From Dehalococcoidia bacterium (GTDB lineage Bacteria; Chloroflexota; Dehalococcoidia; UBA2979): 64,000 nucleotides of DNA. The DNA lies in NCBI GenBank assembly GCA_964291495.2, contig OZ219871.1:512001-576000 (forward strand), written 5' to 3'. Positions within the stretch are counted from its first letter, which is position 1; each line of letters opens with the position of its first letter. The notes under the pieces were generated by a model. That model saw nothing but the letters and a program-made list of their open reading frames with translations. It was not told the origin of the DNA and searched no databases. Positions 1 to 64,000 of the stretch are shown here, one piece after another. Position numbers and translations under genes: made by a program.

Positions 1-1
1 C

Positions 2-64
2 CAGGCCGACTATGACCTCATGATCGCCAAGCAGAAGATAGAGCCGGCAGCCCGCGCGTCGTAA
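2..64 (+). CDS. 3' end of a gene entering from the left edge (QADYDLMIAKQKIEPAARAS*), product unknown
   Basis: Open frame 2 ending TAA at 62-64, 25 bp before the next gene. Confidence 0.5.
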   Translation, partial: QADYDLMIAKQKIEPAARAS

Positions 65-89
65 CCGCCGGCAAGAGACGAGGACGCCG

Positions 90-1007
90 ATGAGCCTGAA
101 GCTGGGCATCCACACCGGGCCGCAGGATCTCTCGATGGAGGAGCTGCTGCGGGTCTGGCGGCGCGCGGACGAGGCCGGGTTCCACTGGGCCTCGGTCTGG
201 GATCACTTCTACGCCAATCCCCTGAACCTGCGCGAGGACCCCTGCTTCGAGGGCGTCGCCTCGATGGCGGCGCTGGCCGGGGCGACCAGCAACATGCGCG
301 TCGGCTGCCTCGTCTTCTGCGCGCTGTTCCGCAACCCCAGCCTGCTCGCCAAGGCGGCCGTCACGATCGACCACCTCTCCGGCGGGCGGGCAGAGATCGG
401 CATCGGCGCCGGCTGGTTCGAGGAAGAGTTCCGCGAGTTCGGCTACGACTTCCCGCCGCTCGGCCAGCGCTTCGAGCAGCTCGAGGAGACGTTGCAGATC
501 GTGCGCTCGCTGTGGCGCGATCCCGTGACGAACTTCGAGGGCAAGTACTACCGGCTCCCGGGCGCGGTCGGCAGCCCCAAGCCGCTCAACCCGAACATGC
601 GCCTCTGGGTCGGCGGCAACGGCCCGCGGCGTACGCCGCGCCTCGCGGCCCAGTACGCCGACGGCTACAACGTCCCCTACCAGCCGCCCGAGGTCATCCG
701 CGAGCGCCTCGACGCGCTCGGGCAGGCGTGCGAACGCCTGGGCCGCGACCCCGCCGAGATCGAGACGAGCGTCAACCTCCGCTTCCACATGCGCGCCCAC
801 GCCGGCGACAGCGACGCCGATCCGCCCGACAACTACGTTCCCGGCTCGATCACCGGCACGGCGCAGCAGGCCGTCGACCGCATCGGCGAGTACGTCGAGA
901 CGGGCGTCGGTGGCGTCAACATCGCCTTTCGGCCGCCGATCAACTGGGACGCCTACGAGGCCTTCATCGAGGACGTCCTGCCGGTCTTCCACACGGCGAG
1001 CGCCTGA
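90..1007 (+). CDS. LLM-class (luciferase-like, probably F420-dependent) oxidoreductase
   Basis: WDHF, LAKAAVTIDHLSGGR, GIGAGW motifs; GAGGA RBS. Confidence 0.9.
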   Translation: MSLKLGIHTGPQDLSMEELLRVWRRADEAGFHWASVWDHFYANPLNLREDPCFEGVASMAALAGATSNMRVGCLVFCALFRNPSLLAKAAVTIDHLSGGRAEIGIGAGWFEEEFREFGYDFPPLGQRFEQLEETLQIVRSLWRDPVTNFEGKYYRLPGAVGSPKPLNPNMRLWVGGNGPRRTPRLAAQYADGYNVPYQPPEVIRERLDALGQACERLGRDPAEIETSVNLRFHMRAHAGDSDADPPDNYVPGSITGTAQQAVDRIGEYVETGVGGVNIAFRPPINWDAYEAFIEDVLPVFHTASA

Positions 1008-1019
1008 GAGGCTGGACTG

Positions 1020-2102
1020 ATGCTTGAACGGTTCCACGTCCCCTCGGAGATCGAGGTCCGCGTCGATCCCGGGGTGATGCGCGCGACCGTCGAGGACCTG
1101 TTCGTCGCCCTCGGCATGCCGCGCCATCACGCCGAGCAGTCGGCGGACGTGCTGCTCTACGCGGACGTCCGCGGGATCGACTCGCACGGCGTCTCGAACA
1201 TGCTGCGCCGCTACGTCGAGTCGATTCGCGACGGCAACACGAACCTTGAGCCGCGCTGGCGCATCACGCACGACAGCCCGGCCGCCTGCACGATCGACTC
1301 GGACGGCGCGCACGGCGGTGTGATCGGGCCCGAGGCGATGCGCATCGCGATCGGGCGGGCGCGCGAGTACGGCATAGGCTCGGTCGCCGTCTACAACGGC
1401 GGCCACTACGGCGCCTCGGCCTACACCGCCGCGATGGCCCTCGAGGAGGACATGATCGGCGTCTCGATGACCGCAGGCGGCGTCAATGTCACGCCCACCT
1501 TCGGCGCCGAGCCGCTGGTCGGCCTCAATCCGATCGCGATCGCCGTACCCACCCGCGAGGAGCCTCCGTTCATCTTCGACGCCTCGATGAGCTCGGTGGC
1601 GGGCAACAAGATCCGGCTCGTGCAGCGCCTCGGCGCCAACACGTTGCCCGGCTGGATTGCCGACGAGGACGGCGCGCCCATCATGGAGGAGCAGCCGATC
1701 CCGGAGGCGCACATGATGCTGCCCCTCGGCGGCACGCGGGAGATCGGCTCGCACAAGGGCTACGGCCTCGCCGTGATGATCGAGGTGCTGACGAGCCTGC
1801 TCTCGGGCGGAGCGGCGGGGCCGGACCGTCGCGCCAGGCAGGCGCACCACCTGCTCGCCTACCGCATCGACGCGTTCACGGACCTCGAGGGGTTCAAGGA
1901 CGACATGGACGCCTACCTGCGCCGCCTGCGCGAGGCCAGGACCGCGCCCGGCGAGGAGCGCGTCTACTACGCCGGCCTGCCCGAGCACGAGGAGGAGGCG
2001 TTCCGCCGCGAGCGCGGCATCCCCTACCACCCCGAGGTCATCGAGTGGTTCCGCGACATCCTCGCCGAGCTGGGCATCGAGGACCGCCTGCCGGCGTCGT
2101 AG
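1020..2102 (+). CDS. Ldh_2-family (malate/L-lactate/ureidoglycolate-type) dehydrogenase
   Basis: ADVRGIDSHG, GLNPIAIAVP, FDASMS, GSHKGYGLA motifs. Confidence 0.9.
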   Translation: MLERFHVPSEIEVRVDPGVMRATVEDLFVALGMPRHHAEQSADVLLYADVRGIDSHGVSNMLRRYVESIRDGNTNLEPRWRITHDSPAACTIDSDGAHGGVIGPEAMRIAIGRAREYGIGSVAVYNGGHYGASAYTAAMALEEDMIGVSMTAGGVNVTPTFGAEPLVGLNPIAIAVPTREEPPFIFDASMSSVAGNKIRLVQRLGANTLPGWIADEDGAPIMEEQPIPEAHMMLPLGGTREIGSHKGYGLAVMIEVLTSLLSGGAAGPDRRARQAHHLLAYRIDAFTDLEGFKDDMDAYLRRLREARTAPGEERVYYAGLPEHEEEAFRRERGIPYHPEVIEWFRDILAELGIEDRLPAS

Positions 2103-2113
2103 CTTCCTGCCCG

Positions 2114-2917
2114 TCAGCGGCCGGTGTACTGCGGGGGGCGGTTCTCCTCGTAGGCGCGGATCGCCTCTTTGTGGTCCTCCATCTGCAGGGAGAGCCACTC
2201 CAGCGACGAGGCAGGCAGCTGGCCGAGCAGCACCTCCTCCTCCAGCCGGCGGTTGAGCGACATCTTCGTCCAGCGCACGGCCAATCGCGGGTTCGCCGCG
2301 ATCCGCCTCGCGAGGTCGAGCACGCGTCCCATCAGCTCCTCGCCCGGCACGACCTCGCTGAACAGGCCGATGCGCTCGGCCTCGGCGGCGTCGATCAGGT
2401 CGCCGGTGAGCAGCAGCTGCTTCGCCTTCTGCAGGCCCAGCAGGTGCGAGAAGATCACGGTGCCGCCGTCGCCGGGCACCATCCCCAGCTTGATGTGCGA
2501 GTCGCCGATGCGCGCCGTGTCGCTGGCGATCACGATGTCGCAGAACAGCGCGAGGGTCGCGCCGGCGCCGACCGCGACGCCGTTGACCGCGGCGATGATC
2601 GGCGGTTCGAGGGCGAGCAGGCCGCGGATGATGTCGTGGCGTCCCGGCTTCGGGATCGCCCAGGCATGGTCCTCGTCGCCGGTGTTGCGGTCGGACATTG
2701 CCTTGATGTCGCCGCCGGCGCAGAAGGCCCGTCCGGCGCCCGTGAGCACGACGACGTGCACGGCCGGGTCGCGGTTGATGTCGTGGAAGATGCGCTCGAG
2801 CTCGTCGAGCATCGGCGGGTGCGTCGCGTTCAGCCGCTCAGGGCGGTTGAGGGTGATCGTGAGGATGCCCTCGTCGTCGAGCGCGATCTTGAGGAACTCG
2901 TAGCCCTCGTAGTCCAT
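2114..2917 (-). CDS. Enoyl-CoA hydratase/isomerase family protein
   Basis: TLNRPERLNA, AFCAGGDI, IAAVNGVAVGAG crotonase motifs. Confidence 0.9.
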   Translation of the reverse strand: MDYEGYEFLKIALDDEGILTITLNRPERLNATHPPMLDELERIFHDINRDPAVHVVVLTGAGRAFCAGGDIKAMSDRNTGDEDHAWAIPKPGRHDIIRGLLALEPPIIAAVNGVAVGAGATLALFCDIVIASDTARIGDSHIKLGMVPGDGGTVIFSHLLGLQKAKQLLLTGDLIDAAEAERIGLFSEVVPGEELMGRVLDLARRIAANPRLAVRWTKMSLNRRLEEEVLLGQLPASSLEWLSLQMEDHKEAIRAYEENRPPQYTGR

Positions 2918-2945
2918 GGTCGCGGCCTCCCGTCTGCCGGGACGC

Positions 2946-3974
2946 TCAGTCCACCCGCACGAACTTCTGGACCGCGCGGGAGCCGCGGTCGATGCCGCGG
3001 TAGGTGTCGGGGAGGTCGCCGACGTAGATGCTGCCCTCGGAGTCGAGCGTGATGCCGTGCGGGCCGATCACCATCCCGGCGTCGAGGCTCTCCGCCGGGC
3101 ACTGCACGAGCGGCAGCGCGTTCTCCGGGCACTCGCAGCCCTCGTCGCCCCAGCCCGCGACGCGCTGGCCGTCCGGGCTCCAGATCGTGATCCGGTGCAG
3201 CAGCTCCGCGATGTAGACCGTACCGTCCGCGCCGACCACCAGGTCGTCCGGCAGGTGCACGCCGGGCCACTCCTCGAGGTACTCGCCGTCGAGGTTGAAG
3301 AGCTGGATGCGGCTGTTCATGCGGTCGCAGACGTACACGCGCTGATTGTGGTCGATGAAGATCGCGTGCGGCGTGCTGAACTGGCCGGGCCCGTCTCCGG
3401 GGCTGCCGAAGGTGAACTTGTGGTCGCCGCCGGCGTCGAAGACGTGGATGTGGCTGTTGCCGTAGCCGTCGCTGACGTAGAGGTCGCCGTTTGCGGCGAC
3501 GGCCACGCGCGTCGGCCGGTTGAACGGCACTCCGCCCTGGTCCGGCATGTTGATATGGCGCCGGCCGATGGCGAGCAGCAGCTTGCCGTCCGCCGTGCAC
3601 TTCTTGACGAGGTGGTCGCCGGTGTCCGCCAGCCAGACGTCGCCGGCCTGGTCGATCGTGATGCCGTGCGGGGTGGTGTGCTCGTCGTCGCCCCACCAGT
3701 CGAGGAAGTCGCCGTCCTTGTCGTAGATCTGGATCGGGCGGCTCGAGCGGTTGTAGACGAAGAGGTTGTCGGCGGCGTCGACGGCCACGCCGGCGACGTC
3801 GCCGAGCGACCAGCCGCGAGGGCGCCGCGCCCAGTTGTCGATCACGCGGTAGCGGTGCGCGCCCTCGCCGAACACCGTGTCCGGCGTGTGGACCCAGCGC
3901 GTGAACGGCTCGGTGAGCTGGCCGGGTACGGCGGCCGAGCGCTCCCACGACGCCTTCTGCACGTCAAGACTCAC
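2946..3974 (-). CDS. NHL-repeat beta-propeller, peptidyl-alpha-hydroxyglycine alpha-amidating lyase-like
   Basis: Repeated PHGITID / FNRPTRVAV / YVSDGYGN / GQFSTPHAI / VYVCDRMNSRIQ; GTG start after GGAGG (alternative TTG at 3983). Confidence 0.8.
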   Translation of the reverse strand: MSLDVQKASWERSAAVPGQLTEPFTRWVHTPDTVFGEGAHRYRVIDNWARRPRGWSLGDVAGVAVDAADNLFVYNRSSRPIQIYDKDGDFLDWWGDDEHTTPHGITIDQAGDVWLADTGDHLVKKCTADGKLLLAIGRRHINMPDQGGVPFNRPTRVAVAANGDLYVSDGYGNSHIHVFDAGGDHKFTFGSPGDGPGQFSTPHAIFIDHNQRVYVCDRMNSRIQLFNLDGEYLEEWPGVHLPDDLVVGADGTVYIAELLHRITIWSPDGQRVAGWGDEGCECPENALPLVQCPAESLDAGMVIGPHGITLDSEGSIYVGDLPDTYRGIDRGSRAVQKFVRVD

Positions 3975-4072
3975 GGCCCGCAATCCTCCCCCTGATCAGC
4001 GCGGCGCACGCCGGCAAGTCCCGGACGTGCGCCGCGTGATGACCGTCCGCGCTGTCCGCGCGGCGGCTAGTC

Positions 4073-5884
4073 CTACGAGTCCTCGACCCAGATCTCCTCG
4101 AAGAGATGGGCCTTGACGTTGCCGCCACCGGCGAGACCGAAGCGGAACCCCTTGACCCTGTTCTTCCAGAACATGAAGCCCTGACCGCGCAGGCCGGGTG
4201 CGATGTACATGTTCTGCAGGATGTGGATCTCGATGGCGTGGTACACCTCGCGCCGCGCCTCGAGGTCGAGGATGCCGCGCTGCTGGTCGATCATCTCGGT
4301 CAGCACCGGGTCGTCGATGCCGTAGGGGTTCTGCGACCCGCCGGGGTGGAAGGTCTGCAGGAACGAGTGGTCCACCGTGTCGCCGCCGCCACGCGTCGTC
4401 GACTGGAAGACGAAGTCCTCGTTCGCGTCGGCGTGCTCGGTGGAGATGATGCCGCCCCTGGGCAGGATCTTGAGCTCGGTCTTGATGCCGATCCCGGCGA
4501 GCTCCGCTTGCAGCACTTCGTTCTGCGTCACGTAGAACTCGCCCGTGTGCTGGGGCACCTCGAGCTCGCCGCCGACCGCAGCCTGCACCAGCTGGGCGGC
4601 CGCCGCGATGTCCTCCTCCTTCTCCGGGCGGAAGCCCGGCTGCTGGAGGATCAGCTCGTCCGGGAGGGTGAAGTACGGGTCGCGGCCGCCGGGAGTCGAC
4701 AGCGAGGCGAAACCTTCGTACTGGAACTGGGCGAGCGCCTGGCGGTTGAACACCAGGTGCACGGCCTGGCGCAGCCGGATGTCGTTGAACGGCTCCTTCT
4801 GGACGGCGAAGACCACGCCGCTGTAGCCGCGGAAGTCGCCGCTGGAGTTCCAGACCGTGAGGTCGTCCTCCTCCTTCAACTGGATGCCGAAGCTGTTCGG
4901 CCAGACGCGCGCCGGCCCATCGATCTCACCCGCCTTGAAGAGGCCGAACTGTACCGAGTCGTCCGGGATGATCCGGTACTCGACAGCGTCGAGGTAAGGC
5001 CGGCCGGCGCGCCAGTAGTCCGGGTTCCGGACGTAACGTCCGCCGACGCCCTCCTCGTGCGACTCGGAGAGGAACGGCCCGGTGCCGATCAAGGCCCGCG
5101 GGTCGTTCAGGTCGTCCCCGGCGAACCCGATGACCTCGGGCGCGACCATCGCGTTGTAGAGCGAGGCCAGCGCGTCGAGGAAGTTCGCATCCGGCTGTGT
5201 GAGGTTGAACTGGATTGTGTTGTCGTCGACGGCGTCGACGCTCTCGAGCGACGAGAATATGAAGGCACGAGGCGACCAGTCCCTGAAGGCGATGCGCTCC
5301 ACGTTGAGCTTGGCGTCCTGGGCCGTGAACGGACGTCCGTTGACCGGCGGGAGGTTCTGCCACTTCGCGGCCGGGTCCAGCCTCGCAACGAGCGTGGTGT
5401 CGCCCGTCCACTCCCAGTCGACGACGAGATCGCCGGAGGCGAGCAGCGTCTCCGGATCGGGCACGAACAGGCTGTTGCCGACCAGGCCCCAGTGGTCCTG
5501 CGTCTGGATCGGCGATGTCGCGCGATGCGGGTCCCACGAGGTGCGGGAGCGGAAGAAGACCGTGACGATCTCGCCTCCCCGCTTCGCCGCGTCGGGGTCC
5601 GGCGTCGGCGTGGGCGTGGGAGTTGGCGTTGGCGGCGGCGTCGCGCGCGTGGGTGGGGGCCTCGGTGTGGCCGTCGGTGTGGCGGCCGCCTCCGTGGGTG
5701 TCGCCTCAGCCGTCGCAGCGGCGGCCGTTGGCGCAGGCGTGGCCGGCGCGGGCGCCGGCTCGTCGTCATCGTCGTCGCAACCGATGAGCGCGGCCGTTGC
5801 GAGCCCGGCGGCGCCGATCGCGCCGCCTCGCAGCAGCGCGCGGCGGCTGAGTATTCCTCGCATCTCAAACAGGCTGTCTGGCAT
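4073..5884 (-). CDS. ABC transporter substrate-binding protein, family 5 (Tat lipoprotein)
   Basis: SRRALLRG twin-arginine signal, ALIGC lipobox, Pro/Thr/Ala linker, GTGPF and RNPDYW motifs. Confidence 0.88.
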   Translation of the reverse strand: MPDSLFEMRGILSRRALLRGGAIGAAGLATAALIGCDDDDDEPAPAPATPAPTAAAATAEATPTEAAATPTATPRPPPTRATPPPTPTPTPTPTPDPDAAKRGGEIVTVFFRSRTSWDPHRATSPIQTQDHWGLVGNSLFVPDPETLLASGDLVVDWEWTGDTTLVARLDPAAKWQNLPPVNGRPFTAQDAKLNVERIAFRDWSPRAFIFSSLESVDAVDDNTIQFNLTQPDANFLDALASLYNAMVAPEVIGFAGDDLNDPRALIGTGPFLSESHEEGVGGRYVRNPDYWRAGRPYLDAVEYRIIPDDSVQFGLFKAGEIDGPARVWPNSFGIQLKEEDDLTVWNSSGDFRGYSGVVFAVQKEPFNDIRLRQAVHLVFNRQALAQFQYEGFASLSTPGGRDPYFTLPDELILQQPGFRPEKEEDIAAAAQLVQAAVGGELEVPQHTGEFYVTQNEVLQAELAGIGIKTELKILPRGGIISTEHADANEDFVFQSTTRGGGDTVDHSFLQTFHPGGSQNPYGIDDPVLTEMIDQQRGILDLEARREVYHAIEIHILQNMYIAPGLRGQGFMFWKNRVKGFRFGLAGGGNVKAHLFEEIWVEDS

Positions 5885-6020
5885 AGAGCCCCCCTCTGAG
5901 CCAACTGGTCTGGCGACAGTCCTGCCGTAGCAGCCCCGGATGGCGTGGCTACGACACGGACGTGATGGGCAGAATCCTAGCAGGTTCGCCAAGCGTCCGT
6001 TGGCAGCACCACCTCACCCG

Positions 6021-6047
6021 CCGCGCAACCGCGGATCGAGGACGTCG
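6021..6047 (-). repeat. Orphan copy of the DppC permease 3' end (reads DVLDPRLRGG*), direct repeat of 8329-8355
   Basis: ccgcgcaaccgcggatcgaggacgtcg vs ccgcgcagccgcggatcgaggacgtcg, 26/27 identical; in-frame TGA at 6016-6014. Confidence 0.8.
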
Positions 6048-6062
6048 TGGTGCGCGCTCCGC

Positions 6063-8291
6063 TCACCCCGCCTGGTCCGGGTCGCTCTGGTCGTCCCCAA
6101 GCTCGAAGTCCACATGGTGGATGGTGCCGCCGAACGGGAACGGCGAGCGGTAGAGATCGCTCACGGCGGTCTTCGAGTCCTGGCCGATGTCCAACCCCTC
6201 GATCGCAACCAGGCCGGCGAACGTCCCGGCGATGGAACCGCCGCCGACGAGGGCGCCGTCGACGTAGAGGCTCGCTTCGCCGGTCAGGTCTCCGCTCTTC
6301 TCGAACCGCATGCTCACGCTGGCGCGGCCGGGGGGCACGTCCGTTTCGGAGACGATCCGGGTGCGTCCGGGCTGGTGGTTGTACTCGAAGATCAGGCGAC
6401 CGTCCTGGATGAAGAAGCTGTAGCCCCCCGTGATCCCGCCGCGTGCCACGATCACGCCTTCGTCGTCCGCGGTCCGTCGCTCGATCGCCGCCGTAATCGT
6501 GTACGAGCGGTTACGAGTATCCGGAGCCGCGTTCGACGGGATATGAGCAATGCCCGCGTAGCAACGGAAGCGGCTCTGTTCGGCCGGGGTGCCCGGGGGC
6601 GCGGGCAGCGACAGCGTACCGTCGAGGCGGGTGTCCAGCGGCAGGATGTCGTAAAGACCGGCAGCAACCCACCAACGCTCCACCAACTCCCGGAGCTTCG
6701 GCGGGTACTCCACCGCGAGATCCTGACTCTCCGAAAAGTCCTCGTCCAGGTGGTAGAGCTCCCACTGGTCCTCTTCGAACTCCGTGGCGGGGTCGTGGTA
6801 GGCGACGGCCTTCCAGCCCTCGTGCCAGATGGCGCGATGGCCCGCCGTCTCGAAGTACTGCGTGCGCTTCCTGGTGGGTGCGCGCGGATGATCGAACGTG
6901 TACGCCATGCTGGTGCCATGGATCGGCATCTGGCGGGTTCCCTGATGCGTGGTCGGCGCCTCCAGATCGAGGAGCTCCATGATCGTCGGCGTGACATCCG
7001 TCATGTGATGGAACTGGCTGCGTGTCTCTCCGCCGTCCTTGATCCGCGCCGGCCAGCTGACGATCATCGGAACGCGGACGCCGCCCCCGTGCGTGTTGAT
7101 CTTGTAGCGCTTGAGCGGCGTGTTCCCGACCTGAGACCAGCCGTACGCCGAGAAGGAGTGGGAATCCGGCCCGCCGATCTTGTCGATGTTGGGCAGGTTC
7201 ACCGAATGATCGACCGGGATCTGGTTGTAGTTCACGAGGAACGTGCCGGTCGGCGATCCTGCCTTGGCCCCATTGTCGGACACAAGGATCGTGAGCGTGT
7301 TCTCGAGCTCGCCGATCGATTCGAGGTAGTCGAGCAGTCGTCCGATTTGCGCATCGGTGTGGTCGAGCATCGCGGCGAAGGCTTCCTGGAAGCGCGCGGA
7401 GACACGCTGGTCCTCGGCTGAGAGCTCGTCCCAGGGGAGCACGTCGTCGTTTCTGGGGGCGAGCTCGGTGCCGGTGGGGATGATCCCCATCGCCAGTTGT
7501 CGCTCGTAGACCTCCTGCCGTTCTACGTCCCACCCCCGGTCGAAGCGCCCGCGGTACTTCGCCAGCCACTCCGGAGGCGCCTGCAGCGGGGCGTGGCAGG
7601 CGCCGAACGCCAGGTAGAGGAAGAACGGCTTGCTGGGCATGAGCGAGTGCTGGTTGCGGACCATGGAGATGCTCTGGTCCACCAGATCCTCGCTCAGGTG
7701 GTAGCCCTCGCCCTCCGGCCGTGGCCGGGGATGGTTGTCCTCCGTCAGCACCGGCTCGAAGTGGTCGGTGAGGGAATCGAGGAATCCGTAGTAGCGCTCG
7801 AAGCCCTTCTGCAGCGGCCAGTTATGGAAGGGCCCAACCGCGGACGTCTCGGCGATCGGGGCCTGGTGCCACTTGCCGACCGCGAAGGTGCTGTACCCGT
7901 TGGACTGCAGCAGCTGCGCCAGGGTCGCCGCCGCGGGCGAGATCGCGCCGCGGCCGCGGGGGAAGCCCGAGTTCCAGTTCGGATTGTTGCCCATCCCGAC
8001 CGAGTGGTGGTTCCGCCCGGTCAGCAGGCTCGCCCGGGAAGCGGCGCAGACCGGCGGCACGTGGAAGTTCGTGTAGCGGACGCCCGCCTCGGCGAGCCGG
8101 TCCATGTTCGGCGTCTCGATCGCCGACCCGTAGCAGCCCAGGTGGGCGAAGCCGACGTCGTCCAGCACGATGATCAGGAAGTTCGGGCTTCCCGGCTCGG
8201 CCTCTACCGGGCGCGGCCACCACGGTATGGACTCGTGCAGGTAGCGACCGATGACGCCCTCGAACGCCGCGTCAGATCCCGCTTCTGACAT
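6063..8291 (-). CDS. Arylsulfatase (formylglycine-dependent family)
   Basis: PNFLIIVLDDVG, CAASRASLLTGRNHH, GKWH, SDNGA motifs. Confidence 0.92.
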   Translation of the reverse strand: MSEAGSDAAFEGVIGRYLHESIPWWPRPVEAEPGSPNFLIIVLDDVGFAHLGCYGSAIETPNMDRLAEAGVRYTNFHVPPVCAASRASLLTGRNHHSVGMGNNPNWNSGFPRGRGAISPAAATLAQLLQSNGYSTFAVGKWHQAPIAETSAVGPFHNWPLQKGFERYYGFLDSLTDHFEPVLTEDNHPRPRPEGEGYHLSEDLVDQSISMVRNQHSLMPSKPFFLYLAFGACHAPLQAPPEWLAKYRGRFDRGWDVERQEVYERQLAMGIIPTGTELAPRNDDVLPWDELSAEDQRVSARFQEAFAAMLDHTDAQIGRLLDYLESIGELENTLTILVSDNGAKAGSPTGTFLVNYNQIPVDHSVNLPNIDKIGGPDSHSFSAYGWSQVGNTPLKRYKINTHGGGVRVPMIVSWPARIKDGGETRSQFHHMTDVTPTIMELLDLEAPTTHQGTRQMPIHGTSMAYTFDHPRAPTRKRTQYFETAGHRAIWHEGWKAVAYHDPATEFEEDQWELYHLDEDFSESQDLAVEYPPKLRELVERWWVAAGLYDILPLDTRLDGTLSLPAPPGTPAEQSRFRCYAGIAHIPSNAAPDTRNRSYTITAAIERRTADDEGVIVARGGITGGYSFFIQDGRLIFEYNHQPGRTRIVSETDVPPGRASVSMRFEKSGDLTGEASLYVDGALVGGGSIAGTFAGLVAIEGLDIGQDSKTAVSDLYRSPFPFGGTIHHVDFELGDDQSDPDQAG

Positions 8292-8321
8292 GCCGTAGCC
8301 CGTCCTCCCGCGCGTTCGCGA

Positions 8322-9212
8322 CTACTCCCCGCGCAGCCGCGGATCGAGGACGTCGCGCAGCGCGTCCCCGAACATGTTGAAGGCGAACACCACCAGCGTG
8401 AGCGCCATCCCGGGGAACAGCACGAGCCAGGGATTGCTCGCGAAGTAGAAGCGCGATTCCTCGCCGCCGATCATGCGCCCCCAGGAAGGCGTGGGCGGCG
8501 GGACGCCAAGGCCGAGGAAGCTGAGCGCGCCCTCCGCGAGGATGACGCTGCCGAGGCTGACGGTCGCGATCACGATCAGGGGCGAGACCACGTTCGGGAA
8601 GATGTGCCGCACGATCACGCGCGGCGTGTTGGCTCCCACAACCCTCGCCGCCTCGACGTAGGTCGACTCCTTGACCGCGAGGGTGGAGCCGCGAACCACG
8701 CGGGAGTTGGCCGCGATCATCAGCACGCCGAGTACGAGCGTGACGTTGAGCGCGCTCGGCCCCAGCACGGCGACCGCCACCAGCGCAAGCACCAGCGGCG
8801 GATAGGCCATCACGCCGTCTACCACGCGCTGGATGACCATGTCGGCCTTTCCGCCAACGTAGCCTACCCAGAGCCCGAGGATGGTGGCCGCCCCGGTGCC
8901 GATCGCGACCGCCCCGAAGCCGATGAACACGGAGAGTCGCGCGCCGACGATGATGCGGCTGAACTGATCGCGTCCGAACGCATCCGTCCCGAAGGGGTGG
9001 TCCAGCGTGGGGCCGGAGAGGCGGGGCCCGACGGAGATCGCCGACGTCTCATACGGCACGATGTACGGACCGATCGCGCCGAGCACGATGAACAGCCCCA
9101 CGACCGCGGCGCCAAAGGAGCCCAGCGGTTGCTTGCGCAGAAAGCGCCACAGATTCCGGCGCAGCGAGAGCACGCGCCCGCGCGGACGGGAGAGGCTCGC
9201 CGCAGCCGTCAT
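8322..9212 (-). CDS. Peptide/nickel-type ABC transporter permease (DppC-like)
   Basis: HPFGTDAFGRD, YVEAARVVGA, RHIFPN, LSFLGLG, DALRDVLDPR. Confidence 0.93.
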   Translation of the reverse strand: MTAAASLSRPRGRVLSLRRNLWRFLRKQPLGSFGAAVVGLFIVLGAIGPYIVPYETSAISVGPRLSGPTLDHPFGTDAFGRDQFSRIIVGARLSVFIGFGAVAIGTGAATILGLWVGYVGGKADMVIQRVVDGVMAYPPLVLALVAVAVLGPSALNVTLVLGVLMIAANSRVVRGSTLAVKESTYVEAARVVGANTPRVIVRHIFPNVVSPLIVIATVSLGSVILAEGALSFLGLGVPPPTPSWGRMIGGEESRFYFASNPWLVLFPGMALTLVVFAFNMFGDALRDVLDPRLRGE

Positions 9213-9263
9213 CGCCAGTCGCCCATCGCTCTCACCGTCCCTGCCGCCCGGCTCGTGCGCCGC

Positions 9264-10211
9264 TCATCCGTAACGGATCTGCGGGTTGAGGAACCCGTAC
9301 AGGAGGTCCACTCCCAGGTTGACGAGCATCACGAACACGCCAAAGAGGAGGACCACGCTCTGGATCATCATGAACTCGCGCTCGTGGATCGACTCCAGCA
9401 TGAGGCGCCCCAGCCCAGGCAGCCCAAAGATCGACTCGATGATCACGCTCCCGCCGAGCAGGGTGGCGACCGATAGCCCGATCACCGTGACCACGGGGAT
9501 CGCCGCGTTCCTGAAGGCGTGCCTCGTGACCACGCGGTACTCGGTCAGGCCCTTCGCGCGGGCCGTCCGCACGTAGTCCGCGCGGATCACCTCCAGCATC
9601 TCCGAACGCACCATGCGCATCACCGTGGCGCCCAGCCGGAGCGAGAGCACCAGCGCGGGCAGGAGCAGGAGCTTGATGTTCTCGATGGGCTCCTGGTCGA
9701 ACGGGACGTACGGGCGCAACGGTGTCCACCCCCACCAGATCGCCGGCAGTACGATCAGCAGCGTCGCCAGCCAGAAGTTGGGGATCGACAGCCCGCCGAT
9801 AGCGAGCGAGCGGACGGTCAGATCGATTAATGAGCCCGGCTTCAGCGCCGAGATCAGGCCCGTGGGGACGCCGAGGATCACCGCGAAGAGGATCGAGAGC
9901 ACGTCGAGTTCGACCGTGACCGGCAGCGCACGCCAGACGCGCTCCCGCACGCTCTCCTTGCTGAAGATGGAGTCGCCGAGGTCGCCCCGTACCAGCCCGC
10001 CCATCCAGTCGAGGTACTGCTCGAGCAGGGGCCGGTCGAGTCCCAGCTCGGCACGGATCTTTGTGCGATCGTCCTTCGGCACGCCAGCCTCGGCCAGCCG
10101 GTCGTCGAGGGCGTCGCCCGGCAGCAGCCGGATCGAGCCGAAGACGATCAGCGAGATGATGAACACCGTGGGCGGGACCAGGAGCACCCGCCGCATCACG
10201 TATTCGTTCAT
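9264..10211 (-). CDS. Peptide/nickel-type ABC transporter permease (DppB-like)
   Basis: LGLDRPLLEQY, DYVRTARAKGL, HAFRNA, ESIFGLPGLG. Confidence 0.93.
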   Translation of the reverse strand: MNEYVMRRVLLVPPTVFIISLIVFGSIRLLPGDALDDRLAEAGVPKDDRTKIRAELGLDRPLLEQYLDWMGGLVRGDLGDSIFSKESVRERVWRALPVTVELDVLSILFAVILGVPTGLISALKPGSLIDLTVRSLAIGGLSIPNFWLATLLIVLPAIWWGWTPLRPYVPFDQEPIENIKLLLLPALVLSLRLGATVMRMVRSEMLEVIRADYVRTARAKGLTEYRVVTRHAFRNAAIPVVTVIGLSVATLLGGSVIIESIFGLPGLGRLMLESIHEREFMMIQSVVLLFGVFVMLVNLGVDLLYGFLNPQIRYG

Positions 10212-10356
10212 GGACACACTCCGGGCGCGTACGCCGCCCGACTATACACGCGCATCGGCAGCGCCATGCCGCGCGCGAACCCGGCGCGCTGCCTGCCCTC
10301 TCTGCTATGAATGGCCCCAGCCACGGTCGAGGCTGGCACGACGGAGGAGCAGCGCC

Positions 10357-11235
10357 ATGCCCATGCCCAGCGACATCGGCGTCGTCGACACGCTGCTCGG
10401 CATCCCCACGCCCGGCCGCAAGGCCTACACCGCGTTCCGGCCGCTGCTGCGCGATCACGAGTCGCTCGAGGTCTTCGACTATCCGGTGGCGTACCAGTAC
10501 CGCAATCGGCCGGACATCCCGCAGGCCGGCAGCCTCGAGGAGATGGTCGCCTTCACGCTGGCGGAGCTGGACAAGCACGGCATCTGGCGCGCGCTCGTCG
10601 ATGTGACCGACGAGGACAGCGCCGGCCGGCGCGCCATCGAGCTGTACCCGGACCGCTTCAGCGGCACGTTCACGGTCGACCCCAACGAGGGCGTCCCGGC
10701 GCTGCGCCGGCTGGAGCAGGCGGTCGAGGAGCTGGGGGTGAAGGCGGCGAACGTGACGCCCGCCTTCGTCGTCCCGCAGGTGCCGATCAACGACAAGCGG
10801 GCCTACCCCGTCTACGCGAAGTGCGTGGAGCTGGACATCGCGGTCACGGTCACCTCGGGCGTGCCGGGCCCGCGCGTGCCGATGCAGGCGCAGGACGTGG
10901 CGCTGATCGACGAGGTCTGCTGGTTCTTCCCGGAGCTGCGCTTCGTGATGCGCCACGGCGGCGAGCCGTGGACGGCGCTGGCAGTGAAGTTGCTGCTCAA
11001 GTGGCCGAACCTCTACTACTCGACCAGCGCCTTCGCGCCTCGCCACTACCCGCGGGACATCATCGACTTTGCGAACACGCGAGGCGCGGACAAGGTGATC
11101 TACGCCGGCTACTTCCCGACGGGCCTCTCGCTCGATCGGATCTTCGAGGAGCTGGCGGATGTGCCGTTCCGCGACCGTGTCTGGCCGAAGTTCCTGCGCG
11201 AGAACGCGGTGCGCGTCTTCAAGCTCGAGGAGTAG
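10357..11235 (+). CDS. Amidohydrolase family protein (Amidohydro_2)
   Basis: ATG after GGAGGAG; YPVYAKCVELDI, PELRFVMRHGGEPW, KWPNLY. Confidence 0.88.
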   Translation: MPMPSDIGVVDTLLGIPTPGRKAYTAFRPLLRDHESLEVFDYPVAYQYRNRPDIPQAGSLEEMVAFTLAELDKHGIWRALVDVTDEDSAGRRAIELYPDRFSGTFTVDPNEGVPALRRLEQAVEELGVKAANVTPAFVVPQVPINDKRAYPVYAKCVELDIAVTVTSGVPGPRVPMQAQDVALIDEVCWFFPELRFVMRHGGEPWTALAVKLLLKWPNLYYSTSAFAPRHYPRDIIDFANTRGADKVIYAGYFPTGLSLDRIFEELADVPFRDRVWPKFLRENAVRVFKLEE

Positions 11236-11263
11236 GCGCGCCGACTGGGTGCGCCCTCGCGGC

Positions 11264-14200
11264 TCACGCCCAGGACTTGCCTGACGGCATCGGCAGCGCG
11301 CCCGCCGGGACGATCTCCTCGAGGGCGTCCGCGATCAGCGTGCGCTGCTCGCCGGCGCGCTCGTCGAGCACGCCGCGCGTGCGCACGAAGGCCGCCGTGC
11401 GCACGATGTCGCGCCGTTCCTCGGCCAGCTCGCGCCGCACGAGGATGTTCATCAGGCCGTACTCGTCCTCCAGCAGCAGGAAGATGATCCCGCGCGCGGT
11501 GAGCGGGCGCTGGCGGCAGACCACCAGCCCCGCGACCTCCACCGTGCGCCCCGCCGGCAGCGAGTGCAGGTGGCGGCTGGAGGCGACACCCTCGCCGAGC
11601 GCGCGGCGCAGAAGCGCATCGGGTGGCGGTCGGGCGAGAGGCCGATCAGCGCGTAGTCGGCGGCCATCCGCTCGTAGGGGCCGAAGTCGGGCAGCGTCAC
11701 CATGTCCTGCACGGTCGGCAACTCGAGCCGCAGCTGGCGCCCGTCCGCCTCCGCCGAGGGCGCGCCCGTCGCTCCGGCGACGGCTCCGCCCGTGAACAGC
11801 CCGAGCTGCCAGAGCAGCTCGCGGCGCTGCAGACCGAAGCCGTCGAAGGCGCCGACCTGGATCAGCCGCGCCGCCGGCTGCCGGCCCAGCCCAGTGCGCT
11901 GCACGAAGTCGAACAGCGAGCGGTACTCGCCGGCGCGCTCGCGCTCCTCCTCGATGCGCTCGGCCCAGGCCTCGCCGAGGCCGCGCACGTAGCCGAGGCC
12001 GACGCGAATCGCGCCCGGCAGCTCGACCGTGCAGCGAGCGGCGCTGACGTTGATGTCGGGCCGCTCGACGGCGACGCCGTGGCGCTTGGCGTCGTTGGTG
12101 AGCACGTGCGGGGGGTAGAAGCCCATCGGCTGGTTGTTGAAGAGCGCGCAGAGGAACTCGGGGGCGTAGCGCTGCTTGAGCCAGCTCGACTGGTAGGCGA
12201 GCAGGGCGAAGGCGGCGCCGTGGCTCTTCGGAAAGCCGAACTCCGCGAAGCCCGCGAGGTTGCCGAAGACTTTTTCCGCCACCGCGGGCGGCACGCCGCG
12301 CTCCGCCGCACCGACGAGGAAGCGATCGCGCCAGGCCTCGAGCTCCTCGTGCGCGCGGCGGCGGCCCAGCGAACGGCGGAAGCGGTCGGCCTCGCCGGGC
12401 GTGAAGCCGCCCATGTGGCGGGCGACCTGCAGCACCTGCTCCTGGAAGATCACCACGCCCAGCGTCTCGTCCAGCACTTCGCGCACGCACTCGTGCGGCG
12501 GGGCGGGGCGGTAGCGCGGGTTGCGGCGCTGCAGCTCGCGCCGCCGCACGTAGGGGTTCACCGCGCCGCCGACGATCGGCCCCGGCCGCACGATCGAGAC
12601 CTGCACGGTGAGGTCCTCGAGGTTGCGCGGCTGCGTCCGCGGCAGCATCGCGATCTGCGCGCGGGACTCGATCTGGAAGACGCCGACGGTGTCGCCGCGG
12701 CAGATCGCGTCGTAGACCGCCTCGTCCTCGAAGTCGATGCGCGAGAGGTCGACGATGCGCCCGCGGCCGTCGGCGATCAGGTCGATCGTCTCCTCGACGA
12801 CGGAGAGCATGCCGAGCGCGAGGAAGTCGATCTTCACCATCCGCGCGTCGTCGACGGAGTCCTTGTCCCAGTGGCAGAGGTAGCGGCCCGCCATCGCCGC
12901 CGGCTGGCAGGGCACGCAATCGATCAGCGGCCCCGAGGCGATCACCATCCCCCCGGAGTGCTGCGAGAGGTGGCGCGGCACGCCCGCCAGCTGCGGCACG
13001 AGCGCGGCCAGCTCGCGCCAGCCGCGCGCCTCGGCGCGGTCGCGGAACTGCGGCGATCGCGCCAGCTCCTCGGGCAGCTGTCCGGGCCCGGCGTAGGGGC
13101 CGGACAGCCCGGCGAGACGGTCCAGCTCCGCCGGGGGCAGCCCCAGCGCCTTGCCCACGTCGCGGACCGCGCTGCGCAGCCGGTAGGTGGCGAAGGCGGC
13201 GACGAGCGCGCTGCGCTCGCGGCCCCAGCGCGCGTGGACGCGCTCGATCAGCTCGGCCCGGATGTCGCGCGGGAAGTCGAGGTCGATGTCGGGCAGCGAG
13301 TCCATCTCCTCGTTGAGGAAGCGCCCGACGAAGAGGCGGTGGCGAATCGGATCGATGTGCGAGAGCCCGATCAGGTAGCAGACCAGCGAGGAGACCGAGG
13401 AGCCGCGGCCGCGGCCGGGCGGCAGGTTGGTGACGCTGCGGGCGGCGCCGGGTCCTCGCACCTCGCGGGCCACCTCCTGCGCCAGCAGGAAGATCTCGTG
13501 GTAGATGAGGAAGAACCCGGCGAGGTCGTGCAACTCGATCAGCCGCAGCTCCTCGGCCAGCTGCGCCTCGGCCCGGGCGCGCTCGTCCGCCGAGCGGTAG
13601 CGCTCCCCCAGCAGCTCGCGGCAGATCCGCTCCAGCTCCTGCAGCGGCGTGACGCCCTCGGCCAGCGGCGGTGAGGGCAGCCGGTAGCCGAGGTCGGCGG
13701 TGAGGTCGAAGGGGCAGCGGCGCGCGATGCGCACGGTGTTCGCCGCCGCCTGCGGGTGGTAGCGCGCGAAGCGCTCCGCCTGCTCCCGCGGGCTGCGCAG
13801 CCAGAACTCGGCGTTCGGCCGGCGCTCGGCATGGCACTCGTCGAGGCTGGCGTTGTGGCGGATCGCCACCAGCACGTCCTGCAGCCGGTGCCGCTCGCGC
13901 ACGTGGTAGTGCACGTTGCCGGTGCCCACTACCTCCACGCCCGCCTGCTCCGCGAGGGCGACCAGCGCCTCGTTGCGCGGGCGGTCGCCGTGCACGTCGT
14001 TGTCCTGCAACTCGACGAAGACCCGGTCCACCCCGAACCAGCCGACGAGGCGATCGAGCGCCGCGGCCGCCTCGGCGCGCCGTCCCGCCTGCACGAGGCG
14101 AGGGATGCGGCCCTCGCGACAGCCGGTCAGCACGATCAGCCCGTCCGCGTGCCGCTCGAGGTCGGCGAGCGGCAGGACCGGGTCGAGCCGCCGGGCCTCC

Positions 14201-14709
14201 TGCGCGCGGCGCTCCGTCTCGCGTAGCCCGAAGGCATGGCTGGAGAGGCGGCAGAGGTTGGCGTAGCCCTGCCGCGTCTCCGCCAGCAGCGTGAGGTGCG
14301 AGCGCACCTCGCCGCCCTCGGCGTCCCTGTCGCCCTCCGCGGCCGGCTCGGAGACGGTCAGCTCGAGGCCGGTGATCGGCCGCAGCCCGGCCTCGCGGGC
14401 GGTGCGCGCGAACTCCATCGCGCCGAACAGGCCGTCGTGATCGGTCAGCGCCAGCGCGGTGTGGCCCTGCTCGATGGCGGTCTCCACCAGCTCCCGTGGG
14501 CTCGAGGCGCCCTCCAGCAGCGAGTAGTGGCTGTGCGCGTGCAGCTCGACGTAGGGCACGCCCTCGAGCGTGTCGCCATCGAGGGGCGCGACGGGGTCGC
14601 GCGGCGCGCGGGAGCGCGGGGTGTCCTTCTCGGCCCGCGCCTGGCGGGCCTCGAACTCGTCCCAGCGCTCCATGTAGCCGGGCTGCTGATCGCGGCGTGT
14701 GCGCGCCAC
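11264..14709 (-). CDS. dnaE2: Error-prone DNA polymerase DnaE2 (ImuC), interrupted by a 1-nt frameshift near 11610
   Basis: PHP domain ELHAHSHYSLLEG/LTDH, GRGSS, PDIDLDF, SQHSGG, FPKSH, NNQPMGFY; the OB-fold end (VEVAGLVVCRQRPLTARG...GKSWA) lies in the 11264..13837 frame. Confidence 0.92.
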
Positions 14710-14733
14710 GGCGTCACCCCCATTCGCCGCGTC

Positions 14734-14773
14734 GGCGCATGGTAACAGAACGCACGTTCTGTTACCATGCGCC
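14734..14773. promoter_or_regulatory. 40-bp palindrome containing a LexA (SOS) box GAAC-N4-GTTC and two divergent extended -10 elements
   Basis: GGCGCATGGTAACAGAACG-CA-CGTTCTGTTACCATGCGCC, 19-bp perfect arms, between divergent dnaE2 and imuB. Confidence 0.85.
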
Positions 14774-14795
14774 AGCCTCTTGGCGGGGGTGGAAC

Positions 14796-15998
14796 ATGAG
14801 GACTCGACATCCGCGGATCGCGTGCCTGCTCGTGCCCTCGCCGGCGCTCGCCGTCGAGCTGGCGGCGCGGCCGCAGCTACAGGGCCGGCCCGTCGCCGTC
14901 AGCGACGACGCCGCGCGCCGCGTGGCCGAGGCCAGCAAGGCCGCCGCGGCGCGCGGCGTGCGTCCGGGCCAGCCGCTCAGCGAGGCGCTGGCCTGCTGCC
15001 CCACGCTCGCCGTCCTCGAGGCGCGCCCGGCGCGCGTACGGCGCGCCGCCGCGCAGCTCGTCGAGGCCGCCGCCTCGGTCAGCCCGCTGGTCGAGGCGGC
15101 GGCGCCCGGTGAGGTCTACGCCGACCTGCGCGGCCTCGAGGGGCTCTACCGGGACGAGGACGCGCTCGCGCGGGCGCTGCTGGAGGCGACGCCGGGCGGG
15201 CTCGGGACGCGGCTGGGGGTGGCGGACGGCCGCTTCACGGCGCGCGTGGCCGCCTTCGCGGCGCGGCCGGGGGCGTGGCTGCGCGTCGGCCGGGACGAGG
15301 CGCGCGCCTTCCTCGCGCCGCAGCCGACCGCGCTGCTGCCGCTGGAGGAGGCCGCACGGGAGTGGCTCGCGCTGCTCGGCGTCGCCACGCTCGGCGACCT
15401 CGCGGCGTTGCCGCGGCACGCCGTCGAGGCGCAGCTCGGGACGGCGGGCGGCCTCGCCTGGCTGGCCGCGCGCGGCGAGGATCCGACGCCCCTCGCAGCG
15501 CTGCCGCACCGCGAGCGGGTGCTGGAGCGCGCGCAGGCGGAGCCACCGCTGATCGGCCGTGAGGCGCTGCTGCACAGCTACGGGCAGCTGCTCGGGCGCG
15601 CGCTCGCCCGGCCCGTGGCGCGCGGCCGCCTCGTGCGCGCCGTCCGGCTCAGCGCCGTCACCGAGGACGAGCGGCTCTGGGAGCGCCGGCGCGTGCTGAC
15701 CGAGCCGACGGGCGACCGCTCGCGGCTGTGGACGGCGCTTCAGCCCTCGATCGAGACGGCCGAGTTCGGCGGGCCGGTGGCCGAGCTGGCGCTGGAGCTG
15801 GGCGGCCTGACCGCCGAGCGCGGCCGCCAGGTCCGGCTGCTGCGCGAGGGCGGGGCGCGACGCCGCGAGCAGCTCGACGAGATGGCCCGCCACCTGCGGC
15901 TGCGCTACGGGCGGGCGGCATTGCGCCGCGTCGTCGCCCTCGCGCCGCAGAGCCGCATCCCCGAGCGCCGCTACGCCCTCGCTGACTACGACCCGTGA
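14796..15998 (+). CDS. imuB: ImuB-like inactive Y-family DNA polymerase
   Basis: GRPVAV...AAARGVRPGQPLSEALACCP; acidic catalytic motifs degenerate (IACLLVPS, PGEVYADL); next to dnaE2. Confidence 0.8.
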   Translation: MRTRHPRIACLLVPSPALAVELAARPQLQGRPVAVSDDAARRVAEASKAAAARGVRPGQPLSEALACCPTLAVLEARPARVRRAAAQLVEAAASVSPLVEAAAPGEVYADLRGLEGLYRDEDALARALLEATPGGLGTRLGVADGRFTARVAAFAARPGAWLRVGRDEARAFLAPQPTALLPLEEAAREWLALLGVATLGDLAALPRHAVEAQLGTAGGLAWLAARGEDPTPLAALPHRERVLERAQAEPPLIGREALLHSYGQLLGRALARPVARGRLVRAVRLSAVTEDERLWERRRVLTEPTGDRSRLWTALQPSIETAEFGGPVAELALELGGLTAERGRQVRLLREGGARRREQLDEMARHLRLRYGRAALRRVVALAPQSRIPERRYALADYDP

Positions 15999-16288
15999 GC
16001 GCGCAACCGCAGCCGGCGGACGGCACTCTCACCCCGCTGGGACTGCCGCGGCCGCTCGAGGTGCAGACCGGCCCCGGCGGCGAGCCCCGTGAACTGCGGC
16101 GGCCTCGGCGCGCACCGCTCGCCGTGGAGTGCGTCCTGGAGGCGTGGCGCATCGCGGACGAGTGGTGGCGCGAGCCGCCACTCAGCCGCAGCTACTACCG
16201 CGTCGTCCTCGAGGGTGGCGGCACGCTCACGCTGTTCCACGACGAGACGCAGCCGCTAGCGCTCGGGTGGTACGAGCAGCACTACTGA
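15995..16288 (+). CDS. Small protein resembling the ImuB C-terminal domain / DUF6504
   Basis: WRIADEWW...RSYYRVVLEGG...LFHD...WY pattern; GTGA overlap with imuB stop. Confidence 0.7.
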   Translation: MSAQPQPADGTLTPLGLPRPLEVQTGPGGEPRELRRPRRAPLAVECVLEAWRIADEWWREPPLSRSYYRVVLEGGGTLTLFHDETQPLALGWYEQHY

Positions 16289-16374
16289 GCCAGTCCTGTG
16301 CCCCTATGCGTCATCCCTGTTGCCGGAACAATCCAGCCGAGTGCGCATGTGTCACGCCAATCCGGCGTCGGTGT

Positions 16375-16392
16375 TGTATACATAGTCATACA
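16375..16392. promoter_or_regulatory. Candidate MarR operator (TGTAT-N8-ATACA)
   Basis: AT-rich inverted repeat about 90 bp upstream of the MarR gene. Confidence 0.35.
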
Positions 16393-16478
16393 CAGCCGGG
16401 CGGCTTGCGTTGGATACGCGCCGCCGGGACGGTAGCTGATCCAGGAGGCCGCCGCAAAGGCGGAACGTCACGCGAACG

Positions 16479-16982
16479 GTGAGCCAGATGGAGAACGAGA
16501 GCAGGCACGACCTCGGCAAGCGGCTGATCGCGGTGGCCGAGGATCTGAATCGCCGGTTGCATACCGGTCGCCTCGACGTGTGGGAAGGGCTGGACCTGAC
16601 CACGGCCCAGATCAAGACACTGGTGCTGTTGCAGGGTTCCGGTCCCCTGCGGATGGGCGCCATCGCGCTTCACCTCGACAGGGCGCTCTCCGGCACGACC
16701 ACTGTTGTGGACCGCCTGGTCGAACGAGGTCTGGTCGAACGGATCTCGGATCCCGGCGATCGGAGAGTCGTGCTCTGTCAGTTGACCGTCGGCGGAGAAG
16801 AGGCGATCACCCAGTTCTGGGGTATCGGCCGGGAGCGCCTCCAGCTGGCGGCGGAGCAACTGTCCCTGGAGGATCTGCAGAACGTGGTGCGGGGACTGGA
16901 GACCATCCAGCGGGTGCTCGCGGACATTCAGATCACCATCGAGTCAACGGAGACAGCGGCGCTCCCCGTCGAGCCCGTCTGA
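16479..16982 (+). CDS. MarR family transcriptional regulator
   Basis: LTTAQIKTL, TTTVVDRLVERGLVERISDPGDRRVVLCQLT. Confidence 0.92.
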   Translation: MSQMENESRHDLGKRLIAVAEDLNRRLHTGRLDVWEGLDLTTAQIKTLVLLQGSGPLRMGAIALHLDRALSGTTTVVDRLVERGLVERISDPGDRRVVLCQLTVGGEEAITQFWGIGRERLQLAAEQLSLEDLQNVVRGLETIQRVLADIQITIESTETAALPVEPV

Positions 16983-17043
16983 GGCCCAACCGCAGGATCC
17001 TGCCCCGAGACTCGCAGCGAGGCTGTGAGCGCCCGGTCTATCG

Positions 17044-18279
17044 ATGACACGCCCGGCCTTCAGCGCCGTCTGCCTGGTCCTCGCCTTCGCGTTGACGAGC
17101 TGCGGGGGCGGCGAGGTGGAGCCGGCGCCCGCGCCGGCGGCCACGCCCACGCTGGTCGCCACGCCCGTAGCGGCCACGACTCCCACTCCGTCGGCGACGC
17201 TTGCGCAGGCCGCGACGCAATCCCCGCCGCCCACGGCCACCCCAACCGACACGCCCGTCCCGGCGCCGACGCCGGAGCGCGAGCTCGAGGGGCTGACGAA
17301 CTGGCTCAACAGCGAGCCCGTGACGATCGCGGGATTGGTCGCGCGGAACCGCGTCGTGCTCGTCGACTTCTGGACCTACACCTGCGTCAACTGCATCCGC
17401 ACCCTGCCGCGGCTGCGCCAGTGGCATGAGCGCTACGCCGCGCATGGGCTCACGATCATCGGCGTCCACGCTCCGGAGTTCGACTTCGAGCGCGAACCGG
17501 ACAACGTCGCCGAGGCGGTCGCGCGGCTCGGGATCGCCTACCCCGTCGCGCAGGACAACGACTACCTGACGTGGCAGGCGTTCTACAACTGCTGCTGGCC
17601 GGCCAAGTACCTGATCGGCGCCGACGGCGCCCTCGCCTACCGCCACGTCGGCGAAGGCGCCTACCAGTCGACCGAGCGTGCGATCCGCGAGGCCCTCGAG
17701 GCAGCCGGCCACGACCTCAGCGGCGTCCCGCCCGGCGCCGACGACGATCCGCGCTTCGACCCGGTGGCGACGGCGCAGACGCGCGAGCTCTACGGCGGCT
17801 ACGCGAGGAACTACGCGCCGTTCGGCGCCTACGCGGGCCAGGAGGCGTACTACGCGGGATCCGACGAGGTCCGCGACTACGTCGACACGGGCGAGCGGCT
17901 GGACGGCATGTGGTACCTGCAGGGCCTGTGGCGCAACGAGCGCGAGGCGATCGTGCACGCCCGCACCACCGAGGATCTGGCGGACTACTTCGCGTTCACG
18001 TTCCTCGCGCGGACGGTGCACATCGTGCTGCGGCCCCAGCGGGCCGAGCCGTTCGACATGGTCGTCGAACTCGACGGGCGGCCGCTGCGCCCGGACGAGG
18101 CCGGCGCGGACGTGACGTTCGACGAGCAGGGGCGCAGCGTCGTCCGGGTCGAGGAGCCCCGGATGTACCGCGTGGTCGACCTGCCGCAGTGGGGCGAGCA
18201 CGAGCTGCGGGTGCGCTCGGACTCGGACAACCTCGCGATCTTCGCGGTCACCTTCGGTTCCTACGCGGAGGAGCCGTAG
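17044..18279 (+). CDS. Lipoprotein redoxin (DipZ C-terminal-like thioredoxin domain plus beta-sandwich)
   Basis: Lipobox LTSC, Pro/Thr linker, VLVDFWTYTCVNCIRTLP, GVHAPEFDFE, WPAKYLI. Confidence 0.88.
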   Translation: MTRPAFSAVCLVLAFALTSCGGGEVEPAPAPAATPTLVATPVAATTPTPSATLAQAATQSPPPTATPTDTPVPAPTPERELEGLTNWLNSEPVTIAGLVARNRVVLVDFWTYTCVNCIRTLPRLRQWHERYAAHGLTIIGVHAPEFDFEREPDNVAEAVARLGIAYPVAQDNDYLTWQAFYNCCWPAKYLIGADGALAYRHVGEGAYQSTERAIREALEAAGHDLSGVPPGADDDPRFDPVATAQTRELYGGYARNYAPFGAYAGQEAYYAGSDEVRDYVDTGERLDGMWYLQGLWRNEREAIVHARTTEDLADYFAFTFLARTVHIVLRPQRAEPFDMVVELDGRPLRPDEAGADVTFDEQGRSVVRVEEPRMYRVVDLPQWGEHELRVRSDSDNLAIFAVTFGSYAEEP

Positions 18280-18341
18280 CCGGCTCGTCCGCCCACAACG
18301 GCTATGATGGCCTCACGAGGAGGCGTTCCGAGGGGGTCGCG

Positions 18342-18764
18342 ATGTCAGAGCATCCGAATGTAGCGCTCGTGCGGCGGGGCTACGAGGCGTTCGCCAACGG
18401 CGACGCGGAGACACTCGCCGAGCTGATCGCGGAGGACGCCGTCTGGCATGTCGGCGGGCGCAACCTGTTCACCGACACCTACCGCGGGCGCGAGGCGGTC
18501 TTCACCTACTTCCGCAAGCTGCGGGACTTCACGAACGAGACGATCAAGGTCGAAGTGCACGATGTGCTCGCGAACGACGAGCACGCCGTCGCGCTCGTCG
18601 TCATGACTGCACAGCGCGCGCGCAACGAACTCGATTCGCTCGCGACCACCAGCTTCCACCTCCGGGACGGGCAGGTGGTGGAAGCCTGGACCTTCCACGA
18701 GAACCAGTACGCGGCGGACGAGTTCTTCTCCTACCGCAAGCACAGCCAGGGCCGCATGCCCTGA
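18342..18764 (+). CDS. SnoaL-like / NTF2 family protein
   Basis: MSEHPNVALVRRGYEAFANGD...AEDAVWH; GAGGGGG RBS. Confidence 0.85.
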   Translation: MSEHPNVALVRRGYEAFANGDAETLAELIAEDAVWHVGGRNLFTDTYRGREAVFTYFRKLRDFTNETIKVEVHDVLANDEHAVALVVMTAQRARNELDSLATTSFHLRDGQVVEAWTFHENQYAADEFFSYRKHSQGRMP

Positions 18765-18800
18765 TCGCCTTCGCGGCCGCCGGGCGCGCCCGGCGCGGGC

Positions 18801-20483
18801 TCAGTAGCCCATGTCGCGCAGCTGGCTGACCGTCCGCCCCATCTGCCGCTCTTCCGGGTCGATCGCGACGTCGATCAGCGCCGCCCGACCGGCGCCGAGG
18901 GCGCGCTGCAGCGCGGGCCCGATCTCCTCGGGCCGCTCGACATGCTCGGCGTGGCCGCCGAAGGCCTCCATCACCTTGTCGTAGCGCGCCTCCGGCACGT
19001 ACATCCCGACGCGCTCCGGGTAGTCGTCGCCGAAGAGGCCCTGCTCAAGCGTGCTGCCGAGGATCCCCTGGTTGTTGTCGACGATGAAGATGACCGGCAG
19101 GTTGTGGCGCAGCGCCGTCTCGATCTCCATGCCGTTGAAGCCGAACGCGCTGTCGCCGTTCACGCTGATCACCGTGGCCTCGGGCCGGGCGAGTTGCGCG
19201 CCGATCGCGAACGGCACGCCCGTGCCGATGCAGGCGTTGGTCCCGGAGTTGAGGCGCGTGGCCGGCCCGAAGCTCTGCAGCACCTGGCGCGCGGTCGCCA
19301 TCGTGATCTCGCCGTCGACGGTGATGATCGCGTCGCGCGGCGCGGCGTTGCGGATCTCGTTCATCAGCCGGTAGTGCGAGATCGGCATCTTGTCCGAGGC
19401 GAGCAGCGGCGCGAGGCGCTCCGCGTTCCGCGCGAGCGTCTCCCGCAGCTCGTGCCGCCACGGCGACTCGGCACGCTGCTCGGCCAGACCTTCCGTGCGG
19501 CCCTCGAGGGCTTCGCCGAGCTGCCGCAGCACGTGGCCGACGTCACCGGCGATGCCGACATCGACGTCCTTCTGGAGGCCGATCTCCTCGGCGTCGATGT
19601 CGACCTGGATCAGTTTCGCGTCGGGGGCGAAGCCCTGGCCCATCTGGAACATCCAGTTGAGCCGCGCGGCCAGCACCACCACCACGTCCGCGCCGCGCAT
19701 CGCCTGGCTCCGCGCGGCGGCGACGTTGAGCGGGTGGTCGTCGGGGATGAAGCCGCGCCCCATCGGCGAGGTGAGGAACGGGACGCCGAGGTCGTCTACG
19801 AGCTGCTGCAGATCGCCGAACGCCTCGTCGCCGCCCCAGCGCACGCCCTTGCCGACGATCAGCAGGGGGCGCTCGGCGTTGAGCAGCAGCTCGGCCGCCT
19901 CCTCGATCAGCAGCGGGTCGCCCTGCGCCTTGGCGGGCGGCGTGCTGCTGATCGCGCGGCGGATCTCGATGTCCTCGACCTCCTCGCGCAACACGTCGAG
20001 GGGGAGGTCGATGTAGACGGGACCGGGCCGGCCGCTCAGCGCCTTGTGGTAGCCCATCGCGATCAGCTCGGGGATGCGCTCGGCGCTGTCCGCCTGGATC
20101 GCCCACTTCGTGATCGGCTGCATCATCGCGACCGAGTCGGCCTCCTGGAAGGTCATCCGCCCGCGCTGGTGCAGCGCCGCCGAACCGCCGAGGACGAGCA
20201 GCGGGTAGCCGCTGTCCCAGGCGACGTGGACGCCGGTGACCGTGTTCGTGACGCCGGGGCCGGAGCCGGTCATCGCCACGCCGACCCTGCCGGCGACGTA
20301 GCCGTGCGCGATCGCCATGAACGAGGCGCCCTGCTCGTGGCGGACGCCGATCGGCCGCACGCCGATCTCGCCGCAGGCGCCGATCACGTTGGTGACCGGA
20401 CCGGCGACGATCGTGAAGATCGCGTCCGCTCCCTGGTCCTGGAGCGCCCTCGCAACCAGCATGCTCCCGGGGGTTCCCGACAT
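18801..20483 (-). CDS. Thiamine-diphosphate enzyme, 2-hydroxyacyl-CoA lyase / oxalyl-CoA decarboxylase family
   Basis: RHEQGASF, SGPG, GRPGPVYIDLP, GDSAFGFNGMEIETA...NN. Confidence 0.88.
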   Translation of the reverse strand: MSGTPGSMLVARALQDQGADAIFTIVAGPVTNVIGACGEIGVRPIGVRHEQGASFMAIAHGYVAGRVGVAMTGSGPGVTNTVTGVHVAWDSGYPLLVLGGSAALHQRGRMTFQEADSVAMMQPITKWAIQADSAERIPELIAMGYHKALSGRPGPVYIDLPLDVLREEVEDIEIRRAISSTPPAKAQGDPLLIEEAAELLLNAERPLLIVGKGVRWGGDEAFGDLQQLVDDLGVPFLTSPMGRGFIPDDHPLNVAAARSQAMRGADVVVVLAARLNWMFQMGQGFAPDAKLIQVDIDAEEIGLQKDVDVGIAGDVGHVLRQLGEALEGRTEGLAEQRAESPWRHELRETLARNAERLAPLLASDKMPISHYRLMNEIRNAAPRDAIITVDGEITMATARQVLQSFGPATRLNSGTNACIGTGVPFAIGAQLARPEATVISVNGDSAFGFNGMEIETALRHNLPVIFIVDNNQGILGSTLEQGLFGDDYPERVGMYVPEARYDKVMEAFGGHAEHVERPEEIGPALQRALGAGRAALIDVAIDPEERQMGRTVSQLRDMGY

Positions 20484-20505
20484 CGGATCGTCCCTTCCCG
20501 TGTAC

Positions 20506-21705
20506 CTAACCGGCGGCGGTCACGCGCTCATCGTGCAGCCGCTCGATCTCCTTCCAGTCGTAGCCGAGGGCCAGCAGCACCTCCTCGGTGTGCTGGCCGA
20601 GCTCCGGGGCCGGGCCCTGCACCCCGCCGGGCGTCTCGCTGAAGCGGACGGGCACGCCCACCGAGAGGTACTCGTCAAAGTGGGGGTGCTCGACCTCGAC
20701 GATGTAGCCGTTGTCCCAGAACTGCGGCTCGTCGAGGACCTCCGCGTACTCCAGCACGGGGCCGCAGGGCACGCCCTCGGCAAGCATACGGTCCAGCCAG
20801 TACTGACGTGGCTGGGTGAGCAGCGTTCCCTTCACCTCCTGCAGGAGCCAGTCGGCGTGCTCGCGGCGCGCGAAGGCATCGGCGCTGCGCTGATCCGTGA
20901 TCAGGTCATCCCGCTCGATCGCGCGGCAGAGGCCGGGCCAGTCCTTCGGATCGAGGACGCCGACGGTCAGCCACTTGCCGTCGCCCGCCTCGTGCCAGCC
21001 GAAGGCGGCCTGGTTGTAGCCGCCGGCGCCCTCGCGCACCTCCTGGTGCTTGGTGTGCAGGAAGTTCGCCAGCGTCAGGTTCTGCACGGTCATCATGCTG
21101 CCCAGCAGCGAGGCGTCGACGCGCTGGCCCGTGCCGAAGCGCTCGCGCGCGACGATCGCGGCCATGATCCCGTAGGCGAAGATCATGCTGCCCGACTGGT
21201 CGGCCAGGCCCCACTGCACGGCCTGCGGCTCTTGGCCCGGTCCCCCGCCCTGGGCGATCAGCGCGCCGCTCATGCCCTGCGCGATGTGATCGAAGGAGGC
21301 GCGCTGCGACCACTCGCCGATCGGGCCGAAGCCGGTCGTCGAGCCGTAGATCAGCCGCTCGTTGTGCGTGCGCAGCTCCTCGTAGCCAAGTCCGAGGGCG
21401 TCCATCACGCCGCTCCGGAAGTTCTCCATGACCACGTCGACCTGCGGCACGAGCTTGTAGATGATCTCGCGCGCCTGCGGCTTGCGGAGGTCGAGCGTGA
21501 TGCTGCGCTTGCCGCGGTTGTTGCCCTCGAAGTAGGAGCAGAACCCGTCCGGCAGGCGGCCCAGCGAGCGCCCCGGGTCGCCGTTGCCCGGCACCTCCAC
21601 CTTGAGGACGTCGGCGCCCATATCGGACAGCATCGCCGTGGCGTGGGGGCCGTTCTGGTAGCGGGTGAAATCGAGGATGCGAATCCCATCGAGCGGTCCG
21701 GGCAT
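20506..21705 (-). CDS. Family III CoA-transferase (CaiB/BaiF/Frc)
   Basis: PLDGIRILDFT, NRGKRSITLDL, ENFR, APELGQHT. Confidence 0.93.
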   Translation of the reverse strand: MPGPLDGIRILDFTRYQNGPHATAMLSDMGADVLKVEVPGNGDPGRSLGRLPDGFCSYFEGNNRGKRSITLDLRKPQAREIIYKLVPQVDVVMENFRSGVMDALGLGYEELRTHNERLIYGSTTGFGPIGEWSQRASFDHIAQGMSGALIAQGGGPGQEPQAVQWGLADQSGSMIFAYGIMAAIVARERFGTGQRVDASLLGSMMTVQNLTLANFLHTKHQEVREGAGGYNQAAFGWHEAGDGKWLTVGVLDPKDWPGLCRAIERDDLITDQRSADAFARREHADWLLQEVKGTLLTQPRQYWLDRMLAEGVPCGPVLEYAEVLDEPQFWDNGYIVEVEHPHFDEYLSVGVPVRFSETPGGVQGPAPELGQHTEEVLLALGYDWKEIERLHDERVTAAG

Positions 21706-21747
21706 GGCGTGCCTCCTTTCGGACCTCGCTGGTGCGTCAGCGGGGGG

Positions 21748-22683
21748 CTACTCCGCGCCGCGCAGCCGCGGATCGAGGACGTCGCGCAGTGCGTCGCCGA
21801 ACATATTGAGCGAGTAGACGGTGAGCGCGATCGCCAACCCGGGGAAGAGCGCGAGATAGGGATGCTGCTGCATCCCCGCCTGCGCCTCCTGCAGCATCCG
21901 GCCCCACGAGGGGAACGGCGGCTGCACCCCGAACCCGAGAAACGACAGCGTCGATTCGATCAGGATCACGAACCCGATCTGGATCGAGATGTTGACGATG
22001 ATCACCGTCACCACGTTGGGGAAGATGTGCCGCGCCAGGATGCGCAGGTCGGACGCGCCGAGCGCCTGTGCCGCCTCCACGAAGTCGTTTTGCTTCGTCG
22101 AGATCGTCTGGCTGCGGACCACCCTCGAGGCGCCCGCCGTGAAGAGGATGCCAATCGTCACGATCAGGCTGATCTGGCTGGCGGTGGAGTCGCGCGGCAC
22201 CGTGGAGGTGATTACGGAGATGATGAAGATCACGAAGATCAGGCCCGGGAACGCCTGCCAGGCGTCGATCAGGCGCTGCGCGAACAGGTCGAACGTCCCT
22301 CCGTAGTAGCCGGAGACGATGCCGATGATGCTGGACCCGATGGTGGCGATGACGACCGCGCCGAGACCGATGATCACGGAGGCGCGCGCCCCGAAGATCA
22401 CGCGGCTCAGCACGTCGCGGCCCTGATCGTCCGTGCCGAAGGGGTGCTCGGGCGTCGGTCCGACGAAGCGGTTGAACACGTCGATGTCGGCGTAGTGGAA
22501 CGGCGCCACCAGGTTTCCGAACAGCGCCAGCAGCAGCAGCACCAGCATGATCAGGCCGCCGAAGGCGCCGAGCGGCTTGCGGCGCACGAAGCGCAGCACG
22601 CTGAGCAGCGCACGAAGCGGGCGCGCGCGTTCCTCGCGGAGCCCTGTCGCCCGGGCGGCCAGTGCGGCGCTTGCGTCCGCCAT
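21748..22683 (-). CDS. ABC transporter permease (DppC-like)
   Basis: HPFGTDDQGRD, FVEAAQALGA, RHIFPN, DALRDVLDPR. Confidence 0.93.
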   Translation of the reverse strand: MADASAALAARATGLREERARPLRALLSVLRFVRRKPLGAFGGLIMLVLLLLALFGNLVAPFHYADIDVFNRFVGPTPEHPFGTDDQGRDVLSRVIFGARASVIIGLGAVVIATIGSSIIGIVSGYYGGTFDLFAQRLIDAWQAFPGLIFVIFIISVITSTVPRDSTASQISLIVTIGILFTAGASRVVRSQTISTKQNDFVEAAQALGASDLRILARHIFPNVVTVIIVNISIQIGFVILIESTLSFLGFGVQPPFPSWGRMLQEAQAGMQQHPYLALFPGLAIALTVYSLNMFGDALRDVLDPRLRGAE

Positions 22684-23639
22684 CAGCCGTACCTGATGCG
22701 GGGATCGATGATCGCGTAGGAGAGATCGACGATCAGGTTGCTGAGGACGACGACGATAGCGGAGAGCAGCACCACCGCCTGCACGGCCGGGTAGTCGCGC
22801 TGCTCGAGCGAGGTGAGCAGGAAGTTGCCCATCCCCGGTATCGAGAAGATGCGCTCCAGCACCACGGTGCCGCCGACCAGCAGCCCGACCTGGAGACCGA
22901 TCACCGTCACCACGGGAAGCGCGGCGTTACGCAGCGCGTGGCGGATGATCACGTGGCGCTCCTGCAGTCCCTTCGCGCGCGCCGTCCGCACGTAGTCCTG
23001 GCGCAGCACCTCCAGCATCGTCGAGCGCGTGAGCCGCATCACGGAACCGGCGAGGGCGCCGCCGAGGATGATCGCCGGGACCCAGAGGATCTGGAGGTTG
23101 GTGATCGGCTCGTCCCAGATATTGCGGTACTGGATCGGCGGAACCCAGCCGAAGAACTGGAAGCCGTAGACGATCGCCATCAGCCCCAGCCAGAAGCTGG
23201 GCACCGCGAGCAAGAGGATCGCGAGGCTCCTGGTGACGTAGTCCACCCAGGTGTCCTGCCAGACGGCCGAGGTGACGCCAACCGGGATCGCCATGGTGAT
23301 CGAGAACGCCATCGCCATGATGCCCAGTTGCATGCTGATCGGCAGCTTGCGCCTCACGTCCTCGAAAACCGGACGATCGGTCAGGAAGGACTGCCCGAAG
23401 TCGCCGGTGACGATGCCGAGCAGCCACTCGGCGTATTGCTGGGGGATCGCGGTATTGAGGTTGTACTTGTGCGCGACCTTCGCCCGGAACTCCGGATCGA
23501 TCGCGCCGTCCTCAAGCTCCGAGGCCATCAGGTCGATCACGTCTCCGGGCAGGAAGCGCACGGCCATGAAGACGAAGAGCGTGATGAAAAACAGCGTCGG
23601 GACGAGCAGCAGGACGCGGCGGATGATGTACGTCTGGAT
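22683..23639 (-). CDS. ABC transporter permease (DppB-like); probable non-canonical ATC start
   Basis: Frame extends upstream of ATG 23567 as IQTYIIRRVLLLVPTLFFIT (typical DppB N-terminus); DYVRTARAKGL, HALRNA. Confidence 0.88.
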   Translation of the reverse strand: MQTYIIRRVLLLVPTLFFITLFVFMAVRFLPGDVIDLMASELEDGAIDPEFRAKVAHKYNLNTAIPQQYAEWLLGIVTGDFGQSFLTDRPVFEDVRRKLPISMQLGIMAMAFSITMAIPVGVTSAVWQDTWVDYVTRSLAILLLAVPSFWLGLMAIVYGFQFFGWVPPIQYRNIWDEPITNLQILWVPAIILGGALAGSVMRLTRSTMLEVLRQDYVRTARAKGLQERHVIIRHALRNAALPVVTVIGLQVGLLVGGTVVLERIFSIPGMGNFLLTSLEQRDYPAVQAVVLLSAIVVVLSNLIVDLSYAIIDPRIRYG

Positions 23640-23794
23640 GGCCCGTGCCCCCAGCCTACCGAGGCGCTGCCCTCAACCGCGGGCGAGCCGGGGATGCCGG
23701 GCGTTTCCGCCCGGCTCCCCAACGCCCCCCTGCTGCTGCGTCGTGCGGCCCCGGACCGCGCGACGAATCGGACGGTTCTTCGTTGCCTCCGTCG

Positions 23795-25732
23795 CTACTT
23801 CTCGATCCAGACGTCGGTGTAGCGCGTCTGGTAGCCGCTGTCGCCGCGGGCGGTGAAGTGCGCCTCGGCGACGTTCATCCGCGGGCTGTAGGCGCCCCAG
23901 CCGAGCTGCCAGCCGACGCTCGGCACGTACCACATCGGCTCGACGAGGAAACGCTGGATGTCGCGGATCTTCTCGTTCCGCACCTCCAGGTCCAGCTCGC
24001 TGAGGATGTCGTTCACCTTGTCCACGATCACCGGATCGTGGATCTGGCTTTGGTTGCGGTTCGAGGGCAGCCGGTAGTTGAGCGAAAGCAGCAGCCCCAT
24101 GTCCGGCGCGACGTTGAGGATCATCGCAAGCCCGTTGAAGTCGCCCTGCGTCGTCATCGGCGTGTAGACCGAGGAATGGTCATCGACGTTGATCTTGAGA
24201 TCGATCCCCGCCTCGCGCACGATCTGGGCGATCAGTTCGCCCTCGAGCCTCCACTCCGCGCCGTAGGCGCCGGTGTAGTGGAACTCCGCCGAGAAGCCGT
24301 CCGGGTAGCCGGCGGCGGCGAGCAGCTTCTTCGACTCCGCCACGTCGTGGCGGATCCACTTGCCGGTCACCTCGTCCGTGCGCGGGTCGATCGACTGGCC
24401 CGGGATGCCGGCCGGCATCATGTTGTGCCAGGAGACCGCGTCGCTGACGTTGAAGCCCTCCGCGTCCAGTTTGGAGACGTTGTAGACCGCCTCGAGCAGC
24501 GCGTCCCGGTCGATCGCGAGCGAGACGGCGTGGCGCACGCGGTCGTCGCTCCAGGGCGCGTCGCCGTTGCCCAGCCAGGAGCGCGGCTCGCCGAAGGCGA
24601 GGTAGCTCCAGCCGAGGCGCTTGGAGGCGAAGATGAAAGCGTTCGGCATCTCCTCCCGCAGCGTGAGCAGCTCGTTCGCGCTGAACCTCGGGAGCTCGTC
24701 CAGGTTGCCGGCCTTGAACTGCACCAGCTGGTTGGCGCTGCCGGAGATGACGGAGATCTCGATGCCGTCGACGTAGGCCCGCTCCGGGCCGCCCCACCAC
24801 TCCGGATTGCGCTTCAGCTTGTAGTTGACGCCGGGATCCTGGCCGTCCCAGAGGAAGGCGCCGGCCCCGATCATCTCGACACCGGGGTCGAAGGCGGTGC
24901 CCGCCTCGCGAGGCATGATCACCATGCTCCAGAGGTCACCGAGGTCGAAGAGGGCGCGCGGGTTGGGGCGCACCATCTTGATCACCGGCGTGTCCGGGTC
25001 CGGCGTCTCCACGGTGTCCACGAAGTCCAGCGAGCTCGCGTTCGGCGCGCCCGAGGGCAGCGTGGCGTGCGGCTCCGGCCGGCCGGTGAAGCGCTGCACG
25101 GAGAACTTCACGTCCTCGGAGTCCAGCTTGCGGCTGATCGGCGCCGAGATCATCGCGTTCGGCTGCAGCGTGCCGGTGAGCTGGAGGCCGTCCGGCGTCA
25201 GCTCCCAGTCCGCCATGAGGCCGGCCTGCATCTCGGCGATCGGATGGTCCGCGAGAGCCGCGGGCTGCTGCCGGAAGAGCGTCCCGTAGACGGCCTCGCC
25301 CATCGGCTTGCCGCGCGTGTCCATCGAGGCGTGCGGGTCCAGCTGCTGCGGGCCGGTCGAGTTGGACTGGCGGAAGGTGCCGCCCATGACCGGCTCGCCG
25401 CGGTTGCCTCCGCCAAGCCGCGCGACCTCGGCGGGTGGCGGAGGCGTGGCCGTGGGCACGGGCGTCCGCTGCACCGCGGCCTGGGTGGGCGTGGGCGTAG
25501 CCGTGGGGACAGGGGTGGCCGGCGCAGCCGTGGCCGTCGCGGCCGCGGCCTCCGTCGCCGCCGGGGCCTGCGTGGCCGCGGGAGCCGCCGGTGCATCGTC
25601 GTCATCGTCGTCGCCGCAGCCGATCAGCGCCGCTGCGGCCAGCCCGGCGCTGCCCATTGCGGCGCCGCGCAGCAGCGATCGTCGTGTGGTGAGCACCCTC
25701 ATGAGCCGTGCGAGCTCGCGTTCATCATTCAT
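23795..25732 (-). CDS. ABC transporter substrate-binding protein, family 5 (Tat lipoprotein)
   Basis: TRRSLLRG twin-arginine signal, ALIGC lipobox, LDPH, DDRVRHAVSLAIDR. Confidence 0.9.
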   Translation of the reverse strand: MNDERELARLMRVLTTRRSLLRGAAMGSAGLAAAALIGCGDDDDDDAPAAPAATQAPAATEAAAATATAAPATPVPTATPTPTQAAVQRTPVPTATPPPPAEVARLGGGNRGEPVMGGTFRQSNSTGPQQLDPHASMDTRGKPMGEAVYGTLFRQQPAALADHPIAEMQAGLMADWELTPDGLQLTGTLQPNAMISAPISRKLDSEDVKFSVQRFTGRPEPHATLPSGAPNASSLDFVDTVETPDPDTPVIKMVRPNPRALFDLGDLWSMVIMPREAGTAFDPGVEMIGAGAFLWDGQDPGVNYKLKRNPEWWGGPERAYVDGIEISVISGSANQLVQFKAGNLDELPRFSANELLTLREEMPNAFIFASKRLGWSYLAFGEPRSWLGNGDAPWSDDRVRHAVSLAIDRDALLEAVYNVSKLDAEGFNVSDAVSWHNMMPAGIPGQSIDPRTDEVTGKWIRHDVAESKKLLAAAGYPDGFSAEFHYTGAYGAEWRLEGELIAQIVREAGIDLKINVDDHSSVYTPMTTQGDFNGLAMILNVAPDMGLLLSLNYRLPSNRNQSQIHDPVIVDKVNDILSELDLEVRNEKIRDIQRFLVEPMWYVPSVGWQLGWGAYSPRMNVAEAHFTARGDSGYQTRYTDVWIEK

Positions 25733-25794
25733 GTGATGCCCCCTTTGCGGCTTGGTCCCTTGTCGTGCTCCGTTCGCCGTTCGGCTGTTGCGAG

Positions 25795-25822
25795 GCGGGG
25801 CGCCCTTGAGAGGCGCCCCGCC
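25795..25822. terminator. GC-rich stem-loop between the amidohydrolase and SBP genes (terminator or mRNA-stabilising hairpin)
   Basis: ggcggggcgcc ... ggcgccccgcc inverted repeat, no U-tract. Confidence 0.4.
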
Positions 25823-25834
25823 AGCGGTCAGCGG

Positions 25835-27046
25835 CTAGTAGTCGAGGTTGTATACGCGCGCGGCGTTGTCGTGGAGGATCTTCTGCAGCGTCTCTCTCGG
25901 CAGCGAGCTGAGGTTGCGCTCGATGAAGTCCTTCGGCTTGTCCGCGACCGAGGCCGGACCCGGCGACATGCTCGTCGGATGCGGGAAGTCCGTCTCGTAG
26001 AGCACGTTGTCGGGAATCATCTCGATCGTGTGCAGCGCCACCTCGCGCTCGAACCAGAAGCAGGCGTAGACCTGGCGCCTGAAGTACTCGCTCGGCAGCA
26101 GGTCCATCTCCGGGTGCTCGTCACGCCCTCCGGCGTTCAGCCACTGCCAGTCGACCGCCTCGAGGACGTACGGCACCCAGCCGATGCCGCTCTCCACGGA
26201 GACGAAGTTCAGGTTCGGGTGGCGGTGGCAGATGCCGGAGATCAGGATCTCCATGATCCCGTTCATGTTGTCCATGAAGAAGCGCACCGTGCCCGCCGAG
26301 TAGTTCGCCTGCTGGCCGTTGCCCTCGTAGCCGCCGTGCACGTCGACCGGGTTCCCGGAGCCGATGTGGAAGTTGATGCTCAGGCCCAGGTCCTCGGCGG
26401 TGTGCCAAACCGGGTTCCAGTGCGGGTCCGCCAGCATCGGCGAGTCGCCGAAGAGGTGCGGCTGCTGCGGGAAGAGCACGCCCTTGTGGCCCAGCTTCGC
26501 GCAGCGCTCGATCTCCTTGACCGTCTCATCCACGTCCCAGAAGGGGACCGCCATGATCGGCAATAGCCGGTCCGGGTTGAGGCCGCACCACTCGTGCAGG
26601 AAGTCGTTGTAGGCCTGAACACAGGCCAGCATCAGCTCCGGGTCCTCGAGCTTGAGGAAGTTCTGGTTCCCGAAGCCGGCCACGTTCGGGTAGATGACGT
26701 GGGCGTACATCCCGTACTCGTCCATGCGCTCCAGGCGCTTCTCCGCGTCGTAGGCGCCGGGGTCGAAGTCCTCGATCGTGGAGGGGTGCGCCGGGGGCCA
26801 CTCGCGCCAGCCGGCCATGGTCGTGATCCCGATCGGCGAGGAGGGCTTGCCGTTGAGGATCCAGATGTCGCGCGGCATGTCCGGGTCCGCGCTCGGATCC
26901 CAATGCCTCGCCGTGTCCCAGGGGATGGTCCGTACATGGGGCACCATGTCGCCCCACTTCTTGGTCGAGACTCGCGAGGTGAAGAGGTCGTAGGGCTCCG
27001 TCACGTGCGTGTCGACATCGATGACCTTGATCTCGTCGGTGATCAT
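25835..27046 (-). CDS. Amidohydrolase family protein (Amidohydro_2)
   Basis: IDVDTHVTEP, QAYNDFL, NFHIGSG, VESGIGW, ETDFPH. Confidence 0.9.
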   Translation of the reverse strand: MITDEIKVIDVDTHVTEPYDLFTSRVSTKKWGDMVPHVRTIPWDTARHWDPSADPDMPRDIWILNGKPSSPIGITTMAGWREWPPAHPSTIEDFDPGAYDAEKRLERMDEYGMYAHVIYPNVAGFGNQNFLKLEDPELMLACVQAYNDFLHEWCGLNPDRLLPIMAVPFWDVDETVKEIERCAKLGHKGVLFPQQPHLFGDSPMLADPHWNPVWHTAEDLGLSINFHIGSGNPVDVHGGYEGNGQQANYSAGTVRFFMDNMNGIMEILISGICHRHPNLNFVSVESGIGWVPYVLEAVDWQWLNAGGRDEHPEMDLLPSEYFRRQVYACFWFEREVALHTIEMIPDNVLYETDFPHPTSMSPGPASVADKPKDFIERNLSSLPRETLQKILHDNAARVYNLDY

Positions 27047-27197
27047 GTTGCCTCCAACACGAGGCCATCGCCGGGGGAGGGGTCAGCCTCGCAAACGTGC
27101 CGGACCGGGGAGCAGGTCCACTGGGTGGGATGGTGGCGGGCCACGCTGAGAGCGCCGCGTTCCCCCTCGCCATTACTCATGGCATATCACTAACGTG

Positions 27198-27225
27198 ACT
27201 ATAGATTGGGGCCTACGGTTGTCAA
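27198..27225 (-). promoter_or_regulatory. Near-consensus sigma70-type promoter TTGACA-N16-TATAGT upstream of the 27046-18801 operon
   Basis: Minus strand ttgacaaccgtaggccccaatctatagt in an AT-rich island. Confidence 0.7.
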
Positions 27226-27317
27226 GGAAGCGCGGGCTCCCGGGCCCGACGGCTGCGCCGGCTTGAGGCCGCCACCAGCCGGCGCGCGAGCAATCGAGGG
27301 CGGGGGCGAGCCGATCG

Positions 27318-28532
27318 CTACCCGGGCGTGTTGTCGTATCCGGCCGTGATCGGCTGGTCCGTGCGCTGGCCGCTGCTGCCCGCCGGGCTGAAGCGCTCGA
27401 CCACCTCGCCCAGCTCGTCTCGCCCCGCCGCGGCCGGCGCCTCGGCGGGCTGTCCGGGCAGCGAGGCGACGTGCAGCGTCTGCGTCGGGAACGCGAACTC
27501 CACGCCCAGCTCCTCGGCCAGCCGCATGATGTCGAGGTTCAGCACATGCCGCGTGCGCAGCTCGGCGTTCCAGTCCGGCGCGGTGATGAAGCAGTAGACG
27601 AGGATCTCGAGCGATGACGCGCCGAAGTCGACGAACTCGACGATGTAGTAGTCCTTGCGCATGTCGGGGTTGGCGCGGACCAGCGCGCGGATGCCCTCGG
27701 TGAAGGCCTGTATCTGGTCGGGCGTGGTGTGGTAGGCGACGCCGAGGGTGGTCCGGTAGCGCCGCCACTGCCGCAGGCCCATGTTGTCCACCGAGGTGTC
27801 GACGATGCGCGCGTTCGGCACGGTCACCACTGAGTTGTAGAAGGTCCGCACCCGCGACGAGCGGAATCCCACGTGCTCGACCGTGCCCTCGAGATCACCG
27901 ACGACCACCCAGTCGCCCACCTGGAACGGGCGGTCGGCGAAGATCGTGACGCCTCCGAGGAGGTTGCGGAACGTGTCCTGCGCGGCGAGCGCCACCGCGA
28001 GCCCGCCGAGCCCGAGCCCGGCCACGAGCGATGTGATGTTCACACCGAGGTTCCCGAGGATGAAGAGCACGCCGATCACGAGCGTGGCCACCTTGAGGGT
28101 GGTGTTCGTGATCGGCACCAGTTGATCGTCGAGGCGGCTCTCGGTCAGCTCCGCGCGTCGCTCGAGCACGTCCGTGAAGATGTCGACGCCTCGGAAGCCG
28201 AGCAGCACGAGCGCGCCCGCGCCGAGCAGGCTCGCGAGTTGCTCGACGATGTCCTCGACGGCGACGGGGAAGTCGAGGGCCGGGAAACCCAGCAGGAACG
28301 TGACGGCCACGGCCAGCGCCCACAGCGCGCGCCCGAGGCGCCCGCGCTCCTCTTCCCAGAATCGGTGGTCGTCCTCGTCGAAGCGCGTCCGCACATAAAG
28401 CTTGAGCACCTGGTTGACGACCACGTAGGTGAGCGCGGAGACGGCGACCAGGATGACGAGCCCGAGGTACTGCTCGACCTCGATCCCGAGGTAGGTGTCC
28501 TGGAACCAGGCTGGTGCGAGGAAGGGGGGCAC
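27318..28532 (-). CDS. Small-conductance mechanosensitive channel (MscS family)
   Basis: GLGLGGLAVALAAQDT, DRPFQVGDWV, GTVEHVGFRSSRVRT, EFAFPTQT. Confidence 0.93.
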   Translation of the reverse strand: MPPFLAPAWFQDTYLGIEVEQYLGLVILVAVSALTYVVVNQVLKLYVRTRFDEDDHRFWEEERGRLGRALWALAVAVTFLLGFPALDFPVAVEDIVEQLASLLGAGALVLLGFRGVDIFTDVLERRAELTESRLDDQLVPITNTTLKVATLVIGVLFILGNLGVNITSLVAGLGLGGLAVALAAQDTFRNLLGGVTIFADRPFQVGDWVVVGDLEGTVEHVGFRSSRVRTFYNSVVTVPNARIVDTSVDNMGLRQWRRYRTTLGVAYHTTPDQIQAFTEGIRALVRANPDMRKDYYIVEFVDFGASSLEILVYCFITAPDWNAELRTRHVLNLDIMRLAEELGVEFAFPTQTLHVASLPGQPAEAPAAAGRDELGEVVERFSPAGSSGQRTDQPITAGYDNTPG

Positions 28533-28684
28533 GGCGACCTCCGGCGCCCTCAGCCTAACATTCGATGATGCGCATGCGCACCTTTGCAGATACGCCGTGC
28601 CCGAGCACGGAGCGGCGACGCGCTATGATCGCGCTCGCCATGCGGACCGGAACGAGTCCGCACCGTGCGAGGAAGGCTGATCGC

Positions 28685-29623
28685 GTGAGCGCTCCCCTGC
28701 GCGTACTGACCTGGATGCCGCCCGAGATGACCGAGCGCATCAACGAGGTCGAAGGCGTCGAGTTGATCCACATCCCGGCGCGCGGACCGTTCCCCGAGGA
28801 CGCGAACGGCGACGTGCTGCTGGTCGGCGCGCGCAGCGTGCCCGTCATGGAGGAGGCGCTGAGCAGCGGCGTCCGCTGGATCCACATCTACGGTACCGGC
28901 GTCGACGGCTTCCCGATCGAGCGGATCGAGGGCGATCAAATCCTCAGCTGCTCACGCGGGGCGAGCGGCGTGCCGATCGCCGAGTGGGTGATGGCGACGC
29001 TGCTCGCCTTCGAGAAGCGGCTGGAGGAGACGGCGATCCACGAGCCCTGGGATCGCCGCCGCGACCCCGGGCTGGGCACGCTCGAGGGCAAGACACTGGG
29101 CCTCGTGGGGCTCGGCGGCATCGGCCTCGCCCTGGCCGAACGGGCGCTGCCGTTCGGGATGCGCGTGCTCGCCCTGCGCCGTCACCCGCGACCGAGCGAG
29201 GTGCCCGGCGTCGAGATCGCGAGCGACCTCGGCGAACTGCTCGCCGAGGCGGACCACCTCGTGCTCGCCGCTCCGGCGACCGCCGCGACGCACCACCTGA
29301 TCGACCGTGAGGCCCTCGGGCGGGTGAAGCCGGGCGTCCACCTGGTCAACGTTGCGCGCGGATCGCTGGTCGACAACGACGCGCTGCGCGAGGCGCTCGA
29401 CGACGGGCGCATCGCGATGGCCTCGCTCGACACGATCGAGCCGGAGCCGCTGCCCGCCGGACACTGGCTCTACTCGCACCCACAGGTGCGGGTGACCCCG
29501 CACCTCTCGTGGAGCATGCCGGCAGGCCGCGATCGGATCGTCGACATCTTCGTCGCGAACCTGCGGCACTTCATGGCGGGCGAACCCCTCGAGGGCGTCG
29601 TGGACGTCGAGGAGGGCTACTAG
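28685..29623 (+). CDS. D-isomer-specific 2-hydroxyacid dehydrogenase
   Basis: GLVGLGGIG, LVNVARG, EPEPLP, VTPH; GTG after AGGAAGG. Confidence 0.9.
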   Translation: MSAPLRVLTWMPPEMTERINEVEGVELIHIPARGPFPEDANGDVLLVGARSVPVMEEALSSGVRWIHIYGTGVDGFPIERIEGDQILSCSRGASGVPIAEWVMATLLAFEKRLEETAIHEPWDRRRDPGLGTLEGKTLGLVGLGGIGLALAERALPFGMRVLALRRHPRPSEVPGVEIASDLGELLAEADHLVLAAPATAATHHLIDREALGRVKPGVHLVNVARGSLVDNDALREALDDGRIAMASLDTIEPEPLPAGHWLYSHPQVRVTPHLSWSMPAGRDRIVDIFVANLRHFMAGEPLEGVVDVEEGY

Positions 29624-30543
29624 CCGCGCAGGTAGCGGGCGGCTGCGCTCGCGGCGGAGACGGCCTCGCCGACGGCTTCGGCCACGTGGCCGCCGTAGCC
29701 GCGCCGCACGGCGCCGGCGGCGAAGACGCCCGGCAGTGAGGTCGCGAACTCCGCATCGGTGACGACGTAGCCGTCCTCGCACGCCACCTCGGGAGGCAGG
29801 AACTCGCTGTTGGGGATCGAGCCGATGAAGGGGAAGACGGCCTTGCAGGCCAGCTCGCGGACGCTGCCGTCCCCGACGCCGCGCAGCCGCACGCCCTCGA
29901 CCGCGCTGCCTCCGAGGACTTCGTCGACGACGCTGCTCCAGACGAACTCGACGTTGTCGAGCCGGGAGAGCCGGTTCACGTAGTCCGGCTTCGCCCGCAG
30001 CGGGCTGCGCGCGACGACATAGACCCTGCGACAGAAGCCGGCGAGGACCAACGCCTCCTGCGCAGCGGCGTCCCCGCCCCCGATGACCGCGACGTCCTCG
30101 CCTCGGTAGAGGTGGCCGTCGCACCAGGCGCACTGCGAGACGCCCTTGCCCAGCAACTCGCGCGCGCCGGGCGCCTCAAGCGGCCGGAGCCGCGCGCCGG
30201 AGGCCACGACGACGGCGCGGGCGCGCTGTCGCTCGCCCGCGGCGAGAGCGGCCAGGCCCCCACCCCCAACGGTGAGCGACTCGATCGCAGCCCGGTGGAA
30301 CACGACGCCGAGCGAGCGGCAGCGCTCGACGAGGTCGACGGCGAGGTCGACGCCGGAGAGCGGCCCGACGGCCGGGTAGCCGTCGAGCAGCTCGACGGTC
30401 GCGATCTGCCCGCCGAACAGCGGCTCGCCCTCGATCAGGGCCGTGCTGAGGCCGGAGCGGGCGGCGTGCAGCGCGGCGGTCAGGCCGGTGACGCCGCCGC
30501 CGATGACGAGGACGTCGTACCTGCCGTGGCGCCGGCTCACCAT
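29620..30543 (-). CDS. Thioredoxin-reductase-like FAD/NAD(P) disulfide oxidoreductase (atypical)
   Basis: YDVLVIGGGVTG, GGQI, GKGVSQCAWCDG (CxxC), VIGGGDAA, TSLPGVFAAG. Confidence 0.88.
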   Translation of the reverse strand: MVSRRHGRYDVLVIGGGVTGLTAALHAARSGLSTALIEGEPLFGGQIATVELLDGYPAVGPLSGVDLAVDLVERCRSLGVVFHRAAIESLTVGGGGLAALAAGERQRARAVVVASGARLRPLEAPGARELLGKGVSQCAWCDGHLYRGEDVAVIGGGDAAAQEALVLAGFCRRVYVVARSPLRAKPDYVNRLSRLDNVEFVWSSVVDEVLGGSAVEGVRLRGVGDGSVRELACKAVFPFIGSIPNSEFLPPEVACEDGYVVTDAEFATSLPGVFAAGAVRRGYGGHVAEAVGEAVSAASAAARYLRG

Positions 30544-30562
30544 CGTCGGGCTCGTGCGGCCG

Positions 30563-32305
30563 TCAGCGCGTCCGCGCCTCGGCGAGCCGCGCGTCCCAGT
30601 CGGCGGGGAGCTCGATCTTCTTCGCGACCGGGTAGCCGAGCCTGCCGTTGTGCGAGAAGGTGATGGCGTTGTTGCGCAGCGGGTCGCCCGCGACCGCGAC
30701 CATGAAGTCGTCGGGCTCGAAGACAATCGGCACCAGCCGGTTCGGGTCGTCCGATTCGAGGAACACGCGCGGGATCCGGCCGAGGTTGACCTCCGCCTCG
30801 AGCGAGCGGATCACGTGGTCGGTCCAGTCGCCGAGGTAGCGCTCGAACTCCCACGCGGGCAGCCTCGCGTGGTCGAAGAGGTACTGCTTCACGTCCTGCT
30901 TGCTCCAGCCGGCCTTCGCGATCGTCTGCGCGAGGATCGGGCTGAGCACCAGCAGCGGGCGCAGCGAACCCATCGACTTGCCGACGGTGAAGATCAGCTG
31001 CCAGGTGTTCTGCTTGAGCACCGCGTCCGCGATGTAGGGCAGCACGCGCTCCGGCGTGTCGCCGTAGACCGAGGCCATCATGTCGCCGCCGGTGTAGCGC
31101 GCGATGGTGACGGTGTTGTCGCCGGCCTCGAAGCCGAACTCGGCGCTGGTGGGGGGCCAGCCGATCCCGGCGAGGACGTCCTCGTTCTCCGCCAGCACGA
31201 CGCGCCAGGTGTTGCCGAAGGTGGCCTTGTCGTTCTTGTGCAGCAGGAAGCCGGCGACGTTGCGCAGGTAGAGGCGCCAGAAGCGCCCGACCGAGCTGTT
31301 CGCCTGGAAGCCGTCGCGCAGCACGCCCTGCTCGTAGTTGAACCCGAGCTCCTTGATGATCGGCCCGTTGAGCGTGATGAGGGTCTCCGCGCCGGGCGTG
31401 TTGCCGCTGTGTTCGACGCCGTACTCCGGGTCGGCCATCGCCTCGGCGAGAGCGACCAGCACCGGCATGTACTCCGGCCGGCAGCCCGCCATCACCCCGT
31501 TCACCGCGATGCTCCAGATCGTGACGGCGCGGTTGTCCGCGAGGATTACGCCGATCACCTCGTCCGGATCGCGATCGGTGAAGGCGAGGAACTGCTCCAC
31601 CTTCTCGATCGTCGGTGGGACGATCGGCAGGCCATCGCTCCACTCGCACTCGGTGAAGTGGCGATTGACGTCCTCAAAGCTGCCCTCGAAGACAATCTCG
31701 CGCGGCGAGGGTTCGTCGAACGCCGGCGCGTCCTCGGGGGATTCGAGGAGATTGGCGACGACGGCGTCGAGCGTCACCTCGAGGACGTTCCGCTTCATCT
31801 CCTCCTCGCTCTGGTTGCCGACGTGGCCGGGCACGAGCGCGAGCGGCAGGTTCGGCAGCCCGAGGCCGGCCGAGGTCGTGCCGGCCTGGCCGATGAAGCC
31901 CTCGCAGACGAGCGAGGAGGTCGGCACGCCGGCCAGCTCGCACGCTGCGCTTGCCCGCATCACGGCGGGCGTGCAGCTGCCTCAGCAGCCCATCCCGGAG
32001 ATGGCGGCGTCGACCCCCAGCTCCTTGAAGCGCTGCGGCAGCGAGGCGAGAACCTCGCGCTCCTCGGCGCCGTGCGTGGTGCCGAACTCGCGCCAGCTCA
32101 CGAAGCTGACGCCGGGATAGCGGGCCTCGAGCTGCGGCTCGAGCAGGTCGAAGACCTCGTCGCCGCGGTACACATAGTCCCAGAGCTGGGCGATCGTCTT
32201 GCCGGCCAGCGTGTCCAGCCGCGGCGCGAGCGGCATCGGTTGGAGTTGCCGCTTGCTGCGCGGCCAGACCACCCGGTAGTGGCCGCCGTCGTTGCTGTTC
32301 GTCAT
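30563..32305 (-). CDS. UGSC-family selenoprotein (580 aa, C-U-G-S-C) fused to a DGLPxVPPT domain; in-frame TGA at 31984-31982 read as Sec
   Basis: ORFs 31982..32305 and 30563..31963 are in the same frame and join as GMGC-TGA-GSCTPAVMRAS; SECIS-like hairpin follows the TGA. Confidence 0.85.
31944..31977 (-). promoter_or_regulatory. Putative bacterial SECIS hairpin of the UGSC gene
   Basis: GCUGC-AC-GCCCGC-CGUGAU-GCGGGC-AAGC-GCAGC; apical loop starts 17 nt after UGA with G at loop position 2. Confidence 0.65.
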
Positions 32306-32351
32306 GGCTTCGGCTCCCTCGAGGCCGGCGCTGGCGCGCGGGTCGTGCGCG

Positions 32352-32801
32352 CTACTCGCTCAGTTCGTCGCGCACGGCGCCCTGATCCGGGTGCATCCAC
32401 TCGCCCTCGTAGCGCCGGTGCGCGAACTTCCACTCGCCGTCGACCTTGCGCAGGCGGTCGAAGTAGCGGCCCGCCAGGCGCAGGACGCCGTCCGACATCC
32501 CCCACGCGGCGATGTAGCACTCGACGCGCGCCTCGTCCGGCGCGCCCTCGACGGCCTCGATGGCGAGGCTGTTCGTCCAGTGGCGGTAGTCGTCGCCGGT
32601 CACCTCGAAGAGCCGGCGCATGTACGCCTCCAGGCCTTCGCGCCCCTCGTGGCGGAACGCCCAGTCCGGGCCGATCAGCTCGAGCACGCCGTCCTCGGTG
32701 AACATCGCCGCCGTCCGCTCGGCCTCGCGGCGGTCGTAGGCGAGGTTCTGACGCGCGAACAGGTCGCGGATCGCCTCGCGGTCCTCGAGCGTGAGCGCCA
32801 T
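32352..32801 (-). CDS. SnoaL-like / NTF2 family protein
   Basis: MALTLEDREAIRDLFARQNLAYD...FTEDG...RHWTNSL...GRYFDRLRKVDGEWKFAHR; GAGGAGG RBS. Confidence 0.88.
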   Translation of the reverse strand: MALTLEDREAIRDLFARQNLAYDRREAERTAAMFTEDGVLELIGPDWAFRHEGREGLEAYMRRLFEVTGDDYRHWTNSLAIEAVEGAPDEARVECYIAAWGMSDGVLRLAGRYFDRLRKVDGEWKFAHRRYEGEWMHPDQGAVRDELSE

Positions 32802-32946
32802 CGCTACCTCCTCGCCCGCCGGTGCCTCGGCCAGCATAGTGCCCCGGCGCGGCGCGGTGTCGGGCGCTGTGGCGCCGCCGGTCGCCAGCCCGCTAGCATG
32901 CGTTTCCCCGCACGTCGGCCGCGCACGCGGCGGAAGGACCGTCCCC

Positions 32947-34179
32947 ATGCCAGACGAGAGCCAGGAAAGCCAGTACTCGATCCGCTACACGAATCCGATC
33001 TACGGCGAGGAGGAGATCGCCGCCGTCGTCGAGGCGCTTCGCACCGAGCCCGAGCTGCAGGTGGGCCCGCGCGTGCGGGAGATGGAAAGCCGCGTCGCGG
33101 CGATGTTCGACAAGAAGTACGGCGTGATGACGAACTCCGGCACCTCGGCGCTGTACCTCGCCGTCGAGCTGCTCGACCTGCCGCCGGGGAGCGAGATCAT
33201 CACCTCGATCATCAGCTTCTCGGCCACGTTCGCGCCGATCGTGCGCGGCGGGCACGTCGCCTCGTACGTCGATGTCGAGTTCGACACATACAACATCGAC
33301 GTGGACAAGATCGAGGAGATGATCACCCCCAACACGAGGGCGATGCTGATCCCGAACCTGATCGGCAACGCGCCGGACTGGGAGAAGATCCGCGAGATCG
33401 CGGACCGTCACGACCTCAAGGTGGTCGAGGACTCGGCGGACACGCTCGGCGCGGAGCTGCGCGGCAAGACGACGGGCACCTGGACCGACATCAGCATGAC
33501 GAGCTTCGCGCGCTCGCACATCATCACGAGCGGGGGCAGCGGCGGCCTCGTCGCCGTCAACAGCGAGGAGGAGTGGGACCGCGCGCTGCTGCTGCGCCGC
33601 TGGGGCCGCACCTCGGAGGTGCAGATGTACGGCTCGAAGCAGGGCTCGGGCGACCGCTTCGAGGCCGTGATCGACGGCATTCCCTACGACACCTACTTCA
33701 TCTTCGACGAGGTCGGCTGGAACTTCGAGCCGTCGGAGATGCACGCCGCGTTCGGCCTCGTGCAGCTCGGCAGGCTCGAGGAGTTCTACCAGGCGCGCAA
33801 GCGGCGCTTCGACATGCACACAGACTTCTTCAACCTCGAGCGCATCCGGGAGCGCTTCGTCCCGGCGCGCCAGTTGGAGGATCTGAAGACCAGCTGGATC
33901 TCCTACCCGCTGATGATCCGCGAGGACGCGGGCTTCAGCCGCGCCGACTTCCAGCAGTACATGGAGGCCAACGGCGTCCAGACGCGCATGGTCTGGTCCG
34001 GCAACATCCTCCGCCAACCCGCCTTCAGGGACACTCCGCACAAGGCCGCGCCCGAGGGCTACCCGAACGCCGATCGGGTCATGGAGTACGGCCTGATCCT
34101 GCCGATGAATCACGCGGTGCCGACCGACGACATCGAGCAGATCCACGGGCTCATCGACGAGTTCGTCCGCACACGCTGA
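32947..34179 (+). CDS. DegT/DnrJ/EryC1/StrS family PLP enzyme, RfbH/ColD-like (His at the Schiff-base Lys position)
   Basis: TNSGTSAL, PNLIGN, EDSADTLG, TSFARSHIITSGGSGG. Confidence 0.85.
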   Translation: MPDESQESQYSIRYTNPIYGEEEIAAVVEALRTEPELQVGPRVREMESRVAAMFDKKYGVMTNSGTSALYLAVELLDLPPGSEIITSIISFSATFAPIVRGGHVASYVDVEFDTYNIDVDKIEEMITPNTRAMLIPNLIGNAPDWEKIREIADRHDLKVVEDSADTLGAELRGKTTGTWTDISMTSFARSHIITSGGSGGLVAVNSEEEWDRALLLRRWGRTSEVQMYGSKQGSGDRFEAVIDGIPYDTYFIFDEVGWNFEPSEMHAAFGLVQLGRLEEFYQARKRRFDMHTDFFNLERIRERFVPARQLEDLKTSWISYPLMIREDAGFSRADFQQYMEANGVQTRMVWSGNILRQPAFRDTPHKAAPEGYPNADRVMEYGLILPMNHAVPTDDIEQIHGLIDEFVRTR

Positions 34180-34201
34180 GCGGCGACCGGGAGGAACGGC
34201 G

Positions 34202-35392
34202 ATGGCGTACGGGGACACCGAGCACGACGAGGCGCTGCGCAGCGCCTGGCACGCCTTCTGCGACCGCCTCAAGGACGTGGGCGAGCTGGTCTTCGCGGAC
34301 CCCGCGCCGGCGACGCCCCTCGAGCGCGCGGTCGGGCTCCAGTACGTCGCGCGCAACATCTCGGCGGGGCTCGAGATCGGGCTCGAGCACGCCGATCCGC
34401 TGTACCCGCAGCTCTTCCGGATGATGGCGCCGAACCGCAAGCGCGGCGGCGACAACCCGGACTGCGTCTACTTCCTCGGGATCATCGACGGCAGCGAGAC
34501 CTACCGCCTGGTCGGCAACCGCGGAAGCGCGCACTTCGTCGCCTTCTCCGCGGTCCGCCCGCTGGAGACCAGTCCGGAGGGCGAGGCGGCCGAGGTGGGA
34601 CGGCTGCTCGGCGACGAGCTCGAGACCGAGTGGGACGGGAGCTTCGTCGTGACGGTCAGCCCCGACCCGCAGCCCGGCAACTGGGTCCGCACGACGCCCG
34701 AGGTCGACAAGGTCTGGGTCCGCCAGTTCTTCGGAGACTGGAATCGCGAGCAGCCGATGAACGTGCGGATCGAGCGCGTCGGCGCCGAGGGCGCGCCGCC
34801 GCGGCTCACGCCGGAGCGCCTCGTCGAGGGCCTGGAGGCGGCCGTCGAGGAGCTGCACGAGACCGTCGACTACTGGCGTGGCTGGCAGGAGCACTACCGC
34901 GCCCAGCCCAACCGCTTCCTCGAGTCACCCACGGCGCGGAAGCTCGGGGCAGCCCCGGGCGGGCTGCCGCAGCACGTCTACTTCATGGTGCAGCCGGACG
35001 AGGCGCTGCTGATCGAGTTCACGCCGCCGGCGTGCTCCTACTGGAACTTCGAGCTGAACACCTACTGGATGACCTCGATCGACTACCGCTACCACCTCTC
35101 GAGCATCAACGGCTCCCAGGCGGTGCTGGAGGACGACGGTTCGGTGATCCTCGTCGTAGCGCACGACGACCCGGGCGTCCCCAACTGGCTGGCGACGGAC
35201 GGGCACTGCGAGGGCCACATCGGCCTGCGCTGGATGCAGGCCGACTCCCAGCCGACCCCCGCCACGAGGCTGGTCAAGCTCGCCGACCTGCCCTCGGTCC
35301 TCCCGCCGGGCGCACGGCGCATCGACGAGGCGGGTCGGCGGGAGCAGCTGCGGCTGCGGCGCATCGGCGTGGATCGGCGCTTCCGGATCTAG
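34202..35392 (+). CDS. DUF1214-like domain protein
   Basis: GGDNPDCVY, YRLVGNRG, RQFFGDW, PDEALLIE, DPGVPNWL...GH. Confidence 0.7.
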   Translation: MAYGDTEHDEALRSAWHAFCDRLKDVGELVFADPAPATPLERAVGLQYVARNISAGLEIGLEHADPLYPQLFRMMAPNRKRGGDNPDCVYFLGIIDGSETYRLVGNRGSAHFVAFSAVRPLETSPEGEAAEVGRLLGDELETEWDGSFVVTVSPDPQPGNWVRTTPEVDKVWVRQFFGDWNREQPMNVRIERVGAEGAPPRLTPERLVEGLEAAVEELHETVDYWRGWQEHYRAQPNRFLESPTARKLGAAPGGLPQHVYFMVQPDEALLIEFTPPACSYWNFELNTYWMTSIDYRYHLSSINGSQAVLEDDGSVILVVAHDDPGVPNWLATDGHCEGHIGLRWMQADSQPTPATRLVKLADLPSVLPPGARRIDEAGRREQLRLRRIGVDRRFRI

Positions 35393-35483
35393 CCGCCCAC
35401 TCCATCCCGGCCGCGCCCGGTCCGCGAATGCGCCTCGTGGCGGCGTGGTACCGTCGCCGCATCCGATCGGAGAGGACCGCCAC

Positions 35484-36293
35484 ATGGACGATCTACGCGG
35501 GAAGGTCGCCGTCGTCACGGGCGGCGGGAGCGGCATCGGGCGCGGTATCGCGGAGGCGCTCGCCGAGGCCGGCGCACGCCTCGTCATCGCGGACATCGAG
35601 GGGTTGGCGGCGGAGGCAGTCGCGGCGCTGATCAGGGACGGGGGCCACCCGGCGATCGCGCGGCGCACCGACGTGACCGACGCCCACGACCTCGAGAGCC
35701 TCGCCGAGACCACCATCGAGACGTTCGGCTCCATCCACGTGCTGGTCAACAACGCCGGCGTGATGACGATGGGGCCGCTGGCGGAGGCGACCGAGGCCGA
35801 CTGGGACTGGCTGTTCGACGTCAACGTGCGCGGCATGGTGCGCGGCGTGCGCGCCTTTCTCCCCCACCTGCGTGCGAACGCGCCCGCGCACATCGTGAAC
35901 ACGATCTCGATGGCCCCCGTCGCGCCGCGGCTCGACGGCGAGATGGGCATCTACACCGCCTCGAAGGGGGCGGCGCTCGGGTTCACGGAGGTGCTGCGCG
36001 CGGAGCTGGCGGACGAGGGGATCGGCGTCACGGCGGTCTGCCCGGGCCCGGTGGATACGCGCCTCTACGAGGCCGAGCGCAACCGTCACGAGCGCTTCGG
36101 CGAAGGCAGGGCGATGGACACGCCCTCGTGGGCCCACCGCCAGCAACCGGACGAGGTTGGCGCGATGGTCGTCGACGCGATCCTGCGGAACGCCGGCTAC
36201 CTGTTCACGGATCTCGACTCGCGCGGCCGCATCGAGGCGCGCGAAGCGCGGATCCGCGAGGGGCTAAACCACCTCGAGCAGAGCAGCGCGTAG
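35484..36293 (+). CDS. Short-chain dehydrogenase/reductase
   Basis: TGGGSGIG, VNNAG, YTASK. Confidence 0.92.
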   Translation: MDDLRGKVAVVTGGGSGIGRGIAEALAEAGARLVIADIEGLAAEAVAALIRDGGHPAIARRTDVTDAHDLESLAETTIETFGSIHVLVNNAGVMTMGPLAEATEADWDWLFDVNVRGMVRGVRAFLPHLRANAPAHIVNTISMAPVAPRLDGEMGIYTASKGAALGFTEVLRAELADEGIGVTAVCPGPVDTRLYEAERNRHERFGEGRAMDTPSWAHRQQPDEVGAMVVDAILRNAGYLFTDLDSRGRIEAREARIREGLNHLEQSSA

Positions 36294-36331
36294 CGCCGCG
36301 CGTCGCGCGGGGCACTGAACGGGGGCCGGCC

Positions 36332-37582
36332 ATCGACGCGCGCGAGCGAGGCCGGTTGCGGACGTTCCGTTCGCTGGACGACCGCAACTTCCGCTGGTTC
36401 CTGACCTCGATCTTCTCGGGGTTCACCTCGAACGACATGCAGCAGTTCCTGCGGGGCTGGCTGGTCTTCGAGCTGACCGGCTCGTTCGCGGCGCTCGGGC
36501 TGATGTCGCTGATCAACGGGATGACGGGGCTGCTGCTGGCGCTGGTCGGCGGGGTGGTCGCCGACCTCGTGAAGCAGCGCAAGCACGTCGTGCAGATCGG
36601 GCAGGGGCTGAGCGGGCTGAACGCGCTCGTGCTCGCGCTGCTGGTCTTCGGCGACCTGCTGCGCGTGGAGCACGTGCTGATCGCGGCGGCGCTCCACGGC
36701 GGCTCCAACAACCTCACGATGCCCTCGAGGCAGGCGCTGACGCCGGACGTCGTGGGGCCCGAGCGGTTGATGAACGCGATGGGCCTCTACAGCACGAGCC
36801 AGAACGCGGCGAAGCTGCTGATGCCCGGGCTCGCCGGCGGGATGGTCGGCTTCCTCAGCGACCCGGGCACGATCGGCGGCGCGGCCTACGTCTACGTGCT
36901 GATCTTCACCATCTACACGGTCTCGGTCGCGACCATGTTCCCGGTGCGCGTCCCGGACCGCACGCCGGGAGCACGCTCCTTCACTTCGCTGCGCGGCGAC
37001 CTGGCGGACGGCTTCCGCTTCGTCGCCGGACACCGTCCGCTCGCGGTGCTGCTGATCTGCAACCCGCTCTTCGCGCTGCTGGGCCTCGGCCACTTCGTGA
37101 TGCTGCCCGGCTTCGCCAAGGAGGTGCTCGACGCCGGTCCGGGGCAGCTCGGGCTGCTGACCAGCGTCTCGGGCGTCGGCGCGGTGGTGGGATCGCTGGT
37201 GGTCGCGTCCCTGCCCGGAAGGCGCCGGGGCGTGCTGATGCTGGGGAGCGCGGTGCTGCTCGGCGTAGCGCTTGTCGCCTTCGCGGCGTCGACCTCGTTC
37301 TGGCTCTCGCTCGCGATCATCCTCGTCGTCGGCCTCGGTCAGGCGGGCTACCTGGGGCTGATGAACGTGCTCGTGCAGGTGCTCGCCGGCAATACCTATC
37401 GAGGGCGCGTGATGAGCATCTACATGATGGAGTTCAACATCACGCAGCTGCTGCTGTTCGGGATGGGCATCTTCGCCAGCGTCTACGGCCCGCGGGCCAC
37501 GTTCGCGGCCGCCGGCATCGCCCTCGTGCTGTTCTCGCTCGCCCTGCTGGCGCGCTCGCCGACGCTGCGCAGGATCGAGTAG
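36332..37582 (+). CDS. MFS transporter (start uncertain: ATC 36332 or TTG 36356)
   Basis: TFRSL...FRWF, about 12 hydrophobic segments, RGRVMSI; paralog of 41773..43104. Confidence 0.85.
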   Translation: MDARERGRLRTFRSLDDRNFRWFLTSIFSGFTSNDMQQFLRGWLVFELTGSFAALGLMSLINGMTGLLLALVGGVVADLVKQRKHVVQIGQGLSGLNALVLALLVFGDLLRVEHVLIAAALHGGSNNLTMPSRQALTPDVVGPERLMNAMGLYSTSQNAAKLLMPGLAGGMVGFLSDPGTIGGAAYVYVLIFTIYTVSVATMFPVRVPDRTPGARSFTSLRGDLADGFRFVAGHRPLAVLLICNPLFALLGLGHFVMLPGFAKEVLDAGPGQLGLLTSVSGVGAVVGSLVVASLPGRRRGVLMLGSAVLLGVALVAFAASTSFWLSLAIILVVGLGQAGYLGLMNVLVQVLAGNTYRGRVMSIYMMEFNITQLLLFGMGIFASVYGPRATFAAAGIALVLFSLALLARSPTLRRIE

Positions 37583-37591
37583 CGCTGCCCC

Positions 37592-38203
37592 CTACCCGCC
37601 GTTGCGCCGAGGCACCTCGAGCTGCTCCATCACCTGCTCGAAGACCGCGTACTCCTGCGCGCCGACCACGGCGTCGCGCTCGTTGAAGATGAACGTCGGC
37701 ACGCCGCGCACGCCGATCTCGCGCGCGAGCGCGATGCGTTCGTCCACCTGCGCGCGGTAGCGCCCCTCGCCCAGCACCGCGCGCAGCTCATCGCGATCGA
37801 GTCCCTGCTCCCCGCCGATCTCGATCAGCGTCTCGAGGTCCCCGATGTCCGCCTCGCCCTCGAAGTGCGCGGCGAAGAGCGCGCGGTGCAGGCCGTCGCC
37901 GTCGTGGCCGATCTCCTGCGCGTACTCGGCGGTCTCGAGGGCGAGGTGCGAGTTCGGCGTGAAGCGCCGTCCGCGGCGGAAGGTGATGCCGACGCGCTCG
38001 CCGCGCAGCTCCAACTGCGTCGGCGGGTCGTCCGGCTTCGTGCGCGGCTCGCGCTCACGGCCCTCGGGAGGGATCGAGGCGTCGAGCAGGTACGGCCACC
38101 AGCGGACCTCGAGCTCGTACTCGCGCCGCAGCTTCTCGACCTCCACGAGGCCGACGTAGCACCACGGTCAGATGAAGTCGCTGACGATGATCAGTGAGGT
38201 CAT
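37592..38203 (-). CDS. DsbA/FrnE-like selenoprotein with a UxxC (U-P-W-C) active site; in-frame TGA at 38170-38168
   Basis: ATG 38203 gives MTSLIIVSDFI-TGA-PWCYVGLVEVEK in frame with 37592..38146; GVRGVPTF, GAQ motifs; hairpin after TGA. Confidence 0.87.
38136..38154 (-). promoter_or_regulatory. Putative SECIS hairpin of the DsbA-like gene
   Basis: UCGGCCUC-GUG-GAGGUCGA (8 bp including one GU), loop 21 nt after UGA. Confidence 0.6.
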
Positions 38204-38337
38204 GGCGGGCTGCCCTCGCCTTCCGGGCGCCGTGCCCTGCTCTCAGTATGACGCCTGCGCGCTCGCGCGGCAGCGCGACCGGCGGCGCTGCTACCATCCA
38301 CGCCCCCGCCGCCGCGGCACGAATGGAGCGAGGGCGC

Positions 38338-39273
38338 ATGAAGTTCGGGCTGTTCCTCATCGAGTCGCCGCACCGCGCGCACGTCGGGCCCAGCGGACGC
38401 CACGCCGAGCCCGGCCAGGGCGCCGCCCTGACCTCGCCCGAGTACCTCGGCGGCCTCGCGCGCTTCGCCGAGGAGGTCGGCTTCGACTTCGTCTCCTTCC
38501 CCGAGCACGTCGTGCTGCCCGTGGACTACGAGTCGCGCTACCCGTACCAGCAGTACGAGGGCGGCGACTTCAAGCGCTACCCCTACGACGAAACGGCGTT
38601 CCCCGAGCCGGTCACCGCCCTCACCTTCGTCGCCGCCGTCACCGAGCGGCTGGAGCTGGGCACCTCGGTGCTGATCCTGCCGCAGCGCAATCCGGTGATC
38701 CTCGCCAAGCAGCTCGCCACCCTCGATGCGCTCTCGCGCGGACGCGTCAGCCTGACCGTCGGCATCGGCTGGCTGCGCGAGGAGTTCGCGGCGATCGGGG
38801 TGCCCTGGGAGCGCCGCGCGCGGCGCGCCGACGAGTACATCCAGGCGCTGCGCACGCTCTGGCGCGACGAGGTATCGACGTTCCGGGGCGAGACGGTCTC
38901 CTTCGAGCGGATCCGCTGCCTCCCCAAGCCCGCGCAGCCGGACGGCCCGCCGATCATCGTCGGCGGGCACAGCCTCGGCGCGGCGCGGCGCGCGGGCCGC
39001 CTCGGCGACGGCTTCATGCCGCTCGGCCTTGGCGGATTCGGGGGCGAGGACGTCACGCCGCTGCTTGAGGCCTGGCGCGAGGCGGCAGCCGCCGCCGGAC
39101 GCGAGGAGGCGGCGACGGAGCTGCGCATGGGCGCCGCGCCCGACCTCGAATCGGTGCGGCGCGTCGCCGAGCGCGGCGCGACGAGGATCCACTTCTCGTT
39201 CTCGGCGCCGAGCCTCGACGAGGCGAAGCGCGAGCTGGAGCAGATCGCCAACGAGGTGATCGAGCGCTTCTAG
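38338..39273 (+). CDS. LLM-class F420-dependent oxidoreductase
   Basis: PEHVVLP, LGTSVLILPQRNP, LAKQLATLD, GIGWLREEF. Confidence 0.9.
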   Translation: MKFGLFLIESPHRAHVGPSGRHAEPGQGAALTSPEYLGGLARFAEEVGFDFVSFPEHVVLPVDYESRYPYQQYEGGDFKRYPYDETAFPEPVTALTFVAAVTERLELGTSVLILPQRNPVILAKQLATLDALSRGRVSLTVGIGWLREEFAAIGVPWERRARRADEYIQALRTLWRDEVSTFRGETVSFERIRCLPKPAQPDGPPIIVGGHSLGAARRAGRLGDGFMPLGLGGFGGEDVTPLLEAWREAAAAAGREEAATELRMGAAPDLESVRRVAERGATRIHFSFSAPSLDEAKRELEQIANEVIERF

Positions 39274-39374
39274 CCGCGAGCCGCCCTCGCAGCCTGCGCA
39301 CGCACCCACGCGACTCGGCGGCGCGGTACAGTCTCGGCACGGGGGTCGGCGACCGCGACGGAGTGAGGTGAGGC

Positions 39375-41666
39375 ATGACGACTGCGCAGCGCTCGCATCG
39401 AGTGGTGGGGACACGGCCGGTGCGCCCGGACGGGGTCGAGAAGGTGACGGGGCGCGCCGGCTACAGCGCCGACACGCGGCTGCCGGGGATGCTCTACGGC
39501 CGCCTCAAGCGCAGCCCGCACGGCCACGCCCGGATCCTCTCGATCGACACCTCGAAGGCCGAGGCGCTGCCCGGCGTGCGCTCCGTGATCACCGCGGCGG
39601 ACTTCCCCGGCGATCGCGAGGAGATGATCCGCACGATGCGCGGACACACGACGCGCAAGTGGTTCCAGGACATGATCATGGCCTCGGACAAGGTGCTGCA
39701 CTACGGCCACGCCGTCGCCGCCGTCTGCGCGACCGACCCCCACATCGCCGAGGACGCGCTCGAGCTGATCGAGGTCGAGTACGAGCCGCTACCGCCCGTC
39801 CTCGACGTGCTCGAGGCGATGGCCGACGGCGCGCCGATCCTCCACGAGGAGATGCGCACGGTGACGATGCTCGGGCGCGGCATGCCCGGCGACCCGATCA
39901 ACGACAACCCCTCGAACGTCGTCAGCCACATGCCGCTCGAGAAGGGCAACCCCGACCAGGGCTTCGAGGAGTCGGACATCATGATCGAGCGGGAGTTCCG
40001 CACGGGCATGGCGCACCAGGGCTACATCGAGCCTCAGAGCGCGGTGGCGGACTGGGGTCCCGACGGGATGCTCACGGTCTGGGCGAGCAGCCAGGGCGCG
40101 TTCAACTTCCGCGACCAGCTCGCCGTGATCCTGCAGATCCCGACCGCGCACATCACCGTCGTGCCGACCGAGATCGGCGGCGGTTTCGGCGGCAAGCTCT
40201 ACATGTACGTGGAGCCGATCGCTGCGCTGTTCTCACAGCGCACGGGCCGGCCGGTCAAGGTCACGCTCTCCCGCGAGGAGGTGCTGGCCGCGACCGGGCC
40301 GACCTCCGGCACGTACGTGCGCGTCAAGATCGGCGCGAAGCGCGACGGCACGCTGCTGGCCGGGGAGGCCGAACTCGCCTACGAGGCGGGCTCGCATCCG
40401 CCCTCGCCGGTGGCGGGCGGCTGCATGACGGTGTTCGGCCCCTACGACATCCCCAACGAGCGTGTCGACGGCTACGACGTGGTGCTGAACAAGCCGAAGG
40501 TCTCTTCCTACCGCGCGCCCGGCGCCTGCCAGCCGACACTCGCGGTCGAGTCCGTGCTCGACGAGATCGCGGAGGAGCTGGGCATCGAGCCGATGGAGCT
40601 GCGGCTCCGCAACGCCGCGCGCGAGGGCACGCGCGTCCTCGATGGGCGCGCCTACCCGAAGATCGGCGCGGTCGACGTGATGGAGGCGGTGCGCAACTCA
40701 GAGCACTACCGCTCCGAACTCAGCGGCGAGTACCAGGGCCGCGGCGTGGCGATCGGCTACTGGTACAACGGCGGCGGCGAGGGCACGGCCACCGCCAGTA
40801 TCAACGCCGACGGGACCGTGAGCCTGATCTTCGGCTCGGTCGACATCGGCGGTCAGCGCGCCTCGCTGGCGATGCACATGGCCGAGGCGATGGGCATCCC
40901 CTACGAGGACGTCCGGCCGCACGTCGTCGACACGGAATCGATCGGCTACACGGGCCTCACCGCGGGATCGGCGACGACGTTCAAGACCGGCTGGGCGGTC
41001 TACAAGCTGGCGCAGGAGCTGCAGGGCAAGCTCCAGGGTCGCGCCGCCCGGATCTGGGACGTGCCCTCGGAGCAGGTCGAGTACCGCGCGGACGCCACGA
41101 TCCACGGACCGGCGGACGAGGACGGCAACGCGCGCTCGTTCACGTTCAAGGAGCTAGCCGGCCAGCTACCGGGCACCGGCGGCAACATCGCGGCGCAGGC
41201 CGACTCGAACGAGACGACGTGGGGGCCGAGCTTCGCCGGCCACATCGTCGACGTCGAGGTGGATCCCGCGACGGGGAAGGTCGACATCCTGCGCTACACG
41301 ACGGTGCAGGACGTGGGCACGGCGGTGCATCCCTCTTATGTCGAGGGCCAGATGCAGGGCGGCGCCTCGCAGGGTGCGGGCATGGCGCTGAGCGAGGAGT
41401 ACATCTACGACGAGGACGGCAGGCTGCGGAACGCAAGCCTGCTCGACTACCGCATGCCGACCACCGTCGATCTGCCGATGGTCGAGACGGTGCTCGTCGA
41501 GGTGCCGAACCCCGGACACCCGTACGGCGTGCGGGGCGTCGGCGAGGTGCCGATCGTGCCGCCGCTCGGCGCGATCGCGAATGCGCTGCACGACGCGACG
41601 GGCGTGCGGATGCGGCACCTCCCGCTCAGCCCCGAGCGCGTGCTCGAGGCGCTCGGCGAGATCTAG
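39375..41666 (+). CDS. Xanthine dehydrogenase family molybdopterin-binding large subunit
   Basis: KVTG, RSPHGHARI, HQGYIEP, IGGGFGGK, YRAPG, EGQMQGG, RGVGE. Confidence 0.93.
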   Translation: MTTAQRSHRVVGTRPVRPDGVEKVTGRAGYSADTRLPGMLYGRLKRSPHGHARILSIDTSKAEALPGVRSVITAADFPGDREEMIRTMRGHTTRKWFQDMIMASDKVLHYGHAVAAVCATDPHIAEDALELIEVEYEPLPPVLDVLEAMADGAPILHEEMRTVTMLGRGMPGDPINDNPSNVVSHMPLEKGNPDQGFEESDIMIEREFRTGMAHQGYIEPQSAVADWGPDGMLTVWASSQGAFNFRDQLAVILQIPTAHITVVPTEIGGGFGGKLYMYVEPIAALFSQRTGRPVKVTLSREEVLAATGPTSGTYVRVKIGAKRDGTLLAGEAELAYEAGSHPPSPVAGGCMTVFGPYDIPNERVDGYDVVLNKPKVSSYRAPGACQPTLAVESVLDEIAEELGIEPMELRLRNAAREGTRVLDGRAYPKIGAVDVMEAVRNSEHYRSELSGEYQGRGVAIGYWYNGGGEGTATASINADGTVSLIFGSVDIGGQRASLAMHMAEAMGIPYEDVRPHVVDTESIGYTGLTAGSATTFKTGWAVYKLAQELQGKLQGRAARIWDVPSEQVEYRADATIHGPADEDGNARSFTFKELAGQLPGTGGNIAAQADSNETTWGPSFAGHIVDVEVDPATGKVDILRYTTVQDVGTAVHPSYVEGQMQGGASQGAGMALSEEYIYDEDGRLRNASLLDYRMPTTVDLPMVETVLVEVPNPGHPYGVRGVGEVPIVPPLGAIANALHDATGVRMRHLPLSPERVLEALGEI

Positions 41667-41772
41667 GGCGCGGCGTCACCACGCCGCCCGTCAGGCGCCC
41701 GCTGCTAGACTCGTGCGCGCACGAGCGGGCGCGTTCGCGCCCGCCTTTGTGCGGTTGGGCGGGCTGCCGGCC

Positions 41773-43104
41773 ATGACCACTGCCGATTCGCGGCCGCCCG
41801 CGCCACCCATCGACCCTGCAACGGCGCCCGCGCCCGGCGCAGCGGCGCGGCGGCCTCGAGGGCTTTCGCTTCGCACCTTCGACTCGCTGAAGCAGGTCGA
41901 GTTCCGCTGGCTGTTCGCGTCCACGCTCGGCCAGATGGCCGCGATCCAGATGCAGATCCTGATGCGCAGCTTCGTCGCGTACGAACTGACGGGTTCGTTC
42001 GCGGCGATCGGCATCGTGGGACTCGCGAGCGCCGTGCCGATGCTGTTCCTCTCCGTCTTCGGCGGCGTGCTGGCCGACCGCGTGCCGCGGAAGCGGATCC
42101 TGCAGGCCGGGCACGTGCTGAACGGGGGCTTCGCGTTCCTGATTGCGACCCTCCTGTTGCTCGATCTGCTCACCGTGCAGCAGCTCTTCGTCATCTCTCT
42201 GGTGCAGGGCGCCGTGCTCGCGCTCACCATCTCGGCGGGCCAGGCGATCGTTCCCGAGGTGGCGGGCAGGGAGCGGCTGATGAACGCCGTCTCGCTGAAC
42301 GCCGCGGGCATGAGCTTCATGCGCCTCGTGGCCCCCGCCGTGGCCGCCGGCGTGATCGCGTTGATCGGGGCAGGGTCGGCGTACCTCACGATCGCGGCCT
42401 GCTATGCCGTGGCGCTGCTCCTGCTCGTGCCCGTTCGCACCCGTCGGCCGGGGGCGATGCAAGCGGGGCCCGGCGCAGCACCGGCGGGGCCCGGCGGCAA
42501 GCCCTCGGGCGGCCTCGACGATCTGATCGAGGGGCTGCGCTACTCCTTCCGGCAGCGGGTGATCTTCTGGATCCTCGTCCTCAACTTCGTGACCGCGATC
42601 CTCGCGATGCCGTACATGGTCCTGCTTCCCGGCTACGTCGCCGACGTCTTCGACGGCGGCGCCACCGAGCTGGCGTGGTTCGCCGCCGTGAGCGGAGGCG
42701 GCTCGCTCCTCGCCACGCTCGTGATCGCCTCGCTGCCAGAGCGCAACCGCGGCGTGCTGCTGCTCGGCTGCTCGGCGCTGCTCGGCATCTCGCTGGCCGT
42801 GCTCTCCTCGACTTCGGTCGTCTGGCTCGGCCTGGTGTTCATGTTCGTCGTCGGCGTCTGGACGGCGGGCCGGCAGGCGATGGCGATGGTGATCATCCAG
42901 ACCTACGTCGACGACTCCCATCGAGGGCGCGTGATGTCGATCTTCATGACGCAGATCTCGATGGTCCTCTTCGGCGGATTCATCGTCGGACTCATCGCGG
43001 AAGCGACAGGGATCCAGACCGCCATCGGCGGGCTGGGGCTCGTCCTCGCAATCTTCACGCTCGGCATCGCCGTCTTCGTCCCGAGGCTGCGCCGCGTGAT
43101 GTAG
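41773..43104 (+). CDS. MFS transporter
   Basis: GGVLADRVPRK motif A-like, multiple TM segments, RGRVMSI. Confidence 0.9.
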   Translation: MTTADSRPPAPPIDPATAPAPGAAARRPRGLSLRTFDSLKQVEFRWLFASTLGQMAAIQMQILMRSFVAYELTGSFAAIGIVGLASAVPMLFLSVFGGVLADRVPRKRILQAGHVLNGGFAFLIATLLLLDLLTVQQLFVISLVQGAVLALTISAGQAIVPEVAGRERLMNAVSLNAAGMSFMRLVAPAVAAGVIALIGAGSAYLTIAACYAVALLLLVPVRTRRPGAMQAGPGAAPAGPGGKPSGGLDDLIEGLRYSFRQRVIFWILVLNFVTAILAMPYMVLLPGYVADVFDGGATELAWFAAVSGGGSLLATLVIASLPERNRGVLLLGCSALLGISLAVLSSTSVVWLGLVFMFVVGVWTAGRQAMAMVIIQTYVDDSHRGRVMSIFMTQISMVLFGGFIVGLIAEATGIQTAIGGLGLVLAIFTLGIAVFVPRLRRVM

Positions 43105-43128
43105 CGCGACCGCCCGCCGGACAGGCCG

Positions 43129-44415
43129 TTACGGCGAGCCGATGGCGCCTGCCGCGTAGAGGCCATCGATCTCGTCCGTCTCGAAGCCCACCTCCTCGAG
43201 CACCTCTCGGGTGTGGCGGCCGAGCGGCGGCGAGGGCCGCGGCGAACCCGTGGGCGAGCCCGACATCTCGATGAGCGGTCCGACGAACTGCTCCGGGCCG
43301 GTCAGCTCGTTCTCCACCTCGATCATGATCCCCGCCTCCTGCACGCCGGGGTCGTCGGCCAGCTCCTCGGGCAGATTGACCTTCGAGGCGGGAACGCCGA
43401 GGCGGTCGAACTCCGCGATCCATTCGTCCGCCGTGCGGGCGCGCATCGCCGCGGCGATCTTGCGGTGCGTGGCGTCGATGGCGGGCCGGTTCGCCGGGTC
43501 GAGGACGTCGAACTCCAGATCCTCGGTCGGGTCGTCCTCGATGCCGAGCAGGGCGCGGATCTGGCTGCGGTTGCGGTCGGTCAGCGCGCCGATGATGACG
43601 GCGCCGTCGCGGACGGCGTAGCCGCCGTAGTAGAGGCGTACCTGCGGGCCCAGCAGGTCGTAGACGCCGCCGCGCTCGTTGACGACCTCGCAGTAGTCGC
43701 CGCCGCGATCCCGCACCGCGTTGATGCGCTCCATGAGAGGATCGCGCGTCACGGCGTCGAAGACCGGGGAGCGGGCGATCTCGCGGCCCATCATCATCAT
43801 CCCCGTCGCGAGGAGAGAGCTGCGGACGAGCTGCCCCTCGCCGGTGCGCTCGCGATGGACGAGCGCGGCGCAGACACCCATCGCGAGGACGACGCCGGCG
43901 GGGAAGTCGACGATCCCGGTGCACTGCACCAGCTCGGGGCCGCCGAGGTCGTCGCACTTGACCTCGGCCGCCATCAGCCCGCTGTAGGCCTGCGCGACGA
44001 TGTCGGAGCCGGCGCGGCTGGCGTTGCGGCCGTGGCCGCCGAAGCCGGTGTTCTCCGCCCAGATCAGATCCTCGCGGTAGCGGCGCAGGGACTCGTAGTC
44101 CACGCCGAGGCGCGCCGCCGCGCCGTAGCCCATGTTCGAGACGACGACGTCGAAGCTCTGGACGAGGCGCTCGATCAGGCGCTTGCCGTCCTTGTGCTTG
44201 AGATCGACGGCGATGCTGCGCTTGCCGCGATTGAGCGAGCGAAACGACTTGTTCTCGCCCGGGATGGCGCTGCGCCGCCGCCGCGAACTCCCGCCGTCGA
44301 GCGGCTCGACCTTCACGATGTCCGCGCCGAGGTCGGCGAGCGCCACGCCGCAGAAGGGTCCGGCGATCACCTGCGTGAACTCGAGCACGCGAATGCCTTC
44401 GAGTGGTCCGCCCAT
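43129..44415 (-). CDS. Family III CoA-transferase (CaiB/BaiF)
   Basis: PLEGIRVLEFT, LNRGKRSIAVDLK, PPLGRHT. Confidence 0.92.
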   Translation of the reverse strand: MGGPLEGIRVLEFTQVIAGPFCGVALADLGADIVKVEPLDGGSSRRRRSAIPGENKSFRSLNRGKRSIAVDLKHKDGKRLIERLVQSFDVVVSNMGYGAAARLGVDYESLRRYREDLIWAENTGFGGHGRNASRAGSDIVAQAYSGLMAAEVKCDDLGGPELVQCTGIVDFPAGVVLAMGVCAALVHRERTGEGQLVRSSLLATGMMMMGREIARSPVFDAVTRDPLMERINAVRDRGGDYCEVVNERGGVYDLLGPQVRLYYGGYAVRDGAVIIGALTDRNRSQIRALLGIEDDPTEDLEFDVLDPANRPAIDATHRKIAAAMRARTADEWIAEFDRLGVPASKVNLPEELADDPGVQEAGIMIEVENELTGPEQFVGPLIEMSGSPTGSPRPSPPLGRHTREVLEEVGFETDEIDGLYAAGAIGSP

Positions 44416-44519
44416 GATCGACCTCCTGCCGCCCGGCGGCGCCGGCGCCGGGGGACGGATGGTAGCAGCCGCGGATCGCGGTCCGGCTTGCGTGGTGCGG
44501 CGCGACGGGAACGAGGCGG

Positions 44520-45398
44520 CTACGCGCCGCTGACGCCGAGCGGGCGCATCACCTCCTCCGCGAAGCGCTCGACGGCTTCGATCTTCGCCTCGACCGGCGA
44601 GTCCGCGCCGGCCGGCTCCCAGGCGGGGATGCGGATGCCATCGAGGCCGGCGCGGCCGAGCTCGTCCAGCACCTCGGCAGTGGGCCACTCGCGGGGCTGG
44701 ACGGTGATCTCGAAGTCCGCCGGGTCACGCCCGTTGCCCTCGAGGTAGCCGTGCAGCCGCGCGATGACGTCGGGCACAGCGGTCGTGGAGGCTCCCCCGC
44801 CGACCCAGCCGTCGGCGATGCGGGCGGCGCGGCGCAGCGCGATCTCGCTGCGGCCCCCGAGCACGATCGGGATCGGAGCGGGCGGGACGGGCGCCATCGA
44901 GACGGCGTCGAAGTCGAACCAGTCGCCGTGGTGCTCCACCCAGCCGCCGGCCCAGAGCCGCCGGAGCACCTCGATCATCTCGGCGAGCCGGCGGCCGCGG
45001 CCGGAGAAGGCCTGGCCTGTCTGGTCGAACTCCTCGCGACACCAGCCGGCTCCGAACCCGGCCACGACGCGCCCCTCGGTGAGCACGGCGGCGGTGGAGA
45101 TCGACTTGGCGACGGTGAAGAGGTCACGCGCGGGCGCGATGTAGACGGCGGTCATGCAGCGCAGCGTCGTGGTCGCCGCGCCGACCGCCGAGGCGAGCGC
45201 CCAGGGGTCGGGCCAGTGCGTCTCCGCGTCCCAGAACGGGACGCCATCGGCGGTGCCGGGGTAGGCGGGGGTGATCTCGCGGGGAAAGAAGAGGTGGTCG
45301 GGGATCGCGAGGCCCTCGAAGCCGAGGCGCTCGGAGGCACGCGCCAGCGGAAGCACCTGCTCGGTCGGCATGAAGCCGGTGAACTGCCAGAACCTCAC
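44520..45398 (-). CDS. LLM-class F420-dependent oxidoreductase
   Basis: PDHLFFP, WPDPW, GFGAGWCREEF, ALRRAARIADGW. Confidence 0.9.
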   Translation of the reverse strand: MRFWQFTGFMPTEQVLPLARASERLGFEGLAIPDHLFFPREITPAYPGTADGVPFWDAETHWPDPWALASAVGAATTTLRCMTAVYIAPARDLFTVAKSISTAAVLTEGRVVAGFGAGWCREEFDQTGQAFSGRGRRLAEMIEVLRRLWAGGWVEHHGDWFDFDAVSMAPVPPAPIPIVLGGRSEIALRRAARIADGWVGGGASTTAVPDVIARLHGYLEGNGRDPADFEITVQPREWPTAEVLDELGRAGLDGIRIPAWEPAGADSPVEAKIEAVERFAEEVMRPLGVSGA

Positions 45399-45459
45399 GA
45401 CGCCCTCCTCGACTGGACCGCGTTGCTCGCTACGATAGCGGCGAGGGAGGCACGTCGCG

Positions 45460-46518
45460 ATGCAATTCGGCTTCTGCTACATCCCGGACTACTACCCGGA
45501 GCTGCACGGCGAGTTCCGCGACTGGTACGAGCGGCTGCTCTCCGAGTGGGCCTGGGCCGACGAACTCGGCTACGACTCGGTCTGGATCGCCGAGCACCGC
45601 TATCCGGGCTACGCCTTCTCCTCGACACCGGTCGTATTGCAGGCGATGGCCGATCGCACCACGCAGATTCGCATCGGCACCGCCGTGGCGCTGATCACCC
45701 AGCGGCACCCGGTGCTGAGCGCCGAGCACTGGGCGGCGGTCGACGTGCTCTCCGGCGGACGGCTCAACTTCGGCATCGGCCGCGGCATCTCGGAGTACGA
45801 CTTCGAGACCGTCGGCGTGCCCTCGGAGGAGTCGCGCGAGCGCTTCGAGGAGGCGTGGGAGGTGATCCGCCGGCTCTGGACCGAGGACGAGGTGGTGCAT
45901 AACGGCAAGTACTGGTCGTTCGACGTGCACACGCTGCGGCCGCGCCCGCTACAGCAGCCGATGCCGCCGATCTACGTCTCCGCGCTGGCGTCGCCGGAGA
46001 CGTACCGCTGGGCCGGGCGCAACGGCTACCACCTGCTGGTCGCGCCGTTCCTCCTCGACTCCAACGAGCGGCAGCGCGGCTTCCTCGAGATCTATCGCGA
46101 GGAGCTGGCCAACGCCGGGCACGATCCCGACGCGTTCGAGGTCCTCGGGACGTACCACCTGAGCATCGTCGAGCGGGAGAGCCAGCTCGAGGGGGCGGAC
46201 CAGTACTTCTACAACTACCTCAACTTCATCCAGAACACCGGGAAGGAACGAACCGGCGTGAAGGAGGCCCTGGCCGGAGAGGCCAACCGCGCCTACCAGA
46301 CCGGGGAGGGCCTCTACAAGGACGTCGAAGCAATGCGCAGGCAGCGTACGGTGATCGGCACGCCGCAGCAGTGCATCGAGCGCATGTCGGAGCTGGCCGA
46401 GGCGTGCGGCCTCACCGGGTGGTCATTCGAGATCAGCTACGGCGGGATGCCCGCCGAGATGACCAGGGACCAGATGCAGCTCTTCGCCGAGGAGGTCATC
46501 CCCGTCCTGCGCCCCTAG
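45460..46518 (+). CDS. LLM-class flavin-dependent oxidoreductase
   Basis: WIAEH, DVLSGGRLNFGIGRG, PRPLQQP, LFAEEVIP. Confidence 0.9.
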   Translation: MQFGFCYIPDYYPELHGEFRDWYERLLSEWAWADELGYDSVWIAEHRYPGYAFSSTPVVLQAMADRTTQIRIGTAVALITQRHPVLSAEHWAAVDVLSGGRLNFGIGRGISEYDFETVGVPSEESRERFEEAWEVIRRLWTEDEVVHNGKYWSFDVHTLRPRPLQQPMPPIYVSALASPETYRWAGRNGYHLLVAPFLLDSNERQRGFLEIYREELANAGHDPDAFEVLGTYHLSIVERESQLEGADQYFYNYLNFIQNTGKERTGVKEALAGEANRAYQTGEGLYKDVEAMRRQRTVIGTPQQCIERMSELAEACGLTGWSFEISYGGMPAEMTRDQMQLFAEEVIPVLRP

Positions 46519-46533
46519 CGCGCAGCGGCGAGG

Positions 46534-47637
46534 TCAGGGCACGAGCATTCCGCGGGAGACGGCCGTCTGCCGCTCGTGCCACTCCGCCTCGGCGAACGCC
46601 TCGTTGACGTGCTCGAGCGGGTAGATGTTGGAAACGATGCGGTCGTAAGGAACCTTGCCGAGGTTCTTGACCAGCGTCTCCATCATCAGCGGCAGCAGGT
46701 GCGGGCGGTACATCAGCGAGCCCATGATCTTCTTGCCGCGCAGGATCGTCGAGGGATCGAACTCGACGGTGCGGCCGCGCACGATGTCGCCGATCTCGAC
46801 GAACGTGCCGCCGTTGGTGAGATAGCCGACGCCCTCGACCAGCAGCTCCGCCCTGCCGACCAACTCCATGACGATGTTCGCGCCGCGGCCATCGGTGAGC
46901 TGGAGGACGCGCTCCAGTCGCGCCTCGGGCGTGTCGTATTCCTCGATGTTGATCGTGTGGTCGGCGCCGAACTCCTCGGCGAGTGCGAGCCGGTCGGCGA
47001 GGCGGTCGAGGACGATCACCCGGTGCGCGCCCATGTCCTTCGCCATCGCCGTGGCGTTGAGGCCGAGGCCGCCCGCGCCCTGGATGACGACGTAGTCGCC
47101 CTCGGCGGCGCCGGCGCGCATCAGGCCCTCGGTGACGGTCCCCATCGCGCAGTTGACCCAGCCGAGGACGGAGTCGGGCAGCTCGTCGGGCACCTTGAAG
47201 ACGGGGTGCTTGGCGCGGATCCAGTAGTAGTCGGCGTAGGTGCCCGTGAAGTAGGGCCAGTCGCCCGCGTTGGCGTAGGGGCCGGTGGGGCACCAGTTGG
47301 GCTCGCCGCGCATGCACTGGTAGCAACTCCCGCAGGGCTTGATCGCGGAGTACATGACGCGGTCGCCCTCGCGCAGGGGGACGCCGTTGGAGTCCGTCAT
47401 CGTGCCCTTGCCGAGCTGGTAGACGACGCCGGTGCCCTCGTGGCCCATCACGCGGCCGCTCTCCGGGAGCGGGACGTTAACCTGGTCGCCGCGCCAGGTG
47501 TGGAGGTCGGAGCCGCAGATTCCGGCCTGCGTGATCTTCAGCACTAGTCCGCCCGGCTCCGGGTCCGGCAGCTCGTACTCCTCGATCACGAACGGCTCGC
47601 GGTACTCCTTGACGACGACGACACGTCCGGTAGTCAC
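46534..47637 (-). CDS. Zinc-binding alcohol dehydrogenase (MDR family)
   Basis: GICGSDLH, GHEG, CGSCYQC...C, GAGGLG. Confidence 0.92.
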   Translation of the reverse strand: MTTGRVVVVKEYREPFVIEEYELPDPEPGGLVLKITQAGICGSDLHTWRGDQVNVPLPESGRVMGHEGTGVVYQLGKGTMTDSNGVPLREGDRVMYSAIKPCGSCYQCMRGEPNWCPTGPYANAGDWPYFTGTYADYYWIRAKHPVFKVPDELPDSVLGWVNCAMGTVTEGLMRAGAAEGDYVVIQGAGGLGLNATAMAKDMGAHRVIVLDRLADRLALAEEFGADHTINIEEYDTPEARLERVLQLTDGRGANIVMELVGRAELLVEGVGYLTNGGTFVEIGDIVRGRTVEFDPSTILRGKKIMGSLMYRPHLLPLMMETLVKNLGKVPYDRIVSNIYPLEHVNEAFAEAEWHERQTAVSRGMLVP

Positions 47638-47751
47638 GATCCGCCCTCCTTCAGCGCGCGCAGCTTCGAGGCTGCCGCCGCATCATAGCGAGGCAGTGGA
47701 CGGCGCGCGGCGGACCGGCCGGGGAGCTTGCGCGGGCTCCCTGGCAACCCC

Positions 47752-48132
47752 TCAGTAGGGAGCCGTGAGGTCCGGGAACATCGGGAAGTGGCGAACGTTG
47801 CGGGTCCAGAGCCGGGCCTCGAGGCGCTCGACTGTCGCCGCGATCACGTAGTCGATCAGGTCAATCCCGGGGTGCGACCGCAGGAAGCGGTTGGCCAGAG
47901 CGCCGGCACGCTCGGCGAGATCATTGTCGACCTCGATCCAGTCGAGACTGCCCAGCAGGCGACGTGTGGCCGGCTCCTCCGAGACTCGCATCCCGGCCAG
48001 CACCTCGACCCGGGTCAGCACGGACGCGGCGAGTCGTTCGCCGTCGGCAACGGCCCCGCGGAGCGCTTCGCGAGCTGCAGCATCGCCCCGGAGGTGGTCG
48101 ATCAGCACCGAGGTGTCGACGAGGATCGTCAC
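47752..48132 (-). CDS. vapC: VapC-family PIN-domain toxin
   Basis: ILVDTSVLID, EVLAG, DYVIAAT, TRNVRHFP. Confidence 0.92.
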   Translation of the reverse strand: MTILVDTSVLIDHLRGDAAAREALRGAVADGERLAASVLTRVEVLAGMRVSEEPATRRLLGSLDWIEVDNDLAERAGALANRFLRSHPGIDLIDYVIAATVERLEARLWTRNVRHFPMFPDLTAPY

Positions 48133-48383
48133 CTGCTCGCCAGCCGGCGAGACATGCCGCGACGCAGCCCCTCGACGTAGCTTGCGCCATCGAAGTCCCG
48201 ATCCGTCCAGGACGAGAAACTCGCGTCGAGGGCGCTCCGCAGCTCCGCGGCGGAAGACGACCCGTAGCTGCGGTCGAGCGCCCGGCGAACGAGCTCCGCG
48301 AGGCCGCGGCCGGAGCGCCGGGACTCCTCGCGCAGACGCGCATACTGCTCATCCGTCAGGGTGATCTGCGTGCGGTGACTCAT
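48129..48383 (-). CDS. vapB: VapB-type ribbon-helix-helix antitoxin
   Basis: RTQITLTDEQY...LAELVRRALD; GTGA overlap with toxin. Confidence 0.85.
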   Translation of the reverse strand: MSHRTQITLTDEQYARLREESRRSGRGLAELVRRALDRSYGSSSAAELRSALDASFSSWTDRDFDGASYVEGLRRGMSRRLASR

Positions 48384-48400
48384 GATGTAAGTCTACATCA
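48383..48400. promoter_or_regulatory. vapBC operator palindrome overlapping a -10 element
   Basis: TGATGTA-AGTC-TACATCA; minus strand TAGACT 6 nt before ATG. Confidence 0.7.
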
Positions 48401-48444
48401 CTCAACCGGGCGGTAGCAGCCGCTCCCGGTTGTACTGCTCGGCG

Positions 48445-49752
48445 CTATCGCTCCTCGGGGACGACGCCGGCGCGGGTGATCAGGTCCTTGCTGAGCGCCT
48501 GGAAGGAATCGGGCTCCAGCTCGTCCACGTCGGCCTTCCCGGACTCGACGACCTCGCGCTTGAACGGCTCGAAGCTAGGGATCTCGTCGTCGGCGAGCGG
48601 CTGCATCCACTGCTTGCGCTCGAGCGCGGCCTCGATGTACGGGGCGAGCTCCTCCTGCTTGCGCGCGACGCGCTCGTCCTCCGCCTCGGACCTGAACTCT
48701 GGCATGACCTCCTCGGCGAAGAGGCGGAGCGAGTCGCAGATCTCCTCGTGCGTCACGCGCCCCGCCTGCGCGCCCAGCATCACCTGGTCGGCGCCGGCCT
48801 GGATCAGCAGGCGGATCGTCTCGCGCGCCTCGTCGGGCGTGCCGACGCAACTCGGGCGGCGCCGCGTGTGCTCGGCCTCGAGGCGCTCACGCGAGTCCTC
48901 GAAGATGTTCCAGAGGTTGGTGCGGCCGGGCGTGTGGCGGCCCGCAACGTAGAAGTGCGCGACGCCGGTGCTGAAGAACAGCCGGTTCGGCAGCGCGCGC
49001 TCGAAGGCCGCGTCGCCGTCGTGATCGAGGACGAGTGGCTCGGCGATCGCGAAGTTGGCGTTGACGAAATGGCCGATCGGGACGCACTCGGTCTTGATCG
49101 CGTCGTAGTAGTCGTCGATCCAGGCGCCGACCTCGCCGGGCGGGAGGAAGGAGAAGCAGAGCACGCCGAGGCCGAGCCGGCCGGCGAGCTTGACCGCCTC
49201 GCGGTTGGAGCAGGCCATCCACATCGGCGGGTGCGGCCGCTGCACGGCCTTCGGGACCACGTTGCGGCAGGGCATCGAGAAGTACTCGCCCTCGTAGCCG
49301 GGGTAGGGGTCGAGCGCGAGCATGTTCGCGGCCTGCTCGGTGGTCTCGAGCCACATCGCCCGCTTGTCCTCGAGCGGCACGCCGTAGCCCTCGAGCTCGC
49401 TGCGCGAGGCGGTCTCGCCGGTGCCGAACTCGACGCGGCCGCCCGAGACGAGGTCGAGCGTGGCAATGCGCTCGGCGACGCGGGCGGGGTGGTTGTAGCC
49501 GGGCGGCATCGCCACGATGCCGTGGCCGAGGCGGATGCGCTTCGTGTTGCGCGCCGCCGCGGCGAGCACGATCTCGGGCGCGGAGGAGTGCGAGTACTCC
49601 TCGAGGAAGTGGTGCTCGACCTCCCAGACGTAGTCGATGCCGAGCTCGTCGGCGAACTCGATCTGCTCGATGGTGTTCTGGAACAGCTGCTGCTCGCTGC
49701 CCGGGGTCCACGGTCGCGGGTGCTGGATCTCGAGGAACATGCCGAACTTCAT
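48445..49752 (-). CDS. LLM-class flavin-dependent oxidoreductase
   Basis: WEVEHHFLEEYSHSSAPE, AERIATLDLVSGGRVEFGTG. Confidence 0.92.
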   Translation of the reverse strand: MKFGMFLEIQHPRPWTPGSEQQLFQNTIEQIEFADELGIDYVWEVEHHFLEEYSHSSAPEIVLAAAARNTKRIRLGHGIVAMPPGYNHPARVAERIATLDLVSGGRVEFGTGETASRSELEGYGVPLEDKRAMWLETTEQAANMLALDPYPGYEGEYFSMPCRNVVPKAVQRPHPPMWMACSNREAVKLAGRLGLGVLCFSFLPPGEVGAWIDDYYDAIKTECVPIGHFVNANFAIAEPLVLDHDGDAAFERALPNRLFFSTGVAHFYVAGRHTPGRTNLWNIFEDSRERLEAEHTRRRPSCVGTPDEARETIRLLIQAGADQVMLGAQAGRVTHEEICDSLRLFAEEVMPEFRSEAEDERVARKQEELAPYIEAALERKQWMQPLADDEIPSFEPFKREVVESGKADVDELEPDSFQALSKDLITRAGVVPEER

Positions 49753-49800
49753 CGCTCGCTCCGTTCCGGTTCGCGCGCGAGGGCAAGTATAGGGTCGGCC

Positions 49801-50607
49801 TCAGCTAGGTTCGCCCAGGAAGTCCTCCGCGGCGTCCCGCGGGAGGTGGCCCAGCACCTGCGTGCTGTGACTGAAGTCGCGGAAGCGCCAGCGATTGTTG
49901 GAGATGCCGAAGAAGACGTCGAAGCGCACCTCCTCGGGCGCCTCGATGCTGCGCACGATCAGGTCCGTGACGTCACGATGGCTGACGAAGATCGCCTGGT
50001 TCCACGGGTCGTCCTCGCGAGGCCGGCCGCTCGCCGGGCAACCGCCGATGCGCAGGCAGATGATCGAGAGCTCGGTCGTCTCCACGTACATGCGCGCGAG
50101 GTCCTCGCCGAACAGCTTGGAGACGCCGTAGAGGTTGTTGGGCCTCGGCTCGTCGCTGGTCCGCAGCATCCGCCACTCCGAGGGCACGCGGTCGTATTCG
50201 CCTCGGGTGATCTCGCGGTAGGGCGACGACTTCTGGTAGCCGCCCATCGTCGCGCCGCTCGATGCGAAGACGACGCGCCGCACCCCCGCCCGCAGCGAGG
50301 CCTCGAAAACGTTGCGCGTACCGCCGATGTTGTTGCGCAGGATCTCCTCCCACGGCGCCTGGAACATCCCGAGCGGCGAGTTCACCCCGCCGTAGGCGGC
50401 GAGGTGCACGACCGTGTCGACGCCCTCGAAGGCCGGTTCGATCTCCTCCAGCACCGCGATGTCGGCGCGGATGTTCCGCTCCGCGGGCAGGTCCTCGACG
50501 CCGCCGCGCGAGAGCGCGACGACCTCGTAACGCTCCTCGAGGGCGGGGCGGATCGCCGCGCCGACCGCGCCGCCGAGCCCCGTGACGAGCACGCGCCGTT
50601 GGTCCAT
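49801..50607 (-). CDS. NAD-dependent epimerase/dehydratase (uronate-dehydrogenase-like extended SDR)
   Basis: VLVTGLGGAVG, HLAA, VFASS, YGVSK, LRIG. Confidence 0.87.
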   Translation of the reverse strand: MDQRRVLVTGLGGAVGAAIRPALEERYEVVALSRGGVEDLPAERNIRADIAVLEEIEPAFEGVDTVVHLAAYGGVNSPLGMFQAPWEEILRNNIGGTRNVFEASLRAGVRRVVFASSGATMGGYQKSSPYREITRGEYDRVPSEWRMLRTSDEPRPNNLYGVSKLFGEDLARMYVETTELSIICLRIGGCPASGRPREDDPWNQAIFVSHRDVTDLIVRSIEAPEEVRFDVFFGISNNRWRFRDFSHSTQVLGHLPRDAAEDFLGEPS

Positions 50608-50699
50608 GGTCCTCGTCCCTTCGTGCGTGCGGTTCGTGACAACGTCGCGCAGGGTACCGCAGGCCGCCCTCGTGGCCCTGGGAGCCGCGCACGAGTGCC

Positions 50700-51977
50700 T
50701 CAGCGCGAGGCGAGCTGCGCCCAGGTCGGGCGGCGGATCAGCAGCAGCAGGACGGCCCCGCTGAGGGTGATCAGCGCGTACACGGTGAAGACCAGCCGGT
50801 AGCTGCCCAGCTCGTCGAACGTCCAGCCCGCGATGATCGGCGTGGCGAAGCCGAGCGGCATCATCATCGTCGAGGTCAGACCGCGAATCGTGGCGAAGTA
50901 GCGGGTGCCGAAGTAGTCGGCGACGAGCGTCATGAACATCGCCACCCAGGCCGCGTGCGCGAACGGGAAGGTGAGGAAGTAGGCCGGCAGCAGCCACATC
51001 CGATCCGGCGAGAGCCAGGCGAAGATCAGCATCCCGACACACTGCAGGAGGTAGGCGATCACGTAGAGCCGGCGGCGTCCGATGATGTCGCCGAACCACC
51101 CGCAAATGAAGCGCAGCGGCACCTGGAAGAGGCCATACGCGCCGGTGATCAGCGCCGCGCCCTGCAGCGTGAACCCAACGTTCTGGAGGTGCGGCACCTG
51201 GTGCACGATCCAGCTGATCTGCGTCGCCCCGCCGATCGCCGTGGCCCCGCCGAGCAGGTAGAACGCCGGGGTGCGCAGCGCCTCGGCGACGGTCATCCCA
51301 TCGCCCAGCGAGTCGGTGGCCGGGGCCGCCGGGGTGGCCGGCGCGGCGGCGCCGTCCGGCCGGTAGCCGTACGGCTCCGGGCGGTTGCGCAGCACGAAGG
51401 AGAGCGGCAGTGCGACGCACACGATGACCAGCGCGGCCACGATCAGCGTCGACCGCCAGCCGAGCGCGCCGATCAGCACCGCCAGCGCCGGCACCATGAA
51501 GTAGCCCGCGCCGCGCGCCGAGGCGAGCAGCCCGAGCGCCTGCCCTCGCTTGCGGTCGAACCAGCGCATCAGCGACGCCGAGTACGCCGTGGACGAGCCG
51601 AGACTCTCGCCCGAGCCGACCACGAGGCTCGCGATGTAGTAGACCCAGAGCACGCGCGCCTGGGAGAAGAGCAGCAGCCCCACGCCGACGATCAGCACGC
51701 CGGTGATCGCCATCCGCCGCGCCCCGAGGCGGTCGACGAGCGCGCCGGTGACGGGCGCGAGCAGCCCGTGCTCGAAGCTGCGGAGCGAGAAGCCGACCGA
51801 GATCGCGGCGAGGCTCCACCCGGTCTCCTCGCGGATCGGTTCGATGAAGACGCCGAAGCCGAAGCCGACGACGCCGAAGGTGAAGAAGCTGGTGAAGGCT
51901 CCGGCGAGCGCGATGTACCAGCCGTAGAAGATCCGGCCGCGCACGAGGTCGCCTGCGGGGCCCAGGGCGAGTCGCAT
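50700..51977 (-). CDS. MFS transporter
   Basis: IFYGWYI, GALVDRLGAR, WFDRKRGQALG, ADYFG. Confidence 0.9.
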   Translation of the reverse strand: MRLALGPAGDLVRGRIFYGWYIALAGAFTSFFTFGVVGFGFGVFIEPIREETGWSLAAISVGFSLRSFEHGLLAPVTGALVDRLGARRMAITGVLIVGVGLLLFSQARVLWVYYIASLVVGSGESLGSSTAYSASLMRWFDRKRGQALGLLASARGAGYFMVPALAVLIGALGWRSTLIVAALVIVCVALPLSFVLRNRPEPYGYRPDGAAAPATPAAPATDSLGDGMTVAEALRTPAFYLLGGATAIGGATQISWIVHQVPHLQNVGFTLQGAALITGAYGLFQVPLRFICGWFGDIIGRRRLYVIAYLLQCVGMLIFAWLSPDRMWLLPAYFLTFPFAHAAWVAMFMTLVADYFGTRYFATIRGLTSTMMMPLGFATPIIAGWTFDELGSYRLVFTVYALITLSGAVLLLLIRRPTWAQLASR

Positions 51978-52091
51978 CGCGTCTCCGTCCGGGCGCCGGC
52001 CCTCGCGAGGCCGGCGTCGCGCGCAGCGTAGCGCCCCGGCGACCGATCGCGGGCCGATCGCGTAGCATCGCCGCGCGCAGAGGAGCAGACG

Positions 52092-53465
52092 ATGATCCAG
52101 GCACGACCAACCGCGCTGCGCGTCCGTGATCCCGGGCTGAAGGCCCTCTTCACGCAAGAGGCGCGCTGGCAGTCGTGGCTCGACGTCGAGGTGGCGCTCG
52201 CCCGCGCGCAGGCCGAGATCGGGATGATTCCCGAGGCGGCCGCAGCGGAGATTGGGAGTAAGGCGCGGCTCGAGCTGTTCGACATCGAGCGCGTCACCGA
52301 GGGGCTGCGCGTCACCGGGCACGGTCTCGTGCCGCTGGTCTGGGAGCTCGACCGGCTCTGCAAGGGCGACGCCGGCGGCTACGTCCACTGGGGTGCGACC
52401 ACGCAGAACATCACGCAGACGGGCAGCATCCTGCAGACGCGGAAGGCGCACCGCATCATCCTCGCGGAGCTTGCGGACCTGCTCGAGGCGTTCGCCACGC
52501 TCGCCGAGCGCACGAAGCACGATGCGATCGCGGGTCGCACGCACGGGCAGCACGCGGTGCCCTCGACGTTCGGGGCGAAGGTCGCCGTGTGGATCGACGA
52601 GCTGTGCCGCCACGCGGAGCGGCTGCGCCAGCTGGAGCCGCGCACCTTCGTCGCGATGCTCGGCGGCGGCGCGGGCACGGCCGCCTCCTTCGAGGGCCAC
52701 GCCTCCGCGTTGCAGCGGCGCATGGGCGAGCTGCTCGGGCTCGGGTCGATGCCGCTGCCCGGCCGCACGATCTACGACCACCTGACGGAGTACGTCCTCG
52801 CCCTCGCCATGCTCGGCACGAGTTGCGGGAAGGCCGCACGCGAGGTGCGCAAGCTGATGGCGGAGGAGTTCGGCGAGGTCGAGGAGCACGTGCCGCCCGG
52901 CACGGTCGGCAGCAGCACAATGCCGCAGAAGCGCAACCCAAAGCTCTGCCAGGACATCATCGCCGACGAAACGCACCTGCGCGCGCTGGTCCCGCTCGCC
53001 CTCGAGGCGATGCTCGGCGATCACGAGGCCGACGGCAGCCGTTCGATGATGATCGACCGCGCGCTGCGCCAGGCGGTCGAGCTGAGCGCCGACATCCTCG
53101 TGCGGCTGCTTGACGTGGCCGAGGGGCTGCGTGTCTTCCCGGAGCGGATGCGCGAGAACCTCGATCTCTCGGGCGGACTGATCATGTCGGAGAGCCTGAT
53201 GCTCGAGCTGGGGCGCGAGATCGGGCGGCAGCGCGCGCACGACGCGATCTACGAGGCGGCGCAGGAGGCCGCCACCAGCGGCGAGTCGTTCGCCTCGCTG
53301 CTTGCGAAGGACGCGGAGATCACCGAGCGGCTCGGCGCGGAGCGGCTGGCGGAGCTGCTGGACCCGACACGCTACACCGGCGACAGCGCGAGGCAGGCCT
53401 CGGAGCAGGCGGCTCGCGCCCTGCAGGTGGCCGCGGACCTGCGCGAGGCGACTACGGCGGACTGA
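52092..53465 (+). CDS. Adenylosuccinate lyase / 3-carboxy-cis,cis-muconate cycloisomerase (fumarate-lyase superfamily)
   Basis: VHWGATTQ, GRTHGQHA, GSSTMPQKRNP. Confidence 0.9.
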   Translation: MIQARPTALRVRDPGLKALFTQEARWQSWLDVEVALARAQAEIGMIPEAAAAEIGSKARLELFDIERVTEGLRVTGHGLVPLVWELDRLCKGDAGGYVHWGATTQNITQTGSILQTRKAHRIILAELADLLEAFATLAERTKHDAIAGRTHGQHAVPSTFGAKVAVWIDELCRHAERLRQLEPRTFVAMLGGGAGTAASFEGHASALQRRMGELLGLGSMPLPGRTIYDHLTEYVLALAMLGTSCGKAAREVRKLMAEEFGEVEEHVPPGTVGSSTMPQKRNPKLCQDIIADETHLRALVPLALEAMLGDHEADGSRSMMIDRALRQAVELSADILVRLLDVAEGLRVFPERMRENLDLSGGLIMSESLMLELGREIGRQRAHDAIYEAAQEAATSGESFASLLAKDAEITERLGAERLAELLDPTRYTGDSARQASEQAARALQVAADLREATTAD

Positions 53466-53593
53466 GCGCGGGCGGACCGAGCGCGACCGGACCGGACCGG
53501 GAGGGACACGCGGACCGGCCGCGACGGTGTCGGCGGGTCGTCACCATCGCGGCCGGCAGCGCGCGGCTCGCCAGTGCCGTTCGAGCGGCTACG

Positions 53594-55353
53594 TCACTGG
53601 CTGTAGCCCGAGGCAGGCGCCAGCCCCCCGGCGGCCGCCGTGAGCCGCTCCAGCAGGAAGCGGAAGTCCTGGTACGCCTGGATCGCGCCGAGCCGCTCCT
53701 CCAGCACATCGGATTCGTCGAGCAGCGCCAGCAGGTCGGAGTGAATGCCGCGGACATCGACCTCGGCGTTCTCGACCTGCGGCGAGAGGGCGCTGTAGCG
53801 GTCGGCGGCGAGGCCGACGATGGCACCCAGCCGGAAGTAGCGGTCGGCGGCGTCGAATGGCGCATTGGCCCGCCCCGCCACGTCCGTCCGCTGGCCCAGC
53901 GTCACGCCGGAGACCGGCTCGACCCAGCGCACCTCGACCTCGCCCAGCACCGCCGCGCGGGAGCGCGCCTCGTTGCTCAGGAACAGCTCGTAGAAGACCG
54001 TCGTCGCTGCGCCCGAGGGCAGCTCGGCGAACTCCTTGCGGTTCTGCTCGAAGGTGTGGTCCGGCGTGATGCGGTTCTCGTAGCCGATGATGCGCCAGGC
54101 CTCCACCTGCCCCGGATCCCACGTCACCTGCGCGCGCGCCTGGTCGGCGAACGGCGTAGACAGCGCCAGCCAGTTCTCGCGGCTGAACGTCGCCCGCGCC
54201 TGCGCGGTGTCGTCGAGGTAGCGGTACCAGCCGTTGCCATGCTGCGCGAGCTGCTCCAGCAGGTAGTCGTTGTAGTTCTCGATCCCGACGCCGATCGTGA
54301 TCAGGCGCAGCGGGTTCCGGCTGTCGTAGTCGGGGCCGACTCGAGGATGACGAAGGGGTTGGTGGCGTCCACGTTCGCGACGCCGTCCGACATCAGGATG
54401 ACGTAGTTGAAGGCCTCGGGCCGCTCGCTACGGGCGGCATCGGCGAGCCGCACGCCGAGGTTGAGCCCGGCCTGGACGTTCGTGCTGCCGTGCGGCTCGA
54501 GCCGCTCGATCGAGCGCACGACCGCGCCGTCGTCGGGGCGGCGGTGCTCGACGGTGAGCGAGCCGATCACGTCGGTGGTGAAGTGCACGACGGCGATGCG
54601 GTCGCGGGAGCCGAGGCTGCGGCGGATCGTTTCCGCCGCCTCGCGCGCGATGGCGACGCGGTTGCCCTCGCGCATCGAGCCGGAGGCGTCCAGCACCAGC
54701 GTCACGTTGAGGGGCGTGTTGTCCGGCACCCGGGGCGCCTGCAGGCCGATGCGGGCGATGTGCCGGCCGCCGCCCAGCGGGTGCTCGAAGACATCGGTCG
54801 TGATCGCGAAGCTGCGATCGTCCGGCGGTGCGCCGTAGTTGTAGGCGAAGGCGTTGATCCACTCCTCCGCGCGCACCGAGTCGGGCTGCACCTCGAAGCC
54901 GTTGCGCGCCCAGGTCAGAGCGAGGAAGTAGGACGTGCGGTCCGTGTCGAGGCTGAAGGTGGAGACGGCGTCCGTCGACGAGTCGACGAACGGCGTGCGC
55001 CCGTAGTTCCTGAAGGTCGTCTCCCGCGGCGCCGGCTGCTGCGCCGCCGGCGTGGCCGGGGCCGCCTGCGGGGCCGGCGTCGGCGCGCCGACCGGCCGCG
55101 CGCGGGCGGCTGTCGGGGTGGCGCGCGCTGGCGCGGCAGCCGGCGCCTCGGTCGCGCGGATGACGGGAAACGCCGTGGCTGTCGCCGCAGCGGGCGCGGC
55201 GGTCGGCGCTGCAGTCGGCGCGGCGGTCGCGGCCGGGCGGGGCGCGGGCGCCTCGTCGTCGTCGTCATCGCTGCAGCCGACGACCGCGAGGCCGAGGACC
55301 GCGATCGCGGCGATCGGGGCGAGGATCCGGAGCAGGCTCAGTGGTAGTCGCAT
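53594..55353 (-). CDS. YfbK-like vWA-domain lipoprotein, interrupted by a 1-nt frameshift at about 54333
   Basis: Signal plus VVGC lipobox, P/T/A linker, STFSLDTDRTSY, VRAEEWINAF, MIDAS DASGS; C-terminal part continues in another frame and matches paralog 55527..57674. Confidence 0.85.
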
Positions 55354-55381
55354 CTTCAACCTCCCAAGGCTCTTACAGGAG

Positions 55382-55410
55382 GTACGCGCGTGATCGCCGG
55401 ATGGTTCCCT
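55382..55410 (-). promoter_or_regulatory. ECF-sigma-type promoter (GGAAC-N17-CGTA) of the vWA lipoprotein gene
   Basis: agggaaccatccggcgatcacgcgcgtac, near-copy of 58302-58330. Confidence 0.75.
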
Positions 55411-55456
55411 GTCGCGCCGCGCGGGCTCCGCACCGATCGCCGAGTCCGCAAGTCAG

Positions 55457-55513
55457 CGACCCGGACCCCCTCGCCGCGCCCGGCGGGTGCGCGGCGAGGG
55501 GGTTTCCGGGTCG
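55457..55513. terminator. Long GC-rich hairpin after the anti-sigma/vWA gene
   Basis: cgacccgga-ccccctcgccgcgc ... gcgcggcgaggggg-tt-tccgggtcg. Confidence 0.55.
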
Positions 55514-55526
55514 GGAGGGGGCGGGG

Positions 55527-57674
55527 TCAGCGGCTGTAGCCCGAGGACGGCGCCAGCTCCGCGGCGGCCACCGTGAGCTGCTCGAGCAGGAAGCGGAAGT
55601 CCACGTACGCCTCGAGCGAGCCGAGCACGCCAGCGAGGCCGCCAAGCTCCGTGCCGAGGGCCGCGAGGTCGGCGTGGATGCCAGCGTAGTCGACCTCCGC
55701 GCCCTCGACCTGGGGTGAGAGCGCGCTGTAGCGGTCGGCGGCGAGGCCGACGATCGCGCCGAGGCGCAGGTAGTCGTCGCCGCCGCCGAAGGAGAGCCCG
55801 GTGTGGCCGGAGACGCTGGCGCTCTGGCTGCGCGAGGCCCCGGAGGCCGGGTCGACCCAGCGCAGCTCCACGCTGCCGAGCGTGCCGGAGCGGTCGCGCG
55901 CGCCCTCGTGCAGGACCAGCTCGTAGAAGACCGTCGTGGAGGCGCCGGAGGGCAGCTCGGCGAACTCCTTGCGGTCCTGCTCGAAGGTGTGGTCCGGCGT
56001 GATGCGGTTCTCGTAGCCGACGATGCGCCAGGCCCGCACGAGCGCGGGGTCCCATCTCACCTGCGCGCGGGTCTGGTCGGCGAAGGGGGTGGAGAGCGCC
56101 AGCCAGTTCTCCCGGCTGAACGTCTCCCGCGCCTGCGTGGTGTCGTCGAGGTAGCGGTACCACCCGTTGCCGTGCTGGGCGAGCTGCTCCAGCAGGTAGT
56201 CGTTGTAGTTCTCGATCCCGACGCCGATCGTGATCAGGCGCAGCGGGTTGGTGCTGTCCGTGTCCGCGGCGGACTCGAGGATGGCGAACGGGTTGGTCGC
56301 GTCCACGTTCGCGACGCCGTCCGACATCAGGATGATGTAGTTGAACGCCTCCGGCCGATCGCGCCGCGCCGCATCGGCAAGCCGCACGCCGAGGTTCAGC
56401 CCCGCCTGGACGTTCGTGTTGTAGTGCGGCATCAGGTTCCCGATCGACCACGCCACGTTCGGGTCGTCGGGAGCCGCGTGCTCAACCGTGTAGGCGTCGA
56501 TGACCGCGTTCGTGAAGTGGACGACGGCGATGCGATCGCGCGCGCCGAGGCTCTGGCGGATCGTCTCCGCCGCCTCGCGCGCGATGGCGACGCGGTTCCC
56601 CCAGTCCATCGAGCCGGACGCGTCCAGCACCAGCGTGACGTTCAGCGGCGTGTCGTCACGCACGTGGGGCGCCTGGAAGGCAACGCGGGCGAGGTGCCGG
56701 TCGCCCTCGAGCGGGTGCGCCACCACGTCGCTGGTGATGGCGAAGCTCCGGTCGTCGCCCGGCGCCGCGTAGCCGTAGTCGAAGGCGTTGATCCACTCCT
56801 CCGCACGCACGGAGTCGGGGTCCACGGTGTAGCCGTTCCGCGCCCACGTCAGCGCGAGGAAGTAGGACGTGCGGTCCGTGTCCAGGCTGAACGTGGAGAC
56901 GGCATCGGTGGACGTGTCCGTGAACGGCGTACGGCCGTAGTCCTGGAAGGTCGTGGCCGGGGGCTGCTGAGGGGACGCCGCTGATTCGTCGGGCATGCCG
57001 GGCTCGCCGGCAGCGTCGGCCATGCTGGGGCCGTCGGCGGCATCGGCGGCAGGCGTTTCGGCCTTCGGCTCGGCGGTGGGAGCCGCTACGACGGCGGGCG
57101 TCGGCGTTGCCGTGGCGGGCGCGGCCGTAGGGGTGGGCGCAGCCGTCGGTGCGGCTGTCGCGACCGGTGTCGCGGTTTGCCTGGGCGCGGCCGTGGGGGC
57201 CTGCGTCGGCGCGGGGCTGGGGCGCGGCGGCGCCCCCTGAGGCGTGGCGCGAGGCGCGAGGGGCGCCGGCGTGGCAGCCGCCGCCTCGGTCGCCCGGATC
57301 ACTGGAAACGCGGTGGCAGTGGCGGGCGCAGCGGTCGGCGCGGGTGTCGCCCCCGACGACGTGGCGGCAGGAGCCGCGATTGGCGCGATCCCGCCATCGC
57401 CGCCACCACCGAGGTTACCGGCGAGGGCCCAGACCCCGATCGTGACTGCCACGACCACCACGGCCGTTGCCGCCGCCGCCGGGACCCAGTCCCGCGTCGC
57501 CGTGAACGCCATCGCGCGACGCCAGAAGGCGAAGCGTGGTTCCTGCTGTTCCCCCAGGCGCCCCTCCAGGCGATCCCAGAGGTCGTCGGGCGCGCGCAGC
57601 TCTCGAGCCTCCTCGGAGAAGTGCTCGCGGAGGCGGCGCTCCAGCTCGTTGTCGGGTGAGTCGTTACGCGCCAT
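55527..57674 (-). CDS. Putative anti-sigma factor with TM helix, P/T/A linker and extracellular YfbK-like vWA domain
   Basis: N-terminal ELERRLREHF...APDDLWDRLE, TM WVPAAAATAVVVVAVTIGVWALAG, MIDAS DASGS/T/SDG; overlaps sigma gene. Confidence 0.82.
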   Translation of the reverse strand: MARNDSPDNELERRLREHFSEEARELRAPDDLWDRLEGRLGEQQEPRFAFWRRAMAFTATRDWVPAAAATAVVVVAVTIGVWALAGNLGGGGDGGIAPIAAPAATSSGATPAPTAAPATATAFPVIRATEAAAATPAPLAPRATPQGAPPRPSPAPTQAPTAAPRQTATPVATAAPTAAPTPTAAPATATPTPAVVAAPTAEPKAETPAADAADGPSMADAAGEPGMPDESAASPQQPPATTFQDYGRTPFTDTSTDAVSTFSLDTDRTSYFLALTWARNGYTVDPDSVRAEEWINAFDYGYAAPGDDRSFAITSDVVAHPLEGDRHLARVAFQAPHVRDDTPLNVTLVLDASGSMDWGNRVAIAREAAETIRQSLGARDRIAVVHFTNAVIDAYTVEHAAPDDPNVAWSIGNLMPHYNTNVQAGLNLGVRLADAARRDRPEAFNYIILMSDGVANVDATNPFAILESAADTDSTNPLRLITIGVGIENYNDYLLEQLAQHGNGWYRYLDDTTQARETFSRENWLALSTPFADQTRAQVRWDPALVRAWRIVGYENRITPDHTFEQDRKEFAELPSGASTTVFYELVLHEGARDRSGTLGSVELRWVDPASGASRSQSASVSGHTGLSFGGGDDYLRLGAIVGLAADRYSALSPQVEGAEVDYAGIHADLAALGTELGGLAGVLGSLEAYVDFRFLLEQLTVAAAELAPSSGYSR

Positions 57675-58221
57675 TGCCTGCGACCTCCATCCCGCCGGAC
57701 TGCTCCAGCAGCTCGCGCATGTGGCGGAGCGCTCTGTGGAGCCGGGACTTGACCGTGCCCTCGCGCACGCCGGCGGACTGCGCTACCTGCGCCACCGTGA
57801 GGTCGGCGAAGTAGCGCAGCACCACCACCTGGCGGTGCTCGGGACTGAGCTGGGCGAGCGCGTGCCGCACGGCCTCGCGGTCTTCGCTCGCCTCGATTGC
57901 TTCGTGTTGGCTGGATGGCGTGCCGAGCGGGATCGACTCCTCGAGGGGGACCGTCGCGAGCGCGCGCTTGCGTTGCTGGGAGCGCACGGCGTTGACGAGG
58001 ATGCGCATCAGCCAGGGCTTGAACGCACTGCCGCGCCGGAAGGTGCGGATGCCGCGCCAGGCCAGCAGGAACGCATCCTGGACGTGCTCTTCGGCCTGGG
58101 CGGCGTTGCCTGTCATGAGGTAGGCGGTGCCGAAGAGCGGGCCCTTGTACTGCTCGACCAGGTGGCGGAAGGCCTCGCGATCCCCGTCCTGGCAGCGCAG
58201 GACGGCCTCGTCGTCGGTCAT
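57664..58221 (-). CDS. ECF RNA polymerase sigma factor
   Basis: GDREAFRHLV, AEEHVQDAF, FKPWLMRILVN, GTVKSRLHRA. Confidence 0.93.
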   Translation of the reverse strand: MTDDEAVLRCQDGDREAFRHLVEQYKGPLFGTAYLMTGNAAQAEEHVQDAFLLAWRGIRTFRRGSAFKPWLMRILVNAVRSQQRKRALATVPLEESIPLGTPSSQHEAIEASEDREAVRHALAQLSPEHRQVVVLRYFADLTVAQVAQSAGVREGTVKSRLHRALRHMRELLEQSGGMEVAGNGA

Positions 58222-58301
58222 ACGCCCCTCGCCCTCCGCCGGCCGGCCGGGGTAGTGATCGCGCCTCGCATCAACCCGCGCCAGTACCATCCTGACAGTA
58301 C

Positions 58302-58330
58302 ATATGCGCCGCGAGGCCGGATCGTTCCCT
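58302..58330 (-). promoter_or_regulatory. ECF-sigma-type autoregulatory promoter (GGAAC-N17-CATA)
   Basis: agggaacgatccggcctcgcggcgcatat upstream of the sigma gene. Confidence 0.72.
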
Positions 58331-58382
58331 CCACCCGCAAGAACGTTGCCCGGATCCGGCGGAGCGGCAGCGCGCCGCGCCG

Positions 58383-59312
58383 TCAGCGCTGCGAGGCCAG
58401 CAGCGACTCCACCTCGCCGCGCCCGGGCATCGCGTCCTGCGCCCCGCGCCTCGTGACGACGAGCGCGCCGGCAGCGGCGGCGAAGCGGACCGCGTGCTCG
58501 AGCGGCCGGTCCTCGGCGAGCGCGACCGCGAGGGCGCCCGCGAACCCGTCACCCGCGGCCACGGTGTCGACTGCCTCGACGCGAAATGCGGGCACGTGCC
58601 CCTCGCCCTCGTCCGATGCATGGACCACGCCCTGGTCGCCCAGCTTGACGATCGCGGTTCGCGCGCCTCGCGCCCGGAGGACTCGCGCTGCCTCGCGAGC
58701 GGAGTCCACGCCGTCGACCGTGACGCCGGTCAGCACCTCGGCCTCGGACTGGTTTGGCGCGATGACGTCGAAGGAGTCGTAGGCCGAGTCGGGGAGCGGC
58801 GAGGGCGGCGCGGGGTCATGGATGACGAGAACTCCGCGCCTCCGGGCGATCGCGGCGGCCTCGAGGGAGACGTGGAGCGGAATCTCCATTTGCAGCAGGA
58901 GCGCGTCCGCCCCGTCGAGCGCGCGGCGCGTTGCCTCCACCTGCACCTCGTCGCAGGCCATGTTCGCGCCGTAGATCCCGACGATGTGGTTCTGCCGGTC
59001 GGCGTCGAGCAGGATGACGGCTACGCCGGACGACGCACCAGGCGTGGTCACCACGTCGTCCACGTTCACGCCGTGCGCCTCGAGGCTTGCGAGCAGCAGC
59101 GGGCCGAACGCGTCGTCGCCCACCCTGCCGATCATGCGGACGTCCGCGCCGAGGCGTGCGGCCGCGACAGCCTGGTTTGCTCCCTTGCCACCCGGCAGGG
59201 TGGCGAAGCTCTCTCCCATCACGGTCTGACCGGGCCGAGGCAGCGCGGGGGCGGTCGCGACGAGGTCCATGTTGATGCTGCCGAGCACCACGATCCGGGG
59301 CCGCTGCGCCAT
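58383..59312 (-). CDS. rbsK: Ribokinase (PfkB family)
   Basis: GSINMDL, PGGKGANQAVAAARLG, PNQSE, DTVAAGD. Confidence 0.9.
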   Translation of the reverse strand: MAQRPRIVVLGSINMDLVATAPALPRPGQTVMGESFATLPGGKGANQAVAAARLGADVRMIGRVGDDAFGPLLLASLEAHGVNVDDVVTTPGASSGVAVILLDADRQNHIVGIYGANMACDEVQVEATRRALDGADALLLQMEIPLHVSLEAAAIARRRGVLVIHDPAPPSPLPDSAYDSFDVIAPNQSEAEVLTGVTVDGVDSAREAARVLRARGARTAIVKLGDQGVVHASDEGEGHVPAFRVEAVDTVAAGDGFAGALAVALAEDRPLEHAVRFAAAAGALVVTRRGAQDAMPGRGEVESLLASQR

Positions 59313-59440
59313 GCCGTGCCTCCCTTGACCGATGGTTGCGCGGCAGCGGCCCGATAAGCAACGGGCCGCCACGCGCCTCGAATCGATAGATCGCCCCGGT
59401 CGCGCTACATTGACGCCCGGTGACGGAAGGTTGGTGCGGG

Positions 59441-60379
59441 ATGCGTGTGACGGTACTCGGCGGGAGCGGCTTCATCGGGCCGCGCGTGATGCGCAAGCTG
59501 GTCGAGCACGGGCACGAGGTCCACTGCATGGACATCGCGCCGAACGCCCCGGCGCTCGACCCGCTTCGCGACCGCGTCACGATCACGCACGGCGACATCA
59601 CCCTCATGGACGACGTCATCGAGGCGCTCGTATCGAGCAAGCCCGACCGCGTCCTCAACCTCGCCTACACCGTGGGCGCAGCCGAGAGCGACCCGCATCC
59701 GCAGGTGCGGCTCAACGTCCTGGGCATGGACAACTGCTTCGAGGCGGCGCGCATCCTCGGGATTCGCCGCGTGGTCTACGCGAGTTCGCTGGCGGTCTAC
59801 GGGCCGCAGCGGCTGCACGGCGAGCACCCCGTGAAGGAGGACGAACTCAGGCTCGGCACGAGCCTCTACGCCGTCTCCAAGATCTTCAACGAGCACCAGG
59901 CCGATTGGTACAACCGCGCCTACGAGATGGCGATCACCGGCGTGCGGCCCGCGAACATCACCGGGCCGGACAAGGTCCGGGGATCACTGAACCACGTGCA
60001 GTGCCAGGTGCTCCCCGCCCGCAACGAGCCCATCCACTTCCCCTACCGCGACATGATGACGCTGCCGCTTCACGTCGAGGACATCTCCGAGGTGTTCCTG
60101 CGCGTGACGCTCGCCGAGGAGACGGCCCACTCGATCTACAACTCGGGCGGGTTCGGGATGAGCCTCGGCGAGCTCGCGGACTTCGTGCGCGAGTTCCTGC
60201 CGGCGGCCGAGATCACGTTCGGGGAGGACGACGGCGGTCGCGAGCGCTCGGGTCTGTTCCTGATGGACAACTCGCGCCTCGTCGAGGAGTTCGAGGTCCA
60301 GTACGCGCCGTTCCGGCAGCGCGTGATGGAGACCCTCAACGACGTGCGGCGGGCCGAAGGGCTACCACCCGTCGGCTAA
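59441..60379 (+). CDS. NAD-dependent epimerase/dehydratase
   Basis: GGSGFIG, YASSLAVYG, YAVSK. Confidence 0.88.
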   Translation: MRVTVLGGSGFIGPRVMRKLVEHGHEVHCMDIAPNAPALDPLRDRVTITHGDITLMDDVIEALVSSKPDRVLNLAYTVGAAESDPHPQVRLNVLGMDNCFEAARILGIRRVVYASSLAVYGPQRLHGEHPVKEDELRLGTSLYAVSKIFNEHQADWYNRAYEMAITGVRPANITGPDKVRGSLNHVQCQVLPARNEPIHFPYRDMMTLPLHVEDISEVFLRVTLAEETAHSIYNSGGFGMSLGELADFVREFLPAAEITFGEDDGGRERSGLFLMDNSRLVEEFEVQYAPFRQRVMETLNDVRRAEGLPPVG

Positions 60380-60401
60380 ACACCGCCTCTGTCCGCGGGC
60401 G

Positions 60402-60989
60402 TCACGAAGTCGGTGTGCGCCTGATCACGCCGCAGGCCAGGCGGGCGCCGGTGTCCGACTCGTACTCTCCGTACGCATCCGGCCGTTCGTGGACGATGAT
60501 GGCGGAGCCGTCTGCGTCGAACACGGAGTGCCGCGGACCCTTGTCCAGCGTGACGCCAACGGTGAAGAAGTCCGCGCGGGCCGACCCGTCGGAGGCGGCG
60601 TAGATGTTGGGCAGATCGCCGCCGTGCCCTCCCGACTCGCCACGCGTCCAGCCTGAATGGATGAAGCCGTGTTCCGCGTCGGTCGGGTCGAAGTGGTCGC
60701 CGGCGGCGCCAAAGTCGGGCGCACACGCGCCGACCTCGTGGATGATGAACGCGTGGCCGCCCGGGGCCAGCCCGTTCACTTCGGCGATGACCAGGACCCC
60801 GCTGGCGGTTTGCAGGAATGTGACCATGCCGACGGCGTCGCCGGACGGCGAGATCAGTGCTGCTTCAGCCGTCAGGCCCGGCGTGCGTTCATCCTCCCCG
60901 CCGGACCGGGCGATGATCAGAGCCACGCCGACCACCAACACGATCACGAGGGGTGACACGGCGAGTACAGGTGTCAGACGTCCAGTCAC
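60402..60989 (-). CDS. Membrane-anchored Cu/Zn superoxide dismutase-like protein lacking one Cu-ligand His
   Basis: N-terminal TM; HAFIIHEVGAC, AGDHFDP, HGGDLPNI, IIVH, GARLACGVI. Confidence 0.85.
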   Translation of the reverse strand: MTGRLTPVLAVSPLVIVLVVGVALIIARSGGEDERTPGLTAEAALISPSGDAVGMVTFLQTASGVLVIAEVNGLAPGGHAFIIHEVGACAPDFGAAGDHFDPTDAEHGFIHSGWTRGESGGHGGDLPNIYAASDGSARADFFTVGVTLDKGPRHSVFDADGSAIIVHERPDAYGEYESDTGARLACGVIRRTPTS

Positions 60990-61136
60990 GACGGTCTCCT
61001 GCCACTAAACGATACTATATGTCATGAGGCTCGCTCGTAGCCCATTCCGGGGAGGGCCGGCGCGTGCCACGGTTGCCCGGAGACAGAACGGGCCCGCATC
61101 CCCAGCTCCGCCTGTCAGATGTCTGCTGTGCCGGGA

Positions 61137-64000
61137 CTAGTTCTCCTCGGGGAACAGGGCGACGCGCACGTAGCGGTCCTCGGGCAGGGAGCGCCCGGCG
61201 ACGGACGCGATGTCCTCCAGCGTCAGCGCGTCCAGCCGTGCGTCGAAGCGGTTGATGTCATCGAGCGGCCGGCCCTGCTGCGCCGCGCTCCGGATCTGGC
61301 TGAGCCAGAAGCCGTTCTCTCGCAGATCCTCCTCGCGAGTGCTGCGGAACTGCTCCTTGACAGAGTCCAGGTACTCCTGCTCGCCCCCGGCGCGGAGCCA
61401 GTCGAGCTCGACCGCCACCTCGCCGAGGAGCTCGTCGACGCGGGCAGGGTCGCTGCCGAAGATGATCGCGACCTGGTACTCGGAGTCCGGTATCAGGCTC
61501 GCGCCGGCGCTGACGAAGATGGCGTAGGTGCCGCCGAGCTGTTCCCGCACGCGCTCGCGCAGACGGGTCCCGAGCATCTCGCCGGCCACGTCGAGCGCCA
61601 GCGTCTCCCCTTCGGCCCACTCCGCCTCGCCGGCGAAGACCCAGATCGTGTTGCTCCGCGGCTCGATGCCGCTGCGGACGACTTCGTCCACCACGCCCTG
61701 CGGCGGGTCGATGTCCAGGTCACGCCATGTCTCGCTGCGCCCGCCGGCCGGGAGGCTGGCGAGGTAGGTGGCCGTCAGCGAGCGCAGCTCGTCCCAGTCG
61801 AAGGCGCCCACGAAGACGAACGTCGCGTCGCCGAGGTCGGCGAAACGGTCAGCGTAGACCGCCTCCGCGCGCTCGAGGCTGAGCTCGTCGATCAGCTCGA
61901 GGCTGAGGGGCCGGCGCCGGAAGTGCTCCTGCGCCAGCAAGGTGTTCACCCGGTCGTACAGCACCGCGTCCGGCTGGGTCGGGCGAGTCTCGGCGGTGCT
62001 GCGCAGGCTCGCCTCGTAGGTCGCGAAGTAGGTCGGATCGAGTCGCGGCGCGGTCGCGTAGAGCCAGACGAGCTGGAACATCGTCTCGAGGTCCTCGGGA
62101 GAGGCGTTGCCGCTCAGCCCCTCGAACAGCGCGTTGATGAAGGGCGATACCGAGACCCGCTTGCCGGCGAGCAGCTTGTCGAGGGCGACGCTGTCGTGCT
62201 CGCCGACACCGCTGCCGGAGGCGAGCGCGGCGGCGTAGAGGGCGGAGACATGGTCGGCGTCGGCGACGAGCGACTGTCCTCCCGGGCTGAAGGAGGTGAA
62301 GAGCACCTCGTCGTCGCGGAAGTCGGTCTGCTTCGCAATCACCGTGATGCCGTTCGACAGCGTCCACTGCACGGCGTCGATCGCCTCGATCTCTTCCTCC
62401 CCGACGATGCTGCCCGCCGCCGGGATGGTCGCGAGCAACGGCACGTCGCCGCCGGTGTCCGCGTACGGCTCCACCGTCAGTGCGGCGGCGCCCTCGAGCT
62501 GTGCCTGCAACACCGCGGCCAGTGCGTCGCCGCCGGTCGGATCGATGGCCTCGGGTCCCAGGACCAGGAGCACGGTGTTGCCGGGCTCCGTCCAGGACGC
62601 CGCCACGGCGTCGACCTCGGACAGCGAGATCTGCGGCAGCACCTGCTGGTACAGCTCCCACTCGACCTCGATGCCGGGCGCCGGCGTGCCGGTGAGGAAG
62701 TGGTTGCGGTATTCGGCGGCCAGGCCGGCCGAGGGCTGCTGCAAGCGTTGCTTGTAGGCGCTCTCCACGGAGCTGAGCAGGTTCGCCTGCTCGCGAGCCA
62801 GCTCGCCCTCGGTAAAGCCGTGCCGGCCGGCGCGCTGTAGCTCTTCGAGCAGGGCCTCGAATCCGCGCTCGGTCCCGGCCTGCTCGACGACGATCGTGAA
62901 GGTCAGGATGTCGATGGGCTGGACGAACGGCGAGCGCCCGGTCCCGGACCAGAGGTAGGGGGCATCGGGGGTCTGGCCCCGCTCGAACAGCCGCGCGTTG
63001 AGCATCATGAAGGCGAGCTCCTCGACGGCGAGGCGCCGGAAGGCCACCACGTCGCGCCCGGTCTCGGGAGCAATCTTGCGAACCAGCGTCACCTGGGTGC
63101 CGGGCGCCTCGGGATCGGTGAACACGTCGACGATCGGTTCGGCGTTGTCGGGCACGTCGTAGCTGGGCAGGGTGGTGGGCGGCGCGACGGCGGCTCGAGG
63201 CTGGGTGGCCTCGCCCTCGGGAAGCGGGGCGAAATACTGCCGGATCTTCGCCTCGATCAGGGTGGGATCGAAGTCGCCCACGGCAACCACGGCCATCAGG
63301 TTGGGCCGGTACCAGCGCTCGTAGTACGCCCGCAGTTGCTCCGCGGACGCGGTCTCGATGACCTCGGGCAGGCCGATCGGAGCCCGCTCAGCGTAGCGTG
63401 AGGAGCCGAACAGCAGCGGAAGCAGGTTGTTCTGGAAGCGCGAGGAGAATCCCTGGGAGAGGCGCCACTCCTCCAGCACCACGCCGCGTTCCAGTTCGAC
63501 CTCCTCGGGATCGAACGAGATGGCGTAGGCCCAGTCGCTCAGGATCCGGAAGGCGTTCTCGAGGATCTCCGGGTCGTCGGTCGGTATCTCCAGGAAATAG
63601 ATCGTCGAATCGAAGCCGGTCGAGGCGTTCACGTCGGGGCCGAAGGTGCTGCCGATCGACTCGAGGTAGTCGACGATCTCCTGTTTCGCGAAGCGCTCCG
63701 TGCCGTTGAAGGCCATGTGCTCCGCGAAGTGGGCCAGTCCGCGCTCTTCCTCCTCTTCGAGGATCGAGCCGGCTTTGACGACGAGCGACAGCTGCGCGCG
63801 CTCGCGCGGCTCCTCGTTGTAGCGGATGTACCAGGTCAGACCGTTGCTGAGCTCGCCGCTGTCGACCGCGGGGTCGAGGGGCAGCGGATCGCCGGGCTCG
63901 AAGGCTGCCGGCCCAGCCGTCGCGGTCGGCGTGGGCGTGGGTGTCGCGGTGGGCGCGGCCGTCGGCGTCGGACTTGCGGTGGCCGTTGGCGTCGGCGTGG
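61137..64000 (-). CDS. M16-family zinc protease (PqqL-like), 5' end beyond window edge
   Basis: GELSNGLTWYIR, GLAHFAEHMAFNG (HxxEH), NAST, ERGVVLEEWR; P/T linker runs off the window. Confidence 0.92.
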   Translation of the reverse strand, partial: TPTPTATASPTPTAAPTATPTPTPTATAGPAAFEPGDPLPLDPAVDSGELSNGLTWYIRYNEEPRERAQLSLVVKAGSILEEEEERGLAHFAEHMAFNGTERFAKQEIVDYLESIGSTFGPDVNASTGFDSTIYFLEIPTDDPEILENAFRILSDWAYAISFDPEEVELERGVVLEEWRLSQGFSSRFQNNLLPLLFGSSRYAERAPIGLPEVIETASAEQLRAYYERWYRPNLMAVVAVGDFDPTLIEAKIRQYFAPLPEGEATQPRAAVAPPTTLPSYDVPDNAEPIVDVFTDPEAPGTQVTLVRKIAPETGRDVVAFRRLAVEELAFMMLNARLFERGQTPDAPYLWSGTGRSPFVQPIDILTFTIVVEQAGTERGFEALLEELQRAGRHGFTEGELAREQANLLSSVESAYKQRLQQPSAGLAAEYRNHFLTGTPAPGIEVEWELYQQVLPQISLSEVDAVAASWTEPGNTVLLVLGPEAIDPTGGDALAAVLQAQLEGAAALTVEPYADTGGDVPLLATIPAAGSIVGEEEIEAIDAVQWTLSNGITVIAKQTDFRDDEVLFTSFSPGGQSLVADADHVSALYAAALASGSGVGEHDSVALDKLLAGKRVSVSPFINALFEGLSGNASPEDLETMFQLVWLYATAPRLDPTYFATYEASLRSTAETRPTQPDAVLYDRVNTLLAQEHFRRRPLSLELIDELSLERAEAVYADRFADLGDATFVFVGAFDWDELRSLTATYLASLPAGGRSETWRDLDIDPPQGVVDEVVRSGIEPRSNTIWVFAGEAEWAEGETLALDVAGEMLGTRLRERVREQLGGTYAIFVSAGASLIPDSEYQVAIIFGSDPARVDELLGEVAVELDWLRAGGEQEYLDSVKEQFRSTREEDLRENGFWLSQIRSAAQQGRPLDDINRFDARLDALTLEDIASVAGRSLPEDRYVRVALFPEEN

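Follow-up and report, generated by a model that had tools for sequence, protein, structure and literature searches.

A putative UGSC-fusion selenoprotein and its probable thioredoxin reductase-like partner in a Dehalococcoidia bacterium

UGSC proteins form a widespread bacterial family and, since 2005-2008, have ranked with the most numerous selenoproteins of ocean and freshwater metagenomes. Zhang and Gladyshev reported 255 selenocysteine (Sec)-containing UGSC sequences in the GOS data and, in the same 2008 paper, a fusion of UGSC with a region called 'Unknown_1' in ocean metagenomes; the fold was guessed to be thioredoxin-like (PMC2398784). The family is placed among the thiol oxidoreductase-like selenoproteins (PMC2398784, PMC13188914) and its function is still listed as uncharacterised in a 2026 review (PMC13188914). 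The closest working analogy is offered by selenoprotein B of the reductases for D-proline, glycine, betaine and sarcosine (PrdB, GrdB, GrdH, GrdF); in the D-proline and glycine enzymes Sec attacks the substrate, Cys resolves the adduct to a selenenylsulfide (Se-S) and this bond is regenerated by a dedicated reductase chain. In PrdB, a UxxC motif places Sec at position 151 or 152 (PMC11229817, PMC3091704; PMC1088965, Table 3), and glycine reductase is regenerated by thioredoxin reductase (TrxR) and thioredoxin (PMC3091704).

The locus described here lies in a window of 64,000 nucleotides of Dehalococcoidia DNA (Table 1). A first-pass annotation made from the letters had joined two same-frame ORFs through one TGA to give GMGC-U-GSCTPAV; both ORFs were present as described, on the minus strand (31982..32305, 107 aa, and 30563..31963, 466 aa). 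Reading the TGA as Sec gives a single 580-aa chain (...SGMGC-U108-GSCTPAV...), whose gene carries the Shine-Dalgarno sequence GAGGGAG 8 nt upstream of its start. The gaps to the flanking genes were measured as claimed, 46 nt from the SnoaL stop (32352) to the fusion start (32305) and 19 nt from the fusion stop (30563) to the reductase start (30543), and neither contains a terminator-like site. The fusion itself was also recovered, with a Pfam UGSC domain followed by a large conserved C-terminal domain and with the strings WSDGLPIVPPT and AVNGVMAGCRPEY in the protein. Judged from its sequence, the locus is a genuine UGSC-family selenoprotein gene that gene finders split in two. It is not the undescribed system for which it had been put forward as a candidate: the family already exists as Pfam PF24696 and NCBIfam NF041046, and the UGSC fusion has been in print since 2008 (PMC2398784). 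The UGSC proteins described there have the same domain, the U-G-S-C motif, the Sec/Cys exchange and the same kind of fusion to an unknown domain (PMC2398784), and we infer that 'Unknown_1' is the C-terminal domain of the present fusion. What is new is the Rossmann-like model of UGSC, the weak but repeated matches to PrdB and GrdB, and the position of the C-terminal domain outside Pfam and the solved structures.

Table 1. Coordinates of the genes, domains and motifs of the locus in the window.
Feature	Position	Strand	Remarks
SnoaL_4 (NTF2-fold) gene, 149 aa	32352..32801	-	PF13577, E 5.2e-25
UGSC-fusion selenoprotein gene, 580 aa (predicted)	30563..32305	-	start ATG 32305, in-frame Sec codon, stop TGA 30565..30563
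UGSC domain, residues 12-184	31754..32272	-	Pfam PF24696; predicted Rossmann/flavodoxin-like alpha/beta fold
UGA codon read as Sec (U108)	31982..31984	-	
SECIS-like hairpin	31944..31977	-	conserved pairing in Sec forms
C-terminal conserved domain, residues 196-580 (385 aa)	30566..31720	-	
Cys275 codon, motif NGVMAGCRPEY	31481..31483	-	Cys in 78/80 loci
TrxR-like flavoprotein gene, 307 aa	29620..30543	-	19 nt after fusion gene; Pyr_redox_2, E 7.1e-34
Redox-active CAWC (C138, C141) of flavoprotein	30121..30132	-	

The first-pass assignment of Sec was borne out by homologs and by the genome. The 80 related loci come from different species; at the aligned position 59 have TGA and 19 a Cys codon (TGC or TGT), two being uncovered and no other residue occurring. 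Because of this exchange the TGA is not there by chance. Cys occupied the U108 position in 15 of 15 full-length database homologs, C111 was kept in all 77 covered loci of the 80, and the single UGSC domain runs across the TGA. The genome encodes selA (523.6 bits), selB (301.7), selD (368.3) and tRNA-Sec (77, anticodon tca), each exceeding its curated cut-off, and selD likewise has an in-frame TGA. Five other UGSC genes are present in the genome, four of them with one TGA each at the equivalent place, and a stand-alone UGSC selenoprotein gene directly follows a paralog that joins the C-terminal domain to an AhpC/TSA-like one.

The SECIS-like hairpin proposed downstream of the TGA also stood, being maintained where Sec is encoded and broken up in close relatives with Cys. 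Its upper stem GCCCGC/GCGGGC (31970..31965 pairing with 31958..31953) closes the loop CGUGAU, and the lower stem is weaker. Of the 60 Sec sequences, 49 to 60 formed each base pair between 15 and 32 nt downstream of the U of UGA; the hairpin cells were paired in 79.7% of cases as compared to 26-49% in controls with slid partners, and pair 15-32 covaried (GC 42, AU 4, GU 3). Four close Cys forms encoded the same peptide with different Arg codons, and of the 6 stem pairs no more than 3-5 were retained. In this GC-rich DNA the single-sequence folding energy was no better than that of shuffles (z -0.38). UGA108 would be decoded as Sec with the help of this conserved hairpin, which starts about 12 nt downstream.

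The UGSC domain scored 103.4 bits against PF24696 (cut-off 25), residues 12-184 corresponding to profile positions 2-168 of 172. It missed the equivalog cut-off of NF041046 (50.9 versus 125 bits), a model that was nevertheless matched at E <= 0.1 by 27 of 27 full-length fusion homologs (best E 1.3e-17) and that probably describes the stand-alone form of about 150 aa. Where the 2008 paper guessed a thioredoxin-like fold (PMC2398784), our model predicts a Rossmann/flavodoxin-like one, in which U108-G-S-C111 sits between strand and helix, at the start of the latter. The C-U-x-x-C centre of the first-pass annotation did not survive comparison: the residue before Sec was Cys in only 37 of 80 loci (G 18, A 17, S 4, uncovered 4). 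Since only U/C-x-x-C is conserved, the centre is UxxC and not CUxxC.

Weak matches to the B proteins recurred among the 27 full-length family members (PrdB 16, GrdB 8, GrdH 7, TIGR01918 5), the best PrdB E being 4e-4. Residues 88-183 of the fusion align with positions 129-219 of the PrdB profile and U108 falls near 149-152, so that fusion and B proteins have in common UxxC and a Sec at about the same profile position. All these matches lie far below the curated cut-offs (the fusion protein scored 17.1 bits against the PrdB family TIGR04483, whose cut-off is 300), and the domain bears a distant likeness to PrdB/GrdB more than to thioredoxin. The partner domain is another, unclassified one, and no member of the GRDB family or of Gly_reductase (the pyruvoyl proproteins PrdA/GrdE) turned up in the genome, which is 93.7% complete and gave no match to PF09338 or PF07355 at E <= 0.1. 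Furthermore, the hosts of UGSC fusions belong to aerobic or aquatic and sponge-associated lineages and are not Stickland fermenters.

The C-terminal domain belongs to no Pfam family and has no solved relative, but its structure was predicted with confidence. The best Foldseek match of the model reached E 6.4e-4 and probability 0.82; the nearest structures, aligned over about 186 residues in the VIA rows, were class I (Fe-S) fumarate hydratase and Toblerone-fold cyclic amide hydrolases. Several residues were nearly or fully invariant in the 80 loci (D224 in 79, N269 and C275 in 78, N336 in 79, R341, N349 and E373 in 80). The domain also occurs by itself, in two copies, or joined to UGSC on either side. 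These arrangements, and the AhpC/TSA-like paralog next to a stand-alone UGSC gene, speak for a coupling of the two domains. Its sequence looks catalytic, and it is likely the catalytic part of the chain.

The downstream flavoprotein resembles TrxB (TIGR01292) in its two-domain FAD/NAD(P)H architecture and its CxxC, and spans profile positions 1-300 of 300, but its 243.8 bits miss the cut-off of 343.45. This cut-off was reached by no gene in the genome; a second TrxR candidate, encoded elsewhere, scored highest (282.9 versus 243.5 bits), whereas the flavoprotein described here is the one genomically tied to UGSC-fusion genes. Both Cys of the CxxC were kept in 18 of 18 linked and 28 of 28 database homologs. 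The flavoprotein also differs from TrxB in one stretch: the pyridine-nucleotide-specificity motif of E. coli TrxR is HRRxxxR and the flavoprotein reads ARSPLRAK at this position, which leaves the electron donor uncertain. A TrxR-like gene was found within about 3 kb of the fusion in 18 of the 80 loci, spanning Alpha- and Betaproteobacteria, Acidobacteria, Actinomycetota and Lachnospiraceae, and in nine of these 18 a stand-alone paralog of the C-terminal domain stood between the fusion and the TrxR-like gene. Within the genus, fusion and reductase were contiguous in 10 of 18 genomes at 87-93% DNA identity. Such a neighbour is not obligatory, because it was missing in 62 of the 80 loci and adjoins none of the other five UGSC genes in this genome, the closest one lying 4.5 kb from one of them. 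Of the two partners supposed by the first-pass annotation, the flavoprotein holds as a recurrent neighbour, and it probably recharges the fusion selenoprotein; the SnoaL protein does not hold as a third component. No cluster of thioredoxin-like ORFs recurred among the neighbours of the 80 loci, which makes direct reduction without a thioredoxin plausible.

Taken as a whole, and argued from sequence comparison, we consider it fairly probable that the locus encodes a Sec fusion enzyme whose Se-S bond is regenerated by the flavoprotein, with SnoaL outside the unit. The 580-aa chain would combine a Rossmann-like redox domain, carrying Sec108-Gly-Ser-Cys111 at a helix start, with the 385-aa catalytic-looking domain. 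The Sec/Cys pair would hand two electrons to the ligand of the C-terminal domain, or to Cys275, and be left as a selenenylsulfide, which the TrxR-like flavoprotein would re-reduce by way of its CAWC disulfide, consuming reduced pyridine nucleotide.

Public gene calls treat the TGA as a stop, and 104 of the best 120 database homologs begin after it (the others being 15 full-length Cys forms and one longer protein of 861 aa), so that annotation pipelines hide the redox domain. A true stop, leaving two separate genes or a pseudogene, is nonetheless extremely improbable, given one Pfam domain and one confident predicted fold continuous across the TGA, the swap with Cys at exactly that codon, the conserved hairpin behind it, the Sec machinery, and the four other UGSC genes interrupted at the equivalent place. 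The first-pass annotation saw a reductase of three components, with the SnoaL/NTF2 protein taking charge of a small substrate and the flavoprotein directly reducing a C-U-x-x-C centre that does the chemistry. The three genes do share a strand, with short gaps and no terminator-like site between them; they are contiguous in three congeneric genomes at 92-93% identity, and small contigs of a metatranscriptome map to the SnoaL gene as well as to the fusion gene. The SnoaL gene, preceded by a strong Shine-Dalgarno sequence (GAGGAGG), is the first of the local string. However, a SnoaL homolog adjoined the fusion in none of the 80 loci (two weak matches were both more than 2.4 kb away), and the three contiguous cases are the only ones among the 10 congeners that keep the fusion and reductase pair, the homolog lying elsewhere in the other seven, at distances such as about 20 kb or over 100 kb. 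Close SnoaL paralogs (83-84% DNA identity) also occur elsewhere in the same congeneric genomes, and the Cys before Sec is not conserved. The three-component scheme is very improbable on these grounds, and the SnoaL-like gene, a neighbour acquired recently and present only locally, lies outside the conserved unit.

The preferred reading, a fusion served directly by the flavoprotein, has to be weighed against two others. The flavoprotein could be linked and yet act through a separate thioredoxin-like carrier encoded elsewhere, a possible though rather unlikely arrangement. Low-molecular-weight TrxRs normally need a substrate of thioredoxin fold, the UGSC domain, modelled as Rossmann-like, seems to lack this fold and so offers no obvious TrxR substrate, and the window contains a DsbA-like gene at a distance of 5 kb. 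Glycine reductase moreover uses such a chain, from NADPH through TrxR and thioredoxin to GrdA. On the other hand, a thioredoxin-like ORF recurs in none of the 80 neighbourhoods, and both the sub-cut-off scores of the linked flavoproteins and the better TrxR candidate elsewhere in the genome fit a specialised partner. The fusion might also lack a specific small-molecule substrate and serve generally as an antioxidant or thiol-disulfide oxidoreductase that reduces peroxides or protein disulfides. The UxxC motif at a helix start, the paralog bearing an AhpC/TSA-like domain and the grouping of UGSC proteins with the thiol oxidoreductase-like selenoproteins (PMC2398784, PMC13188914) speak for this, but we hold it improbable, as the conserved polar residues of the C-terminal domain (D224, N269, N336, R341, N349, E373) look like a substrate-binding active site and the recurrent neighbours among the 80 loci are TctC solute receptors (18 loci), CoA-transferases, PrpD and SDRs, catabolic enzymes also adjoining the C-terminal-domain paralogs. 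A DctP receptor gene was seen at one locus.

By analogy with the B proteins, one may go further and picture the fusion and its TrxR-like neighbour as a self-contained, pyridine-nucleotide-driven selenoenzyme that would reductively cleave a small organic acid or amine imported by the transporters encoded nearby. Sec would attack, Cys111 would resolve the adduct to Se-S, and the new catalytic domain, with invariant D224, N269, C275, R341, N349 and E373, would replace the pyruvoyl proprotein. We regard this extension as unlikely; if true, one of the most abundant selenoprotein families of aquatic habitats would gain a Stickland-like reductase function in aerobic bacteria. The distinct flavoprotein tied to the fusion in several phyla provides in any case a concrete candidate electron donor. 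Genetics is possible, because cultivable bacteria carry the family: Vineibacter terrae has a Sec form, and Curtobacterium pusillum and Nocardioides sediminis have Cys forms.

The minus strand of the window carries three genes arranged head to tail, encoding a SnoaL_4 protein, the UGSC fusion and a pyridine-nucleotide-disulfide oxidoreductase (the flavoprotein), with a DegT-type aminotransferase gene diverging from them at one end and a 2-hydroxyacid dehydrogenase gene converging on them at the other. Standard ORF finding splits the fusion gene into a 107-aa and a 466-aa ORF that share one frame; reading the intervening TGA as selenocysteine (Sec) gives a 580-aa protein with the sequence ...AISGMGC-U108-GSCTPAVMRASAACE... 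around Sec. The first-pass annotation had described same-frame ORFs joined through one TGA within a gene string interrupted by gaps of 46 nt, then 19 nt, and this is exactly what we found. Clear Shine-Dalgarno sequences precede the first two genes (GAGGAGG for SnoaL; GAGGGAG, 8 nt 5' of the ATG, for the fusion). The stop codons of the flavoprotein gene (-, ending at 29620) and of the 2-hydroxyacid dehydrogenase gene (+, ending at 29623) overlap at 29620-29623, leaving no terminator space between them. A promoter and terminator scan of 29300..33200 was uninformative: it returned no promoter-like site, no terminator-like site in either gap, and two terminator-like sites within genes, where chance alone would give about 0.7. 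Short contigs of one sponge metatranscriptome run (X23) cover portions of the fusion gene and of the SnoaL gene (for example 31473-31626 on the fusion gene, with 1 difference). These contigs come from an RNA library but may stem from DNA, and none bridges the TGA or any gene junction, so that they provide no evidence for co-transcription.

Coordinates of the genes described (window positions unless a locus, L, or the window's own genome, G000, is named)
Feature	Position	Strand	Product
SnoaL_4 protein	32801..32352	-	149 aa
UGSC fusion gene, as split by standard ORF finding	32305..31982 + 31963..30563	-	107 aa + 466 aa
Pyridine-nucleotide-disulfide oxidoreductase (flavoprotein)	30543..29620	-	307 aa
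DsbA-like thioredoxin-fold gene	37592-38146	-	
MscS-channel, DUF1214, SDR and luciferase-like monooxygenase genes around the window locus	27318-28532, 34202-35392, 35445-36293, 38194-39272		
Same four families around the UGSC paralog of contig C2	L114:2577-3635, 11778-12974, 8865-9635, 7638-8828		
AhpC/TSA-like fusion gene	L114:5413-6984	+	523 aa
Stand-alone UGSC selenoprotein gene	L114:7021-7539	+	
Further UGSC gene (set L108-L113)	G000:C2:105527-106030		
Further UGSC gene (set L108-L113)	G000:C2:42608-43114		
Further UGSC gene (set L108-L113)	G000:C5:177816-178316		
Further UGSC gene (set L108-L113)	G000:C6:241434-241940		
Further UGSC gene (set L108-L113)	G000:C6:573622-574137		
Rdx/SelW-family gene	L116:7364-7735	-	
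selD (L010)	G000:C5:1608812-1609747		
SnoaL paralog	G000:C6:820324-820720		

The Pfam UGSC model (PF24696) matched residues 12-184 of the fusion protein (E 1.9e-29, 103.4 bits), so that a single domain crosses the TGA. A search for the sel machinery, proposed earlier as a check, found all of it in the genome (93.7% complete): selA (523.6 bits), selB (301.7 bits), selD (368.3 bits) and a tRNA-Sec (77 bits; anticodon tca by ARAGORN). The selD gene itself contains one in-frame TGA, indicating that selenophosphate synthetase is here also a selenoprotein. Database homologs of the fusion protein numbered 4957 of 8000 scored candidates at E <= 0.001. Among the best 120 of these 4957, 104 calls start 3' of the TGA, one is 861 aa long and 15 are full-length (96-99% coverage), all 15 with Cys at position 108. 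Scanning a single genome from each species confirmed at least 611 relatives, from which 80 loci were retained. Cultivable carriers are Vineibacter terrae, with Sec, and Curtobacterium pusillum and Nocardioides sediminis, which have Cys. The exchange of Cys and TGA that had been proposed as a check was evident in this set: the codon aligned to UGA108 was TGA in 59 of the 80 loci (L069 included) versus TGC/TGT in 19, two were uncovered and no other residue occurred. C111 was kept in 77/77 covered loci, and the residue before Sec was C in 37, G in 18, A in 17 and S in 4 (4 uncovered). Since this residue varies, the conserved centre is U/C-x-x-C, and the C-U-x-x-C centre claimed by the first-pass annotation has to be narrowed to UxxC. 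A divergent gut/rumen MAG clade (L085-L089, L091-L100; ~30% identity), with members from Bacteroidales, Lentisphaeria, Akkermansia, Bacillota and Treponema, invariably uses Cys in a GN[GC]GCG[LI]CT motif and lacks the hairpin described below.

Folding of the lone 68 nt 3' of the TGA was no better than that of shuffled sequence (z -0.38). As single-sequence folding was not distinctive, the SECIS-like hairpin reported previously required comparison of homologs, for which we used 60 Sec-type sequences (the window and 59 loci). A stem GCCCGC/GCGGGC, at nt 15-20 / 27-32 counted from the U of UGA, encloses a CGUGNU loop; its six pairs are formed in 49, 54, 57, 57, 60 and 60 of the 60 sequences, and pair 15-32 covaries (GC 42, AU 4, GU 3). 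Overall 79.7% of cells were paired versus 26-49% when the partners were slid by 1-3 columns. Five divergent loci (L081, L082, L090, L063, L075) carry other hairpins in the same place. In four close Cys forms the T-P-A-V-x-R-A peptide is unchanged, but its Arg is encoded by CGC/CGU and only 3-5 of the 6 pairs remain. The hairpin is thus borne out by comparison, and such a pattern would be expected from selection acting on an RNA structure linked to Sec decoding.

The annotated large conserved domain fused to UGSC was also recovered, as residues 196-580. No Pfam family matched the C-terminal 400 aa at E <= 10; in 45 diverse members searched at E <= 1, UGSC alone recurred and no family did so for this domain. 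PDB sequence searches with the protein and a 27-sequence profile gave nothing credible, and the ESM Atlas returned clusters that were unnamed or automatically named only. AlphaFold2 modelled the whole fusion protein confidently (27 aligned sequences; mean pLDDT 90.4, pTM 0.91) and the C-terminal domain alone very confidently (45 aligned sequences; pLDDT 93.7, pTM 0.93). The domain family comprises 4232 representatives (50% identity) at E <= 0.001. R341, N349 and E373 are invariant in 80/80 loci, D224 and N336 are present in 79/80 and N269 and C275 in 78/80; judged by conservation, these seven residues look like an active site. The domain occurs after UGSC, before and after it, doubled, or alone (~380-410 aa). 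Two copies flank UGSC in the database homologs P0186 (1254 aa), P0206 (1226 aa) and P0078 (861 aa); in P0206 an additional domain of the copper amine oxidase N-terminal type suggests a version associated with the cell envelope.

We then considered which neighbours recur. A tblastn search found a flavoprotein homolog near the fusion gene in 18/80 loci (12/54 with at least 3 kb on either side and 6/26 shorter ones), from Alpha- and Betaproteobacteria, Acidobacteria, Actinomycetota and a Lachnospiraceae MAG. Of these flavoproteins 17/18 share a single ORF cluster with that of the window, and most are on the same strand. Nine loci have a stand-alone C-terminal-domain paralog after the fusion and before the flavoprotein; otherwise the flavoprotein is directly adjacent. 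Within the genus, fusion and flavoprotein are contiguous in 10/18 genomes (87-93% identity). C138 and C141 are invariant (CAWC in the window). The flavoprotein resembles TrxR (TIGR01292) in its full-length match and CxxC, but its 243.8 bits lie under the equivalog cut-off of 343.45; another TrxR-like gene elsewhere in the genome scores higher (282.9 bits). The HRRxxxR motif for nucleotide specificity in E. coli TrxR corresponds here to the stretch ARSPLRAK, so that the electron donor may be NADH or NADPH. We consider the flavoprotein a probable true partner of the fusion protein. Neighbourhood conservation, which had been proposed as a check, was thus seen for the flavoprotein but not for the SnoaL gene: a SnoaL homolog adjoined the fusion in 0/80 loci, and the gene lay 5' of the fusion and flavoprotein pair in 3/10 congeners, the other 7 having their best match elsewhere on the chromosome. 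SnoaL paralogs with 83-84% DNA identity occur elsewhere in the genome and in congeners. The gene belongs to a mobile or expanding family of this genus and is probably not a partner, contrary to its earlier assignment as a component of the system.

Other recurrent neighbours were TctC-type solute receptors (18 loci), SDRs, CoA-transferases, PrpD-like proteins and TPP enzymes, and one locus has a DctP-type receptor gene beside the fusion. No thioredoxin-like ORF cluster recurred around the 80 loci. Three neighbour clusters (L042:7625-8443:-, L033:3081-3566:-, L068:4986-5471:-) were discarded as antisense ORFs of real genes, with no Pfam match. About 5 kb away from the operon there is a gene for a DsbA-like thioredoxin-fold protein (PF01323, E 2.1e-21), which could be an alternative redox carrier.

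Weak matches to Stickland reductase B proteins were found among 27 members: PrdB in 16 (best E 4e-4), GrdB in 8, GrdH in 7, and the general selenoprotein-B model and GrdF in 5 each. Residues 88-183 of the window protein align with PrdB profile positions 129-219, which places U108 near position 149-152. According to PMC11229817, PMC3091704 and PMC1088965, Sec is residue 151 of PrdB in C. difficile and residue 152 in C. sticklandii, within a UxxC motif. The fusion is like PrdB in having its UxxC Sec at about the same profile position. Unlike PrdB/GrdB systems, its scores are far under the cut-offs, and its genome has no match to GRDB or to PrdA/GrdE-type families. These blanks are weak: GRDB (PF07355) gave no match in five genomes with Cys or Sec fusions or in the window's genome, the GRDB control matched nowhere either, and Gly_reductase (PF09338) gave none in the window's genome at 93.7% completeness. 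We use the likeness as a working analogy that may reflect remote homology; it does not amount to membership.

At the level of sequence, comparison demonstrates that UGA108 is decoded as Sec, that the UxxC is conserved, that the partner domain is enzyme-like and that a TrxR-like neighbour with intact CxxC recurs. The Sec/Cys111 pair would reduce a substrate held by the C-terminal domain, either in the direct manner of PrdB or by way of Cys275, and would end as a selenenylsulfide, which the flavoprotein may recharge from NAD(P)H, directly or through a thioredoxin encoded elsewhere. Neighbour genes hint at imported organic acids as substrates. The earlier observation is confirmed and its interpretation partly supported. 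The system had been presented as the best candidate for an undescribed one, which does not stand. In a GOS metagenome survey (PMC2398784), UGSC proteins, represented by 255 Sec and 21 Cys forms with a UxxC motif, rank as a major selenoprotein family; a fusion of UGSC to a domain named 'Unknown_1' is also reported there, and this is probably the C-terminal domain of the present fusion. Neither family nor fusion is new; the function is open, as had been noted: reviews of 2022 and 2026 place NF041046 among selenoproteins with 'biological functions … largely uncharacterized' (PMC9312934, PMC13188914), and the full-text literature searched for 'UGSC' yielded no functional study; of 17 papers containing the word, nine also mention selenoprotein and the others are unrelated. 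The locus is a further member of this known family, ordinary as a selenoprotein find and useful in that it defines a conserved unit of two (sometimes three) genes and a catalytic domain outside any classified family, both testable.

The window's 3.1-Mb genome holds six UGSC genes, five with one TGA, an unusually large set of paralogs. The five further genes (one TGA in four, none in one) range from 184 to 638 aa in their open frames, which points to stand-alone as well as fused forms. On contig C2, a gene joining an AhpC/TSA-like N-terminal domain to a C-terminal-domain paralog (30% identity, E 9e-35) is directly followed 3' by a stand-alone UGSC selenoprotein gene. This pair is a split or alternative form of the same pairing; together with the fusion it indicates that the C-terminal domain has repeatedly been paired with a thiol/selenol redox module. 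In a phylum sample, UGSC occurred in 12/151 genomes, the window's own included, with complete matches mostly 550-660 aa fused forms with one TGA; this tally takes in two matches from an unpublished genome (G077). The genome's other UGSC paralogs adjoin catabolic genes (luciferase-like monooxygenases, SDRs, an aldo-keto reductase, enoyl-CoA hydratases, a CoA-transferase), and none adjoins a flavoprotein gene. Beside one of them lies a gene of the Rdx/SelW family (PF10262, E 2.8e-19), whose members are often selenoproteins. The same four families, MscS-channel, DUF1214, SDR and luciferase-like monooxygenase, surround both the window locus and the UGSC paralog of contig C2, which may represent paralogous regions or a common functional context.
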